DNA from: an uncultured Chitinophagaceae bacterium
GTDB taxonomy: Bacteria; Bacteroidota; Bacteroidia; Chitinophagales; LD1
Assembly: GCA_964650845.1 (NCBI GenBank)
Contig: CAZYXR010000005.1
Location: forward strand, 1 to 52,456
DNA length: 52,456 nt
Direction of reading: 5' to 3'
This document shows positions 1-52,456 of this stretch, in pieces. How positions within the stretch are numbered: position 1 is the first letter of the stretch; every line of letters begins with the position of its first letter. The position numbers and the translations under genes were made by a program. The notes under the pieces were generated by a model. That model had not been told where the DNA came from, did no database searches, and saw nothing but the letters and a program-made list of their open reading frames with translations.

Positions 1-688
1 TGTGTAAAAGATTTTGAGGGCGCGTGCTTACATCAAAAGTGTTTCCAAAACCGATTTGACCCGTAGGAACGAAACGGGCAATATGAAGTCCATCTCCGTC
101 AAAAGGGGTGCCAAGGTCTCCCGATATAGCGGCATCTGCATCTGCTCCGCCCAAAAAGCGGAAAACCAAATCATCGGGGCCGGCAGTACCTACTCCGTCA
201 TCTGCCCATGATATAACGGTTTCGGTAACATCATCGCTAGCCGCACGTAATCCGATATACGATAAATCGCCATTGCCCGTAAAGGTTATTCCTGTTTTCA
301 TCCAATCGCGGTGTCCAAGCCCGTCAATACCTCCTGCCTGTGCGCTGGTATCTCCGTTTAAATGCAGCAAGCTGAATGCGCCTGTGTTGTAAATAAGCGC
401 GTTGCCCTGCGTAGCAATAGGGGAGTTTTGCCCTATCAGCAAGTAGCCGTTTCTGCTTAAAGATGCTCCATTGTTTACTACGTAGTTTACGGTTTGGTTG
501 AGTTTCATGCGGTTAAGCCCATTTGTTTGGAAGCGAATGGGAAGGTTATTTGTATTGTCTGTCCCTAAAATATTGTTAGTAGTGTTAACACCGTTTACGC
601 CCGTATTGATATTGCCGCCTGCTAACCAATTCTGAGAATACGCTGTAATTGAATACAGCAATGTAATTGTAAAGAATACTTTTTTCAT
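1..688 (-). CDS. secreted hypothetical protein, N-terminal 229 codons only (gene runs off the left edge)
   Basis: It is absent from the ORF track because it has no stop inside the window. I checked every reverse-strand codon from the ATG (688..686) to position 2 and found no stop. The N-terminus MKKVFFTITLLYSITAYSQ looks like a signal peptide. The ATG overlaps the TGA of the upstream gene (ATGA, 685..688). Confidence 0.6.
   Translation of the reverse strand, partial: MKKVFFTITLLYSITAYSQNWLAGGNINTGVNGVNTTNNILGTDNTNNLPIRFQTNGLNRMKLNQTVNYVVNNGASLSRNGYLLIGQNSPIATQGNALIYNTGAFSLLHLNGDTSAQAGGIDGLGHRDWMKTGITFTGNGDLSYIGLRAASDDVTETVISWADDGVGTAGPDDLVFRFLGGADADAAISGDLGTPFDGDGLHIARFVPTGQIGFGNTFDVSTRPQNLLH
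255..292. repeat. copy 1 of a perfect 38-bp direct repeat (ATATACGATAAATCGCCATTGCCCGTAAAGGTTATTCC)
   Basis: It is identical base for base to 2039..2076, with mismatches immediately outside both ends. It lies inside the partial minus-strand CDS, where it encodes GITFTGNGDLSYI. Confidence 0.95.
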
Positions 689-1671
689 TGTTTTAAAATT
701 TTATGAGTGAAAAAATGAATACCCGATTTAATGACAGCAGTATAAACACCACTGCTAAGAGTGTTTGTTGGGATTGTTTTTTTCTTTTCAACGACCCCCG
801 TTTCTCCAAATGCTATTTGCCCAAGCGCATTATATATCTCTACATTGTATTGGCTGATTGAAGAATTATTTGATATAATTAAATAATCAGCAACAGGATT
901 TGGGAATACCTGAAAATTGATAGGCAGATTTTCAGGTATTCCTAATGGATAAGAATATGACCTGCAATACTGTGAATCAGTTGACACACACACATCATCT
1001 AAAAAATAATAATTGTGCGACCCCAAAGGGTCAACAACATTTATAGATACGTGTTGATTATCAAAAAAACCACCAATGACAATTTGCTTATATGCGGAAT
1101 CTGCAACAAAAGAGCCATATATCTGTGTCCAATTTACAGAATCTGAAACTACACTATCAGTATATATGTGCGCATAATTGTCAATAAGGACATCACTATT
1201 GGGTGGAGGGGTGTATGCATCAGAAATAAACTTTGCTCCAATTTTATTATTTGCACCGTAGGAAGTACGTATCCATCCAATGTATGTCCAAGCCACTTTG
1301 AACGAAACATAATAACGCACCCCTATTTGTAATGGTTCTACTAAATCACAACCAACCATTTCATTAGACTTTATTTGCCCCGCAGAGTAAAAAATTAAAC
1401 CTAAATAAGAATTTCCTGATGCGGGTACTTGATAGCCAGCTCCATTACTTGGCGTACTAAAGGAGAATGGATGCTCAGCGGGAATACTCGTACCACAGGC
1501 TGTATAAAAATCAGGAGAAGACCGATATGTTTTCCAATAAACAACATAATTCATTTGATATGCGTCATCAGGACATCCTGTATATTCTTCAAACGAGGGA
1601 TTCGGGACAAGGTTTTGCTGTGCAAACAGAAATTGAACAGAAAGAGAAAGAATAAGAAGTATGTTTTTCAT
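685..1671 (-). CDS. secreted protein with T9SS type A C-terminal sorting domain, function unknown
   Basis: The signal peptide is MKNILLILSLSVQFLFAQ. The C-terminal ~80 aa (FQVFPNPVADYLII...VEIYNALGQ...SGVYTAVIKS) match the Por/T9SS type A CTD pattern. Confidence 0.75.
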   Translation of the reverse strand: MKNILLILSLSVQFLFAQQNLVPNPSFEEYTGCPDDAYQMNYVVYWKTYRSSPDFYTACGTSIPAEHPFSFSTPSNGAGYQVPASGNSYLGLIFYSAGQIKSNEMVGCDLVEPLQIGVRYYVSFKVAWTYIGWIRTSYGANNKIGAKFISDAYTPPPNSDVLIDNYAHIYTDSVVSDSVNWTQIYGSFVADSAYKQIVIGGFFDNQHVSINVVDPLGSHNYYFLDDVCVSTDSQYCRSYSYPLGIPENLPINFQVFPNPVADYLIISNNSSISQYNVEIYNALGQIAFGETGVVEKKKTIPTNTLSSGVYTAVIKSGIHFFTHKILKQ

Positions 1672-1731
1672 TGACTTGTTTTTAGTATCTGATAAAACAC
1701 AAAACGAATATAAAACTATATCTCAGCTATA

Positions 1732-1745
1732 CAACATATCGGTTG
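1732..1745. promoter_or_regulatory. candidate operator half 1, CAACATATCGGTTG (CAAC-N6-GTTG inverted repeat)
   Basis: It lies in the 122-bp divergent region between the T9SS gene and the XRE gene. A near-identical copy sits at 1777..1790. Confidence 0.35.
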
Positions 1746-1776
1746 CAATAATTTATTTTTTCAGTTTGCATACTTG

Positions 1777-1790
1777 CAACATATCTGTTG
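1777..1790. promoter_or_regulatory. candidate operator half 2, CAACATATCTGTTG
   Basis: 13 of 14 bases are identical to 1732..1745. It ends 3 nt before the XRE ATG and overlaps a second palindrome, TTGCA-TACT-TGCAA (1766..1779). Confidence 0.35.
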
Positions 1791-1793
1791 TAA

Positions 1794-2039
1794 ATGTTAA
1801 GCAAAGAGGAATATCTTAAATTTTTTGGGGCGCATATTCGTATGCTGCGGAATAAAAAAGGATATACCCAACAGCATTTAAGCCACCTCATGGATAAAGA
1901 TACACAAAGCCTGCAAAGAGTAGAACGCGGTGTTATTAATCCTTCCATTTTTTACCTATATGAATTAGCTAATGCACTTGAAATAAACCCGAAAGAGTTA
2001 TTGAATTTTGAAACTGAAAAAGCTAAACAACCCAAATAA
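1794..2039 (+). CDS. XRE-family helix-turn-helix transcriptional regulator
   Basis: The 81-aa protein contains GAHIRMLRNKKGYTQQHLSHLMDKDTQSLQRVERGVINPSIFYLYELANAL, a classic Cro/C1-type HTH_3 pattern. Confidence 0.85.
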   Translation: MLSKEEYLKFFGAHIRMLRNKKGYTQQHLSHLMDKDTQSLQRVERGVINPSIFYLYELANALEINPKELLNFETEKAKQPK

Positions 2040-2076
2040 TATACGATAAATCGCCATTGCCCGTAAAGGTTATTCC
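2039..2076. repeat. copy 2 of the perfect 38-bp direct repeat
   Basis: It is identical to 255..292. It starts at the last base of the XRE stop codon and is non-coding here. Confidence 0.95.
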
Positions 2077-2083
2077 CTAGCTG

Positions 2084-2111
2084 TTCGAGATGTTCTTAAA
2101 GGCATCTCGAA
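2084..2111 (+). terminator. hairpin downstream of the XRE gene (9-bp stem TTCGAGATG/CATCTCGAA, 10-nt loop)
   Basis: The inverted repeat is perfect, but no U-tract follows, so its function as a terminator is uncertain. Confidence 0.3.
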
Positions 2112-2249
2112 TATCAATGTATAGACACAAAATTTTGTGTTCACACCAAATAATACACATCATTTTATCCGCTTTAATAAAAAGTGCAATTTCGTGGCGC
2201 ACAAAAACACCTTGTGTATTCATCCGAAAAAAACTTTGATTAAAATTCA

Positions 2250-3779
2250 ATGGCAGATAAACAATATGACATTGTAATAGTAGGCTCCGGCTTGGGAGGC
2301 TTGCTGTGCGCTGCCATTTTAAGCAAAGAAGGGCTGCGTGTGTGTGTGATAGAAAAAAATGAACAGATAGGCGGAAACTTACAAACCTTTCAGCGCGATG
2401 GCGTAACTTTTGATACCGGTGTTCACTATTTGGGCGGTTTAGAAAAAGGGCAAAATCTTTACAAAATATTCCACTACTGCGGCATCATGGCTCGGCTGGA
2501 ACTTGCCTACATGGATAAAGAAGGTTCGGATGTTGTGTTGTTTAAAAATGATGCGACCGAATACCCGTACGGCATGGGCTATACCAATTTTATTCGTGTA
2601 ATGACTGAACTATTTCCAACCGAGGAAACAAACATTAAAAAGTATTGTAGCGATATTCAAAAAATTTGCCGTGCCATTCCAATGTACAATCTCGATGCCA
2701 AAGGTGTGTATCCCGAAGCCGAATTATTTACCCGCAGTGCAAAACAATATTTTGAAAATTTGACAAGCAATGAAAAACTGCGCAGTGTGTTAGCAGGCAC
2801 AAACATGTTGTATGCAGGCGTAGGCAACAAAACACCTTTGTACGTCCATGCACTTGTGGTAAACAGCTACATAGAAAGTGCCATGAAATGCACCGCAGGG
2901 GGCGACCAAATTGCAAAACTACTTGCCAGGGTTATTAAAGAAAATAATGGCGATATTTTCAGAAAGCAAAAAGTAATAAATTTTGTAGTGCAAAATGGCG
3001 AGATAAACCATGTACTGTGCCACAACAACGAAAAAATTTATGGCAAAAAATTCATCTCCAACATTCCACCGGCAACAACGTTGGATATGCTACAAACCGA
3101 CCTCATTAGAAATGCCTATCGCCATCGCATTAAAAGCCTCGAAAACTCCGTTTCGGTTTTTGTTGCATACATAGTGCTGAAGCCCAACACATGGAAATGC
3201 CGCAATCGCAACTACTACTATTCTGCACAAAATGACGTTTGGAATAATACCGAACACACCGATGCAAACTGGCCGCAATGCTACGCAATGTTTGAATGCG
3301 CTCATGGCAAAAACAAAGCCTATGCAGAAGGTTTGGCGGTGATGACCTATATGCGATATGACGAGGTGAGCAAGTGGCAAGAAACCACAAATACCACATT
3401 AGAAGAAAGCGATCGTAGCGAAGAATACCAGCAATTCAAAAGACAGAAAGCCGAACGACTGTTTAATGAAATTGAATTGAAGTTTCCGGGCTTTAAAGAT
3501 TCTGTTCAAGCATATTACACCTCCACACCACTCTCCTACCGCGATTACATAGGCAGTTATGACGGCAACATGTATGGCATTGCAAAAGATTTCAACGACC
3601 CGCTTAAAACAACCATTACTTCAAAAACTAAAATTCCCAACCTATTGCTAACAGGGCAAAACGTAAACTTGCATGGCGTGCTGGGCGTTTCTATAAGTGC
3701 TGTAATTACCTGCTCTATGCTGCTTGGAAAAGAATACCTTGTCAATAAAATTCTTGCTGCTAATGCGCAAACTGATTAA
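2250..3779 (+). CDS. NAD(P)/FAD-dependent oxidoreductase, phytoene desaturase (CrtI-like) family
   Basis: The N-terminal Rossmann motif is YDIVIVGSGLGGLLCAAILSKEGLRVCVIEKNEQIGG. The length (509 aa) and the C-terminal LLLTGQ...HGVLGV motif are typical of the amine-oxidase/CrtI superfamily. Confidence 0.85.
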   Translation: MADKQYDIVIVGSGLGGLLCAAILSKEGLRVCVIEKNEQIGGNLQTFQRDGVTFDTGVHYLGGLEKGQNLYKIFHYCGIMARLELAYMDKEGSDVVLFKNDATEYPYGMGYTNFIRVMTELFPTEETNIKKYCSDIQKICRAIPMYNLDAKGVYPEAELFTRSAKQYFENLTSNEKLRSVLAGTNMLYAGVGNKTPLYVHALVVNSYIESAMKCTAGGDQIAKLLARVIKENNGDIFRKQKVINFVVQNGEINHVLCHNNEKIYGKKFISNIPPATTLDMLQTDLIRNAYRHRIKSLENSVSVFVAYIVLKPNTWKCRNRNYYYSAQNDVWNNTEHTDANWPQCYAMFECAHGKNKAYAEGLAVMTYMRYDEVSKWQETTNTTLEESDRSEEYQQFKRQKAERLFNEIELKFPGFKDSVQAYYTSTPLSYRDYIGSYDGNMYGIAKDFNDPLKTTITSKTKIPNLLLTGQNVNLHGVLGVSISAVITCSMLLGKEYLVNKILAANAQTD

Positions 3780-5439
3780 AGTTACATGTTACGTTTTGGG
3801 GTTTCTTGCACTGCTGTTGTGTGTAGTTTTTGCATACATCCGTTGGGGATTGGCACCGCAAATTCCCGATGTAAAAAACAAAACATCACTAAACCTAAAG
3901 CGCGAAACAATTGCTGCAAACCATTATCGAATTGGCAACAATTGGCTACGCAAAAACGAATACGGCTTGTGGGAAGAATACGTGGAAGGCGAAGCATTTG
4001 AGCGTGGCGTTATTACCGGAAAATTGAACAAAGAATTACTTCACTTACAAGAAGAGTACTTTGTTGAACAAATTGACGAGATAATACCGAGCAAAAGCTA
4101 CCTCACATTTTTGGCATTTGTAACACGCATTTTCAACCGAGAATTAGATCATCATTTTCCCGAAGAAAATAAAAAAGAAATCTATGGCGAATCGTTTTCT
4201 GCGCCCGATGAATTCAATTACATAGCACCTGCCTACGACCGCATGTTGAATTACCATGCAGCACACGATATTGGACATGCTTTGCAAAGTTTAGCGCTGG
4301 TAGGTTGCACATCATTTGGCACGTGGGGCAAGCGTACACAAGACTCTTCCATGCTTATCGGGCGAAATTTAGATTTTAGCTTAGGCGATAAATTTGCCCA
4401 AGACAAGATTGTTTATTTCTGCAAGCCCAATACAGGGCATCGTTTTGCAATTGTTACCTGGGGTGGCTTTATGGGTTGTGTTTCAGGCATGAACGAAAAA
4501 GGCTTAACCGTAACCATCAATGCTGCAAAATCTGATGTACCTACAAAAGCCACCACGCCAATCGCCATCATTGCAAGGCAAATACTTCAATATGCCGAAA
4601 ATATTGACGAAGCATTTGCTATTGCAAAAAAACATCAGTCGTTTGTTTGCGAAACTATCATGATTGGCTCGGCTTCCGATGGCAAAACAGCACTCATAGA
4701 AAAAAGTGTTGCAAAAACAGTGCTGTTGATGCCCGACTCAAACCTTATCATTTGCGCCAATCACTATCAAAGCGATTCATTTAAAAACGACAAGGATAAT
4801 ATTGAAAACATTGCCACTTCATCTTCTATGTATCGCTACAAAAGAATGAATGAATTGATAAGCCATTCACCTGCGCTTTCGCCTGTGCAAGCAGCAGCTA
4901 TTTTGCGCAATCAAAAAGGCATAAACGAAAAGAACATCGGCATGGGCAATGAAAAAGCCATGAATCAACTCATTAGCCATCACGCAGTAATCTTTCAACC
5001 CGAAAAAAGACAGATGTGGGTTTCGGCAAATCCGTATCAACTGGGCGCTTTTGTATGTTATAATCTAAACAAAGTTTTTGCCGAAGCTCCAGGCTTGAAT
5101 ATCAGCAAATCGCTTGCCGAAACCGACTTTACAATTCCGCAAGATTCCTTTTTGCATTCAAAAGATTGGGTAAAATTTCAGCAATTCAAAACCATGCGCA
5201 AGCAAATAAAACAAGCCATTAAAAACAAAGAATCGCTACAAAACGAAAGCACTTTTATAGCTCAATTCACCGCATCAAATCCCGAGTTTTGGGAAACTCA
5301 CTTTTGGATTGGGAAGTATTATCGTATGCAAAACAATTCGCAACAAGCCTCAAGCGCTTTCAAAAAAGCACTCACAAAAGAGATACACGACACTCGTGAA
5401 AAACAGAATATAGAAAAACTGCTTACTGCAAACAATTAG
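3763..5439 (+). CDS. C45-family (Ntn-hydrolase, acyl-CoA:6-APA acyltransferase-like) protein with N-terminal TM helix and TPR-like C-terminus
   Basis: GCTSFG (candidate nucleophile Cys) and LIGRNLDFSLG...VTWGGFMGCVSGMNEKGLTVTINA match the C45/choloylglycine-hydrolase-like pattern. I prefer the ATG at 3763 (MRKLIKV..., TM helix) over the TTG at 3724. The gene overlaps the upstream gene by 17 nt. Confidence 0.65.
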   Translation: MRKLIKVTCYVLGFLALLLCVVFAYIRWGLAPQIPDVKNKTSLNLKRETIAANHYRIGNNWLRKNEYGLWEEYVEGEAFERGVITGKLNKELLHLQEEYFVEQIDEIIPSKSYLTFLAFVTRIFNRELDHHFPEENKKEIYGESFSAPDEFNYIAPAYDRMLNYHAAHDIGHALQSLALVGCTSFGTWGKRTQDSSMLIGRNLDFSLGDKFAQDKIVYFCKPNTGHRFAIVTWGGFMGCVSGMNEKGLTVTINAAKSDVPTKATTPIAIIARQILQYAENIDEAFAIAKKHQSFVCETIMIGSASDGKTALIEKSVAKTVLLMPDSNLIICANHYQSDSFKNDKDNIENIATSSSMYRYKRMNELISHSPALSPVQAAAILRNQKGINEKNIGMGNEKAMNQLISHHAVIFQPEKRQMWVSANPYQLGAFVCYNLNKVFAEAPGLNISKSLAETDFTIPQDSFLHSKDWVKFQQFKTMRKQIKQAIKNKESLQNESTFIAQFTASNPEFWETHFWIGKYYRMQNNSQQASSAFKKALTKEIHDTREKQNIEKLLTANN

Positions 5440-7682
5440 TGTTTTACCAACACGCGCTTTACTTCTGTAAAGCCTTCGCTTTTTACTTGCAAAAGATACA
5501 TTCCTGCGGCTACACCTTCCACCTCAATTGGCAACACCAATTGCGCAGCAGTGCCGGTAAACACCTGTTGTACTTCCTGCCCAAAAACATTCACCAATGC
5601 TACCGTTACAGCAGTTGGCTTATCGAACGAAACAGCAGCAGTAAACAAAGTACTTGCCGGGTTTGGAAACACATTCAACTCTTTCAATACCGCAACTTCA
5701 CCTACAGCAGACGGCACAAAAATATTAGGATTGCCAACTATGAAACGCTGCGAAATTTGCGTACCAAAATCGGGCTCGAAGGTTTTGAAATTCGCATTGG
5801 ATGGATATCTTGTAAAACGCGCATAACCCGTGCCGGAGGTAGATTGATTGGCAAAAAAACTTAAGCCGTCTTTACCGGCATCATTCAACTCAAACTGGTA
5901 GCATCCAGTGGCCAGCACAAATGTTTCTGTATAAACTTTGTTTGCGGCAAGTGTGCCATTTTCATACCACAAATTGCCTTCATCGTCATGTAGATTCCAA
6001 GTGTTTTCGGTAAAATCGTTATTCGTTTTTAATACAAAATTAAATACGCTGTCGTAACGCGGCACAACATCGGCAAGCACGCGCAAAGTATCGTTCCATC
6101 TGTACTCGTCTGCTGCACCATTGGCTTTTGCAATCCACACTTTAAAAACCAAATGCGATGAATCGCTGATTACCCGATAAGGCAACGAAACAGTTTCTGT
6201 TCTATCAAAAGCCAAGTTGCCCGTCCAATCGTGAAAGAATAATTCTTTACCCTCCATGCCATAGTAAATGCGAGCACTTGTAAGTGCCTGCGAACCATTG
6301 TTTTTGATAACAACTTTAGGATTTGCACAAATAGGGTTAAATCGTTTATACGCATCGTGTTTATTGGGCGCAATAACATCTTCAACTGAAGCATCTAAGC
6401 CAAAATTATTTGCACCATAAGTAACCACCTGCGACTGAATTGTGTAAATAGGATTAAAGCCCGCTGGATCTAAATCTTCATAGGCTTCGGGAACAACTTG
6501 CAACAACAAATTACTGCCGCTCAAAACCGGAGTTAATTCAAATTCATGCGTTAAACCTTTATCGCCAGGGCACCAGTTTGCTCTATCCAAAAGCCAAGTG
6601 CCACTTTGGTGCCACAAAGGATTCATACCGCAATCATCGCGCCAAACATTTTGTGTGGCAACTATTGAGTTGTTCGCCATCACGTCATAAGTTTTATTAC
6701 AAAACTCTGCGCAGTTGTCGGTGTTATCGGTTCCAAAACCGTGCCCTGTGGCGGCATAGCGAAACTTAGCTTGAGTTTCTGCCGCGCTTAAAGCAAAACT
6801 CTTTTGCACAAGTTGATTTTCTAATGGATTTGTGGCACTACCATACCCAAAATCGCCATTGTAAACATTGCGTACTGTTTTTACTTCGCGAGCGGGCGTG
6901 CCTTCCACCAAATCAAAATCGAGCGTAACTGTAAAGCCACTGCTCCAACCATTATAAAATGCGCGAAGCAACACAGTATCGTGTAGCAAAGGCGCAAAAT
7001 CGGTTACATCAAACCGAAAAGTATTTGTCCAAGATTTATTGTAGTAACCACCATAAGGTGTAATTACCCGTGCCAACTCGTAACGTTCCAGCACATCAAA
7101 TTTTTCATACACGCTCGTTTTGTACACAACTTTGGTATCTGTGGCTTGCACAAAAAACGAATCAGTTTTTGCTCCTGTAGAATCAAATATGTAGTTGTAA
7201 TAATTTGCCTGCCATGTATAAAATGAATCTGTTTGAAAATATGGTTGCGTTGTATCAGAAAACAATCGCACAAACGAAGAATCGGCAGGTATGGTGTCTG
7301 TAGTTTTTGCGCTTGAATTAAAAACAGTTTTCACTGTTGGCAAATTGCTGTAAACAAATGTATCTACTGCATTATTGTTCACCGTAAAGTTTGGAACAAG
7401 TTTAAGTGTAGAATCAATTGCTCCGGTTTTTTTCATTAAAAAAATCTGTGTGGTGTAATCCCACTGCGAGCAGCCAGTAGTAGGGCAGCCCAAAGTATAA
7501 TGCATGATTATTTTGTTATACTTTTTTGTAGCCGAAGGAAAAACAGCAACTGTATCATAATTGCCATACCATGTCATTGCCTTCTTATCATGTGCCTTTA
7601 CTTTTATTGTATCGCCCGTAGCAGCACACAGCGAAAAAGACCAAACAAACAGAATAAGAACTGAAGCAAATGCGTTTTTCAT
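5436..7682 (-). CDS. PNGase F-like (peptide-N-glycosidase F-related) multidomain protein with T9SS type A CTD
   Basis: The blocks GCPTTGCSQWDY, RVITPYGG...FRFDVTDFAPLL...DFDLVEGTP, CAEFCNKT and DRANWCPGDKG resemble the two PNGase F beta-sandwich domains as I remember them. The C-terminus LNVFPNPAS...GMYLLQVKS is a T9SS CTD. The start is taken at MKNAFASVLILF (signal peptide). Confidence 0.7.
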   Translation of the reverse strand: MKNAFASVLILFVWSFSLCAATGDTIKVKAHDKKAMTWYGNYDTVAVFPSATKKYNKIIMHYTLGCPTTGCSQWDYTTQIFLMKKTGAIDSTLKLVPNFTVNNNAVDTFVYSNLPTVKTVFNSSAKTTDTIPADSSFVRLFSDTTQPYFQTDSFYTWQANYYNYIFDSTGAKTDSFFVQATDTKVVYKTSVYEKFDVLERYELARVITPYGGYYNKSWTNTFRFDVTDFAPLLHDTVLLRAFYNGWSSGFTVTLDFDLVEGTPAREVKTVRNVYNGDFGYGSATNPLENQLVQKSFALSAAETQAKFRYAATGHGFGTDNTDNCAEFCNKTYDVMANNSIVATQNVWRDDCGMNPLWHQSGTWLLDRANWCPGDKGLTHEFELTPVLSGSNLLLQVVPEAYEDLDPAGFNPIYTIQSQVVTYGANNFGLDASVEDVIAPNKHDAYKRFNPICANPKVVIKNNGSQALTSARIYYGMEGKELFFHDWTGNLAFDRTETVSLPYRVISDSSHLVFKVWIAKANGAADEYRWNDTLRVLADVVPRYDSVFNFVLKTNNDFTENTWNLHDDEGNLWYENGTLAANKVYTETFVLATGCYQFELNDAGKDGLSFFANQSTSGTGYARFTRYPSNANFKTFEPDFGTQISQRFIVGNPNIFVPSAVGEVAVLKELNVFPNPASTLFTAAVSFDKPTAVTVALVNVFGQEVQQVFTGTAAQLVLPIEVEGVAAGMYLLQVKSEGFTEVKRVLVKH

Positions 7683-7790
7683 TTTGCAAAGAAAGTGTTT
7701 CAATGCCAAAAGTGCCAAACACTACAGGTTCATACAATAGCTGCAAAATGCTATTGCATTCACTTTGAGAGCATTACTCAAAAAAATCCA

Positions 7791-10079
7791 CTAAAATAAA
7801 TTTGCTCTTAATGTTGCAAATCCATTTTCGGATGACACTTTTACCAAATACGCCCCCGAGCTGTATTGTGTCAGGTCAATAGTTTTCAAGTTCAATCCTT
7901 GCGTTGTGTGCCATTGTTCGGCAAGAATTAAACCGCCCATCGCATTAAAAATTTCAATCCTAATAGAACTGTCATTTTCGTTGTTATAGCTTATCGAAAA
8001 TGTTCCATTGGAAGGATTAGGAAACAAAATGCAGTCCAACTTTTCTCCACTTTGATTTCTAATGCTCGATGGATACTCGGCAAGCACTTTTTGCAATGCG
8101 GCATAAGCATTGATTTTGCCGAAGCCCCAATTGTTGTTTCCACCTGTCGAAATTGCGCCTGTATGCGCATCTTTTATTGCGGTAGTTGTAACAATTTCTT
8201 TCACCTGAGCAGGTGTTAAACTCGGGTTTGCCTGCAATAGTAAAGCTACAATTCCTGATGCCGCAGGTGCTGAAGCCGAGGTGCCGGTAAACTCACCGTA
8301 ATAAAATGTTTTATTAAGTGCCGAATCGAAGTATGAATTTACTGTACTTGAGCTTTTAGATCCTGTTGGCGTGTAAGCAGTATCATAAGAACTTACTGCG
8401 GTTGCAACCGTCAATCCGGGAGCTGTAATATCTGGCTTTACTGTATTATTGGTCAATGGTCCACGGCTCGAAAAAGGCACTAACTTTCCTTCGCCTACAT
8501 AGCCTGAATACGACCACGGATTGCCATTGATGTCAGAAAAATTGACTTTAGAGGCATAAGCACCAACTAACAAAACAGATTCGCCAGAACCTATATCACT
8601 TACTGTGGTTGCAGTATTACCTTTTACAGCCCAAGCTTCGCCCAAATTCTCAAATGAACTTTGAAAACCTTTTGTATATCCATAGTAATAGTATTCGTTC
8701 CAAGCGTGTATAGTGCTGCCTGCACCTCCTTTTATGGATACACCAACCGAATCTGAAGATTTATTGTAGATGTCTATTGTAAGGCGTGGCTTACCGTTAT
8801 GTTCGGAAGTAGAAGAAATAAACTGCACAAAGCATGTGTCTGTACCATCCTCGTTTATCAATATTCGGTTATGAATGTTATCATCTATGCAAATAAAATT
8901 GGTACTACTGCCTTCAATCAAATTTTTGTAAAGTGCAACATTGCCACAAAACACTTGTCCTGGTTCACCCCAAACATCTATCCATGTTCTTTTGTAGTCG
9001 GGCTTACTAAAAGCAAGAAATGTTGACACAACAGTATCGTTTAGTGCAAATGTTTTTGAAAGATGAATTCGCTCTTCACCTTCATTGCCTGCGCTCATCA
9101 CCAATATTTTACCAGCACCGGTAAGATTGGCGCAAGCCTCGTTAAAAAGTGTGCTACCATCGTGCGGGCCCGATTGCGAACCCCAGCTAATATTTATCAC
9201 GCAAGGTTTTCCTACAGATGCAGCGTAGGAGAAAATGTAATTAATGCCATCTAAAAAATCGGTAAAACTTCCTTGCAGCCATTGCTGCGAAATATCATCG
9301 CGTCTTACACCCACAAATACCATATCCGACTCATAAGCCATTCCTCTAAAACGCTTGTTCAGCGAAGCTGTATCGCTCATGTAACCCGAGCCTGCTGCCA
9401 TACCTGCAACTGCGGCACCATGAGTTTGTTTTGCATTATCAGTGCCTTGAGCTTTTATTAGATTAGTATCAGTAATTTCATAACCATAAGAAAAGCCCGC
9501 TGGCGGAGTTCCTTGGCTGCCCACCTCCCACACACGTTTTACTCTAAAGTTAGCGTGAAGTGTATCATAAAAAGTTGGATGATTATAGTCGAACCCAAAA
9601 TCAATAACTCCTACAATTACGCCCTCTCCAGTATATGGCATTGGCAAATTGATTCCTGCATGAACCGAATCGGTGCGTGTGGTTTGGCGAGCTTTTTCAA
9701 GTGCTGGCGATAATGGCTCATCCATTTGAATATACAACACACTACTAAGTTCAGTCATTTCTCTCATCTTGTTGAATGGCAAATGAACCGTCCATACATT
9801 GCCGGCTTTAGTACCAACTTTTGCATCAATGTTGTTCAACTGTTTTGCGGCCAAAACTGGCTCTACAACCTTTATCAATGCACTTACAAATGGTGTGCCG
9901 TTGATTTGATATTTATACAAAAACCCATCGGGGGCAACACCTTTTTCTTTTACATTCAATATCGCGTGCACAAACTTTTTTGTTAGTGGCGAAAGTTTTG
10001 GCTTTGCTTCATTGCTATTTTGCGAAAACATTGACAATGCTACAACAGCACACAGAGAGAACAAGAAATACTTTTTCAT
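7791..10079 (-). CDS. S8-family (subtilisin-like) serine peptidase with T9SS type A CTD
   Basis: The catalytic triad blocks are VGVIDFGFD (Asp), HGAAVAGMAAG (His) and GTSASAPAASGIVALLLQ (Ser). The protein has a signal peptide, and its C-terminus FPNPSNGTFSI...GAYLVKVSS is a T9SS CTD. Confidence 0.9.
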   Translation of the reverse strand: MKKYFLFSLCAVVALSMFSQNSNEAKPKLSPLTKKFVHAILNVKEKGVAPDGFLYKYQINGTPFVSALIKVVEPVLAAKQLNNIDAKVGTKAGNVWTVHLPFNKMREMTELSSVLYIQMDEPLSPALEKARQTTRTDSVHAGINLPMPYTGEGVIVGVIDFGFDYNHPTFYDTLHANFRVKRVWEVGSQGTPPAGFSYGYEITDTNLIKAQGTDNAKQTHGAAVAGMAAGSGYMSDTASLNKRFRGMAYESDMVFVGVRRDDISQQWLQGSFTDFLDGINYIFSYAASVGKPCVINISWGSQSGPHDGSTLFNEACANLTGAGKILVMSAGNEGEERIHLSKTFALNDTVVSTFLAFSKPDYKRTWIDVWGEPGQVFCGNVALYKNLIEGSSTNFICIDDNIHNRILINEDGTDTCFVQFISSTSEHNGKPRLTIDIYNKSSDSVGVSIKGGAGSTIHAWNEYYYYGYTKGFQSSFENLGEAWAVKGNTATTVSDIGSGESVLLVGAYASKVNFSDINGNPWSYSGYVGEGKLVPFSSRGPLTNNTVKPDITAPGLTVATAVSSYDTAYTPTGSKSSSTVNSYFDSALNKTFYYGEFTGTSASAPAASGIVALLLQANPSLTPAQVKEIVTTTAIKDAHTGAISTGGNNNWGFGKINAYAALQKVLAEYPSSIRNQSGEKLDCILFPNPSNGTFSISYNNENDSSIRIEIFNAMGGLILAEQWHTTQGLNLKTIDLTQYSSGAYLVKVSSENGFATLRANLF

Positions 10080-10152
10080 AGCAACAAAGTAAACATAGAA
10101 TATGAATAATTGACGTTCATTTTCTGTATCGCCATTTCAAGCCACAACATCG

Positions 10153-10195
10153 AAAAAAACAAAAGAGGCTGCATCTTTCGATACAGCCTCTTTTC
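10153..10195 (-). terminator. rho-independent terminator after the giant adhesin gene
   Basis: On the minus strand the stem AAGAGGCTG...CAGCCTCTT is followed by TTGTTTTTTT. It lies 21 nt downstream of the stop at 10216. Confidence 0.65.
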
Positions 10196-10215
10196 TTAAA
10201 ATTTGAAGGTATGTA

Positions 10216-13200
10216 TTAACGTGTTACTGCTATTGTGCCTGTTACACGTTTCTCCACACCATTAAAGTATTTCAAGTTTACTGTATAAACATAGGTATCC
10301 ATTTGAACTTGGCTTCCTTTAAATGTTCCATCCCATCCGTCTTTGAATCCAAATCCGTTTTTCTGAGCAGCATTTTCGTAGATAAGACTACCCCAACGGT
10401 CAAATATTTGAACATGACCAGTAGTTACACCCAATATTGCAAACTCAAAGAAGTCATTCAAGTTATCACCATTAGGCGAGAATGCCGTAGGGAAGAACTC
10501 AGAAGGCTGTGTTTTAACTTCAATTCTTATTGTGTCGGTAGCGGTACAAGAATCTGCATTCATTACTGTTACAACAAAAGTAGTAGTAACATCTGGTGCT
10601 ACTGTTGGAGTAAGACAGTTGGTAGAATCTGCACATCCAGAGAAGTTGAATGTTCCCAACATACTGCTCCAATAAACTCTTGTAATAGTTGTATCAGATA
10701 CAACCTCGGCAGTAAGCTGTGCTTCCATACCACTCAATATCAATTCTTTATCAGCCACCAAATCAACAGTTAGCGTTGTAGGTACCGGAATAGTGAAAGA
10801 ATTGATGCCTTCGCAACCATTTGCATCACGCACAAACACTACATAAGTACCAGGCAACAAGCCTGTGTAAGTGTTACTTGCTTGTGTAGTACCATTCAAC
10901 TGATAAGTAAATGGCGCTGCACCTCCAGTAGTATTCACAACAACAATACCTGAACCAATGTTTGCACATTTTGAACCGGTAACATTTACATCTACTACCA
11001 AAGGATTTGGTGAAGTTACAGTTCTGGTTTCTGCCAAAGTGCAACCTTTGCTATCGGTAATAGTTACAGAGTAAACACCCGCACCCAAGCCCGAGGCGGT
11101 ATTACTGGTTTGTACTGGAGTAGTGCTCCAAGTATATGTATATGGCACATCGCCACCTGTTACATCTACAGAGATAATACCAGTAGTAGCACCATTACAA
11201 GTTGGATTAACAACCGCTACATCTGCAAACAATTGTTTTGCTTCTTCAACTTCATAAACACCAACATAAGTACATCCAAGTGCATCAGTAATAGTAACAC
11301 GATATGTACCAGCGGCTACGCCAGAAACATCTTCGGTTGTTGCTCCTGTGCTCCAAACGTATGTATAGTTGCCGTTTGCACCCGAAACAGTTAAATCTAT
11401 AACTCCGTCTGTTTTTCCGCTACACGAAGCATTTGTAATACTATCAGCAACACTGAATGGTAATGGCTCGGTGATATAGATAGAGTCGCGAGTTGAACAA
11501 CCATTAAAGTCGGTTACTATTGAAATGTAGCTACCTGCCGGAACATTGGCCAATGTAGAATCTCCATTAAATGTATTCCACAAATAAGTATATGGATATA
11601 CACCGCCCGTTACAACAGCCGAAACTTCACCGGTTCCAGCACCTGGACAAGTAACATTAGTGGCTGCAAAAGTTAGTTTCAACGAATCTGGTTCATAAAC
11701 AAAATACGTAGCATCTACTGTGCAACCATTACCGTCTGTAACAGTTACAACATAGTTACCACCCGAAAGATTACCCAAGTCTTCTGTTACTACCGAATCT
11801 TTACTCCACACAAAGAAGTAAGGCAATGTTCCGCCATAAGCGGTAATATCCAAGAACCCATCTTCGTAACCTGCGCATTTTACATTTTTAATAAAGCCTG
11901 TTGTGTACAATGGAAGTGGTTGGCCCATAAGCAAAGTATCTACTTTGCTACAATTGCGGGTATCTGTAATAGTAAGGTAATAAGTACCCGAACCAACACC
12001 AATCAAATCCTCGTTGAATGTACCATTGCTCCACGCATAAGTATAAGGAGGTACCCCACCTGATGGAATCGCGTCAATGTGTCCATCCATATCACCTGAG
12101 CATTTAGGTGTTTTTACAAAGTAGTTTACAATTATTGGTGATGGATTTACAATTTCATACGAAGCGGTAGCTGTACATCCATTAGCATCAGTAACAGACA
12201 ACACATAAATACCTTGACCCAAACCAGATAAATCTTGCGTAGTATCGCTTGTACTCCAATTATAAGAATATCCGGCAGTACCTCCTGTTACACTCGCATC
12301 AATAACTCCATCGGCAGAACCGAAACATGAAATTTGCACAACTGTTGCGGAAATAGCAATTGCTGCCGGTTCAAAAATCACCACACTATCTCTGTGTTGG
12401 CAACCTTTAGCATCTGTTACTATGACGTAATATGTATTACCACTCAACCCAGCAACCGAAGCTGCACCACCAAAATTGCTCCACAAATAGTTATAAGGAG
12501 CTGAGCCGCCTACAACTGCGATTGATGCGGTTCCATTTGCTGCACCATTGCAAGTTACATCAGTATGCGTGATTGTAGACGAAATAGGAGCCGGCTCAGA
12601 TATTGAGAATGATTGTGTAGCTGAACATCCATTATTGTCTGTTATTGTAACATCATAAATTCCACCAGGAATATCCGTCAAATCTTGTGTTGTATCGCCA
12701 CCATTCCAGCTATATGAATATGGCAACACACCTCCGCTCACAGTCAAATCTATCAAACCATTAGCATAACCACTACAAGTAACATCAAAAATAGAAGAGT
12801 TAATTGTCAACTCCGCTGGTTGTGTTACAGTAGTTGAAGCAGTAGATGAACAACCATTTACATCGGTAATAGTAACAGAATAAAATCCTACCGGAACACC
12901 AGTCAACACCGAATCGGTTGCGCCTGTATTCCACAAGTATGTATATGGTGGAGTACCTCCCCCTGCAGTTGTAGAAATTGTTCCTGTTGAATCACCAAAG
13001 CAAAGGACATTAGTTACATTTAACGCCAAAGAGTAAACTGGTGGCTCGGTAAGGGTAACAGTTCCGCTAATTGAACAACCATTCGCATCTGTAACTATTA
13101 CTGTATAAAGCCCACCACCAACACCGGTTAATGAAGATGCGGTATCTCCGTTGCTCCAAAAATAAGTATATGGAGCCACACCGCCACCAACAGTACTTGT

Positions 13201-15969
13201 TACAGTACCATTTTTAGCACCATTACAAATAATATTCGTTCCAGCTAAAGCAAGTGTAAGTGAAGATGGTTCATTTACAACTTGAGTTAGTGTTTTAACG
13301 CAGCCGTTAGCATCTTCGACTGTAACAGAATAAGTACCTGCTACAACATTCACTAAATCTTCTAGCAAATGACCATTACTCCAATTGAAGCTATATGGTG
13401 GTGTTCCACCGCTTACAGTAATATCAACTGTTCCATCAGCTCCAGCGTTACATTTTACATCGGTAGATGCAGCTAAAACAACAAACATTTCAGGAGCTTG
13501 GGTAACTGTTACAGATAGTGAATCGCGGCAACCTCTTGTATCTACTACTGTTAAACTATAGTTACCTGCAGCAACGCCAACAATATCATCAGTAGCTCCA
13601 CCATTGTTCCAGGTGTATGTATAGCCAGGTGTGCCACCTGTTGTAGTTGTGTATACGGCAGCATCGGTGCCACCAAAACATCCTGCATTTACAGTAGAGT
13701 CTAAAACCGTAAGCAATTGAGTTGGCTCTAATATATCAACACTTTGAATAACAGGGCAACCCTTAGCGTCAATAACTTTTACTAAATAGTTACCACCTGC
13801 CAATCCAGTGAAAGTTGGTGAAAACTGATAAGTTAAACCTCCATTTATTGAATATTGGTAAGGTTGAATGCCTCCTGCAACTTGTATTGTAACCGATCCA
13901 TCATTTCCGCCAAAACAAGCTACATCGGTTTGATTTCCTATTGAAGTAGAAACCACATAAGAATTATTGATAGTAACTGTAGAAGTAGCTGTGCAACCAT
14001 TTCCGTCTTGCACAAGAACTGTGTAGGTATTTGCAGCTAAACCACTAAAATTTGCGCCAGGTTGCAACGACCCTCCATTCAATGAATATTGATAACTACC
14101 TACTCCACCACTTGCCGAAACCCCTATCGTACCATCAAAAACTCCTGCACAACTTGCATCCTGCGTAACTGTTGTAAAATTGATTTGTGTTGGTTGCGTA
14201 ATCACCACTGGGTTGCCGCTATACACTGCTACACAACCTAATGCATCTTTTACCGTCACGAAATAACTGGCTGCAGTTAATCCATTGAAAACATTTGAAG
14301 TTTGGTAAGTTGTACCGTTATCTATAGAGTACTCGAATGGCGCTGTTCCACCAGAAGCAGTAACTGTAATTGAACCAGTGTTACCCCCAAAACACAATAC
14401 ATTAGTTGAGTTTACCCCGCTAATGTTGATTGCCGGAGAAATAGTAACAATAGAACCACTTAAGAATCCAGATGTTCTTGAACAAGAATTGGCATCAACA
14501 ATTTGCGACAATGTAAAAGTGGTTGGACTGGCAGGCACATTCAGCATGATGGTATCTCCATTTATCTTACCATTTCTCGATTCGTTTATTGCGCCATTAA
14601 ACACTTGAACATTAAATGGTGCTTGACCAGAATTAAAGTTTAAGGTAAGCACTATTTGGCTGCCAGCACAAACGGATTGATTTGCTGGCGACAAACCGCC
14701 ATTAGGCAAAGCAACCACATTCACCAAAATTGTATTTGACACAGTGGTAGTGTTACACTTGTCCGTTACTCTTCTTCTTACATAGAAAGTGCCAGTTGTA
14801 TTTAACACTCCATGATTATAAGTAGGAGTGGATACACCAGTTGGAGTAAATGTGCTGTTATCAGAAGAATATTCCCAATTATAAGTTAATGTTCCGCCAT
14901 TGCTTTGCGCTGATGTGCCGCCACTTGCAGCTGTTACATCCGTAAATGTTCCCGGATTTGAACCAACACAAAGGTTAGCTCCGTTAGTAAAGCCACCAAT
15001 AGAACCTGCACTTAGAGCAGGGCTGGCAACTGGCGTAAAGGTGATATTTGTATTTTCAGGATCACAAAGACCTACTAAACGAATTTCAACTAAATCATTT
15101 GCTCCTAATACGTAAGTACCCAAAGCAACATTCGATACTGGGGCGTTCGCATTGTATATCTGTGAGCCATTTATATAAACACGAACTGCATCATCGGCAC
15201 TTACAACATTTATTGCATAGGCTGAGCAAGTAAAACCTCTTCTTCTCGCTCTGATAGTAAATTTATCATTTGATACTTCGCAACCAGACCAGCCTGGGGC
15301 AGAAGATGGAGAAGCGGTTACAGCCCATTGACTGGCTGTATTAAAATTTATTCCAGAAGCAGAATAATATCCATATCTGGCATTCGCTGCACTACCGGCT
15401 AAAGAAATGTCTGTGGTAGCAAAAGCGTCAACATTCCATGCATTTACTCCTTCTCCCGGATCTGCTTGTACAGGGCACGTTTTATATTGAAGAAGTGCTG
15501 AGTTTTGGCCAGCAACCCAATCTTCACACGTAGTCGTGAAAGTTTTGGTATTTATTCTTACCGTACCTGTATAGGTAGCTAACCACTCGGTTGAAGAAGG
15601 GCGCGGATTCACCGCAGGACAAACACCACCAGTCCAAGGATTAGACAATGGCGTCAAGTTGTCGTTGTATGTCAACACTCCAGAGGTAGATGACAAAGTC
15701 ATATCCATATTATTGCCATTGCTGTACTGTTGATTTGGATTTGTGTAGCGGAACGAATAAAAATTCCCGGCTACAACATTGAAATCAACGTAAGTTCCAC
15801 TACCAACAGACAGTGGTGCACTCCAAGTTGAAGTTGGTGTTAGCGGACCACCACCTTCTGGAAATGAACTTGTACCACATTGTGCCGAAGTCTTTACAGA
15901 CAGGAACGTTGCCAATAGGCAAAGAAAAACCAACAACGATTTTTGACGTAGAAAAGATGCCATAATCAA
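10216..15969 (-). CDS. giant cell-surface protein with 16 SprB-type repeats and a T9SS type B (gliding-motility-associated, CHU_C) C-terminal domain
   Basis: The protein is 1917 aa with a signal peptide. It carries 16 tandem ~75-aa units of the form C(F/N)G..(D/N)G.I...V.GG..PY.Y.W......(T/D)..GL.AG.Y.V.V.D.NGC. The C-terminus FFPTAFSPNGDNLNDFFEF...DRWGSLIYE is the type B sorting domain. Confidence 0.9.
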   Translation of the reverse strand: MIMASFLRQKSLLVFLCLLATFLSVKTSAQCGTSSFPEGGGPLTPTSTWSAPLSVGSGTYVDFNVVAGNFYSFRYTNPNQQYSNGNNMDMTLSSTSGVLTYNDNLTPLSNPWTGGVCPAVNPRPSSTEWLATYTGTVRINTKTFTTTCEDWVAGQNSALLQYKTCPVQADPGEGVNAWNVDAFATTDISLAGSAANARYGYYSASGINFNTASQWAVTASPSSAPGWSGCEVSNDKFTIRARRRGFTCSAYAINVVSADDAVRVYINGSQIYNANAPVSNVALGTYVLGANDLVEIRLVGLCDPENTNITFTPVASPALSAGSIGGFTNGANLCVGSNPGTFTDVTAASGGTSAQSNGGTLTYNWEYSSDNSTFTPTGVSTPTYNHGVLNTTGTFYVRRRVTDKCNTTTVSNTILVNVVALPNGGLSPANQSVCAGSQIVLTLNFNSGQAPFNVQVFNGAINESRNGKINGDTIMLNVPASPTTFTLSQIVDANSCSRTSGFLSGSIVTISPAINISGVNSTNVLCFGGNTGSITVTASGGTAPFEYSIDNGTTYQTSNVFNGLTAASYFVTVKDALGCVAVYSGNPVVITQPTQINFTTVTQDASCAGVFDGTIGVSASGGVGSYQYSLNGGSLQPGANFSGLAANTYTVLVQDGNGCTATSTVTINNSYVVSTSIGNQTDVACFGGNDGSVTIQVAGGIQPYQYSINGGLTYQFSPTFTGLAGGNYLVKVIDAKGCPVIQSVDILEPTQLLTVLDSTVNAGCFGGTDAAVYTTTTGGTPGYTYTWNNGGATDDIVGVAAGNYSLTVVDTRGCRDSLSVTVTQAPEMFVVLAASTDVKCNAGADGTVDITVSGGTPPYSFNWSNGHLLEDLVNVVAGTYSVTVEDANGCVKTLTQVVNEPSSLTLALAGTNIICNGAKNGTVTSTVGGGVAPYTYFWSNGDTASSLTGVGGGLYTVIVTDANGCSISGTVTLTEPPVYSLALNVTNVLCFGDSTGTISTTAGGGTPPYTYLWNTGATDSVLTGVPVGFYSVTITDVNGCSSTASTTVTQPAELTINSSIFDVTCSGYANGLIDLTVSGGVLPYSYSWNGGDTTQDLTDIPGGIYDVTITDNNGCSATQSFSISEPAPISSTITHTDVTCNGAANGTASIAVVGGSAPYNYLWSNFGGAASVAGLSGNTYYVIVTDAKGCQHRDSVVIFEPAAIAISATVVQISCFGSADGVIDASVTGGTAGYSYNWSTSDTTQDLSGLGQGIYVLSVTDANGCTATASYEIVNPSPIIVNYFVKTPKCSGDMDGHIDAIPSGGVPPYTYAWSNGTFNEDLIGVGSGTYYLTITDTRNCSKVDTLLMGQPLPLYTTGFIKNVKCAGYEDGFLDITAYGGTLPYFFVWSKDSVVTEDLGNLSGGNYVVTVTDGNGCTVDATYFVYEPDSLKLTFAATNVTCPGAGTGEVSAVVTGGVYPYTYLWNTFNGDSTLANVPAGSYISIVTDFNGCSTRDSIYITEPLPFSVADSITNASCSGKTDGVIDLTVSGANGNYTYVWSTGATTEDVSGVAAGTYRVTITDALGCTYVGVYEVEEAKQLFADVAVVNPTCNGATTGIISVDVTGGDVPYTYTWSTTPVQTSNTASGLGAGVYSVTITDSKGCTLAETRTVTSPNPLVVDVNVTGSKCANIGSGIVVVNTTGGAAPFTYQLNGTTQASNTYTGLLPGTYVVFVRDANGCEGINSFTIPVPTTLTVDLVADKELILSGMEAQLTAEVVSDTTITRVYWSSMLGTFNFSGCADSTNCLTPTVAPDVTTTFVVTVMNADSCTATDTIRIEVKTQPSEFFPTAFSPNGDNLNDFFEFAILGVTTGHVQIFDRWGSLIYENAAQKNGFGFKDGWDGTFKGSQVQMDTYVYTVNLKYFNGVEKRVTGTIAVTR
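10790..14410 (-). repeat. coding tandem repeat array (16 diverged SprB repeats, ~225 nt each)
   Basis: I counted the GG..PY.Y motifs in the translation. The copies are diverged at the nucleotide level, and the boundaries are approximate (+/- 50 nt). Confidence 0.7.
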
Positions 15970-16133
15970 TGAAAAATGTCTAATTAAATTTTAAATCAGA
16001 AGCCCCGAAAATATGATTTTAGTCAAATATTCAAGAAAAAAATAAAAAAAGTTCGGAGCAGAGACGTTGAATTTCAACATTTTGGTTGCAAAACACTGAC
16101 CTTTATCAATCTTTTACCTTATTGCAGTAAGCT

Positions 16134-16760
16134 TCAAATGCGTATAAAGCATTGAGTTACCTTAGCAAAATGATATTTCTCTCTTGTGCTAAACTCCCAC
16201 AAGGCGGCACAACCTGTGTGGGTAAAATTTTTGTTCATCAAATTTTGTCGATGTCCTTCTGATTTATAAAAATCATCCATTATATTCTGTGCAAGTGCAA
16301 GGTAAGTAGTTTCATTGGGAACAAAAGGAAATCGATGGATGTTTTCTGCCATCAAAACATTACTTATTCCAAACATTTTCATGCGACCGTCAGGTGCGCG
16401 AAGTTCTATATTTTTTGAATTGATGTGACTGTAAAACTGCCTTTCCACCATTTCGTTTGAATGTACCAAAGCAGCGTTGCGCAACGATTCGGAATAGGCA
16501 AGTGGTGCAACTTTTTTCGACTGGCGAATTTTATTTGATGCAAAAAACAAACTGGCATTCATCAAGTGTACATCAAACTTATCTATCTGAACTAACTCGT
16601 TTGGTTCAGGCAACTTTTCAAACGATTGCCAATCATGCTTGGCATAAACTTCGGCTTTGAAAAAACTTTTAGTTGCAAAACCGTCAATTTTACTCAGATA
16701 AACTTCCGGATTTATTGGCAACCATAAAAAAGACACCAAGAAGACAGCAAATAACTTCAT
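16134..16760 (-). CDS. CAP/SCP/PR-1-like (YkwD-type) domain protein, secreted
   Basis: LRNAALVHSNEMVERQFYSHIN and GHRQNLMNKNFTHTGCA are typical CAP-domain blocks. The start is taken at MKLFAVFLVSFLW (signal peptide). Confidence 0.75.
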   Translation of the reverse strand: MKLFAVFLVSFLWLPINPEVYLSKIDGFATKSFFKAEVYAKHDWQSFEKLPEPNELVQIDKFDVHLMNASLFFASNKIRQSKKVAPLAYSESLRNAALVHSNEMVERQFYSHINSKNIELRAPDGRMKMFGISNVLMAENIHRFPFVPNETTYLALAQNIMDDFYKSEGHRQNLMNKNFTHTGCAALWEFSTREKYHFAKVTQCFIRI

Positions 16761-16934
16761 ACAATCACAAAATATTTCGCTCAAAGATTATGTGCATTAT
16801 CAAACGTTTAAACACTCGAAAAATTTCATCAAGATGAAGAATACATAGAAGAAGGATAGCCTAAGAGTCTATTCTGAAAACTTTTTGCGCAATGTAATTA
16901 GCAGCGTTTACATTCGCGCTCTCAACTATCCTTT

Positions 16935-17714
16935 GTGGAAACAATAATTGAATTCCTTCATCAATACTTGGGGCACGATTTGAATGCCGCAGGATTGGTA
17001 ATTCTAAATCTGATACTTATTGAAAGCTTGTTAAGCATTGACAATGCAGCTGTGTTGGCAACAATGGTAATGGATTTGCCCGATGAAAAACAACGCAGAA
17101 AAGCATTGAAAATTGGGTTGATATTAGCTTATGTTTTCAGGGGCACAGCTTTGTTGTTTGCAAGTTGGCTTATCAAGATAAATGTACTAAAACTACTGGG
17201 CGGTGGCTATCTATTGTATTTGAGCCTTGCATATTTCTACAAGCATTTTAGCAAGAAAGAAAACATTTTGCAGATAGAGAACGAGGAGTTGCAACAAGAA
17301 GTGAAACATCCGAAGAAGATTTTTGGACTATCGCTATTTTGGAGTGTGGTATTGCAAGTAGAAGTGATGGATTTAACCTTCTCGTTGGATAATGTTTTTG
17401 CAGCAGTTGCTTTTACCAACAATATCTATTTAGTGTGTTTAGGTGTGTTTATTGGCATTATCACCATGCGGATTGTAGCTGGGTATTTTGTTTCGCTAAT
17501 GGAGCGTTTTCCATTCCTAGATATGGTTGCTTTTGGTATTATCGGATTGTTAGGATTAAAACTGTGTTTATCTTTTGCCTGCCATTACTTTAGCGAATCG
17601 GCTTTTTGCCACATTATGGAAAGCGAAAGAGCAGACCTCTACTTTTCATTAACTACTGTAGCATTGTTTGTGCTGCCTATTTTAGTTTCGCTTATACTTA
17701 AGCGTAAGCAGTAA
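16935..17714 (+). CDS. TerC/Alx-family integral membrane protein
   Basis: The motif ESLLSIDNAAVLA and its second-half counterpart TFSLDNVFAAVA form the duplicated TerC signature. The protein is polytopic and starts with GTG. Confidence 0.7.
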   Translation: METIIEFLHQYLGHDLNAAGLVILNLILIESLLSIDNAAVLATMVMDLPDEKQRRKALKIGLILAYVFRGTALLFASWLIKINVLKLLGGGYLLYLSLAYFYKHFSKKENILQIENEELQQEVKHPKKIFGLSLFWSVVLQVEVMDLTFSLDNVFAAVAFTNNIYLVCLGVFIGIITMRIVAGYFVSLMERFPFLDMVAFGIIGLLGLKLCLSFACHYFSESAFCHIMESERADLYFSLTTVALFVLPILVSLILKRKQ

Positions 17715-17775
17715 AATTTCGCCACCCTTTCTTTTGTAATATTTACTTTTTTCAACTGATAATGGTTTAGAAAAC

Positions 17776-17783
17776 CATATTTG
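17776..17783 (+). promoter_or_regulatory. candidate Bacteroidota -7 box (CATATTTG, 7/8 match to TAnnTTTG) for the tailoring operon
   Basis: It ends 10 nt upstream of the ATG at 17794. This is a motif match only. Confidence 0.3.
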
Positions 17784-17793
17784 CGAAAGCATT

Positions 17794-19008
17794 ATGCAAG
17801 CAACAGAACTTAAAGAGAACTTTGTAATAGTAAACGGGGTTAAAAAAAGCATTACCTATCAACGCTGCAACCGCTGTATTAGCGATAGCACATGCCCGGG
17901 AATTTCATTCAACAACAAAGGCATTTGCAACTTTTGCACATTACATGACAAATGGGTAAAAATGTACCCCAATGATGGGCGCGGGCAAAATATTCTAAAC
18001 AGCAGCTTAGAAAAAATAAAGCGCGATGGAAAAGGAAAAAAATACGATTGCATAGTTGGAATTAGTGGCGGCAGAGATAGCACCTACATACTACACTTAG
18101 TGGCAACAAAATACAAACTGCGCCCATTGGCTGTACACTTCAATGATGGGTTCGACAATCCCGTTGGTGGAGAAAACATGATAAACATCACCCGCAAACT
18201 GGGTGTGGAATTGCGCACAATCACGAGCGACTGGCGCGAAGCAAAAGATTTGAAAATTTCTTTTCTAAAAGCCTCGGTTCCAGAACTAAATGAAGGCACC
18301 GATGTAGGCATTGCTGCATCATGTTTTGGTGTAGCACACAAAGAAGGAGTTAAACATTTGATTTACGGACAATCGTTCCGCACCGAAGGCATTAAACCTA
18401 TGAGTTGGGCGTATATGGTTGGCGACTATTTGAATGATGTACAAAATAAATTTGGCTCAGTTAAGCTGCGCAAATGGACGGCAAACGACCCAAACTATCA
18501 TCTTGGATGGAAGGAACTGTTTTATTACAGTATGATTAAAGGTATTAAAGCCCACTCGCCACTTTATTACGAAAACTATGTACGAAAAGATGCCGAAGAA
18601 ATAATTAAACGCGAATATGATTGGGTTTATCCAGGGGCACATTATTACGATGATTTGTACTGGTCGTTGATTACCTATGTACATCGCGTTAAATTCAATA
18701 TTGATTTTCGCCTAAATGCTTACAGTGCTTTAATTCGCGATGGGCAAATGGATAGAGACTGGGCAATTGAATCGGTAAAAAAACCATACGTTATGGAAGA
18801 CCCCCGCATAATAGATTTGTGCTTGAAACGTTTGGCAATTTCTCGCGAGCAATTTGATGAATGGGTTGCCTTACCCCCCAAAACTTTCAGAGACTACAAC
18901 ACCGGATATACGGCAATGCAACTGATGCGACCTGCCATAAAAGCCGTTACTAAAATGGGTTTCATGCCCGAGATTGTTTACGACAAATATTTTCTCTGTG
19001 GCAAATAG
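17794..19008 (+). CDS. N-acetyl sugar amidotransferase (WbuX/WbpG/PseA-like PP-loop ATP pyrophosphatase)
   Basis: The N-terminal zinc-ribbon Cys pairs are CNRC...CPG...CNFC, followed by the PP-loop GISGGRDSTY. The length of ~400 aa is typical of this family. Confidence 0.75.
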   Translation: MQATELKENFVIVNGVKKSITYQRCNRCISDSTCPGISFNNKGICNFCTLHDKWVKMYPNDGRGQNILNSSLEKIKRDGKGKKYDCIVGISGGRDSTYILHLVATKYKLRPLAVHFNDGFDNPVGGENMINITRKLGVELRTITSDWREAKDLKISFLKASVPELNEGTDVGIAASCFGVAHKEGVKHLIYGQSFRTEGIKPMSWAYMVGDYLNDVQNKFGSVKLRKWTANDPNYHLGWKELFYYSMIKGIKAHSPLYYENYVRKDAEEIIKREYDWVYPGAHYYDDLYWSLITYVHRVKFNIDFRLNAYSALIRDGQMDRDWAIESVKKPYVMEDPRIIDLCLKRLAISREQFDEWVALPPKTFRDYNTGYTAMQLMRPAIKAVTKMGFMPEIVYDKYFLCGK

Positions 19009-20635
19009 CAATTACATTCTTGGAATAAACGGAGGAGTGCGCCCTGGCTATCAGGATATTTCTGCTGTATTGATGTGCAATGGAAAAGTGATTGCGGCTA
19101 TTGAAGAAGAAAGATTAAACAGAGTAAAACACACAGCAGGGCATCTGCCAATTCTTTCGGTTAAAGAGGTTTTAAATATTGGCAATATTAGCATTAAAGA
19201 TGTTGCCACAGTTGCATTTCATGGTAGCACTTGGCAGCAACATATTGACACTGTATTGCAAACTCACTTTACAAACTATTTTGGATTTTGCCCGCCAATA
19301 AAACGTTACCACCATCACGACTGTCATGCAGCAAGCACTTTTTTCGCATCAGGGTTTGCAGAAGCATTGATAATAACTGTAGATGGTTCGGGCGATGGAG
19401 TCAGCACACAAATAGCAATAGGACGGAACAATAAAATTGAGGTATTAGAAAGATACGAACGCCCACAAAGCTTAGGAATGTTCTATGCTATGCTCACGCA
19501 ACTTTGTGGTTTTACGCGCGATGCTGACGAATACAAATTGATGGGCTTGGCAGCGTATGGCGATGCAAAAAAATTCAATTTAGATGATGTACTGCGCATT
19601 AACGAAAACAGTTACTTTTTGCAAGAAGACTATATGGTAGAAATACCGCACGGTCAGCCCGCTCCCAGTAGAAACGAAATGCTTTTCAGCAACAAGCTCA
19701 CCACATTAACCGGCTTGAGTAAACGAACACAAAAAACCATTGAAGAACCATATAAACACCTTGCAGCCGCTACACAATTTCAATTAGAAAAGGCATTAAC
19801 ATCCTTAGTAAAAAAGTATGTGGCAAAAACCGGCATACGCAATGTTTGCATGGCTGGCGGGGTAGCATTAAACTGTTTGGCAAATCAAAAAATAGAAACC
19901 CTATCGGAAGTAGATTCTCTATTTGTGCAACCAGCTTCAAGCGATGCGGGAATATCTTTAGGCGCAGCATATTTGGCAAGTGTTGAAAGTGGTGTTACAG
20001 CGTTCGCAAAACAAACGCACACATTCTTTGGCAACCAGTTTACACAAACCGAAATTATAGATGCAATACAGCGTTGCCAATTGAACTATGAAATTGAAAA
20101 CAACATAGTTGAGGCTGCTGCCGATTTGCTTGCCAACAACAAAGTTATTGGCTGGTTTCAAAACAAAATGGAGTTTGGCCCTCGCGCATTGGGCAACCGA
20201 AGCATATTGGCGAATCCAACCACTGCCGACATTCAACATATAGTAAACCACAAGATAAAATTTCGCGAGGGGTTTCGTCCTTTTGGCGCAAGTGTTTTGG
20301 AAGAAGATTTTCATGAGTTTTTTGAAGCAAAATGCACCGATGCACCATACATGACAAAAGTGTTTTTTGTAAAAGAAAAATACAGAACATTGCTAAAGGG
20401 CGTTACACATGCCGATGGCACTTGCCGCGTGCAAACGGTAAATAAATTGCAGAATGAACTTTACTATAACCTACTGAAAGCATTGAAAACAAAAATAGGT
20501 TATGGTGTTTTGCTAAACACAAGTTTCAACCTAAGCCACGAACCAATTGTAAACACACCACGCGAAGCAATTGCAAGTTTTTTTGCCAGTGGAATGGATG
20601 CTTTGTTTATGGAAAATTGCTTACTAAAAAAGTAG
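18998..20635 (+). CDS. carbamoyltransferase (NodU/CmcH/TobZ family)
   Basis: ILGINGG...DISAVLM..GKVIAAIEEERLNRVKH at the N-terminus, plus GGVALNC and the C-terminal LLNTSFN, form the family signature. I prefer the GTG at 18998 over the TTG at 18974. It overlaps the upstream stop by 11 nt. Confidence 0.9.
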   Translation: MANSNYILGINGGVRPGYQDISAVLMCNGKVIAAIEEERLNRVKHTAGHLPILSVKEVLNIGNISIKDVATVAFHGSTWQQHIDTVLQTHFTNYFGFCPPIKRYHHHDCHAASTFFASGFAEALIITVDGSGDGVSTQIAIGRNNKIEVLERYERPQSLGMFYAMLTQLCGFTRDADEYKLMGLAAYGDAKKFNLDDVLRINENSYFLQEDYMVEIPHGQPAPSRNEMLFSNKLTTLTGLSKRTQKTIEEPYKHLAAATQFQLEKALTSLVKKYVAKTGIRNVCMAGGVALNCLANQKIETLSEVDSLFVQPASSDAGISLGAAYLASVESGVTAFAKQTHTFFGNQFTQTEIIDAIQRCQLNYEIENNIVEAAADLLANNKVIGWFQNKMEFGPRALGNRSILANPTTADIQHIVNHKIKFREGFRPFGASVLEEDFHEFFEAKCTDAPYMTKVFFVKEKYRTLLKGVTHADGTCRVQTVNKLQNELYYNLLKALKTKIGYGVLLNTSFNLSHEPIVNTPREAIASFFASGMDALFMENCLLKK

Positions 20636-20640
20636 AATCT

Positions 20641-21486
20641 ATGCCGTATAAAGACATATTTGTTGATACCGCACACAACATCGCGTTGGCGCAGCATGGC
20701 TATGTCATTGTACCATTTCTCACCAATACCGAAACACAGCAACTAACAAGTTTTTTTTACGAAAACCATCAAGAATTACCCGATGGAATGTATGCTTCAT
20801 CTCATGCTCGCGATTTTTCGTTTCGTAAAAAAATGAATGAAGAGATAAAGAGTGTTTGTGCAAGGGCAATGGAAAATACATTTCTAAATGCCACGCCTCT
20901 CGGCTCTACATTTATGGTAAAAAGCAAAGGCGAAAACGGCAGCCTTCACCCTCATCAAGACTGGAGTATTGTAGATGAAAAAAAGTTCAACTCCTATAAC
21001 ATTTGGCTTCCATTGGTAGATGTGAACGAGCAAAACGGAACGTTGCTTATTTTACCCAATAGCCACGAACTGTTTGATAACATTCGCGGCTTGAATATTC
21101 CATCATCGTTTGCACAAGTTGAAAAAGAAGTGTGGCAGTATTTAATACCAATAAACATGAAAGCCGGAGAAGCACTGGTGTATGACCATCGTTTGTTGCA
21201 CGCATCGGGCATAAACAAAACAACTCAACCGCGCTTGGTAGTGGTGTATGGAGTAATTCCTACCGAGGCAACCATGCGCTATTACTATGGCAAAGAAAAC
21301 ACCATAGAAGAGTATGAATGCACAGCCGATTTTTATTTCAACGAAACCATTACACAAGGTCCAACCGGATTAAAAATGCTGCAATCCATTGCCAACAACA
21401 ATCCCGTTGCAACACAAACTTTACTCAATAGCAAGTACGCAACATCAAAAACTTTACTGCAAACATTATTGTCATTTTTCAAATAA
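20641..21486 (+). CDS. phytanoyl-CoA dioxygenase (PhyH) family Fe(II)/2-oxoglutarate oxygenase
   Basis: The H-x-D facial triad sits in LHPHQDWS. WLPLVDVNEQNGTLLILPNSH and the distal His in LLHASG also fit. The ATG at 20641 lies 5 nt after the upstream stop. Confidence 0.8.
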   Translation: MPYKDIFVDTAHNIALAQHGYVIVPFLTNTETQQLTSFFYENHQELPDGMYASSHARDFSFRKKMNEEIKSVCARAMENTFLNATPLGSTFMVKSKGENGSLHPHQDWSIVDEKKFNSYNIWLPLVDVNEQNGTLLILPNSHELFDNIRGLNIPSSFAQVEKEVWQYLIPINMKAGEALVYDHRLLHASGINKTTQPRLVVVYGVIPTEATMRYYYGKENTIEEYECTADFYFNETITQGPTGLKMLQSIANNNPVATQTLLNSKYATSKTLLQTLLSFFK

Positions 21487-21522
21487 TTGAATCTACTAAG
21501 CGCTGATTTTTAAATTCGCAAA

Positions 21523-22452
21523 ATGCTTTATGCAATTCTTATCACAATTATAGTTTTTCAGTTTGCTGTGGTGGCGTGGTTGTTATTGAACAAAAAACAA
21601 ACATCCGTAAAAGCTTTTGCGGCTTCGAGCAATACACCACAATCGGTTTCAAAATTTTACAATCAAACCACCGATAAATTCATTGCAGTGTATGGCGAAA
21701 TTATTCAGGCATTTAGAACAAATGACGTAAGCGACTACCTTAACTACACAGTAGCGAGTATGCAATTAAAAAGTGGTATGACCGCCATTGATGCCGGCTG
21801 CGGAGTTTGCGGGCCGGCATGTCATTTTGCAACTACGGTAAGCGATGTAAAGATTAATGCAATTACCGTTTCGGAAGTGCAAGCCCAAAAAAGCAAAGAA
21901 AAAATCGTTGAAAGAAATCTGCAAAGCCAGGTAAATGTTAGTGTTGGCGACTATCACAAACTCGATGAAATTTTCGAAAAAGAATCAACCGACAGGGTTT
22001 ATTTTTTAGAATCTTTTGGCCACAGCAACGACAAGAAAAAAGTGATTAATACGGTTTATAATGTATTGAAGCCCGGGGGCAAAATGTACATCAAAGATTT
22101 GTTTTTGCGCGAAAGCGAAAACGAATGGGAGCAGCATCGCATCAATGCAATTGCCGAGCAAATAAACACAGCTTACGAATATCAAATTGCCGATTTGCAC
22201 GAGGTGGTTTCTGCAATAAGGCAAAAGGGATTTTTGGTTGAGTTTATTCGCCCGCCACAAGTAGAGCGCGATAAATTTGAACACCTCACCATCTCCAACG
22301 ACTTTCAAAATCTGTTCAACATCGGCAAAATTGAAAGTTGGGACGATTATGTTTTCCCTATTGACTTTTATGAAATTCTTGCAGAAAAACCCGTGTACAA
22401 TACTGCCGAGGATATGCACTTATACTTTATGAATAAAAAAAATCAATCGTAG
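21523..22452 (+). CDS. class I SAM-dependent methyltransferase with N-terminal TM helix
   Basis: Motif I is AIDAGCGVCGP, and the post-I acidic and motif IV region is LKPGGKMYIKD. The N-terminus YNQTTDKFIAVYGEIIQ resembles sterol/tocopherol-type C- or O-methyltransferases. Confidence 0.8.
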   Translation: MLYAILITIIVFQFAVVAWLLLNKKQTSVKAFAASSNTPQSVSKFYNQTTDKFIAVYGEIIQAFRTNDVSDYLNYTVASMQLKSGMTAIDAGCGVCGPACHFATTVSDVKINAITVSEVQAQKSKEKIVERNLQSQVNVSVGDYHKLDEIFEKESTDRVYFLESFGHSNDKKKVINTVYNVLKPGGKMYIKDLFLRESENEWEQHRINAIAEQINTAYEYQIADLHEVVSAIRQKGFLVEFIRPPQVERDKFEHLTISNDFQNLFNIGKIESWDDYVFPIDFYEILAEKPVYNTAEDMHLYFMNKKNQS

Positions 22453-22483
22453 AAACACTGTTGCTTTACTATCTAAAAATTAC

Positions 22484-23632
22484 GTGCAATTTCTCCACAA
22501 TCTTTCTGTTGTAACCCGCGCCAAAGACTGGCGATTAAGTTTCGTTCCATTTATAATGGGCTGCGTGTATATGTGGCTGTGGTGGTTTCAATTGCCTTGC
22601 ACAGCGCACACAATTTTATTAACCTTTCTTTCTTTAATTACCACCATCGGATTTGCCTCTCTAGGTTATTTCATCAACGAGTTTTTTGATAAAGCCAGCG
22701 ATGCAAAAGCTGGCAAATTAAACAAGCTGACATTTATTGCTCCGACACTACAGTTTGCAATTTTTGCATCATCGGTAGCACTTACTTTTTTACCATGGAT
22801 TTGGCTGCCGGCCTCAAAGTTTTCGTGGCTGCTGATTGGCGTGCAAATCTCGCTTTTCTTGATTTACTCTTTGCCCTTTCCGCGCCTAAAAGAATCAACT
22901 TACTTGTCGGTAATTATTGATGCGCTGTATGCGTATGTTGTGCCGTTGGCCTTATCGTTTTATACTTTTAGCTTAATTGCCAACACGCTCTATTTTCCGG
23001 CTTGGTTTTATCTTTTTGCAGTTGCAGTTTTTTTTATTGGCTTGCGCAACATCATTATTCATCAAGCTGATGACATAATGAAAGACAAACAAAGTGGAAT
23101 GAAAACTTTGCCGATGATTTTAGGCATTGCAAACACAAAGATTTTGTTGCAAACAGTTTTGTTATACGAAGTATTGTTCTCAACACTTTGGATGCTATTA
23201 TTAGGCGTTGAACGCTTCATATTTTTGCCATGCCTAATCGTCTATTTACTATTAGCGGTGTATTCTGCAAATGATGTAAACACAAGAGTTCACAACAAAA
23301 ACAGCCAATTCATCATCAATAACGCTTATCAATATCTCATTCCTCTTGTAATGATTTTATTGTTGACGATAAACGATGTAAAATGGCTGGCAATATTACC
23401 CTTGCATGTAATGCTTTTGGTGCCGTTTCATTTGTTGCAAAAAACGTTGAACATCATCAACAGTTTTATTTCTGTTATTCATCGTTTTGTATTGAACGAT
23501 GTGCGAAACTTCGTGAGCGCAGCAATAAATTATCCAATTTACTATTGCCTTTTAATGTTTGGTGTAGATTTAAAAAAAGAACAAATGTCTGCTTGGGAAT
23601 TTTTGCAGTCGCGCATTAAAAAAGGACAGTAA
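22484..23632 (+). CDS. UbiA-family prenyltransferase (polytopic membrane protein)
   Basis: The first Asp-rich motif is NEFFDKASDAKAG (NxxxDxxxD) and the second is IIHQADDIMKDKQSG. About 9 TM segments are present. The GTG start retains the conserved N-terminal TRAKDWRLSFVP. Confidence 0.8.
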   Translation: MQFLHNLSVVTRAKDWRLSFVPFIMGCVYMWLWWFQLPCTAHTILLTFLSLITTIGFASLGYFINEFFDKASDAKAGKLNKLTFIAPTLQFAIFASSVALTFLPWIWLPASKFSWLLIGVQISLFLIYSLPFPRLKESTYLSVIIDALYAYVVPLALSFYTFSLIANTLYFPAWFYLFAVAVFFIGLRNIIIHQADDIMKDKQSGMKTLPMILGIANTKILLQTVLLYEVLFSTLWMLLLGVERFIFLPCLIVYLLLAVYSANDVNTRVHNKNSQFIINNAYQYLIPLVMILLLTINDVKWLAILPLHVMLLVPFHLLQKTLNIINSFISVIHRFVLNDVRNFVSAAINYPIYYCLLMFGVDLKKEQMSAWEFLQSRIKKGQ

Positions 23633-23649
23633 AATTCAACAAAGAAGTT

Positions 23650-25419
23650 ATGTGTGGAATAGCAGGAATACTTGATTTTAAAAAGTGTGTTACCGAACAA
23701 GAAATCAGTAACATGACTAACGCTCTCAAGCATCGCGGCCCAGATGATGAGGGGCAGTATTTAAACGCATCTAAAACAGTGGGGCTTGGCCACAGGCGTT
23801 TATCGTTTTTAGATTTAAGCGAAAAGGGGCGACAGCCACTTACCAACGAAGACGAAACACTTTGGATAACTTTCAACGGAGAGATTTACAATTTCAGAGA
23901 TTTAAAAAAAGAACTGCAACAACTTGGGCATCAGTTTCAATCGGATACAGATAGTGAGGTTTTGATACACGCCTACGAACAGTGGCGCGAATCCATGTTG
24001 GATAAGCTGGAAGGAATGTGGGCTTTTGCCATTTGGGACGAAAAAACCAAAACGCTTTTTGCGGCTCGCGATCGTTTTGGCATCAAGCCATTCTATTACG
24101 GTGAGCAACAAGAACGCCTTGTTTTTGCATCTGAGATTAAAGCCATAAACGCGCTGCGGAATTACAAACTCACCATCAACAAATCTGCATTTGCCGATTA
24201 TTTTAATTACCGCTACATACCATCGCCCAACACCATTTGGAACGAAGTAAAAAAACTACCTCCGGCACATTATTTAACTTGGCAAAACGGCAATATTACC
24301 CTAAAAGAATATTGGCATCTCGAAAGCAAAAATAACACTACAAACCACCAACAATTAGTTGAAGAAATTGATGAGTTACTGTTTAACTCTGTAAAACTTC
24401 ATGCAGTAAGCGATGTGCCAATTGGAGCGTTTTTAAGTGGCGGTTACGACAGTTCTGCCATTGCGTATTATTTGCACCGCATGAATTATCCGCTTCAAAC
24501 ATTTTCTATCGGATTTGAAAAATGGGACAATAGCGAACATAAATTTGCCGAGTTAGTAGCACAATTGCTAAACAGCAAACATACTTCATACATTGTTGAC
24601 GATGCGCACTTGGAATTGTTAGAGCATTTAGCTTGGGTGTATGACGAGCCTATTGCCGATATTTCAACACTGCCAACATACATGGTGAGCAATGTGGCGG
24701 CAAAAGATGTAAAAGCAGTAATGAGTGGCGAGGGCAGCGATGAAATTTTTGTAGGCTACAACTGGCAAAGGCAGTTTGCCGAAAAAAGCTTTTTGCAAAA
24801 AATTAAACACCTTTTTTCGGGCAGCAGCAACCATTACATAGTGGATTATTATGCGCAGTCTATGGCAATGGGCCGATTCGACTTTAATGAACAACAAAAA
24901 CTGCTGCACCACGATTTGCATACATTCATAAACCCCGAAAGCGATTGGTTTTATTCAAAGCATTTTGATAAAAATTTAAGCCCATTAAAATCTATTCAAC
25001 TCATGGACATGAAATGTTTTATGGGCGAACTTGTACTTACAAAAGTGGATAGAGCAAGCATGGCAAACAGTTTAGAAGTGCGAGTTCCTTTTCTCGACCA
25101 TAAGCTGTTTGAAAAAGTATTTAGCTTACGCGAACAAGAATACCATCAACCACAACAAACAAAATCGTTGCTTTACGCTCAACTTAAAAATACTTTTCCG
25201 CAAGAAATTTTAAAACGAAAAAAACAAGGCTTTGTAGGCCCCGACCAGTTTTACACGAATATGGAATGGTATAAAACAGTGCTGAATAATGCTGAACTGG
25301 TAAAAGATGAATTGATAAACAAAACTGCAATAGATGAATACATTCGCACCAACCAAAACTGGAAGCTATGGAAGATTGCCGTTATGGAATTTTGGTATAA
25401 AAAATGGAAAATCCGGTAA
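23650..25419 (+). CDS. asnB: asparagine synthase (glutamine-hydrolysing) family amidotransferase
   Basis: MCGIAGILDF gives the N-terminal nucleophile Cys2. The PP-loop is GAFLSGGYDSSAI, and MSGEGSDEIFVGY is also present. This type is common as a uronamide-forming enzyme in glycan loci. Confidence 0.9.
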   Translation: MCGIAGILDFKKCVTEQEISNMTNALKHRGPDDEGQYLNASKTVGLGHRRLSFLDLSEKGRQPLTNEDETLWITFNGEIYNFRDLKKELQQLGHQFQSDTDSEVLIHAYEQWRESMLDKLEGMWAFAIWDEKTKTLFAARDRFGIKPFYYGEQQERLVFASEIKAINALRNYKLTINKSAFADYFNYRYIPSPNTIWNEVKKLPPAHYLTWQNGNITLKEYWHLESKNNTTNHQQLVEEIDELLFNSVKLHAVSDVPIGAFLSGGYDSSAIAYYLHRMNYPLQTFSIGFEKWDNSEHKFAELVAQLLNSKHTSYIVDDAHLELLEHLAWVYDEPIADISTLPTYMVSNVAAKDVKAVMSGEGSDEIFVGYNWQRQFAEKSFLQKIKHLFSGSSNHYIVDYYAQSMAMGRFDFNEQQKLLHHDLHTFINPESDWFYSKHFDKNLSPLKSIQLMDMKCFMGELVLTKVDRASMANSLEVRVPFLDHKLFEKVFSLREQEYHQPQQTKSLLYAQLKNTFPQEILKRKKQGFVGPDQFYTNMEWYKTVLNNAELVKDELINKTAIDEYIRTNQNWKLWKIAVMEFWYKKWKIR

Positions 25420-25449
25420 GATATATTTGTACATTTTTAAAGCCTTTGC

Positions 25450-26073
25450 ATGACGTTAATTTCTCTACTTGATTTTTTCAGATTTAATGTGCTGCATATT
25501 TCCACAAAATACATCAAATGGGAGCGGGAATACTTAGGCTTGGACGAAGAAACACCATTCAATTACCTAATAGGAATGGTAGCTAATGAAATCAGAAATT
25601 ATTGCTTTCGTTATGGCAAAGAAATATACTCGGGCGAAGGCGCATTAGTCGACTTGGGTTCATGGCTTGGCTCTACAGTGGTGCCGCTGGCAAAAGGGCT
25701 GCAAGAAAGCACAACAAACACAAATGCTATAATCCACGCATACGATACATTTGTTTGGTACGAGAATATGAGCAATAGTGCGCGCAATACGTCTATTGCA
25801 GGAAAGTACAAAATAGGCGATTGTTTTATTGAAGAATTCAAAAAACAGATTTCCCCCTTTGAAAAGTATGTAGAGATACATAAAGGCGACTTGAATAATG
25901 CGCAATGGGACGGAGCACCTATTGAATACATGATGATAGATGCTATGAAAGATTGGGTGCTGGCAAAAAAGATTCTTTTTACTTTTTACCCTCACCTTAT
26001 TGCCGGAAAAGCAATTATTATTCACGAAGACTTTTGCCATCATTACACTTCGTGGATACACTTATTTCACTAA
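25450..26073 (+). CDS. class I methyltransferase-like protein (Methyltransf_24/TylF-like), apparently truncated by an in-frame TAA
   Basis: LVDLGSWLGSTVVPLA (motif I-like), IHAYDTF and YMMIDAMKDW...AIIIHEDF fit the Rossmann methyltransferase order. The frame continues open past the TAA at 26071..26073 into the next ORF. Confidence 0.6.
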   Translation: MTLISLLDFFRFNVLHISTKYIKWEREYLGLDEETPFNYLIGMVANEIRNYCFRYGKEIYSGEGALVDLGSWLGSTVVPLAKGLQESTTNTNAIIHAYDTFVWYENMSNSARNTSIAGKYKIGDCFIEEFKKQISPFEKYVEIHKGDLNNAQWDGAPIEYMMIDAMKDWVLAKKILFTFYPHLIAGKAIIIHEDFCHHYTSWIHLFH

Positions 26074-26184
26074 AGGCTTCGTGATTATTTTGAACCGCTA
26101 CCCGTAATAAAACACTCTTCAGGAGTTGCTTTTAAGTGTATAAAACCACTCGAAAATTTATCTGCAATTATTCCTGACGATTTC

Positions 26185-26415
26185 ATGGACTTTACTGCTG
26201 ATGAAATAGAGTTAGCATTTGACTATTCGCTTTCGTTAGTAAGTGCAAGTAACCAACCTGCTATTCTTGCCGCAAAGGCAATGGCATACAGACACAAAAA
26301 CGATTATGAGACGGCAAAAAAAACACTTAATAAAATTCCTATCATAGTGCAATGGCTTAATACCGAGGTGTACGAAGTACACAGAACTCTCAAAAAAGAA
26401 CACACTCCAAAATAA
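26185..26415 (+). CDS. 76-aa ORF in the same frame as 25450..26073, probably the detached C-terminus of that gene
   Basis: (26185-25450) is divisible by 3, and the 37 codons between 26074 and 26184 contain no stop. Confidence 0.4.
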   Translation: MDFTADEIELAFDYSLSLVSASNQPAILAAKAMAYRHKNDYETAKKTLNKIPIIVQWLNTEVYEVHRTLKKEHTPK

Positions 26416-26522
26416 AAGCGTTTCGTATTGCCATAGTTACAAGCTATTATTGTGTTTAATTAATTAGTACTGTAATTAAAATATATGGCAGTTAGTTTCG
26501 TGCTGCTTTGCAAAGTTGAGCT

Positions 26523-27941
26523 ATGATTAAATCTTTGATAGATAAAATTTGGGGCAAAAAAAACAGCACCTTACAAACTTTTCCAATTCTATTTCACGAT
26601 TACAACAAATCGCGCTTGCCTGGCAAAAGCGAATACGCATGTTACGCTCCTATAAAAAACATTTACTTTGGTCATTATGGCAAAGCGGTAGCCTGTTGCT
26701 ACAACAGAGAACACGTATTGGGCACTTACCCACAACAAAGCATCCATGAGATTTGGACTGGTGAAAAAGCCCAAGAACTAAGAGCGGCATTAAAAAACTA
26801 TGATTTTTCGCATGGTTGCCGCTATTGTTTAACACAGATAAAAGCCGGCAATATTGATGCAGCTAAAGCCAAACAATATGATGAACAACACACCAATGCA
26901 AATGGTTATCCATCGGTAATGGAGTTTGAGTTGAGCAATACGTGCAACTTAGAATGTGTGATGTGTAGCGGAAATTTTTCTTCGCTCATTAGAAAAAACA
27001 GAGAAGGCAAACCGCCTGTGGAAAGCCCTTATGACGATGCATTTGTAGAGCAACTAAAGCCATACATTCCGTTTCTACAAGAAGTGAAGTTTTATGGAGG
27101 TGAACCCTTTATGATTCCAATATACTACAAGATATGGGAGTTAGCAGTACAACTCAACCCTACTATTTGCATTTCTATTCAAACCAATGCCACCATGCTA
27201 AACAGCCGTATCAAAGATTTACTCGAAGCCGGCAATTTTCACATAAACATTTCGCTTGATGCAGTAACAAGAGAAGTGTATGAAGCAATAAGATTAAACG
27301 CCAAATTTGATGCAGTAATGGAAAATGTAAATTGGTTTATTGATTACTGCAAACGCAAAAATACTTTTATTGGCATTTCTGCTTGTGCCATGCAGCAAAA
27401 CTGGAGGGACATTCCGAATATTCTCACTTTTTGTACTGAAAAGGAAGTGCAACTATACCTACACACGGTTTTTTTTCCAAAAGAGTGTGCCATAAGAAAC
27501 CTTAGCGCAATGGAGCTTACAGAAATATCTGAATTTACCAGTCCGTTTTTTACCACCATGGCTGTAAATTCTGCTATTGACAAAAAAAACAAATTGCATT
27601 TTGGCGATTACATTAAACAAGTGAACGATTGGAAGGCAGAATCAATAAAGCATGCAGAACAGATTATCATCAGTACCCCAACAGAACTTTCGGAATTTGT
27701 AAAACACAAGATGGAGCAAGTACTCTATCAATCACTTTTCGATGAGCAACGAAGAAAAAACATCCTCCAAAAATTAACTTTATTGATAAGCGTGATACCC
27801 AAAGATTTTCCATTTAAAGAAAGCTTAAAGGACTTCGACTTTAAAGACGACTACATGGTAATAGACATGCTCAAACACATAGAAAACAATACTATAGAAA
27901 CTTTGCTTAGCAACGCCCCACCAGCCAATACAGAATCATGA
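26523..27941 (+). CDS. radical SAM enzyme with an N-terminal SPASM/twitch-like Cys-rich segment
   Basis: The CX3CX2C motif is in SNTCNLECVMCSG. A GGEP motif follows at YGGEPFM. The N-terminus CYAP...GKAVACCYN...LGTY...IHEIWTG...GCRYC looks like a SPASM half-domain placed before the core. Confidence 0.8.
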   Translation: MIKSLIDKIWGKKNSTLQTFPILFHDYNKSRLPGKSEYACYAPIKNIYFGHYGKAVACCYNREHVLGTYPQQSIHEIWTGEKAQELRAALKNYDFSHGCRYCLTQIKAGNIDAAKAKQYDEQHTNANGYPSVMEFELSNTCNLECVMCSGNFSSLIRKNREGKPPVESPYDDAFVEQLKPYIPFLQEVKFYGGEPFMIPIYYKIWELAVQLNPTICISIQTNATMLNSRIKDLLEAGNFHINISLDAVTREVYEAIRLNAKFDAVMENVNWFIDYCKRKNTFIGISACAMQQNWRDIPNILTFCTEKEVQLYLHTVFFPKECAIRNLSAMELTEISEFTSPFFTTMAVNSAIDKKNKLHFGDYIKQVNDWKAESIKHAEQIIISTPTELSEFVKHKMEQVLYQSLFDEQRRKNILQKLTLLISVIPKDFPFKESLKDFDFKDDYMVIDMLKHIENNTIETLLSNAPPANTES

Positions 27942-29119
27942 CAAAGACCTTTGTTTTTATTGTTTGCGGAGCGGCAGAACATATTGATACGCTCCATTTT
28001 TCATTGAAGGCTTTGCGCAAATTTTCTCAAAGTGAAATTTTGGTACTTACAGATAGTTCGCGCAATGAAATCGCCATAGACCATAGTTATGTTATTGATG
28101 TAAAAACACCCGAGCATTTAGATCACCATCAAGCAAGCATTTACCTTAAAACCGGTGTGCACAAGTTTGTACCCAAAGGCAAAATGTATTGCTATATTGA
28201 TACCGATGTAGTGGCTGTTTCGCCCTTATGCGATGAGGTATTCGAGCAGCGTAACGGCATTATCAATTTTGCCCCAGACCATTGCCAAATGCGCAGTTTT
28301 AGCCCCTACTCGGTAAACTGCGGGTGCAAAGAAAAGTGGAATGTATGGCACAACGAACTCGAAGGACTGTTGGACAAGTATGATGTAAGCCGGCAAATAA
28401 AAGAGCCGACTCTAATAGAAAAACGCAAACAACTCTTTCGCAAGTTTGATATAATAAAGCAAAAGCCACTGCGTTACGCCATCATCAGTGCTCGCTTTTT
28501 GCTTAGTCCTGTGCGCTTCAAATTAGATAACGACACCTACTACCACAGATGGAAACGCCATTGGCATGATGCCGATGGAAATGTGATGCTTTATGCCAAC
28601 GAAAATCTTTTTAAGTTGGTAGAAAAACACTCGTATTTTGTATGGAATAAATTTAAGCGCAGGTGGTTTGCCGAAGGCAAATATGATGTGTACAACATGG
28701 AATGCAATCATTTGCAACAGCAAATCAAATCCACCTTTGGCATAGAAGTAAAAGATGCAAATTGGCAACATTGGAACGGGGGCGTTTTTTTGTTTGACGA
28801 TAACAGCCATCCATTTTTAGATGCCTGGCACCAAAAAACCATGCACATTTTCGCACTACCACAATGGAAAACCCGCGACCAAGGCACACTAATAGCTACT
28901 GCATGGGAGTTTGGAATGCAGCATGCGCCATTGCTTTCAAAAAAATACAATTTCATAGCAGATTATTACAAACACACCTTGATGCTGAATAAAGAAAAAA
29001 ACCTCATAACTGATGATGCCTTCAAAACAAGCTACGAGCCTGCATTAATGCACGTTTACCATCATTTCGGCATGAAAGGCTGGGATGTGTGGGATTGGGT
29101 TGAAACAAAAACTCAATAG
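27938..29119 (+). CDS. GT8-like nucleotide-diphospho-sugar transferase fold protein (tentative)
   Basis: FVFIVCGAAEH..., the DxD in YCYIDTDVVAV, WNGGVFLFD (compare the NAGV block), DQGTLIA and the C-terminal HHFGMKGW (compare HxxGxxKPW) follow GT8 motif order. A large insertion interrupts them. An ATGA overlap joins it to the radical SAM gene. Confidence 0.5.
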   Translation: MTKTFVFIVCGAAEHIDTLHFSLKALRKFSQSEILVLTDSSRNEIAIDHSYVIDVKTPEHLDHHQASIYLKTGVHKFVPKGKMYCYIDTDVVAVSPLCDEVFEQRNGIINFAPDHCQMRSFSPYSVNCGCKEKWNVWHNELEGLLDKYDVSRQIKEPTLIEKRKQLFRKFDIIKQKPLRYAIISARFLLSPVRFKLDNDTYYHRWKRHWHDADGNVMLYANENLFKLVEKHSYFVWNKFKRRWFAEGKYDVYNMECNHLQQQIKSTFGIEVKDANWQHWNGGVFLFDDNSHPFLDAWHQKTMHIFALPQWKTRDQGTLIATAWEFGMQHAPLLSKKYNFIADYYKHTLMLNKEKNLITDDAFKTSYEPALMHVYHHFGMKGWDVWDWVETKTQ

Positions 29120-29130
29120 CGTTTTCTACA

Positions 29131-30168
29131 CTACTCAACGGTTAATTGCTCGGAGTAGTTGTTTTCTTTCAAGCCTGATTTGCTTAACATGATAAATTTT
29201 GGATTATTAAAGAGCTTGTCTGCTACTATGCCAGCCAATAAAGCAGCACCTTTTGGTGTATGATGAACATCATCTTTCAAATGAAATGTATCAATAGGAA
29301 ACACCTGCATAGTTGTGGTATATGAAACATTGTTAGCCTCGCAAAGCTGCTGAGTGCAAGCATTAAATTTCTTCATTGCTCGAAACATTGACGCCCCATC
29401 AGGGTACGTTTTACCATTGTTGCATAATGCCCTGCCAAACCACAGCCTTTGCTCAACTGGCTCGGAATTGATAGGCTGATAAAAAGATGGTTGCTCTACA
29501 AAGAAACACAAAGAACTATCGCTTACAATACGACTTTGCAACTCGTTCATGTAAAAACGAAAAGCATCGAAAGAGCGAAACGCGTCATCAGAATAACTTG
29601 CAATCTGCATAGGATTAAATTGTTGCTGATATTTAAAATCTCCCAACCATTTTCTGATAAGAAAACGCTCCATTGAAGGAGGTTTAGTAGCATTGACGGC
29701 TGGTCCATAGTAGTGACTATACGTAGCTGCGTATTCACCATTTGAAAAATCTACCGGTGAAAATGATCGGCAAATGTCATTAATCGCGTGCATCACAATT
29801 ACAACATCAGGCTTAAATTTCCGATAATACGTAGTATAATTAATCAACGAATGTTTGGACGTGTACCAATCCATCCCTCCATTTAACACATAGATTCGTT
29901 TACCCCCAAACTTCTTTTCAAGAATTTTTTGCAGTTGCGAAGGGTACTTTTCTACCTCTTGTAATCTTCCATCGTTTGTAGTGGAACCACCAAGACAAAG
30001 AACAACTAAATCATCGTTTTGGATTTCGAGCGAATCGTATTTATTGAAACCAATTTGTACAAAAGGTTCAAAAGGGAAACCCTGACGATGATAATAATAA
30101 TACGATCCAGTTCCATAAAACAACAGCATCAAAAAACCAACTGAAAGGAAAACAGTAAAAACTTTCAT
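29131..30168 (-). CDS. membrane-anchored SGNH/GDSL-family hydrolase or acyltransferase
   Basis: The protein has an N-terminal TM helix. Block I is VLCLGGSTT (GGS variant), block II is LNGGM, block III is HAINDI and block V is DDVHHT. Confidence 0.65.
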   Translation of the reverse strand: MKVFTVFLSVGFLMLLFYGTGSYYYYHRQGFPFEPFVQIGFNKYDSLEIQNDDLVVLCLGGSTTNDGRLQEVEKYPSQLQKILEKKFGGKRIYVLNGGMDWYTSKHSLINYTTYYRKFKPDVVIVMHAINDICRSFSPVDFSNGEYAATYSHYYGPAVNATKPPSMERFLIRKWLGDFKYQQQFNPMQIASYSDDAFRSFDAFRFYMNELQSRIVSDSSLCFFVEQPSFYQPINSEPVEQRLWFGRALCNNGKTYPDGASMFRAMKKFNACTQQLCEANNVSYTTTMQVFPIDTFHLKDDVHHTPKGAALLAGIVADKLFNNPKFIMLSKSGLKENNYSEQLTVE

Positions 30169-31700
30169 AGCTGTTTTACAATATCGCGGTAAAAGAATAC
30201 AATTAGCATAATCATAGGAACTTGCAATGACTGAAGATAGCGAATTTGATCGAAGCTATGGGCAAAAGCAACCGTCAAAATACTTACGACTAAAAACATC
30301 AATAGCATAATAGAAACAGAGGAAAGTTTTCTAAAAACAAACAAACATATTCCTACAATAAAAATCAGTACAGAAATGAATTTACCAGCGTATAGAATAG
30401 GGATATAGATATACAAAAACAACAGGGGAATTGCAATTGTAATTGTACCCCCATGTGCATACCCAATTGTTTGCACTAACGAGTGAGACGAATAAGGAGG
30501 GGGGCTATCTATTGTATTCTGCAATTCTATTTCAAGAAAATAATCAAACATTCGCAACCGCATATCAACAACTGCAAAATAAATTTGCCATACTACTTTT
30601 TTCAAACACATAATTGGGTAGTTAAAGTAAATATGCTTTATCCAATTACTATAGTATGCCTTTACATCACCTTCCACAACTTCATCTGTTTCATTACTCT
30701 TTTTATCCCTAAAAAACTGCTGTATTACTTTGCCACAGTTTCCATATTGAAGTGCATCTAATGAATACCGCAACACAATAAAATTCGTATCTGGATTTGT
30801 TTCAATTTCTTCTACCAAAATCGGATACACAAGACTATTCAAACTGTCATCAGTGTTTGCCGCAAGGCTATTGTCTTTCATAGCTTGCAAAACAATATGA
30901 GCATGGCTGTAAAATACTTGACGAACAACGAAAGATTTAGAGGAGCCATCGTATCGCAAAGTCAAAAAAGTTTCGATTGATATTAATATCAATATTGGAA
31001 TCACCAACATGCACAACAACTTTTTCCATTCATTAGGAATGCGTTTAACTGCAAGAAAATAAGCAGCAATCAATACAAACAAAAAAGCGTAACTAAATCT
31101 TGTAAAAGCAACAAAACCAACACCTCCAATAATGGAAAGAGAGAGAAAATGTTTTGATGAAAATTTTTGACAAAACCGATAAAGTAGTACGAAAAAGCAC
31201 ACCGCGAATGGTGCAAAAACACCCTCGGGACGCAAGGTTTTTTCATACATAATAGTCATGCCATTGGCTACAAACAACAATGTAGAAACAGAAATAATAA
31301 GCACACTCGCTACCCTCTTATATTGTTGCCCTTCCGACCTCACTAACATTTTTTCAAACAACCACAACATACCAATAGCAGCAGCAATACCTCCAACATG
31401 GTGAACAATAACTACGGCATTAATGGTTTTAAAAACTAACAACAGTAATAAAACAAAAAGCGGGTAGGGAAAACTACGTGCAGAATGATGCGTAAAACTT
31501 CTCTCATTTAAAAAATCAATTGCAGGGAACAAATACCCACTGTAATCTGGATCTGCATGTAGTGTAATACCGTTTGAAAAGCGCAACCAAACTCCTATTA
31601 GAATAATAGCAGCATATAGAAAATAACGGGTGCGAATAACGAAACTGAACAAATTTGTAATCAAAAAATCATTGTGTGTTTTACAAAGTAAAGAAAACAT
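30165..31700 (-). CDS. polytopic membrane protein, GT-C/ArnT/PMT-like (tentative)
   Basis: The protein has ~12 predicted TM segments. An acidic first-loop motif HADPDYSGY is followed by a large soluble loop in the middle. An ATGA overlap (30165..30168) joins it to the downstream SGNH gene. Confidence 0.45.
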   Translation of the reverse strand: MFSLLCKTHNDFLITNLFSFVIRTRYFLYAAIILIGVWLRFSNGITLHADPDYSGYLFPAIDFLNERSFTHHSARSFPYPLFVLLLLLVFKTINAVVIVHHVGGIAAAIGMLWLFEKMLVRSEGQQYKRVASVLIISVSTLLFVANGMTIMYEKTLRPEGVFAPFAVCFFVLLYRFCQKFSSKHFLSLSIIGGVGFVAFTRFSYAFLFVLIAAYFLAVKRIPNEWKKLLCMLVIPILILISIETFLTLRYDGSSKSFVVRQVFYSHAHIVLQAMKDNSLAANTDDSLNSLVYPILVEEIETNPDTNFIVLRYSLDALQYGNCGKVIQQFFRDKKSNETDEVVEGDVKAYYSNWIKHIYFNYPIMCLKKVVWQIYFAVVDMRLRMFDYFLEIELQNTIDSPPPYSSHSLVQTIGYAHGGTITIAIPLLFLYIYIPILYAGKFISVLIFIVGICLFVFRKLSSVSIMLLMFLVVSILTVAFAHSFDQIRYLQSLQVPMIMLIVFFYRDIVKQL

Positions 31701-31772
31701 TTTCTTTGGTGCTTAATATACCAACCATTGTCCAAAACATATTCTCAACATAAAATTCATAACAGCACAACA

Positions 31773-32936
31773 ATGGTATTCCGCTTTTTACTCTCCATTG
31801 CTTGGCTTTTTGTGGCATTTTACTTTACATGGGAATACTATTGGTTTAGCAAAGTAAACTGGCATTTTGTAAGGTGGCATACTCATCTTGCACCGTTTGC
31901 ATTGGCAATATTATTGCTGCTTACCCTCACCCAGTTTGTGCAAATAAAAGAGCGCACCGTTTTACTTACAAGCTCTGTATGTATTGGCTTGGCGCTTGCC
32001 GAAGTACTGCTTTTTGCCAGGAACCCAAATGGCGATGTAATGTTTATCAGCCAACTCAAAACCAATCCTACAAACTACTATCATGCCTGGCCGGCAAACG
32101 CCACCCACTATCTAAAAAAAGAAGAATTTAACTACCAACGTCACACCAACTCTCTCGGATTTTCTGACAAAGAATGGCGCATCGAAAAAGATACAAGCAA
32201 AATTCGCGTACTCAGCTTAGGCGACTCCTTTACCGAGGGTGATGCTGCGCCTGCCGATTCAGCTTATCCATTTTTAATGCAAAAGATATTGGGCGAAAGT
32301 TACGAAGTAATGAATGCCGGCACTTGTGGTAGCGACCCTCTTTTCAACTACAAAAATCTTGAAGACCGATTGCTACAATATAAACCAGATATTGTAGTGC
32401 AAACAATTTCAACGAATGACTTATTGAATGACCTTCCGCTGCGAGGTGGCTTTGAACGTTTTCAACCGAATGATAAAATAAAAGAAAATTCGCCTCCGGC
32501 TTGGTTTTATCCTGCCATGATTAGTGTTGTTTTTAGAACGCTATTAACCACCTTCAACAATAACATAGGCAAGGCTCCAGTAATTGACAACACCTATCTC
32601 ACAAATCTCGAAACCATTCTACAACAACTCACTTTTAACTTCGACAACCTGGGCAAACAGCATGATATGAAAATTATATTTGTATTGCTGCCTTTGAAAA
32701 ATGAAGTGCAAAACAATAAATACGATTACAACTATTTGCCACTGCAGCAAATGGCAGCCCAATCAAACACCATTCGCACCCTTGATTTACTGCCATGCTA
32801 CGCGCAAAAAATTCACCTTAGCGGAAGCGATTTCAAAACATTTTATTGGCAGATTGACCAGCATCACAACTCTACCGGCTACAAACTAATGGCCGAGTGC
32901 ATAGCCGAAAAAGTATTGAGGATTACAGAACAATAA
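31773..32936 (+). CDS. membrane-anchored SGNH/GDSL-family hydrolase (paralog 1)
   Basis: The blocks are VLSLGDSFTEGD (I), NAGTCGSDP (II), STNDL (III) and DQHHNS (V). I prefer the ATG at 31773 (MVFRFLL, TM helix) over the TTG at 31728. Confidence 0.75.
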   Translation: MVFRFLLSIAWLFVAFYFTWEYYWFSKVNWHFVRWHTHLAPFALAILLLLTLTQFVQIKERTVLLTSSVCIGLALAEVLLFARNPNGDVMFISQLKTNPTNYYHAWPANATHYLKKEEFNYQRHTNSLGFSDKEWRIEKDTSKIRVLSLGDSFTEGDAAPADSAYPFLMQKILGESYEVMNAGTCGSDPLFNYKNLEDRLLQYKPDIVVQTISTNDLLNDLPLRGGFERFQPNDKIKENSPPAWFYPAMISVVFRTLLTTFNNNIGKAPVIDNTYLTNLETILQQLTFNFDNLGKQHDMKIIFVLLPLKNEVQNNKYDYNYLPLQQMAAQSNTIRTLDLLPCYAQKIHLSGSDFKTFYWQIDQHHNSTGYKLMAECIAEKVLRITEQ

Positions 32937-33071
32937 AGACCTTTTGTATCCTTTTCATAAATTTGGAATTTGGTGTATGAGATGTATTCTAAATGTTTCA
33001 ACCGAGCAACTCATGAAACAACATTTTACTTCATAAAAAATTCAATGCCTCTCTGATGTAACTAATAACTA

Positions 33072-34310
33072 ATGAGATTTACTACCATATTGAAAATATT
33101 AGGAGCAGTTATCCTATTCCTATTTGTACTAACACAGTTATCCGAACCATTTCAAGGCAGTTCAAATTTTTGCATCACTACAACATATTATCTGCTGGCA
33201 ATATGTTGTTTACTATACATAGCCTATTGTTTCAAAAAACCTGTTTATGGATTTGTTATTATGGGAGTTTCAGTATTTGTATCGCTTTACTTCTGCGAAG
33301 TTTATCTCCGCTATTATCTAAAGAATCCAGTAACATATAGCGAAATACAATGGGGAACATATCAAACAATGTATGACTGCCCTAACAATAAAATTTCCAC
33401 TATTGACCCATCGGAATCTCCAAAAACTCTCCACACGAATGTGATGACTGCAAATTCATCAAGAGATTACACTTCTCCCGAATACACCTATTCTGGAGAA
33501 TATACGAACGATTTAGGTTTAAGAGGGCCACTACCGAAAGCCAATAAAAAAGTAATATGTGCATTAGGCGATTCGTTTACCGAATCTATGGGCGCACCTG
33601 CCGACAGCACATATCCACTATTGCTAGAAAACACAATTAATATCTATGACAGCAATATTGCCGTTTTAAACGCAGGAGTAAGTGGCAATGACCCGTTTTT
33701 CGAATTTATGCTTCTAAAAGAATTAGCTGTCCACAATCAAATTACAGATGCAATTTTCTTAGTAAATTTAACTGACGTTGATGATGTTATGTCAAGGGGA
33801 GGGAAAGAGCGTTTTTTACCAAACGGTAGCTTACAATTTCGCAGTGGTCCTTGGTGGGAACCCATTTATGCTATCAGCCATATTTTCAGATTGGTATTGC
33901 ATAAAGTTTGGGATTACGATTACAACTTAATGACCAAAGACCAAATTGTTCTTGCAGAACAAAATGCCATTAATGCTATAACAAATCTCTTTTCAACAGA
34001 TGTCATTCCTTGGAGCATAAACAACAAAATACGCATCTTCATAGTTTTACAGCCAATGCTTAGTTCTGTAAATGATTTAGATTCACGATATGTAGAAATG
34101 CGCAAGCAGTTGTCTTCGCTCAAAAACATTACATTTCTTGATATTCAACCACGACTAAAAAACACACCTAGCATTCAAGATTACTATTGGCCAATGGATG
34201 GTCATTTTAATTCTTCAGGCTACAAACTAATGGCCGAGTGCATTGCCGAAAAAGTATTGAAAACAATCAAAACTGATTCTATAAACTCCTCTATAACAAG
34301 CCGCTACTAA
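33072..34310 (+). CDS. membrane-anchored SGNH/GDSL-family hydrolase (paralog 2)
   Basis: The blocks are ICALGDSFTESMG (I), NAGVSGNDP (II) and DGHFNSSGYKLMAECIAEKVL (V). The C-terminal patch is nearly identical to that of paralog 1. Confidence 0.75.
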   Translation: MRFTTILKILGAVILFLFVLTQLSEPFQGSSNFCITTTYYLLAICCLLYIAYCFKKPVYGFVIMGVSVFVSLYFCEVYLRYYLKNPVTYSEIQWGTYQTMYDCPNNKISTIDPSESPKTLHTNVMTANSSRDYTSPEYTYSGEYTNDLGLRGPLPKANKKVICALGDSFTESMGAPADSTYPLLLENTINIYDSNIAVLNAGVSGNDPFFEFMLLKELAVHNQITDAIFLVNLTDVDDVMSRGGKERFLPNGSLQFRSGPWWEPIYAISHIFRLVLHKVWDYDYNLMTKDQIVLAEQNAINAITNLFSTDVIPWSINNKIRIFIVLQPMLSSVNDLDSRYVEMRKQLSSLKNITFLDIQPRLKNTPSIQDYYWPMDGHFNSSGYKLMAECIAEKVLKTIKTDSINSSITSRY

Positions 34311-35626
34311 CTTAATATCATACCTGCGCCAACGGTAACATTTGTGGCTTCATCTATAAGAATAAAACTTCCTGTTTCGCGATTTTTTGTGTAAGCATCA
34401 AACATCAATGGTGCAGTGGTGCGCAACGAAACTCTACCAACATCATTCATGCCAATAGAAGGGTTTTCGGCAATGCGCGAAAGTGTGCTAATATCCAATC
34501 GGTACTTTATTTCTTTTACTACACAACGTGCATCTTTCGTAGTTTGCTTTATTGCATATTTTCCATTCAACTGAATTGGCTTATCGCCCATCCAACAAAT
34601 CATTGCTTCAACATCTTGGCTTTGGTGCGGCTTATTTGCAGTGCGTACAATCATATCGCCACGCGAAACATCAATTTCATCCTCCAGCAATACTGTAACA
34701 CTCAATGGTGCAAATGCTTCTTCAATTTCATTTCCACCCAATTCAATGCGTTTAATTTTTGATGTAAATCCCGAGGGCATCACCACCACCTCATCGCCCG
34801 GGCGCAACACTCCGCTGCTCACCCTGCCTGCATAACCTCTATAATCATGAAATTCATCGTTGTAAGGGCGCACAACAAACTGTACCGGAAAACGCGCATC
34901 AATGTGATTATGGTCGCTGGCAATATGAATATTTTCTAACAAATACATTAGCGTAACACCATCATACCAAGGCGTATTTTGCGAACGATTCACCACGTTA
35001 TCGCCATTCAAAGCCGATATGGGGATAAAATGAAAATCTTTGATATTCAAGCGCGCAGCAAAGTTTTTATAATCAGTTACAATCTTATCAAAAACAGCTC
35101 TATCAAAATTCACCAAATCCATTTTATTGATGCACACTGCTACATGCGGAATACCTAACAACGAGGCAATTAAAGAATGGCGCATAGTTTGCTCAACCAC
35201 ACCATGTCTTGCGTCAATCAATATCAAAGCAAGGTTGGCGGTAGATGCACCGGTAACCATATTGCGCGTGTATTGAATATGCCCTGGCGTATCGGCAATA
35301 ATGAACTTCCGTTTAGGTGTAGAAAAATATCGGTAGGCAACATCAATAGTAATACCCTGCTCGCGCTCGGCACGCAGCCCATCGGTAAGCAATGCTAAAT
35401 TTACGGTTTGTTCACCACGCCTTTCGCTGGTAGCTTTCACCGATTCGTACTGGTCTTCAAAAATAGATTTGCTATCGTACAACAATCGTCCAATCAATGT
35501 GCTTTTGCCATCGTCCACACTGCCTGCTGTTGTAAACCGAAGCAGCTCCATGTTCATGTAGCTGTTACTGTCAAACACTCCGTTGCTGATATTGTGGTTA
35601 TTTATTACTTGAGTTACATTATCCAT
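34307..35626 (-). CDS. cysN: sulfate adenylyltransferase subunit 1 (GTPase)
   Basis: The G1 motif is GSVDDGKSTLIGRLL, with DTPGH and NKMD also present. The true start may be an internal Met (MNMELLRF). Confidence 0.9.
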   Translation of the reverse strand: MDNVTQVINNHNISNGVFDSNSYMNMELLRFTTAGSVDDGKSTLIGRLLYDSKSIFEDQYESVKATSERRGEQTVNLALLTDGLRAEREQGITIDVAYRYFSTPKRKFIIADTPGHIQYTRNMVTGASTANLALILIDARHGVVEQTMRHSLIASLLGIPHVAVCINKMDLVNFDRAVFDKIVTDYKNFAARLNIKDFHFIPISALNGDNVVNRSQNTPWYDGVTLMYLLENIHIASDHNHIDARFPVQFVVRPYNDEFHDYRGYAGRVSSGVLRPGDEVVVMPSGFTSKIKRIELGGNEIEEAFAPLSVTVLLEDEIDVSRGDMIVRTANKPHQSQDVEAMICWMGDKPIQLNGKYAIKQTTKDARCVVKEIKYRLDISTLSRIAENPSIGMNDVGRVSLRTTAPLMFDAYTKNRETGSFILIDEATNVTVGAGMILS

Positions 35627-35658
35627 TTTCTAAATCTTCAAATTCATCAATTTCCAAA

Positions 35659-36561
35659 TCAGAAGTATCCTTCTTTTTTTCTGTCTTCCATACTCGATTC
35701 ACTGCGCTTATCATCGGCTCGGCCACCACGCTCGGCTGTGCGCGCTGTGGCTACTTCGTATATTATCTCATCAATATTCGATGCCGTAGAAAGTGTAGCA
35801 CCTGTAGATGTAATATCGCCAATAGTGCGAAACCGCACTACTTTTTCTTCGGCTTGCTCCGTTGGTTTCATTTGTATTACAGGACTTTGGGCAAGCCACA
35901 TTCCATCGCGTTGAAACACGCTTCTTTTGTGTGAAAAATACAAACTGGGCAGCGGAATATTCTCCATTGCAAGGTATTGCCACACGTCTAACTCCGTCCA
36001 ATTTGAAATTGGAAAAACGCGAAAATGTTCGCCCTGATGTTTTCTGCCATTAAACAAGTTCCAAAGTTCCGGACGTTGATTTTTGGGATCCCACTGTCCA
36101 AATTCATCGCGATGCGAAAAGAACCTTTCTTTGGCTCTCGCTTTTTCTTCATCGCGCCTGGCACCACCAATGCAAGCATCAAATTTGTATTGCTCTATGG
36201 TATCTAAAAGTGTAGTAGTTTGCAGCCTGATGCGTGATGCACTATAGCCTTTTTCTTCGCTCACCTTGCCTGCATCAATACTTTCTTGCACAGAGCCTAC
36301 CACTAATTTCACTCCAAGTTGCTTCACAAGTTCATCGCGATACTGTAAGGTTTCAACAAAATTATGTCCGGTATCTACATGTACCAAAGGAAAAGGAATA
36401 GGAGCAGGATAAAAGGCCTTCCTCGTTAGGTACGTTACCACTATCGAATCCTTTCCGCCACTAAAAAGTATAGCAGCATTTTGAAATTGCGCAGCTACTT
36501 CGCGCAGCACAAAAATAGCTTCAGACTCAAGTGCTCTGAGATGATTAACGTTGTAAGACAT
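35659..36561 (-). CDS. cysD: sulfate adenylyltransferase subunit 2
   Basis: LRALESEAIFVLREVAA, the PP-loop-like FSGGKDS and the C-terminal EDRKKEGYF are typical of CysD. Confidence 0.95.
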   Translation of the reverse strand: MSYNVNHLRALESEAIFVLREVAAQFQNAAILFSGGKDSIVVTYLTRKAFYPAPIPFPLVHVDTGHNFVETLQYRDELVKQLGVKLVVGSVQESIDAGKVSEEKGYSASRIRLQTTTLLDTIEQYKFDACIGGARRDEEKARAKERFFSHRDEFGQWDPKNQRPELWNLFNGRKHQGEHFRVFPISNWTELDVWQYLAMENIPLPSLYFSHKRSVFQRDGMWLAQSPVIQMKPTEQAEEKVVRFRTIGDITSTGATLSTASNIDEIIYEVATARTAERGGRADDKRSESSMEDRKKEGYF

Positions 36562-36570
36562 ATAGTAAAC

Positions 36571-37212
36571 TCAAATGTTGTAATTCTCGAATTGGGATTT
36601 TGTATTGTCTTGATGACGAAGTAGCGGCAACACAAATTGCAGCACTTCATTAAAAGAATCATAAATGCTTTTTTGTTTGGTAGAAACTATCAAGTCTGGA
36701 TTTTCTGGAATCTCAAACGGTGCATTTACTCCTGTAAAGTTTTGTATTTCACCGCGCCTTGCTTTTGCATACAATCCTTTCACATCTCGCCTCTCGCATT
36801 CTTCAATAGGTGTATCCAGAAAGATATGTATCAAATCTTCCGTACCAATAATTTCCGCTGCAAGTTTTCTGTACTCTTCTAATGGTGTAATGAAAGAGCA
36901 AATGGTAATAACGCCTGCATCTAAAAAGAGTTTTGCCGTTTCGGCAATTCTGCGAATGTTTTCCCTTCTTTCTGCTTCGGAAAAACCGAGATTGTTGCTG
37001 ATGCCGGTGCGCACATTATCGCCATCCAACACCATACATTTGTAATTGTTCAGGTACAGTTCATACTCCAATGCCCGCGCAATGGTGCTTTTGCCAGAAC
37101 CCGACAAGCCTGTAATCCAAACAACTTTAGAATACTGTTGTAAACTTCTTTCGCGCTCCTTACGCGAAAGCAGCTTATCGAAAACCGGATGAATGTTGTC
37201 TGATTTTGACAT
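36571..37212 (-). CDS. cysC: adenylyl-sulfate (APS) kinase
   Basis: The P-loop is WITGLSGSGKSTIA, followed by LDGDNVR. The start is taken at MSKSDN (ATG 37212) rather than the TTG at 37230. Confidence 0.9.
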   Translation of the reverse strand: MSKSDNIHPVFDKLLSRKERERSLQQYSKVVWITGLSGSGKSTIARALEYELYLNNYKCMVLDGDNVRTGISNNLGFSEAERRENIRRIAETAKLFLDAGVITICSFITPLEEYRKLAAEIIGTEDLIHIFLDTPIEECERRDVKGLYAKARRGEIQNFTGVNAPFEIPENPDLIVSTKQKSIYDSFNEVLQFVLPLLRHQDNTKSQFENYNI

Positions 37213-37348
37213 GAAGTGGCGAAAGTACAATAGTCTATCAATTTAGTGGGAATTAAATCGAGTATGCTTTAGAGATTCTTTCTGTTAATGAATAAATAAG
37301 AACAAAGAGTGTGCAACATGATTCTACCTTAGCAGAAAAATAAGTTTT

Positions 37349-38266
37349 ATGAAACACCTTCTTACATTCCTTTTTATTTCTTTTTGTATTGTTAAAGCAG
37401 ATGCACAACCCGTTCCTGTTGGTCATCTCACCATCTTTTCCGAAGATGGCGACAAGTTTTTTTTGATACTGAATGGCGAGCGGCAAAATAATGTAGCAGA
37501 AACCAACCTTCGTATTGAAGACCTTAACCAACCATACTACAACGCCAAAATAATATTTGAGGATAAGGCTCTTTTAGAAATCAATAAAAACTACTTGCAA
37601 ATTGCAGATGCCGAAGGAAAATTTGCGGATGTAACCTATAAGATAAGAAAAGATAAAACAGGAAAACCTAAGTTGAATTATTTTTCGATGGTTCCCATAA
37701 GGCAAGGTTATGTTGCTCCAAGCAATGTAACAGTAGTGCATTATGGCCAGCCAACACCACCGCCTGCGGCAACTACAACAGTTTCGCATACAACAACTAC
37801 CCTCACAAATACTGAGGCAGTAAATGTAAATATTGGGATGCCTGGTGTTGGCATGAATGTTACCATTACAGACCCACTTTTGGGCGGCACATCAACTACC
37901 ACAACTACAACTGGATACAACGACCCTGCCGTGGGGCAACCAACACCGCCAACGCGCAATGTGGGTTGCAGAGGTGCTTATGCAATGAATACCAGCGACT
38001 TTCAAAGTGCATTAGCAAGCATCGGCAAGCAGGGCTTTGAAGAAACAAAGCTTTCTACTGCAAAAAATATTGCATCAAAACAATGTTTGAACACCAACCA
38101 AGTAGTGCAGATTTGTAAAACATTTGGGTTTGAACAAAGCAAATTAGACTTCGCAAAATTTGCATACAGCCGATGCAGCGAACCTGCAAACTATTTCAAG
38201 GTAAATGATGTTTTTGGCTTCAGTAGCAGTGTTGAGGAGTTGAACAACTTTACAAGCAATCAATAG
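37349..38266 (+). CDS. DUF4476-like secreted protein with Thr/Pro-rich linker
   Basis: The protein has a signal peptide. The C-terminal tandem helical repeats (F..AL..I....FE..KL..AK......C......V..I...F.FE..KL.FAK) match what I recall of DUF4476. Confidence 0.6.
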   Translation: MKHLLTFLFISFCIVKADAQPVPVGHLTIFSEDGDKFFLILNGERQNNVAETNLRIEDLNQPYYNAKIIFEDKALLEINKNYLQIADAEGKFADVTYKIRKDKTGKPKLNYFSMVPIRQGYVAPSNVTVVHYGQPTPPPAATTTVSHTTTTLTNTEAVNVNIGMPGVGMNVTITDPLLGGTSTTTTTTGYNDPAVGQPTPPTRNVGCRGAYAMNTSDFQSALASIGKQGFEETKLSTAKNIASKQCLNTNQVVQICKTFGFEQSKLDFAKFAYSRCSEPANYFKVNDVFGFSSSVEELNNFTSNQ

Positions 38267-38282
38267 CAATAAAACAAAGCTA

Positions 38283-38318
38283 AAAGGGCTTCTGTGAATT
38301 GAATCACAGAAGCCCTTT
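38283..38318. terminator. bidirectional rho-independent terminator between convergent genes
   Basis: A 15-bp perfect stem AAAGGGCTTCTGTGA/TCACAGAAGCCCTTT has a 6-nt loop. The A/T runs on both sides give U-tracts on either strand. Confidence 0.75.
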
Positions 38319-38339
38319 GCATATTTAAAATCCTCACTG

Positions 38340-41300
38340 CTATCTATTCCTGAACCACTCTCTTGTATTGTAACCAAGAATATACAAACAAGGTACTACC
38401 ATCAAGGTTAAGAAAGTAGCAACTACCAAACCGTAAACCATTGTCCAAGCTAAAGGCCCCCAAAATGCTACGTTATCGCCACCTACATAAAACTTAGGAT
38501 CGAACTCGCTAAACAAGGTTGCAAAATCCATATTCAACCCGATAGCCAAAGGAATCAAACCAAGTATTGCGGCAGAGGCGGTAAGAATTACAGGTGTCAT
38601 ACGTGTTGCGCCACCTTCTACAACGGCTTCTACCACACCCAAGCCACGTTGGCGCAATTCATCAATAAACTCTATCAAAAGAATTCCGTTTCGTATCACA
38701 ATACCTGCAAGTGCAAAAATACCAACACCTGTCATCACAACGCTAAACGGCACTCGGAAAATTGCAAAACCTAATGCCACACCTATCAATGAAAACAACA
38801 CAGTAGATGCAATAATTAAAGGCTTAACAACACTATTAAATTGTGTAACCAAAATCAAAAACATCAATGCAAATGCGCCCAAGAATGCCTTACCAAGGAA
38901 ATCGCTGGTTTCGGCTTGTTGCTCTTGCTCTCCGGTAAGTTTTACTTCGTAACCCTCTGGAATATCCATAGTGCTTACCAACTGCTCTATAAGCGGCACA
39001 ATAGCATTAGCAGATGCACCTTCGGTAACATCGCTGGAAAGTGTAACCACGCGTTTTTGATTTTTGCGGTTGATGGTGCTGATAGAGTTATCGTAGCGCA
39101 ATTTTGCCAATGATGAAATTGGTATTTGCTTAAACTGCCCCATAGACATATCGAAGAACGAAATATTCAAGTTCATTAACTCTTCGGCCTTGGTGCGATA
39201 CTGCGGTTGCAAGCGAATCATAATTGGCGCATCTTCGTTGGCATCGCGAAACTTGCTTGCCTCTTTACCAAACAATGCTGTACGCACTTCTACCGCGATT
39301 TGAGCCAACGACACTCCTTCGCGTTGTGCTTTTTCTCTATCTATATCAATAATAATTTCGGGCTTACTGATTTGCAAGTCGCTTTTCAACTCATCAATTC
39401 CTTCAATTCCCGAGCGATCAATTGCAGCTTTTATTTTTTGTGTAAGTGGTTCTAAAACTTCAAAGTCATCGCCACTAATTTCTATACTTATTGGTTTACC
39501 AACCGGTGGGCCATTGCGCTCAGGCTCCACAGAAATTGTAGCACCAGCTACACCGCGTTTTTTAAATTCCTCGCGAATGGCAGTAAGCCATTTAGAGGTG
39601 CGCACATCATTTCGTTCGGCATATTTTTTAAAGGCAACCGTAACTTTCGATTTGTTTGGAGTGGGTACTTTATCAGGATTTTGCGGATCGCCCGCACCCA
39701 AACCTACATTGGTAATTACCGAGGTAACATCTGGATTGCTTTCGCCAATTACTTTATAAACTCGTTGTTCAATTTCTTGTGTGATACTATCGGTTACCAC
39801 CGCATCGGTTCCTTGCGGCAATAAAGTATAAACGTAAACGAAGTTTGGCTCGCCACTTGGAAAGAACTCTATTTTAGGATTTGATGCCAAAAATATTCCC
39901 CAACTGATAATTAACGTTACCAAAACTCCAAGCGAAACATATAACGGACGACCGCCTTTAATAAGCCCACTCAACATGCTTCTGTAGGCGCCAATAAAAT
40001 TTGGCCAAATTGCCGTTTGCCAAGCAACAATTGCTTTGAACAAAACAAAGTGGTAAAACAAAATCATCAAAATAGCAAACACTGCAAAGTTGCCCAAACC
40101 GATGTTTCCAGTGATGTATGAAAGCAATGCAACAACTGTAAAAGCAATAAACCCTTTTGCATAATCTTTAAGTTTAGATGTTGCATTATGGTCGTCTTTT
40201 TCCATAAAACTAACAGCAAAAACAGGGTTAATTACAAAGGCAACAAATAGTGATGCACCTAAAGTTACAATCAATGTAACGGGTAGGTTTTTCATAAACT
40301 TACCCACAATACCGGGCCAAAAAAGCAACGGTACAAATGGCGCAAGGGTAGTGAGTGTTCCGGCCAAAACTGGTATAAACACTTCGCCTGCACCATACTT
40401 GGCAGCTTGCTCTATCTTGTACTCATACTTATTGAAAATACGATGCGTATTTTCAATAACCACAATTGCGTCATCTACCACTATCCCCAATGCAAGCAAG
40501 AAAGAGAACAACACCATTACGTTCATGGTCATGCCTAACCCAGGCATTAAAATAAATGCAACCAAACATGAAAGCGGCACCGACAAGCCCACAAAAAAAG
40601 CATTGCTGAAACCCATAAAAAACATCAATACAAACACCACAAAAATGAAACCGAGAATTACGGTATTCAACAATTCGTGTAGTTGCAATCTTGTATTATC
40701 CGAAGTATCTCCGGTTACTTTCACATGCAGCCCCTGCGGAAAGCGGTTGGCTTTAAACTCATCTATAATTTCATAAATCTGATCGGTAGCATGAATTAAG
40801 TTTTCGCCACTGCGCTTGATAACATTTAGTGTAACAACAGGCTTGTGATCGAGGCGTGCAAAGTCTTGGCGTTCTTTATAACCATCGGTAACGATTGCTA
40901 TATCTTTTAGGAATGCGCTATTACCCAAAAAAGAACGCACAACAATTTCACCCAACAACTTTGGGTCGCGAAACTCACCGGTAACACGAAGATTTCTGCG
41001 CAACTCGCCTACACGCAACTCGCCACCGCTAATGTTCATATTTTCGCGTTGAATGGCATTTTCAATATCCATAAATGTGATACCTACTGCTACCATTTTA
41101 TAAAGGTCAATTTCAACTTGCACCTCGCGGGTTAAGCCCCCCACAATATCTACACGGGTAATTTCCTTCAGCGATTCAATGCGATCTTGTAAATCTTCGC
41201 CTAAGTTTTTAATTTGATCTAAAGGCAACTCGCCCGCAAGATTTATGTTCATGATAGGCATTTCAGAAATATCGAATTCCTGAATCTGCGGGTCGTTATC

Positions 41301-41693
41301 TAAGTCGGTTGGCAAATCTTTTTTTCCTTTATCTACCGCATCGCTTACTTTTTGCTTGCACACCGTAGCGTCTAAATCTGTATTGAACTCTGCTACAATT
41401 AAAGAGAAGTCGCTAATAGAATTGCTTGTTACTTTTTTTACACCATTGATGGATTTTAACTGTTTCTCTAATGGTTTGGTAATAAGGTTTTCAACGTCTT
41501 GCGGAGTGGCCCCCGGGTAAATAGTAGCTACAGAAATTGTAGGTACCACTACATCCGGAAAAAGCTCTTTGGGCAAGCCTTGATAGGTAACAAAACCTAC
41601 TAAAGATATGATGATAGTGAACACATACACGGCAGTGCGATTATTAACGCACCAACTTGTAAAACTTAGTTCTTTAAGACGTTCCGTATTCAT
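38340..41693 (-). CDS. RND efflux transporter permease (AcrB/HAE1 family)
   Basis: The protein is 1117 aa with 12-TM topology and two large periplasmic loops. Conserved blocks include VVDDAIVVIEN and GIVIRNGILLIEF. Confidence 0.95.
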   Translation of the reverse strand: MNTERLKELSFTSWCVNNRTAVYVFTIIISLVGFVTYQGLPKELFPDVVVPTISVATIYPGATPQDVENLITKPLEKQLKSINGVKKVTSNSISDFSLIVAEFNTDLDATVCKQKVSDAVDKGKKDLPTDLDNDPQIQEFDISEMPIMNINLAGELPLDQIKNLGEDLQDRIESLKEITRVDIVGGLTREVQVEIDLYKMVAVGITFMDIENAIQRENMNISGGELRVGELRRNLRVTGEFRDPKLLGEIVVRSFLGNSAFLKDIAIVTDGYKERQDFARLDHKPVVTLNVIKRSGENLIHATDQIYEIIDEFKANRFPQGLHVKVTGDTSDNTRLQLHELLNTVILGFIFVVFVLMFFMGFSNAFFVGLSVPLSCLVAFILMPGLGMTMNVMVLFSFLLALGIVVDDAIVVIENTHRIFNKYEYKIEQAAKYGAGEVFIPVLAGTLTTLAPFVPLLFWPGIVGKFMKNLPVTLIVTLGASLFVAFVINPVFAVSFMEKDDHNATSKLKDYAKGFIAFTVVALLSYITGNIGLGNFAVFAILMILFYHFVLFKAIVAWQTAIWPNFIGAYRSMLSGLIKGGRPLYVSLGVLVTLIISWGIFLASNPKIEFFPSGEPNFVYVYTLLPQGTDAVVTDSITQEIEQRVYKVIGESNPDVTSVITNVGLGAGDPQNPDKVPTPNKSKVTVAFKKYAERNDVRTSKWLTAIREEFKKRGVAGATISVEPERNGPPVGKPISIEISGDDFEVLEPLTQKIKAAIDRSGIEGIDELKSDLQISKPEIIIDIDREKAQREGVSLAQIAVEVRTALFGKEASKFRDANEDAPIMIRLQPQYRTKAEELMNLNISFFDMSMGQFKQIPISSLAKLRYDNSISTINRKNQKRVVTLSSDVTEGASANAIVPLIEQLVSTMDIPEGYEVKLTGEQEQQAETSDFLGKAFLGAFALMFLILVTQFNSVVKPLIIASTVLFSLIGVALGFAIFRVPFSVVMTGVGIFALAGIVIRNGILLIEFIDELRQRGLGVVEAVVEGGATRMTPVILTASAAILGLIPLAIGLNMDFATLFSEFDPKFYVGGDNVAFWGPLAWTMVYGLVVATFLTLMVVPCLYILGYNTREWFRNR

Positions 41694-41795
41694 TTGAATA
41701 GATTGAATTTTTTGTAATAGGGCGAATGCTATTTTCGGCTTCTGAGAATCAAATACTCAGCAACACATTTATTGATTCTGTACTTCTTCAACTTC

Positions 41796-42947
41796 TTAAT
41801 CGGTTATCAATTGGCCATCTACCAACTCGCTAAAACCGAAGGTAATAACACGGTCTCCAGCCTTTAACCCCTCCTCCACTACTGTTTTGCCGTCATAATC
41901 GGTACTTACTTTTACCGAGCGCTTGCGGGCAAACAGTTTACCATTTTCGGCTTCTGCAATCAAAACATATATACCATCAACCGAGCGTTGAACAACGTTT
42001 GAAGGCACTACCAATACATTCTTTTTTATTTCATCATTTATTAAAAGCTTGGCAATCATATTGGCGGCATATTCACCTTTGTTATTATCCAACTTCGCTT
42101 CGATGTTGAAGGTGCGATTTACCTGATTTACAACTTGCCCTGCATAGCTGATTACCGATTCAACAGTTTTGTTCAAATCGGGAAAGAACACAGTTACTTT
42201 ATCATTTTGGCGCACTCTGCCGATGTAGCTATCGCTAACACGTGCTTTCAAAACCAATTTGCTTGTATTCACCACTCTGATGCCCGGCATGGCTGCGCTT
42301 GGTGCTGCCATATCGCCCAATTTCAAACGCACTTCATCCACAGTGCCATTTATAGGCGATTTCACTTTCGTCATTTCAAGCTGTGCAGCTTGAGCCTTCA
42401 TTTGTTTTTCTAAAGTCTCTTTTTGTGTTTTTGCTTGCAAGTATTGTATCTCGCTACCGATGTTTTGCTCCCACAAGCGTTTTTGTCTTTCGTAGGCTGT
42501 GGTGGCTAAATCCAAACCGGTTTGCATGGCTTCTAAACCACGTTCGTAGGCGCTGCCATCGGTAGTTGCTAGCACTTGGCCTTTTGAAACTCTATCTCCG
42601 GGCTTTACAAGAATTGCTGTTACCACACCCGGCATTTGATTGATTGCAAGCACGTTTTCGTCTGCATCAACAGTACCTTGCACTTCTATAAAGTGATTAA
42701 AGTCGGTAGGTTTTAGTGTATCAACTTTTACTAATTTAATTTTCTGTTCTACTTTAAAAGATGTATCAATTTTAGAAATACTGGTTTCTAAACTTGCTAT
42801 TTTCTGTTGCAGTTCTTTCAATTGCAATTTCGATTCCGAAAGCAACTTTTTCTTTCCTTCCAAGTCTTTGGGTTCGCCCCCTCCGCCACAAGCGGTAAAA
42901 AAAGCTGTTGCACATGCTATGGCAATAATGTTGTGTCTATTTTTCAT
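41796..42947 (-). CDS. RND efflux periplasmic adaptor (MFP/HlyD family) lipoprotein
   Basis: The lipobox is FFTACGG. A coiled-coil hairpin and barrel-sandwich blocks (GQVLATTD..., INGTVDEV) are present. Confidence 0.9.
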   Translation of the reverse strand: MKNRHNIIAIACATAFFTACGGGGEPKDLEGKKKLLSESKLQLKELQQKIASLETSISKIDTSFKVEQKIKLVKVDTLKPTDFNHFIEVQGTVDADENVLAINQMPGVVTAILVKPGDRVSKGQVLATTDGSAYERGLEAMQTGLDLATTAYERQKRLWEQNIGSEIQYLQAKTQKETLEKQMKAQAAQLEMTKVKSPINGTVDEVRLKLGDMAAPSAAMPGIRVVNTSKLVLKARVSDSYIGRVRQNDKVTVFFPDLNKTVESVISYAGQVVNQVNRTFNIEAKLDNNKGEYAANMIAKLLINDEIKKNVLVVPSNVVQRSVDGIYVLIAEAENGKLFARKRSVKVSTDYDGKTVVEEGLKAGDRVITFGFSELVDGQLITD

Positions 42948-42997
42948 TGATGATGATTTCTGTTTTTTTGAATTGTGTCATGGTGTCAAAGTATATT

Positions 42998-44455
42998 CTA
43001 CCTAACACCCAAAGCTTTGTCCATATCGGCTTTAGTGTTCAATAAGCCCACTTGAGCCTGTATGTATTTCAGCTTGTTTTGAATTAAATCTTGTTGCGCC
43101 TGAACCAGTTCAAAGCTATTGCCAATACCTTCTTTAAACTTTACATTGGTAGTTTTAAAAATCTTTTCGCTTAACTCAACACTCTTTTTTGTGTAAAACT
43201 CTTCGTTGATGGCTTGGGTAAAAAATGCTTGCGAACTTTGCACCTGCAATGCTGCAGCACGTTGAAAATTCTCGAAATCGTTTTTCTGTTTTTGTTCGTC
43301 AAGCTTTCCTTGTTGCACGTTTGCCATTCTGTTGCCGCTATCAAAAATCGGAATGCTCAACTTCAAGCCAACAATACCCGATTGAAACCATGGACTTTTG
43401 CGAACAACATCACCATCGGGATAGGTGGTTTCGGTCTTCTTACCAAGGTCGCCAAACTTATTTACCTGTGCTTGCCAACCGTAATTTAAAAAACCTACCA
43501 ACGAAGGAAAATGCCCGCTTCTGCGTTGTTGCACATCATAGCCGCGAATGCGAACTGCGGTTTCTAACATTTCGTATTCTATACGTTGTGTGGCTTGAAA
43601 GTTATTTACTATTTGCGGATCAATTTTATCGCGCAAAGTGCTGATACTTTCGGTAAGAATAATAGCATCAGTTAAGTTCAATCCCATTTGAAACTTCATG
43701 TTTGCCAATGCAACCTCCGCCAACTGGTTTGTAGAGTTTATTTGGCTTTCAAGATTGGTTAATGCCAACTCTAACCTATTTACATCCAGCTCCTCCGTCA
43801 ATCCTTCTTTATAAATCTTTCGTGTATCGTTAGTAAGTTTTAGCACCAAGTCTTTTACTTCGGCAAGGTATGCTTTGCTTTCGCTGGCTGCTTGTGCCTG
43901 GTAATAGGCTTTCATGATGTTATACTTTACATCTTGATCGCTTAGGTCTTTTTGCAACCGTGCAGCACGGGTAAAATCGCGGGTTGCTTTTAATCCAATA
44001 AAATATCTGCCATCCAAAATCACCTGCGTAAGTTGAATATTGGTTGAAAGATTATGCGGCAACACAAAACTTATCTTTTGGTCTTTACTTGCAATAGCGC
44101 TGTTGTAAAGTATCTGCCGGATATTCGGGTCAAATTGCGACAAATAACCAAACACTTGTGTTGTAGGGCTGTTTGGGTCATTAAACAATATATCGGCCGC
44201 AGGAAAAATAGGCTGTTTGAAGTAATAAGTATAATCAACCCCCGCAGTAATAGTTGGCAAGCCTGCCGATTTAATTTCCCAATTGCGCCAACGGGCTTTA
44301 TCTACTTCTAACTTTGCATTTTTAGCATCGTTGTTGTTTTGAAGCGCATATTGAATAGCATCTTGCAATGAAAAGGCTTTTACAAAATCTGGCTGTTGAG
44401 CAAATAAAATCAAGCTACTAAATGTAGCAAGTATGGTAAAGTACAATTGTTTCAT
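42998..44455 (-). CDS. TolC-family outer membrane efflux protein
   Basis: The protein shows the two-fold internal repeat of the OEP family and a signal peptide MKQLYFTILATFSSLILFAQ. It is the first structural gene after the TetR gene. Confidence 0.85.
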   Translation of the reverse strand: MKQLYFTILATFSSLILFAQQPDFVKAFSLQDAIQYALQNNNDAKNAKLEVDKARWRNWEIKSAGLPTITAGVDYTYYFKQPIFPAADILFNDPNSPTTQVFGYLSQFDPNIRQILYNSAIASKDQKISFVLPHNLSTNIQLTQVILDGRYFIGLKATRDFTRAARLQKDLSDQDVKYNIMKAYYQAQAASESKAYLAEVKDLVLKLTNDTRKIYKEGLTEELDVNRLELALTNLESQINSTNQLAEVALANMKFQMGLNLTDAIILTESISTLRDKIDPQIVNNFQATQRIEYEMLETAVRIRGYDVQQRRSGHFPSLVGFLNYGWQAQVNKFGDLGKKTETTYPDGDVVRKSPWFQSGIVGLKLSIPIFDSGNRMANVQQGKLDEQKQKNDFENFQRAAALQVQSSQAFFTQAINEEFYTKKSVELSEKIFKTTNVKFKEGIGNSFELVQAQQDLIQNKLKYIQAQVGLLNTKADMDKALGVR

Positions 44456-44484
44456 ACGATGGTGCTTAGACGGCAATGCATCTA

Positions 44485-45120
44485 TTATATTTTAATTAAG
44501 TTCAGTTCCTTTTGTTTGTTCAATTCTGCCAACCCTTTTTCGGTAACAATGGCGCGCAAATGATAATCTATATACGCTTTCAATATCTCAACAAATGAAT
44601 ATTGAGCTACCGGAAACAGACTTTGATCAACCAATACTTTCAACATTCCGATGTAAATTTTTGCTATCACATCTTTATTAAAATCGTTTCGGTAAAAACC
44701 ATCCTGCGCACCTTTGTCTAAGTTCCTCAACAAGCAGCTATGCAAAAAAGTAGTGCGATGCTGAGAGAACATTTGAAAACTTTCGGGGTAATGTTTTTGC
44801 ATATCAAAAAGCGACTCGGGGTTAAAATCCTCAGTCTGCTCCAATGCTCTATTGATTATCAATACCAACTCATGCAATGGATTTTCGGCTTGTTGATTAA
44901 TACTATCAAGACTTTGATGTTCGCTTTGAATGTATCTCTCTATCACTTCGTTTACCAGCTGCGATTTATCGCGCACCATCACATAAATAGTTTTCTTGCT
45001 CATCTTCAATGATTTTGCAATCATATCCATGGTAAGATTCTTGATGCCGTGTGTCGTAAACAGCTTTTGCGCCTGATTAAGGAGCAATTCCCGTTGTTCT
45101 AAATTAACAGTACTTCTCAT
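44485..45120 (-). CDS. TetR/AcrR-family transcriptional regulator
   Basis: The HTH is LFTTHGIKNLTMDMIAKSLKMSKKTIY. The ATG at 45120 is preferred because a perfect -7 box lies inside the longer ORF. Confidence 0.85.
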   Translation of the reverse strand: MRSTVNLEQRELLLNQAQKLFTTHGIKNLTMDMIAKSLKMSKKTIYVMVRDKSQLVNEVIERYIQSEHQSLDSINQQAENPLHELVLIINRALEQTEDFNPESLFDMQKHYPESFQMFSQHRTTFLHSCLLRNLDKGAQDGFYRNDFNKDVIAKIYIGMLKVLVDQSLFPVAQYSFVEILKAYIDYHLRAIVTEKGLAELNKQKELNLIKI

Positions 45121-45128
45121 TGCGGCCG

Positions 45129-45136
45129 CAAATGTA
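45129..45136 (-). promoter_or_regulatory. perfect Bacteroidota -7 promoter box TACATTTG (TAnnTTTG) for the TetR-efflux operon
   Basis: It ends 8 nt upstream of the ATG at 45120. A TTTG lies ~21 nt further upstream as a possible -33 element. Confidence 0.45.
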
Positions 45137-45334
45137 GTTGGTGGAAACTCAAAAACACAAAAATGTTTCCTCTCTTTTGGATGAATAGTAGTTAATGTAT
45201 GTTTAAATGCAGGTTTGAAGAGTTGAAATGAGAGCCTCAAAAAAACTCACCACTTAAATCGTCCGAATTACTTCAGAGGCTTTTATCTCGGCAATTGACA
45301 AAATATTGATTTTTTTGTTGCCAAAACAATCCAT

Positions 45335-46546
45335 ATCAAACAGAAAGTAATAGTTGTAATAGGAGGAGGCGCAGCAGGATTTTTTGCGGCAATCAATATT
45401 GCCGCACTGCACCCTGAATATAGGGTTGTTATATTCGAAAAATCACCCAAAGTATTAGAAAAAGTGCGCGTCAGCGGTGGCGGCAGATGCAATGTAACGC
45501 ACGCTTGTTTCGATCCTAAAATTTTAGTAAAAAACTACCCGCGTGGCGAAGCCGAACTATTGGGACCATTCATGCGCTTCAACCCCAAAAACACAATTGA
45601 ATGGTTTGCTAAAAAAGGTGTTGAAATAAAAAAAGAAGCCGATGGCAGAATGTTTCCAATTACCGATAGTTCCGAAACAATAATTGAATGCTTTATTACA
45701 GAGGCAAAGCGATTAAAAGTTGAAGTAAACCTGTTGGAGGGAATTGAAAATATTACACAACAGGATGACCTATCTTGGCATGTATCAACCAACCGAAATA
45801 AAACAATTGCAGCCGATGCGGTAATTGTTACCACAGGCAGCGCAGCTAAAATGTGGCAACTGTTAGAAAATGTAGGGCACAGCATCGCCCCTCCGGTTCC
45901 ATCGCTTTTTACATTCAATATAAAAGATGCGCGAATAGAAGGTCTTGCAGGTGTAGCTTTGCGCAATGCTTCGGCAAGAATCAAACAATTAAAACTGCAA
46001 GCTGAAGGAGCATTGTTGATTACCCATTGGGGCTTGAGCGGACCGGCAATTTTGCGCCTATCGGCTTGGGGTGCCCGTGTTTTGCACCAATGCAATCATC
46101 ACTTCGATGTGCAAATAGATTTTACAGGTATTGGTGTACACGAAACCACACTTCATATTGAAAAATACAAGCAACACAATCCTCAAAAACAGATTGGAGC
46201 AAATCCGCTTTTCGATATTCCTCAGCGTTTATGGAAGAATGTTTTTCCAGAAAAAATTGCTACAAAAAAATGGAATGAAACAAGCAAGAAAGATGTGAAC
46301 GATATAATAGAATTGCTTTGCCGTGCAAACTTTAAAGTTACTGGCAAAAGCACCAATAAAGAAGAGTTTGTAACAGCCGGAGGGCTAACGCTAAAGGAAG
46401 TTGATTTCAAAACAATGGAATCGAAAAAAGCACCCAACTTATACTTTGCAGGCGAGGTGCTAAATATAGATGCTATTACCGGAGGATTTAATTTTCAAGC
46501 CGCATGGACAACCGCATGGATAGCCGCCCAAAACATTGGCAAATAA
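45335..46546 (+). CDS. HI0933/BaiN-family NAD(P)/FAD-dependent oxidoreductase with a non-canonical or missing start codon
   Basis: The frame is open from 45299. The dinucleotide-binding motif VIVVIGGGAAGFFAAI (45347..45394) lies upstream of the first ATG/GTG/TTG in that frame (GTG 45464). The ATC at 45335 would give (M)KQKVIVVIGGG. Family blocks RVSGGGRCN and the C-terminal AGEVLNIDAITGGFNFQ are present. Confidence 0.75.
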   Translation: MKQKVIVVIGGGAAGFFAAINIAALHPEYRVVIFEKSPKVLEKVRVSGGGRCNVTHACFDPKILVKNYPRGEAELLGPFMRFNPKNTIEWFAKKGVEIKKEADGRMFPITDSSETIIECFITEAKRLKVEVNLLEGIENITQQDDLSWHVSTNRNKTIAADAVIVTTGSAAKMWQLLENVGHSIAPPVPSLFTFNIKDARIEGLAGVALRNASARIKQLKLQAEGALLITHWGLSGPAILRLSAWGARVLHQCNHHFDVQIDFTGIGVHETTLHIEKYKQHNPQKQIGANPLFDIPQRLWKNVFPEKIATKKWNETSKKDVNDIIELLCRANFKVTGKSTNKEEFVTAGGLTLKEVDFKTMESKKAPNLYFAGEVLNIDAITGGFNFQAAWTTAWIAAQNIGK

Positions 46547-46564
46547 ACTCACGCTATCCACACA

Positions 46565-47308
46565 TCACTTGCCAAACTCAAGCAACTTCGTTGCTTCTCC
46601 ATCAAAAACAGCATAAGTATTATAATGCAACCAATCGCCAAGATTGATGTAAGTGCTCGTTTCGCCCACCTTAATGTTTAAGGGCAAATGGCGATGGCCA
46701 AAAATGAAGTAATCGAAATGTTTTTGTTGCAACTTTTTCTTACAGTATTGCACCAACCACTCTTTGCCTTCGCCTTTAAATTTTTCTAAGGTATTGTTTC
46801 CACTGCCATAGCGACTTTGTTTAGAAAAATACTGCGCAACTTTTACACCAATATCCGGATGCAGCCATTTAAAAGCCCAACGCGCCAAAGGATTAGTAAA
46901 CAATCGCTTCATTCGCTTGTATCCTTTATCGCCCGGCCCTAAGCCATCGCCATGACCAATGAAAAACTTCTTACCATTCCACTCGCGTTCTATTGGTGCA
47001 TAATGAATTATCGCACCCAACTCTTCCTGCAAATAACCTTGCATCCATAAATCGTGATTGGCGGTAAACACATGCACCTTAATTCCTTTATCGCTCAGCT
47101 CGGCAATTTTGCCCAACAAGCGCACAAAACCTTTTGGCACCACAGTATTGTATTCGTGCCAAAAATCAAACACATCGCCTACCAAAAAAACCTCGTCTGC
47201 ATCTTTAGCTACAACATCTAACCATTGCACAAATAGCAACTCGCGCTGGCGGCTGGCTTCGCGGGTGGGGGTTCCTAAATGAAGGTCTGATGCAAAATAT
47301 ATTTTCAT
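46565..47308 (-). CDS. lpxH: UDP-2,3-diacylglucosamine diphosphatase
   Basis: The calcineurin-like motifs appear in order: SDLHLG, GDVFDFW, ANHD, GHGD and GHRH, followed by LGDW. Confidence 0.85.
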   Translation of the reverse strand: MKIYFASDLHLGTPTREASRQRELLFVQWLDVVAKDADEVFLVGDVFDFWHEYNTVVPKGFVRLLGKIAELSDKGIKVHVFTANHDLWMQGYLQEELGAIIHYAPIEREWNGKKFFIGHGDGLGPGDKGYKRMKRLFTNPLARWAFKWLHPDIGVKVAQYFSKQSRYGSGNNTLEKFKGEGKEWLVQYCKKKLQQKHFDYFIFGHRHLPLNIKVGETSTYINLGDWLHYNTYAVFDGEATKLLEFGK

Positions 47309-47433
47309 GAAAATTGGTGCCGAAGTTGGCAATTATTTTAATTCATCAAGTCTTAACACAAATTATACGTCAATTCCATGCGATAAGTACATACATTCGC
47401 AGCACAATTTTTAAATAAAAATAAAACATAATC

Positions 47434-48066
47434 ATGGCAGTATTAGTTGGCAAAAAAGCCCCTGCATTTAAAGCAGCAGCAGTAATTAACGGAGAAGAAA
47501 TTGTAGATGATTTTTCTCTCGATCAATATTTAGGAAAGAAAAATGTAGTGTTATTCTTCTACCCAAAAGATTTCACTTTTGTGTGCCCTACCGAGCTACA
47601 CGCATTTCAAGCAAAATTAGCAGACTTTGAAAAACGCGACACTGCCGTAGTTGCAGTATCTACCGATACCGAGCAAAGCCACTGGGGTTGGCTGCAATTG
47701 CCAAAAGAAAAAGGTGGCATTGGTGGTGTAACTTACCCAATTGTTGCCGATACAAGCAAAACAATTTCTACAAATTATGATGTTTTGAATGGCGCGTATT
47801 TCTACGATGAAAACGAGCAATTGCAATCAACAGCCGAGTTGGTAGCCTACCGCGGTTTGTTTCTTATTGACAAAGAAGGAAAAGTTCGCCATCAACTTGT
47901 AAATGACCTACCTTTGGGAAGAAACATAGACGAAGCTCTACGCATAGTAGATGCACTAAACTATTTTGAAAAACATGGCGAAGTGTGCCCTGCAAACTGG
48001 AGCGAAGGCAAAGAAAGCATGAAAGCAACACACGATGGCGTTGCAAGCTACTTGGCTGCAAACTAA
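47434..48066 (+). CDS. typical 2-Cys peroxiredoxin (AhpC/Prx1 subfamily)
   Basis: The peroxidatic Cys sits in DFTFVCPTE and the resolving Cys in GEVCPANW. Confidence 0.9.
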   Translation: MAVLVGKKAPAFKAAAVINGEEIVDDFSLDQYLGKKNVVLFFYPKDFTFVCPTELHAFQAKLADFEKRDTAVVAVSTDTEQSHWGWLQLPKEKGGIGGVTYPIVADTSKTISTNYDVLNGAYFYDENEQLQSTAELVAYRGLFLIDKEGKVRHQLVNDLPLGRNIDEALRIVDALNYFEKHGEVCPANWSEGKESMKATHDGVASYLAAN

Positions 48067-48090
48067 TTTGTAGCATATTCTATCGTTGCC

Positions 48091-48135
48091 AAAGCCGATA
48101 AGTGCATGCACTTATCGGCTTTGTTGTTTTATTTG
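48091..48135 (+). terminator. rho-independent terminator after the peroxiredoxin gene
   Basis: A 32-nt perfect palindrome AAAGCCGATAAGTGCA/TGCACTTATCGGCTTT is followed by GTTGTTTTATTTG. Confidence 0.75.
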
Positions 48136-48146
48136 CTTTACCAACA

Positions 48147-48827
48147 ATGTTTATGATGACTCGATTATCTATTACCGGGATACTATGCAGCTTGATACTT
48201 TTTGCAGGCTCGTGCAACAAAGAATATGGCACTACCAATGTAAAATTTGTGCAGGCTTCGCCAGATGCTCCATCGCTAAGAGTGTTCAATGATGGGAAAG
48301 AAATTTTGAGCAATATTAATTACAACGATGTTTCAGACTACATCAATATTAGTCGTAGCAATCTTGCTTTTCAAGTAAAAAAAGGAGAAGAAGTTGTAAA
48401 AAGAATTGGCAGTGCCGATTTTGCTACTGATGCCTTTAATGCAGTGTATTTAGTAGATTCTTTTGGAGCAATAAACCGCTTACTTTTAAGCAGCTCGCAC
48501 AACACGCCCGATGCAGGCAAAGCCCAATTCAGATTTTTGCACTTGGTGCCTAACTTGCAGCCTTTTAAGTTATTTGCCAACGGCAGTGTTTTGTTTAATG
48601 ATAGGTCTTTCACTTTTGCCAATCAAGGATATGCCGATTTTATTTCGATTGATGCAGGCAGCTATTCTTTTGTAGCACAAACCGAAGAAAACACCATTAC
48701 CACCGATATTGCTTTAGCCAACAGCATTATGCTAGAAGCTGGAAAAACCTACACACTTTACGCCAAGGGTTTTTTAAATGGCAGTGGTATAGAATCTTTA
48801 TCACTGGGAGTGGTTGAAGAAAAGTAA
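48147..48827 (+). CDS. DUF4397-like lipoprotein
   Basis: The lipobox is LFAGSCNK. The repeated V.F...SPDAP...V..NG pattern (VKFVQASPDAPSLRVF, FRFLHLVPNLQPFKLF) fits. The start is placed after the terminator; 48153 and 48156 are equally possible. Confidence 0.65.
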   Translation: MFMMTRLSITGILCSLILFAGSCNKEYGTTNVKFVQASPDAPSLRVFNDGKEILSNINYNDVSDYINISRSNLAFQVKKGEEVVKRIGSADFATDAFNAVYLVDSFGAINRLLLSSSHNTPDAGKAQFRFLHLVPNLQPFKLFANGSVLFNDRSFTFANQGYADFISIDAGSYSFVAQTEENTITTDIALANSIMLEAGKTYTLYAKGFLNGSGIESLSLGVVEEK

Positions 48828-48930
48828 GACACTCCTTAACAAAGGTTTGCGCCAAAGCAGAAAAACATTTCGCAAAACCTATTAACTATGCCACAACACA
48901 AAGTATACAGCCGAACCATTTTTAATAATT

Positions 48931-49599
48931 ATGGAAAAATACAACGTAAAAGTAAAAGAAGCCTATTTCGTAAGCAGCGATGTAAAACGTTTTGTAATTG
49001 AAAAACCTGGCGGCTACACATTTACATCTGGTCAGGCAACCGAACTGGCATTAAACGAAACAGATTGGAATCAAAAATTTCGTCCATTCACATTCACCGG
49101 CCTCAACTCGTGGGAGAGTTTAGAACTGTTAGTGCGCATTTACCCCGATAGAAATGGCGTAACCGCCAAGTTAAGCAAAGTAAACACCGGAGCCGAATTC
49201 ATCATAACACAACCATTTGGAGCAATAGAATACAAAGGGCCGGGAGTATTTATTGCTGGCGGCACCGGCATCACTCCATTCCTTTCCATCTTCCGCGAAT
49301 TGAAAAAGCAAAATCGCCTTGCAACCAATAAGCTTATCTACTCAAACCACACTTCGCGCGATGTAATAGCAGGGGTCGAACTGCATGATTTGTTTAAAGA
49401 AAATTACATCAACCATTACTCGCGCGAAGGCGTAATTGGCTTTCACGAACGCAGGCTTAACAAAGATATTTTGATTGATTACATAAAAGACTTTGGTCAA
49501 CGATTTTATGTTTGCGGCTCTCAAAGTTTCGTTACCGATGTTTCAAAAATACTACTCGAATTGGGTGCAAATCACGATAGTCTTGTAATAGAATATTAA
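48931..49599 (+). CDS. ferredoxin/flavodoxin-NAD(P)+ reductase-like FAD-binding oxidoreductase
   Basis: The FAD motif is RPFTF and the NAD(P) motif is FIAGGTGITPF. The length is 222 aa. Confidence 0.75.
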   Translation: MEKYNVKVKEAYFVSSDVKRFVIEKPGGYTFTSGQATELALNETDWNQKFRPFTFTGLNSWESLELLVRIYPDRNGVTAKLSKVNTGAEFIITQPFGAIEYKGPGVFIAGGTGITPFLSIFRELKKQNRLATNKLIYSNHTSRDVIAGVELHDLFKENYINHYSREGVIGFHERRLNKDILIDYIKDFGQRFYVCGSQSFVTDVSKILLELGANHDSLVIEY

Positions 49600-49609
49600 A
49601 TACTTTGCA

Positions 49610-50449
49610 ATGCAGCTACACACCATAAACACAGGATACTTTAAGCTTGATGGAGGAGCAATGTTTGGCGTAGTACCCAAAACACTTTGGCAAAAACTCA
49701 ATCCTCCCGACTCTAATAATCTTTGCACTTGGGCAATGCGTTGTTTACTAATAGAAGATGGCAAACAGCTTATTCTTATTGACTGCGGCTTAGGCAACAA
49801 GCAAAGCGAAAAATTTTTCAGCTACTACGAACCTCATGGCGATGACACACTCGAAAAAAGTCTTAACCATTTAGGCTATTCAGTGAGCGACATCACCGAT
49901 GTTCTGCTTTCGCATCTTCACTTCGACCATTGTGGTGGTGCAGTTGTAAGAAATGGCGAAAAACTCAACCCTACATTTCCAAACGCAACCTACTGGAGCA
50001 ATCACGCACATTGGCAATGGGCCACCAATCCAAATCCGCGAGAAAAAGCATCCTTTCTTTCTGAAAACATTCTACCCATTCAAGAAAGCGGGCAATTAAA
50101 ATTTACTGGCGATGCTACTTGCGACATCCACCCTGCAATTGCATTAAAAACCGTGAGCGGACACACTGAGAGCATGTTGATTCCCCACATCAATTGGAAA
50201 GGCAAAACCATTGTTTACGCAGCCGATTTGTTTCCCTCTATGGCACATTTACCAATTCCTTATGTTATGGGATATGACACCCGCCCACTACTTGCAATGG
50301 ATGAGAAAAAAAATTTCTTAACCGAAGCCGTTAAAAATAATCACGTTTTCTTTTTTGAACACGATAAAAACGTTGAATGCTGCACCTTGCAACAAACAGA
50401 AAGAGGAGTAAGAGAAAAGGAATTTTTCAGTCTCGCTTCATTGACTTAG
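49610..50449 (+). CDS. MBL-fold metallo-hydrolase
   Basis: The HxHxDH motif is SHLHFDHCGG, with downstream His/Asp ligands at GHTES and AADLF. Confidence 0.85.
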   Translation: MQLHTINTGYFKLDGGAMFGVVPKTLWQKLNPPDSNNLCTWAMRCLLIEDGKQLILIDCGLGNKQSEKFFSYYEPHGDDTLEKSLNHLGYSVSDITDVLLSHLHFDHCGGAVVRNGEKLNPTFPNATYWSNHAHWQWATNPNPREKASFLSENILPIQESGQLKFTGDATCDIHPAIALKTVSGHTESMLIPHINWKGKTIVYAADLFPSMAHLPIPYVMGYDTRPLLAMDEKKNFLTEAVKNNHVFFFEHDKNVECCTLQQTERGVREKEFFSLASLT

Positions 50450-50503
50450 AGAAAATATTATATTCGCACTCCGTTTTTTAAAACTGATTGTGAAAAACAG
50501 TTT

Positions 50504-50577
<74 letters not shown>

Positions 50578-50593
50578 CTTTTTTTCTTTGAAA

Positions 50594-50845
50594 ATGTATT
50601 TCACCTACATTTTGTATTCTTCTGCTGCCAACAAATTTTACGTGGGGCATTCTGATAATTTAGAGAGAAGACTTCACGAACACAACTCCGGACAAACCAG
50701 ATTCACTTCCAACATTGCCAGCGATTGGCAATTGATGTATCACGAACAATTTGAAAGCAGAGCACTTGCCGCAAAGCGCGAACGTGAAATTAAGGCTCGC
50801 AAAAGCAGAAAGTTTATTGAAGATTTGATGAGTATAAAAGCTTAA
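50594..50845 (+). CDS. small GIY-YIG nuclease-family protein
   Basis: The pattern YFTYILYS....KFYVGHSDNLERRLHEHNSG...... with a later RE.EIK is typical of stand-alone ~85-aa GIY-YIG proteins, which are common next to tRNA genes in Bacteroidota. Confidence 0.85.
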   Translation: MYFTYILYSSAANKFYVGHSDNLERRLHEHNSGQTRFTSNIASDWQLMYHEQFESRALAAKREREIKARKSRKFIEDLMSIKA

Positions 50846-52013
50846 GAAACCTTTCTGCCGCGCCATCTGTATCTACCGCTCAACGAAAGCAAGCCTACCA
50901 AAAGGATATAAAGAATGTGTAGCAACTCTATTATTGGGAACACAAAAATAAGCCACCATTTTTTGAAAAAAATCAACAGTGGAACATTGAATAGCATATC
51001 AATAAACAACTTTGACCCGAGCAAGATAAAGGCAGGCACGAGCGTTTCAACATTCAACGTGGTTGCAAAACTAATGCCGCACCAAACTGCCACGCCCAAT
51101 GTAGCAGCATTAAAGATGTAAGCATAAAGCAACATCATTTTAACCCACCATGTTGCATAGCCGGTGCTTTTGCTCGCCCAGCGAATTCGCTGCGAAAAAA
51201 ACTAAACAACCCACTTTCGGCACGGGTAAACACTGTGGCATCAAAACTTTTTACAAAGCCCACACCATCAGGATACTTTGCATATACTTTTTGCATCAAA
51301 AAAATATCATCGCCCGATGGCACATCATTGTTTCCTTTAAAGCCCTCTAACTCGTGGAAGGTTTCTTTTGCATAAAGCAAGTTTGCTCCGCTACACATAG
51401 TTGGATGCTGAAAGCGAATGGTTGCCGCAGTAATTCCCATCAGGCTAACCACATCTGCTTGTTGCAACATTTGCAACGGTGTATAAGCAGGGTTTACCAC
51501 CACCGGTGCTGTAACCAACTTACATTCATTTTGCTGATAGAAACGCACTAAGGTGCTCAACCATTTTTCGCTCCGCACCGTATCGCCATCGGTAGTAACT
51601 ATCAATTCGCCTTGTGCATTTTTTATTCCTATTGAAAGGGCTTCTTTTTTGTTTGGTTTTTTTTCGCCTCGGTTGCCAAGATATTGTTGCAAATCGAACA
51701 AACGAAGAGCCGGAAAAGATGTTTCCCGCACAATTCTTCGTGTGCCATCTGTGCTATAATCGTCCACCACAATTACCTCGAACAGGTGCTTGGGATAATC
51801 TTGCTTGAATATACTTTCTAAACATGCTGCAATGTTTTTTTCTTCATTGCGCACAGGAACGATAATGGTAACAGATTTTTGAAAAGTTGCTTCGCTTGCC
51901 GCCTCTACAAACTTTTTTGTACTCACCCAGCCAGCAAAAAAATACATCACCATAGCGCAATACACAAATGCCAATGCACCAGATGCTATCAATAAAATCA
52001 ATTGAATATCCAT
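50842..52013 (-). pseudogene. family 2 glycosyltransferase (processive QxxRW type, C-terminal TM domain) disrupted by a 1-nt frameshift in an A7/T7 run
   Basis: ORF 51135..52013 carries the GT2 blocks VTIIVPVRNEE and VVDDYSTDGT. After the T7 run (plus-strand A7 at 51195..51201) the next frame reads SQRIRWASKSTGYATWWVK and continues into ORF 50842..51138 (TM helices). One extra T would restore FFSQRIRWASK. Confidence 0.7.
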
Positions 52014-52161
52014 GATTAAAGCGGGTGGCGAATATCACATTGTTATTCTGTATGGCAAAAAATAGAATCCACATAGCAGATTGCAATACCACATAATCTT
52101 CTTAAAATTGAATACGATTTAAGCCACCCGCGAATATTGCCTCATTAAATACTTTGTGCCA

Positions 52162-52456
52162 ATGAGTTTAATTATTCTTTCGATACCGATGTTTTTTTTG
52201 TTGATTGGCATTGAGGTGCTGATAAGCAAGGTAAGGCACTTACCCTATTACCGTTTCAACGATGCAATTACAAATTTGAGTTGCGGGGTTGGCTCGCAGG
52301 TGTCGGGCATTCTTATTAAAGTATTTACCGTAGGTGGTTACTACTTTATTTACAACCATTCGCCCTGGAAAGGTAAAATACCTACCGATTGGTGGATGTG
52401 GTTGCTGCTGTGGGTGGCGGTTGATTTTTTCTATTACTGGTTTCACCGGCTTGCAC
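52162..52456 (+). CDS. fatty acid hydroxylase / sterol desaturase family membrane protein, N-terminal 98 codons (runs off the right edge)
   Basis: It is absent from the ORF track because it has no stop in the window. The frame is open from the ATG at 52162. MSLIILSIPMFFLLIGIEVL...WWMWLLLWVAVDFFYYWFHRLA ends at the start of the first His box (HRxxH). Confidence 0.65.
   Translation, partial: MSLIILSIPMFFLLIGIEVLISKVRHLPYYRFNDAITNLSCGVGSQVSGILIKVFTVGGYYFIYNHSPWKGKIPTDWWMWLLLWVAVDFFYYWFHRLA

Follow-up and report, generated by a model that had tools for sequence, protein, structure and literature searches.

The operon at positions 17794-29119 on the + strand of the window (the whole analysed stretch of 52,456 nucleotides from an uncultured Chitinophagaceae bacterium) appears to be a reduced member of a modular cluster family that recurs in other genomes. 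We suggest, with a probability of about 45%, that its genes direct the formation of a membrane-associated, prenyl-linked glycoconjugate, either a glycolipid or a lipid-primed short glycan, with acetamidino and carbamoyl groups and an amide-bearing N-acetyl-uronic sugar. If so, the product would be a sugar compound with a lipid anchor and many decorations, which no study has yet dealt with; searches of the literature for the cluster gave no description of it.

The operon is tight, its ten co-directional ORFs making up nine genes (Table 1). The nine junctions, recomputed as −11, +5, +36, +31, +17, +30, an in-frame TAA, +107 and −4 nt, agreed exactly with those of the original prediction, which had nevertheless counted eleven ORFs. 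This was a miscount, since nine junctions give ten ORFs, and one of the nine genes is broken. The carbamoyltransferase ORF has a GTG start (its longest version opens at TTG 18974), and its 11-nt overlap with the amidotransferase gene is repeated in the gene calls of a related locus (L002). The pieces 25450-26073 and 26074-26415 are a single gene: homologues of ~319 aa align gap-free across the TAA at 26071-26073, which stands in place of the conserved Tyr in HLIH-Y-RLRDYF. This gene is a pseudogene or carries a sequencing error. It matches Methyltransf_24 weakly (E 0.006), several homologues having a precomputed PF13578, and it is limited to the nearest relatives, for example L035 and L036, outside the wider conserved core. 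All nine family assignments originally made by motif were reproduced in profile or structure searches.

Table 1. Genes of the operon and its downstream neighbours (window coordinates).
Position	Strand	Feature	Characteristics
17794..19008	+	WbuX/WbpG/PseA-type N-acetyl-sugar amidotransferase (WbuX)	PP-loop ATPase, N-terminal Cys-rich zinc-ribbon region
18998..20635	+	NodU/CmcH/TobZ-type O-carbamoyltransferase	PF02543 and PF16861
20641..21486	+	PhyH-family Fe(II)/2-oxoglutarate dioxygenase	HxD...H triad; hydroxylase type
21523..22452	+	Class I SAM methyltransferase	One N-terminal TM helix as anchor
22484..23632	+	Divergent UbiA-superfamily intramembrane prenyltransferase	~90-aa C-terminal extension; anchor gene of the cluster family
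23650..25419	+	Glutamine-hydrolysing AsnB-type amidotransferase	Cys2 nucleophile, SGGYDS PP-loop
25450..26415	+	Methyltransf_24-like gene	Interrupted by in-frame TAA
26523..27941	+	Radical SAM enzyme	N-terminal twitch/SPASM-like Cys-rich domain
27938..29119	+	GT8-like glycosyltransferase	GT-A fold, DxD; core gene of the cluster family
29131..30168	-	TM-anchored SGNH/GDSL protein	PF13472 E 4e-10; one N-terminal TM helix
30165..31700	-	Mem511, 511-aa polytopic membrane protein, unnamed family	~Ten hydrophobic segments
31728..32936	+	SGNH/GDSL protein, three N-terminal TM helices	PF13472, PF00657; weak LA_2486-type SGNH match
33072..34310	+	Second SGNH/GDSL-like membrane protein, recurring family	Weak PF13472, ALGX and LA_2486 family matches
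34307..37230	-	CysN, CysD, CysC (sulfate activation to PAPS)	Pfam; neighbours only

A profile of the UbiA protein gave 26 genome loci, all 26 from uncultured MAGs labelled mostly Chitinophagales, Bacteroidetes or Bacteroidia. The co-occurrence search put forward in the original prediction brought out a recurring gene set in the same order around UbiA. Counted over 27 loci, UbiA is accompanied by the methyltransferase in 20 (where the two genes adjoin), AsnB in 18 (mostly straight after UbiA), PhyH in 18, the GT8-like gene in 16 and the radical SAM enzyme in 12. Rarer partners are the carbamoyltransferase (11), an ABC ATPase (10), SGNH proteins (8) and WbuX (6); WbuX and the carbamoyltransferase are therefore optional decorations and not core. 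The 12 loci with the N-twitch radical SAM enzyme have it in paralogue arrays of up to six copies, and PhyH reaches up to eight copies in its 18 loci. Dozens of uncultured freshwater Bacteroidota have the core of UbiA, AsnB and GT8-like genes, and a UbiA-AsnB-(epimerase)-GT8-like core also surrounds a UbiA that is merely 26% identical (L033) and lies beside a 355-aa UbiA in L038. Judged by this synteny, the set is a conserved cluster family rather than a chance neighbourhood, and the operon genes seem to work together as a unit. That unrelated envelope and tailoring genes, belonging to no single pathway, came to lie in a row by accident is hardly conceivable. It could account for a window that has one broken gene and is devoid of exporter or sugar-supply genes, but it is refuted by the same gene order at 40–88% amino-acid identity in many distinct MAG lineages, and the junctions lie between −11 and +36 nt save for one 107-nt spacer.

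Gene content is strongly modular from lineage to lineage. Relatives carry an ABC-2 exporter (permease and ATPase), a sugar epimerase, DegT, GT2, PMT_2/TPR, a P450 and a WelO5-like halogenase, all absent from the window, and also a Wzx-like flippase, NTP-transferase, NAD-epimerase and GT9. PMT_2-type GT-C genes occur in L002 and L033. Given the classical glycan genes among them, the family is less alien to polysaccharide logic than the reduced window suggests. The set does not lie within a characterised locus for O-antigen or capsule, in line with the original view that it differs from both, and all homologues with a source name bear generic labels such as 'hypothetical protein' or 'UbiA family prenyltransferase'.

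The UbiA protein matches PF01040 with 45.6 bits (cut-off 34.2) and retains the invariant motifs N65-E-x-x-D69-x-x-x-D73 and H193-Q-x-x-D197-x-x-x-D201. In Foldseek its AlphaFold model (pLDDT 91.7) ranks AfUbiA first (TM 0.71), followed by ApUbiA, DGGGPS and Rv3806c; no solved UbiA enzyme is close to this family, the best profile match having an E-value of 0.012. The 393-aa GT8-like protein gave no match in Pfam and NCBIfam scans. It has more than 1100 homologues, each source-named one a 'hypothetical protein' and two carrying PF01501; D88/D90 and H372 are invariant. Its AlphaFold model (pLDDT 93) resembles GT8/GT24 enzymes, Foldseek returning UGGT, glycogenin, LARGE1, WbbM and GlyE (E 3e-5 to 5e-4 over ~140 columns), and in many relatives the protein has a further GT domain (Gly_transf_sug/Caps_synth) fused to it. 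When all large ORFs in the window were scanned with Pfam and NCBIfam, the absence of a phosphoglycosyltransferase, Wzx/Wzy/Wzz, ABC exporter, nucleotide-sugar gene, PKS/NRPS and terpene cyclase was reproduced. The claim that there is no scaffold synthase holds for the synthases listed but is overstated, the GT8-like protein being a conserved core glycosyltransferase.

WbuX exceeds the TIGR03573 cut-off (220.8 against 203.2 bits), has an SGGRDS PP-loop and CxxC...CxxC in its translation, and is 82–88% identical to orthologues in six loci (L002, L005, L006, L014, L019 and L029). The HisH/HisF paralogues usually paired with such enzymes are, as predicted, missing from all large window ORFs by Pfam and NCBIfam scans. 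AsnB had been offered as a possible ammonia source for WbuX; relatives have a CN_hydrolase directly upstream of WbuX, and this gene rather than AsnB appears to take the place of the missing HisH/HisF partner. It is likewise absent from the window. The carbamoyltransferase matches Carbam_trans_N (E 1e-42), Carbam_trans_C (E 3e-65) and the TobZ, GdmN and NovN structures (~E 1e-73). AsnB scores 514.6 bits against TIGR01536 and 507.8 bits against TIGR03108, the WbpS-type family, under that model's cut-off of 816.9; its likely role is conversion of a carboxylate to a carboxamide. In a glycolipid of another member of the Bacteroidota, a uronamide is made by the AsnB-type WbpS (PGN_1234; PMC7468200).

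The remaining tailoring enzymes are PhyH (PF05721 E 5e-21; a weak match to TIGR04324, the 'sporadic carbohydrate cluster' oxygenase; best solved relatives MysH and SnoN), the methyltransferase (matches to CMAS and Methyltransf_11/25/31; TM helix at residues 4-22; top PDB match 3BUS, E 1e-16) and the radical SAM enzyme. The last has PF04055 and PF13186 (residues 40-102) and CxxxCxxC in its translation, approaches NF033640 (159.9 bits, cut-off 170) and finds weak PDB matches (GDGT-MAS, MoaA, BtrN); a Pfam scan found no B12-binding domain. TM segments are confined to the methyltransferase, UbiA and SGNH proteins and are lacking in the other ATP-, SAM- and 2OG-dependent enzymes, a pattern that fits cytoplasmic decoration at the membrane. 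The radical SAM/SPASM enzyme, an AsnB-like cyclase, hydroxylases and the methyltransferase could instead modify a ribosomal peptide that UbiA then prenylates, as in RiPP maturation. AsnB does have a sub-threshold match to a lasso cyclase model, and L002 holds multiple rSAM/SPASM and PhyH paralogues with Asp_Arg_Hydrox and Cupin_8. We find this very improbable, however: the score of AsnB is that of a complete glutamine-dependent amidotransferase, no conserved small ORF was found (small paralogues of 81 aa occur solely in L037), the transporters are of ABC-2 and not peptidase-ABC type, and WbuX, GT8-like, DegT, epimerase and GT2 all indicate sugars.

Downstream of the operon, two proteins belong to an SGNH family that recurs with the cluster, the one at 31728..32936 having homologues in 8 loci and in L030, L032, L033 and L035, and the one at 33072..34310 in L019, L020, L023, L029 and L032. 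The paralogue next to the operon has no orthologue in related loci; it is probably an accessory gene for extracytoplasmic O-acyl handling. CysN, CysD and CysC have no homologues in any related locus, and their link to the operon is unproven. The window also lacks a sulfotransferase, and the sulfate decoration envisaged as possible is not supported here; one relative has a genuine sulfotransferase. The rest of that proposal, in which a prenyl or polyprenyl moiety carries a decorated glycoconjugate, is still the best reading.

Mem511 matched nothing in Pfam, NCBIfam or PDB, also with a 30-sequence profile. The protein may be GT-C-like, with D52/G55/Y56/P59 invariant after TM1, and bears on whether the operon is a decoration module for a polymer of O-antigen or capsule type whose synthesis lies elsewhere. 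In that case UbiA would charge polyprenyl phosphate with sugar, like Rv3806c or the Citrobacter PPPRS, a GT-C (Mem511 in this window, PMT_2 in relatives) would pass the sugar on in the periplasm, and decoration of the polymer would fall to the remaining enzymes. A UbiA-family PPPRS, a flippase and a GT-C form an established, widespread three-component system (PMC11127046), and relatives have ABC-2 exporters, a bifunctional GT and, in two loci, the PMT_2-type genes. True PPPRS enzymes, however, are ~31% identical to Rv3806c (PMC11127046), whose structure (8j8j) goes undetected by the UbiA profile at E<=10 and falls below AfUbiA, ApUbiA and DGGGPS in Foldseek. A MATE/SMR flippase, HAD or PAP2 phosphatase and DprE-type epimerase are all absent, and Mem511, whose gene does not recur with the cluster, is a doubtful member of the system. 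We consider such a polymer-decorating role improbable.

For the prenyl-linked glycoconjugate, family chemistry and synteny suggest that UbiA would take an isoprenoid diphosphate out of the general pool and link it, on the inner side of the membrane, to a small polar acceptor, giving the lipid anchor. The soluble GT8-like GT-A enzyme may add an N-acetyl-hexosaminuronic-type sugar, drawing on a nucleotide sugar whose synthesis is encoded in another part of the genome. AsnB would convert the C6 carboxylate to a carboxamide in the manner of WbpS, WbuX the N-acetyl to an acetamidino group, and the TobZ-like enzyme would O-carbamoylate a hydroxyl. The membrane-tethered methyltransferase could act on a sugar hydroxyl or the isoprenoid, and C-H chemistry (hydroxylation; epimerisation, oxidation or methylation) could fall to PhyH and to the radical SAM enzyme with its twitch domain. 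A precedent for this reading, beside that of WbpS, is that the solved structures nearest to the tailoring enzymes (TobZ/GdmN/NovN, 3BUS and SnoN/MysH) are of enzymes acting on small-molecule sugars. In relatives an ABC-2 transporter might export the product; the window encodes no exporter, nucleotide-sugar enzyme or flippase, and the pathway is therefore locally incomplete or reliant on genes elsewhere. Once the product is exported, the TM-anchored SGNH proteins may attach or cleave off O-acyl groups on the extracytoplasmic side. Lineages would come to differ in their product through the paralogue arrays that relatives have for PhyH, radical SAM, P450 and halogenase genes. The P450, the WelO5-like halogenase and the extensive PhyH arrays could mean that the isoprenoid rather than the sugar is the main tailoring substrate. 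This counts against the prenyl-glycoconjugate reading, as do the locally incomplete pathway, the remoteness of UbiA from solved enzymes, the optional occurrence of WbuX and the carbamoyltransferase, the broken operon gene and the fact that all carriers are MAGs.

The parallels first drawn with Nod-factor and saxitoxin tailoring extend to shared generic tailoring families and nothing beyond; moenomycin unit-F tailoring and WbpS/WbpG chemistry are the closest parallels to the operon. Reportedly, Ostash et al. found in 2009 that MoeF5, MoeM5 and MoeK5 tailor the first uronic-acid sugar of moenomycin by amidation, carbamoylation and radical SAM chemistry. The product could be a secreted specialised metabolite instead of an envelope component, a moenomycin-like phosphoglycolipid or meroterpenoid glycoside, with AsnB, the carbamoyltransferase and the radical SAM enzyme as counterparts of these three and UbiA in the role of MoeO5 or MoeN5 (for MoeO5, MoeN5 and MoeH5 in moenomycin steps see PMC13096315). 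The closest solved relatives of the carbamoyltransferase (TobZ/GdmN/NovN), methyltransferase (3BUS) and PhyH (SnoN/MysH) are natural-product tailoring enzymes, and the P450, the WelO5-like halogenase and the modular gene content would suit such a product. Against this, the radical SAM enzyme has no B12-binding-domain match, resistance or regulator genes are not evident, and the cluster is widespread in Chitinophagales-like MAGs, often with ABC-2, Wzx-like, PMT_2/TPR and GT9 genes, which seems more envelope-glycan-like. We regard a secreted metabolite as unlikely, if a little less so than the polymer-decorating role. No moenomycin scaffold enzyme is homologous, and the prenyltransferase is the TIM-barrel MoeO5 there and UbiA here; what the two systems share is prenyl transfer, AsnB-type amidation, NodU-type carbamoylation and radical SAM chemistry, together with an NAD-epimerase in relatives.

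The operon comprises ten ORFs in succession, and the recomputed junctions of −11, +5, +36, +31, +17, +30, 0 (an in-frame TAA), +107 and −4 nt, obtained with the GTG start at 18998 and the ATG start at 20641, evidently those used in the original prediction, are identical to the values claimed there. Nine junctions mean ten ORFs, and the eleven genes claimed alongside them were therefore a miscount. Two of the ten ORFs are pieces of a single Methyltransf_24-like gene, since homologues of about 319 aa, full-length in the nearest relatives, align over 99% of the two pieces joined, and where the TAA stands, within the motif HLIH-Y-RLRDYF, all of them carry Tyr (or Trp/Phe). The gene count of the operon is thus nine, with one broken gene, and the stop codon is either a sequencing error or a single-base nonsense change that has recently made a pseudogene. 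A scan for σ70-type promoters and intrinsic terminators within the operon found none above shuffled expectation, and an Rfam scan found a single tRNA far downstream of the operon and nothing else; we therefore see neither a regulatory RNA nor any clear terminator inside the operon. The sequence TAnnTTTG, which we take to be the Bacteroidota −7 promoter consensus, lies within the spacer that precedes the Methyltransf_24-like gene, where it may be an internal promoter, and is absent from the 79 nt upstream of the WbuX gene. The coordinates of the features discussed here are collected in the table.

Coordinates of features in the window and in related loci (L numbers) from other genomes or metagenomes
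Sequence	Feature	Coordinates	Strand	Remark
Window	T9SS cargo genes: SprB-repeat protein (1917 aa), S8 peptidase, N-glycanase-like protein	5436-15969	-	
Window	TerC/YkoY-family gene	16935-17714	+	Immediately upstream of operon
Window	Operon	17794-29119	+	WbuX to GT8-like
Window	TAnnTTTG	25422-25429		In 30-nt AsnB/Methyltransf_24-like spacer
Window	Methyltransf_24-like gene, first piece	25450-26073	+	
Window	In-frame TAA	26071-26073	+	
Window	Methyltransf_24-like gene, second piece	26074-26415	+	
Window	Mem511	30165-31700	-	511-aa polytopic membrane protein
Window	CysNDC	34307-37230	-	
Window	RND efflux (AcrB-like, HlyD-like, OEP) and TetR regulator	38340-45240	-	About 9 kb downstream
L006	CN_hydrolase	2577-3401		Directly upstream of WbuX
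L014	CN_hydrolase	4621-5454		Directly upstream of WbuX
L019	CN_hydrolase	4507-5340		Directly upstream of WbuX
L029	CN_hydrolase	4487-5329		Directly upstream of WbuX
L032	CN_hydrolase	4546-5373		Directly upstream of WbuX
L037	CN_hydrolase	860-1684		Directly upstream of WbuX
L025	WelO5-like carrier-independent halogenase	13062-13937		
L033	Sulfotransferase	1407-2282		Sulfotransfer_3, 33.1 bits vs 27
L033	Large T9SS cargo gene (1904 aa)	16636-21188		Flanks cluster
L037	81-aa paralogues	485-730; 14112-14357		
L038	P450-domain protein (714 aa)	3990-6134		

Pfam and NCBIfam scans reproduced all of the family calls made earlier. The amidotransferase WbuX matches TIGR03573 over model positions 3–343 of 344 (220.8 bits, cut-off 203.2), and its translation contains the PP-loop GISGGRDST and the N-terminal Cys pairs CNRC...CNFC; membership of this family implies an N-acetylated amino sugar. 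The carbamoyltransferase CarbT exceeds the gathering score for both PF02543 (Carbam_trans_N, 146.8 bits) and PF16861 (Carbam_trans_C, 219.4 bits) and matches the structures of TobZ, GdmN and NovN at about E 1e-73 (TobZ, E 8e-74 over residues 7–539). Against the NodU equivalog NF041651 it scores 115 bits with a cut-off of 1000, and it is thus TobZ-like, a member of the family and not a NodU orthologue. AsnB scores 514.6 bits against TIGR01536 (cut-off 267.1), with MCGIAG (Cys2 nucleophile) and an SGGYDS PP-loop in its translation, and 507.8 bits against TIGR03108 eps_aminotran_1, the WbpS-type uronamide synthase model, for which the cut-off is 816.9; it is a close paralogue of the WbpS-type family, below the family cut-off. 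PhyH is called at E 5e-21, retains the HxD...H triad and has MysH and SnoN as best relatives. MT is a class I SAM enzyme with one N-terminal TM helix, whose best solved relative (E 1e-16) is 3BUS, presumably RebM, a sugar 4'-O-methyltransferase, ahead of cyclopropane synthases; the idea of a lipid C-methyltransferase, which came from its CMAS Pfam match, is weakened by this. The Methyltransf_24-like protein has a weak Pfam match (E 0.006). The radical SAM protein (rSAM) falls just below the cut-off of NF033640 (159.9 against 170 bits), and its translation carries C-N-L-E-C-V-M-C (CxxxCxxC) and a SPASM/twitch-like domain at residues 40–102. Its structure matches are weak, to GDGT-MAS and MoaA on the core and to a BtrN-like twitch on the N terminus, and a Pfam scan found no B12-binding domain in it.

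The UbiA enzyme scores 45.6 bits against PF01040 (cut-off 34.2), and both of its Asp-rich motifs, N65-E-x-x-D69-x-x-x-D73 and H193-Q-x-x-D197-x-x-x-D201, are invariant. Its AlphaFold model (pLDDT 91.7) has the all-helical membrane fold of the UbiA family, and Foldseek placed AfUbiA closest (TM 0.71; TM to 4tq4 likewise 0.71), followed by ApUbiA and DGGGP synthase, with Rv3806c and UBIAD1 lower. A 26-sequence profile searched against the PDB matched chlorophyll synthase alone (E 0.012), and single-sequence PDB searches with UbiA and with the 393-aa GT8-like protein gave only noise. The clade is remote from all solved enzymes, with an acceptor that is not deducible. Genuine polyprenyl-phosphoribose synthases (PPPRS) are about 31% identical to Rv3806c and accompany a flippase and a GT-C protein (PMC11127046). 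We did not file UbiA as a PPPRS because about 30% identity to Rv3806c/ORF15 does not hold for it, and a linked flippase plus GT-C apparently does not either: the profile has no match to 8j8j/8j8k at E≤10, and the Rv3806c structure stands at rank 14 of its Foldseek list (E 1.8e-3, 12% identity). PMT_2 (GT-C) genes are present in L002 and L033. A module for polymer decoration, with a PPPRS-like UbiA and a GT-C enzyme, is improbable, given a profile that misses Rv3806c, the low Foldseek rank and the missing flippase and phosphatase.

For the 393-aa protein that ends the operon there is no Pfam, NCBIfam or PDB sequence match; PF01501, which does not match it, has a precomputed match on two homologues. 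These number more than 1100 and, where their sources name them, are all called 'hypothetical protein'. D88-x-D90 and H372 are invariant in an alignment of 31 homologues. The predicted structure (pLDDT 93) was matched by Foldseek in the PDB to the UGGT catalytic domain, glycogenin, LARGE1, WbbM, GlyE and the GT8 protein 3tzt at E 3e-5 to 6e-4, with only about 135–145 columns aligned and a TM of about 0.3 to the target. The model thus shows a GT-A fold with a DxD motif and a structural likeness to GT8 enzymes, and the call of a GT8-like protein holds for the nucleotide-sugar half (about 140 columns), the rest being an unmatched elaboration. In many relatives the two halves of a protein of roughly 665 aa are the GT8-like part (N-terminal) and a Gly_transf_sug/Caps_synth domain (C-terminal).

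About 200 relatives of UbiA were found, mostly named 'UbiA family prenyltransferase' by their sources and mostly from Chitinophagales MAGs. A profile scan covering one genome per GTDB species gave 26 loci, from uncultured MAGs throughout, whose labels are Chitinophagales, Bacteroidia or Bacteroidetes apart from one Verrucomicrobia, one Flavobacteriales and one Chryseobacterium; an exact-match lookup of the window UbiA returned one 4.6-kb Logan contig with the same genes. After ORF calling in every locus, the products were compared both with one another and with those of the window, and unnamed families were annotated by Pfam. Beside UbiA there is a methyltransferase in 20 of the 27 loci, PhyH in 18 (62 copies, at most eight per locus), AsnB in 18, the GT8-like gene in 16, an N-twitch radical SAM gene in 12 (40 copies, at most six per locus), a carbamoyltransferase in 11, an ABC ATPase in 10 (with an ABC-2 permease in five), SGNH in eight, WbuX in six, CN_hydrolase in five, and GT2, DegT, NAD-epimerase and a WelO5-like halogenase in four each; three loci have a second UbiA. 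The complete order WbuX-CarbT-PhyH-MT-UbiA-AsnB-GT-rSAM recurs in L002, and the same order minus one gene in L032 (no AsnB) and L037 (no PhyH), while loci reached through the GT8-like family again show a UbiA-AsnB-epimerase-GT8-like core. The Methyltransf_24-like gene is kept in the nearest relatives only. These genes form a genuine, selected unit, and a mere chance neighbourhood is hardly credible. UbiA, AsnB and the GT8-like protein are the invariant heart of the cluster family; MT usually accompanies them, together with an NAD-epimerase or the WbuX-CarbT block, and the shell of C-H-functionalising enzymes around this core is very variable.

WbuX is 82–88% identical to its copies in L002, L005, L006, L014, L019 and L029, and is far less diverged than UbiA (42–55%) and the GT8-like protein (about 50%) in the same loci, which points to strong constraint or to a recent spread of the WbuX-CarbT block. 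Tandem PhyH arrays, with up to eight dioxygenases per locus, are found in L016/L030, L025 and L026, and tandem arrays of five to six N-terminal-twitch radical SAM genes per locus in L013 and L019/L032; such arrays suggest iterative or combinatorial C-H functionalisation.

Elsewhere the cluster family uses classical glycan parts (ABC-2, Wzx-like, GT2, DegT, epimerase and GT-C). In L033, whose UbiA is only 26% identical to that of the window, the sulfotransferase is accompanied by an ABC-2 exporter, a GT8 and a 1035-aa PMT_2+TPR protein; L038, with a shorter UbiA of 355 aa, adds to its P450-domain protein an SDR, a Wzx-like protein and an NTP-transferase, and L035 has a GT9. The window has no counterpart of the relatives' WelO5-like halogenase, P450-domain protein or sulfotransferase, and tblastn against it with their sulfotransferase, ABC-2 permease and ATPase, epimerase, GT8, PMT_2, GT9, CN_hydrolase and GT2 gave no cluster-linked match. 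Scans of the window ORFs bore out the absences reported earlier, of a phosphoglycosyltransferase, Wzx/Wzy/Wzz, an ABC exporter, nucleotide-sugar enzymes, PKS/NRPS, a terpene cyclase and HisH/HisF; as a classical O-antigen or capsule locus it thus lacks the initiating phosphoglycosyltransferase, Wzx/Wzy/Wzz and an ABC-2 exporter. The window holds a stripped-down member of the family, and sugar supply and export must come from genes elsewhere. The synteny search recovered the gene set in other genomes. None of the loci falls within an O-antigen or capsule region that has been characterised, and none belongs to a cultured carrier; the original prediction, which had set the operon apart from such regions, therefore stands on this point. 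The literature searched, whether for this combination of enzymes or for N-twitch radical SAM enzymes, yielded no description of the cluster.

In six relatives the gene directly upstream of WbuX encodes a CN_hydrolase, analogous to the glutaminase domain that glutamine-dependent NAD synthetase carries. It appears to replace HisH/HisF there as the WbuX partner, possibly acting as an NadE-like glutaminase. By tblastn the window has no CN_hydrolase, and WbuX may therefore use free ammonia or an unlinked partner as donor.

Downstream of the operon are three TM-anchored SGNH/GDSL genes with Mem511 beside them, followed by CysN, CysD and CysC on the other strand. Among the loci compared, Mem511, the first SGNH gene, TerC and CysNDC are not conserved with the cluster. 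A sulfate group had been suggested as a further decoration; this is unsupported, since the adjacency of CysNDC is not conserved and neither ORF scans nor tblastn found a sulfotransferase in the window, and we rejected sulfation of the window product, although L033 does have such an enzyme. Mem511 belongs to an unnamed family of about 280 representative sequences (whole-library phmmer) and has no match by Pfam, by NCBIfam, with a 30-sequence profile against the PDB or through Pfam of 30 relatives. The motif LDxDxxGYLxPAL after TM1 is invariant and GT-C-like, and from topology and motif our guess is a GT-C enzyme. No yybP-ykoY riboswitch was detected by Rfam at the TerC/YkoY gene. The window, which is from a Bacteroidota genome, encodes several T9SS cargo proteins, the 1917-aa SprB-repeat protein being just upstream, and large cargo also flanks the cluster in L033; this may be coincidental or tied to a surface-anchoring glycolipid. 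For the RND efflux system we have no evidence of a link to the operon.

Our tentative best explanation, to which we give a probability of roughly 0.45, is an envelope prenyl-linked uronic glycoconjugate decorated with amide, amidino and carbamoyl groups. From the enzyme families, motifs, folds and conserved synteny we infer every substrate and the order of steps: a sugar would be assembled and decorated on a membrane anchor at the cytoplasmic face, and extracytoplasmic O-acyl handling would follow. TM segments occur only in MT, UbiA and the SGNH proteins, a distribution that, with the relatives of the enzymes, fits such an assembly. The original prediction was broadly sensible in its interpretation, but had to be corrected on points such as the gene count and sulfation. 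A RiPP system is very improbable and was rejected because all-against-all clustering of ORFs of at least 100 aa found no conserved small ORF family. Two basic 81-aa paralogues, 38% identical, bracket the cluster in L037; neither the other loci nor the window yielded a copy.

We regard the system as an uncharacterised variant within lipid-linked glycoconjugate or glycolipid biosynthesis, so far confined to uncultured Chitinophagales-like bacteria, and nothing forces a categorically new mechanism. A wider reading, which taken as a whole we consider doubtful, is that uncultured freshwater Chitinophagales make a hitherto unknown class of UbiA-initiated, isoprenoid-anchored glycolipids. An acetamidino, carbamoyl uronamide sugar would serve as the head group, and each lineage would diversify both lipid and sugar with its arrays of PhyH, twitch radical SAM, P450 and halogenase enzymes. 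The product would be a Gram-negative counterpart of moenomycin-type phosphoglycolipids or else a new kind of anchor in the envelope, to which surface proteins, for example, might be attached. If true, this would be a new and widespread biosynthetic logic in abundant uncultured freshwater and activated-sludge Bacteroidota, with a UbiA-family enzyme, not a phosphoglycosyltransferase, at the centre of glycoconjugate assembly. It would give functions to three generically annotated families (the divergent UbiA clade, the GT8-like proteins, >1100 in number, and the arrayed N-terminal-twitch radical SAM enzymes) and make the NadE-like CN_hydrolase-WbuX pair an alternative to HisH/HisF for acetamidino sugars. 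An envelope anchor would bear on Bacteroidota surface decoration, and a moenomycin-like product would be a possible new source of peptidoglycan-glycosyltransferase-directed chemistry. The missing cultured carrier limits immediate testability.

Among known systems, the archaeal-type UbiA enzymes (AfUbiA, ApUbiA and DGGGP synthase) are the best structural matches (TM 0.6–0.76 to the target), share both Asp-rich motifs with the window UbiA and are represented by DGGGPS-type models among its weak best NCBIfam matches. However, the window enzyme is only 14–18% identical to them, has a C-terminal extension of about 90 residues, reads NExxDxxxD in place of NDxxDxxxD, the canonical first motif of UbiA, and has no GGGPS partner, its gene context being sugar tailoring. 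The three-component pentofuranose systems (Rv3806c DPPRS or Citrobacter ORF15 PPPRS, with a flippase and a GT-C) likewise place a UbiA-superfamily membrane enzyme inside a glycan locus (PMC11127046), and some relatives of the window also have GT-C (PMT_2) genes and ABC-2 exporters nearby. Here, in contrast, sequence searches detect no relationship to DPPRS, the structural match ranks lower, and the cluster shows no flippase, phosphatase or DprE-type epimerase; neither the window nor the loci examined contain a MATE or SMR gene.

The WbpS/WbpG systems of P. aeruginosa (Wbp) and P. gingivalis (PGN_1234), the latter also of the phylum Bacteroidota, share an AsnB paralogue for the uronamide of an N-acetylated uronic sugar and, by TIGR03573 membership, a WbuX/WbpG-family amidotransferase for acetamidino sugars. 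Genetic evidence shows that in P. gingivalis the AsnB-type WbpS (PGN_1234) forms the uronamide found in the T9SS linking sugar (PMC7468200), and on that work would rest a function-level analogy for the window AsnB. The window differs in lacking WbpA/B/E/D, WbaP/WecA, Wzx/Wzy and HisH/HisF, in an AsnB that falls short of TIGR03108 (507.8 against 816.9 bits) and in being centred on a UbiA enzyme, which is absent from those loci.

Also among the closest parallels in tailoring is moenomycin (Streptomyces moe), for which the roles of MoeE5, MoeF5, MoeM5 and MoeK5 have reportedly been described; those of MoeO5, MoeN5 and MoeH5 are given in PMC13096315. Prenyl transfer to a small polar acceptor, glycosylation with a uronic acid, and AsnB-type uronamide formation, NodU/CmcH-type O-carbamoylation and radical SAM chemistry on the same sugar would be common to both, and the UDP-sugar epimerase is matched in L030, L033 and L038. 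A secreted moenomycin-like phosphoglycolipid or meroterpenoid glycoside would account for this overlap, for the natural-product-like nearest relatives and for the P450 and halogenase of related loci; we regard it as unlikely since the scaffold enzymes are non-homologous and the partners are envelope-type. It is not fully exclusive of the envelope glycoconjugate or of polymer decoration. UbiA stands in place of both MoeO5, a TIM-barrel enzyme, and the prenyltransferase MoeN5, and no ORF examined contains a PcrB/GGGPS-type (MoeO5-like TIM-barrel) or B12-binding domain. The glycosyltransferase is GT8-like, and the radical SAM enzyme carries a twitch domain at its N terminus and gave no B12-binding-domain match; WbuX, the PhyH arrays and the SGNH proteins are additional here, and the producers are Gram-negative Bacteroidota. 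Thus the resemblance, with the Moe proteins compared by description, would be one of tailoring logic only.
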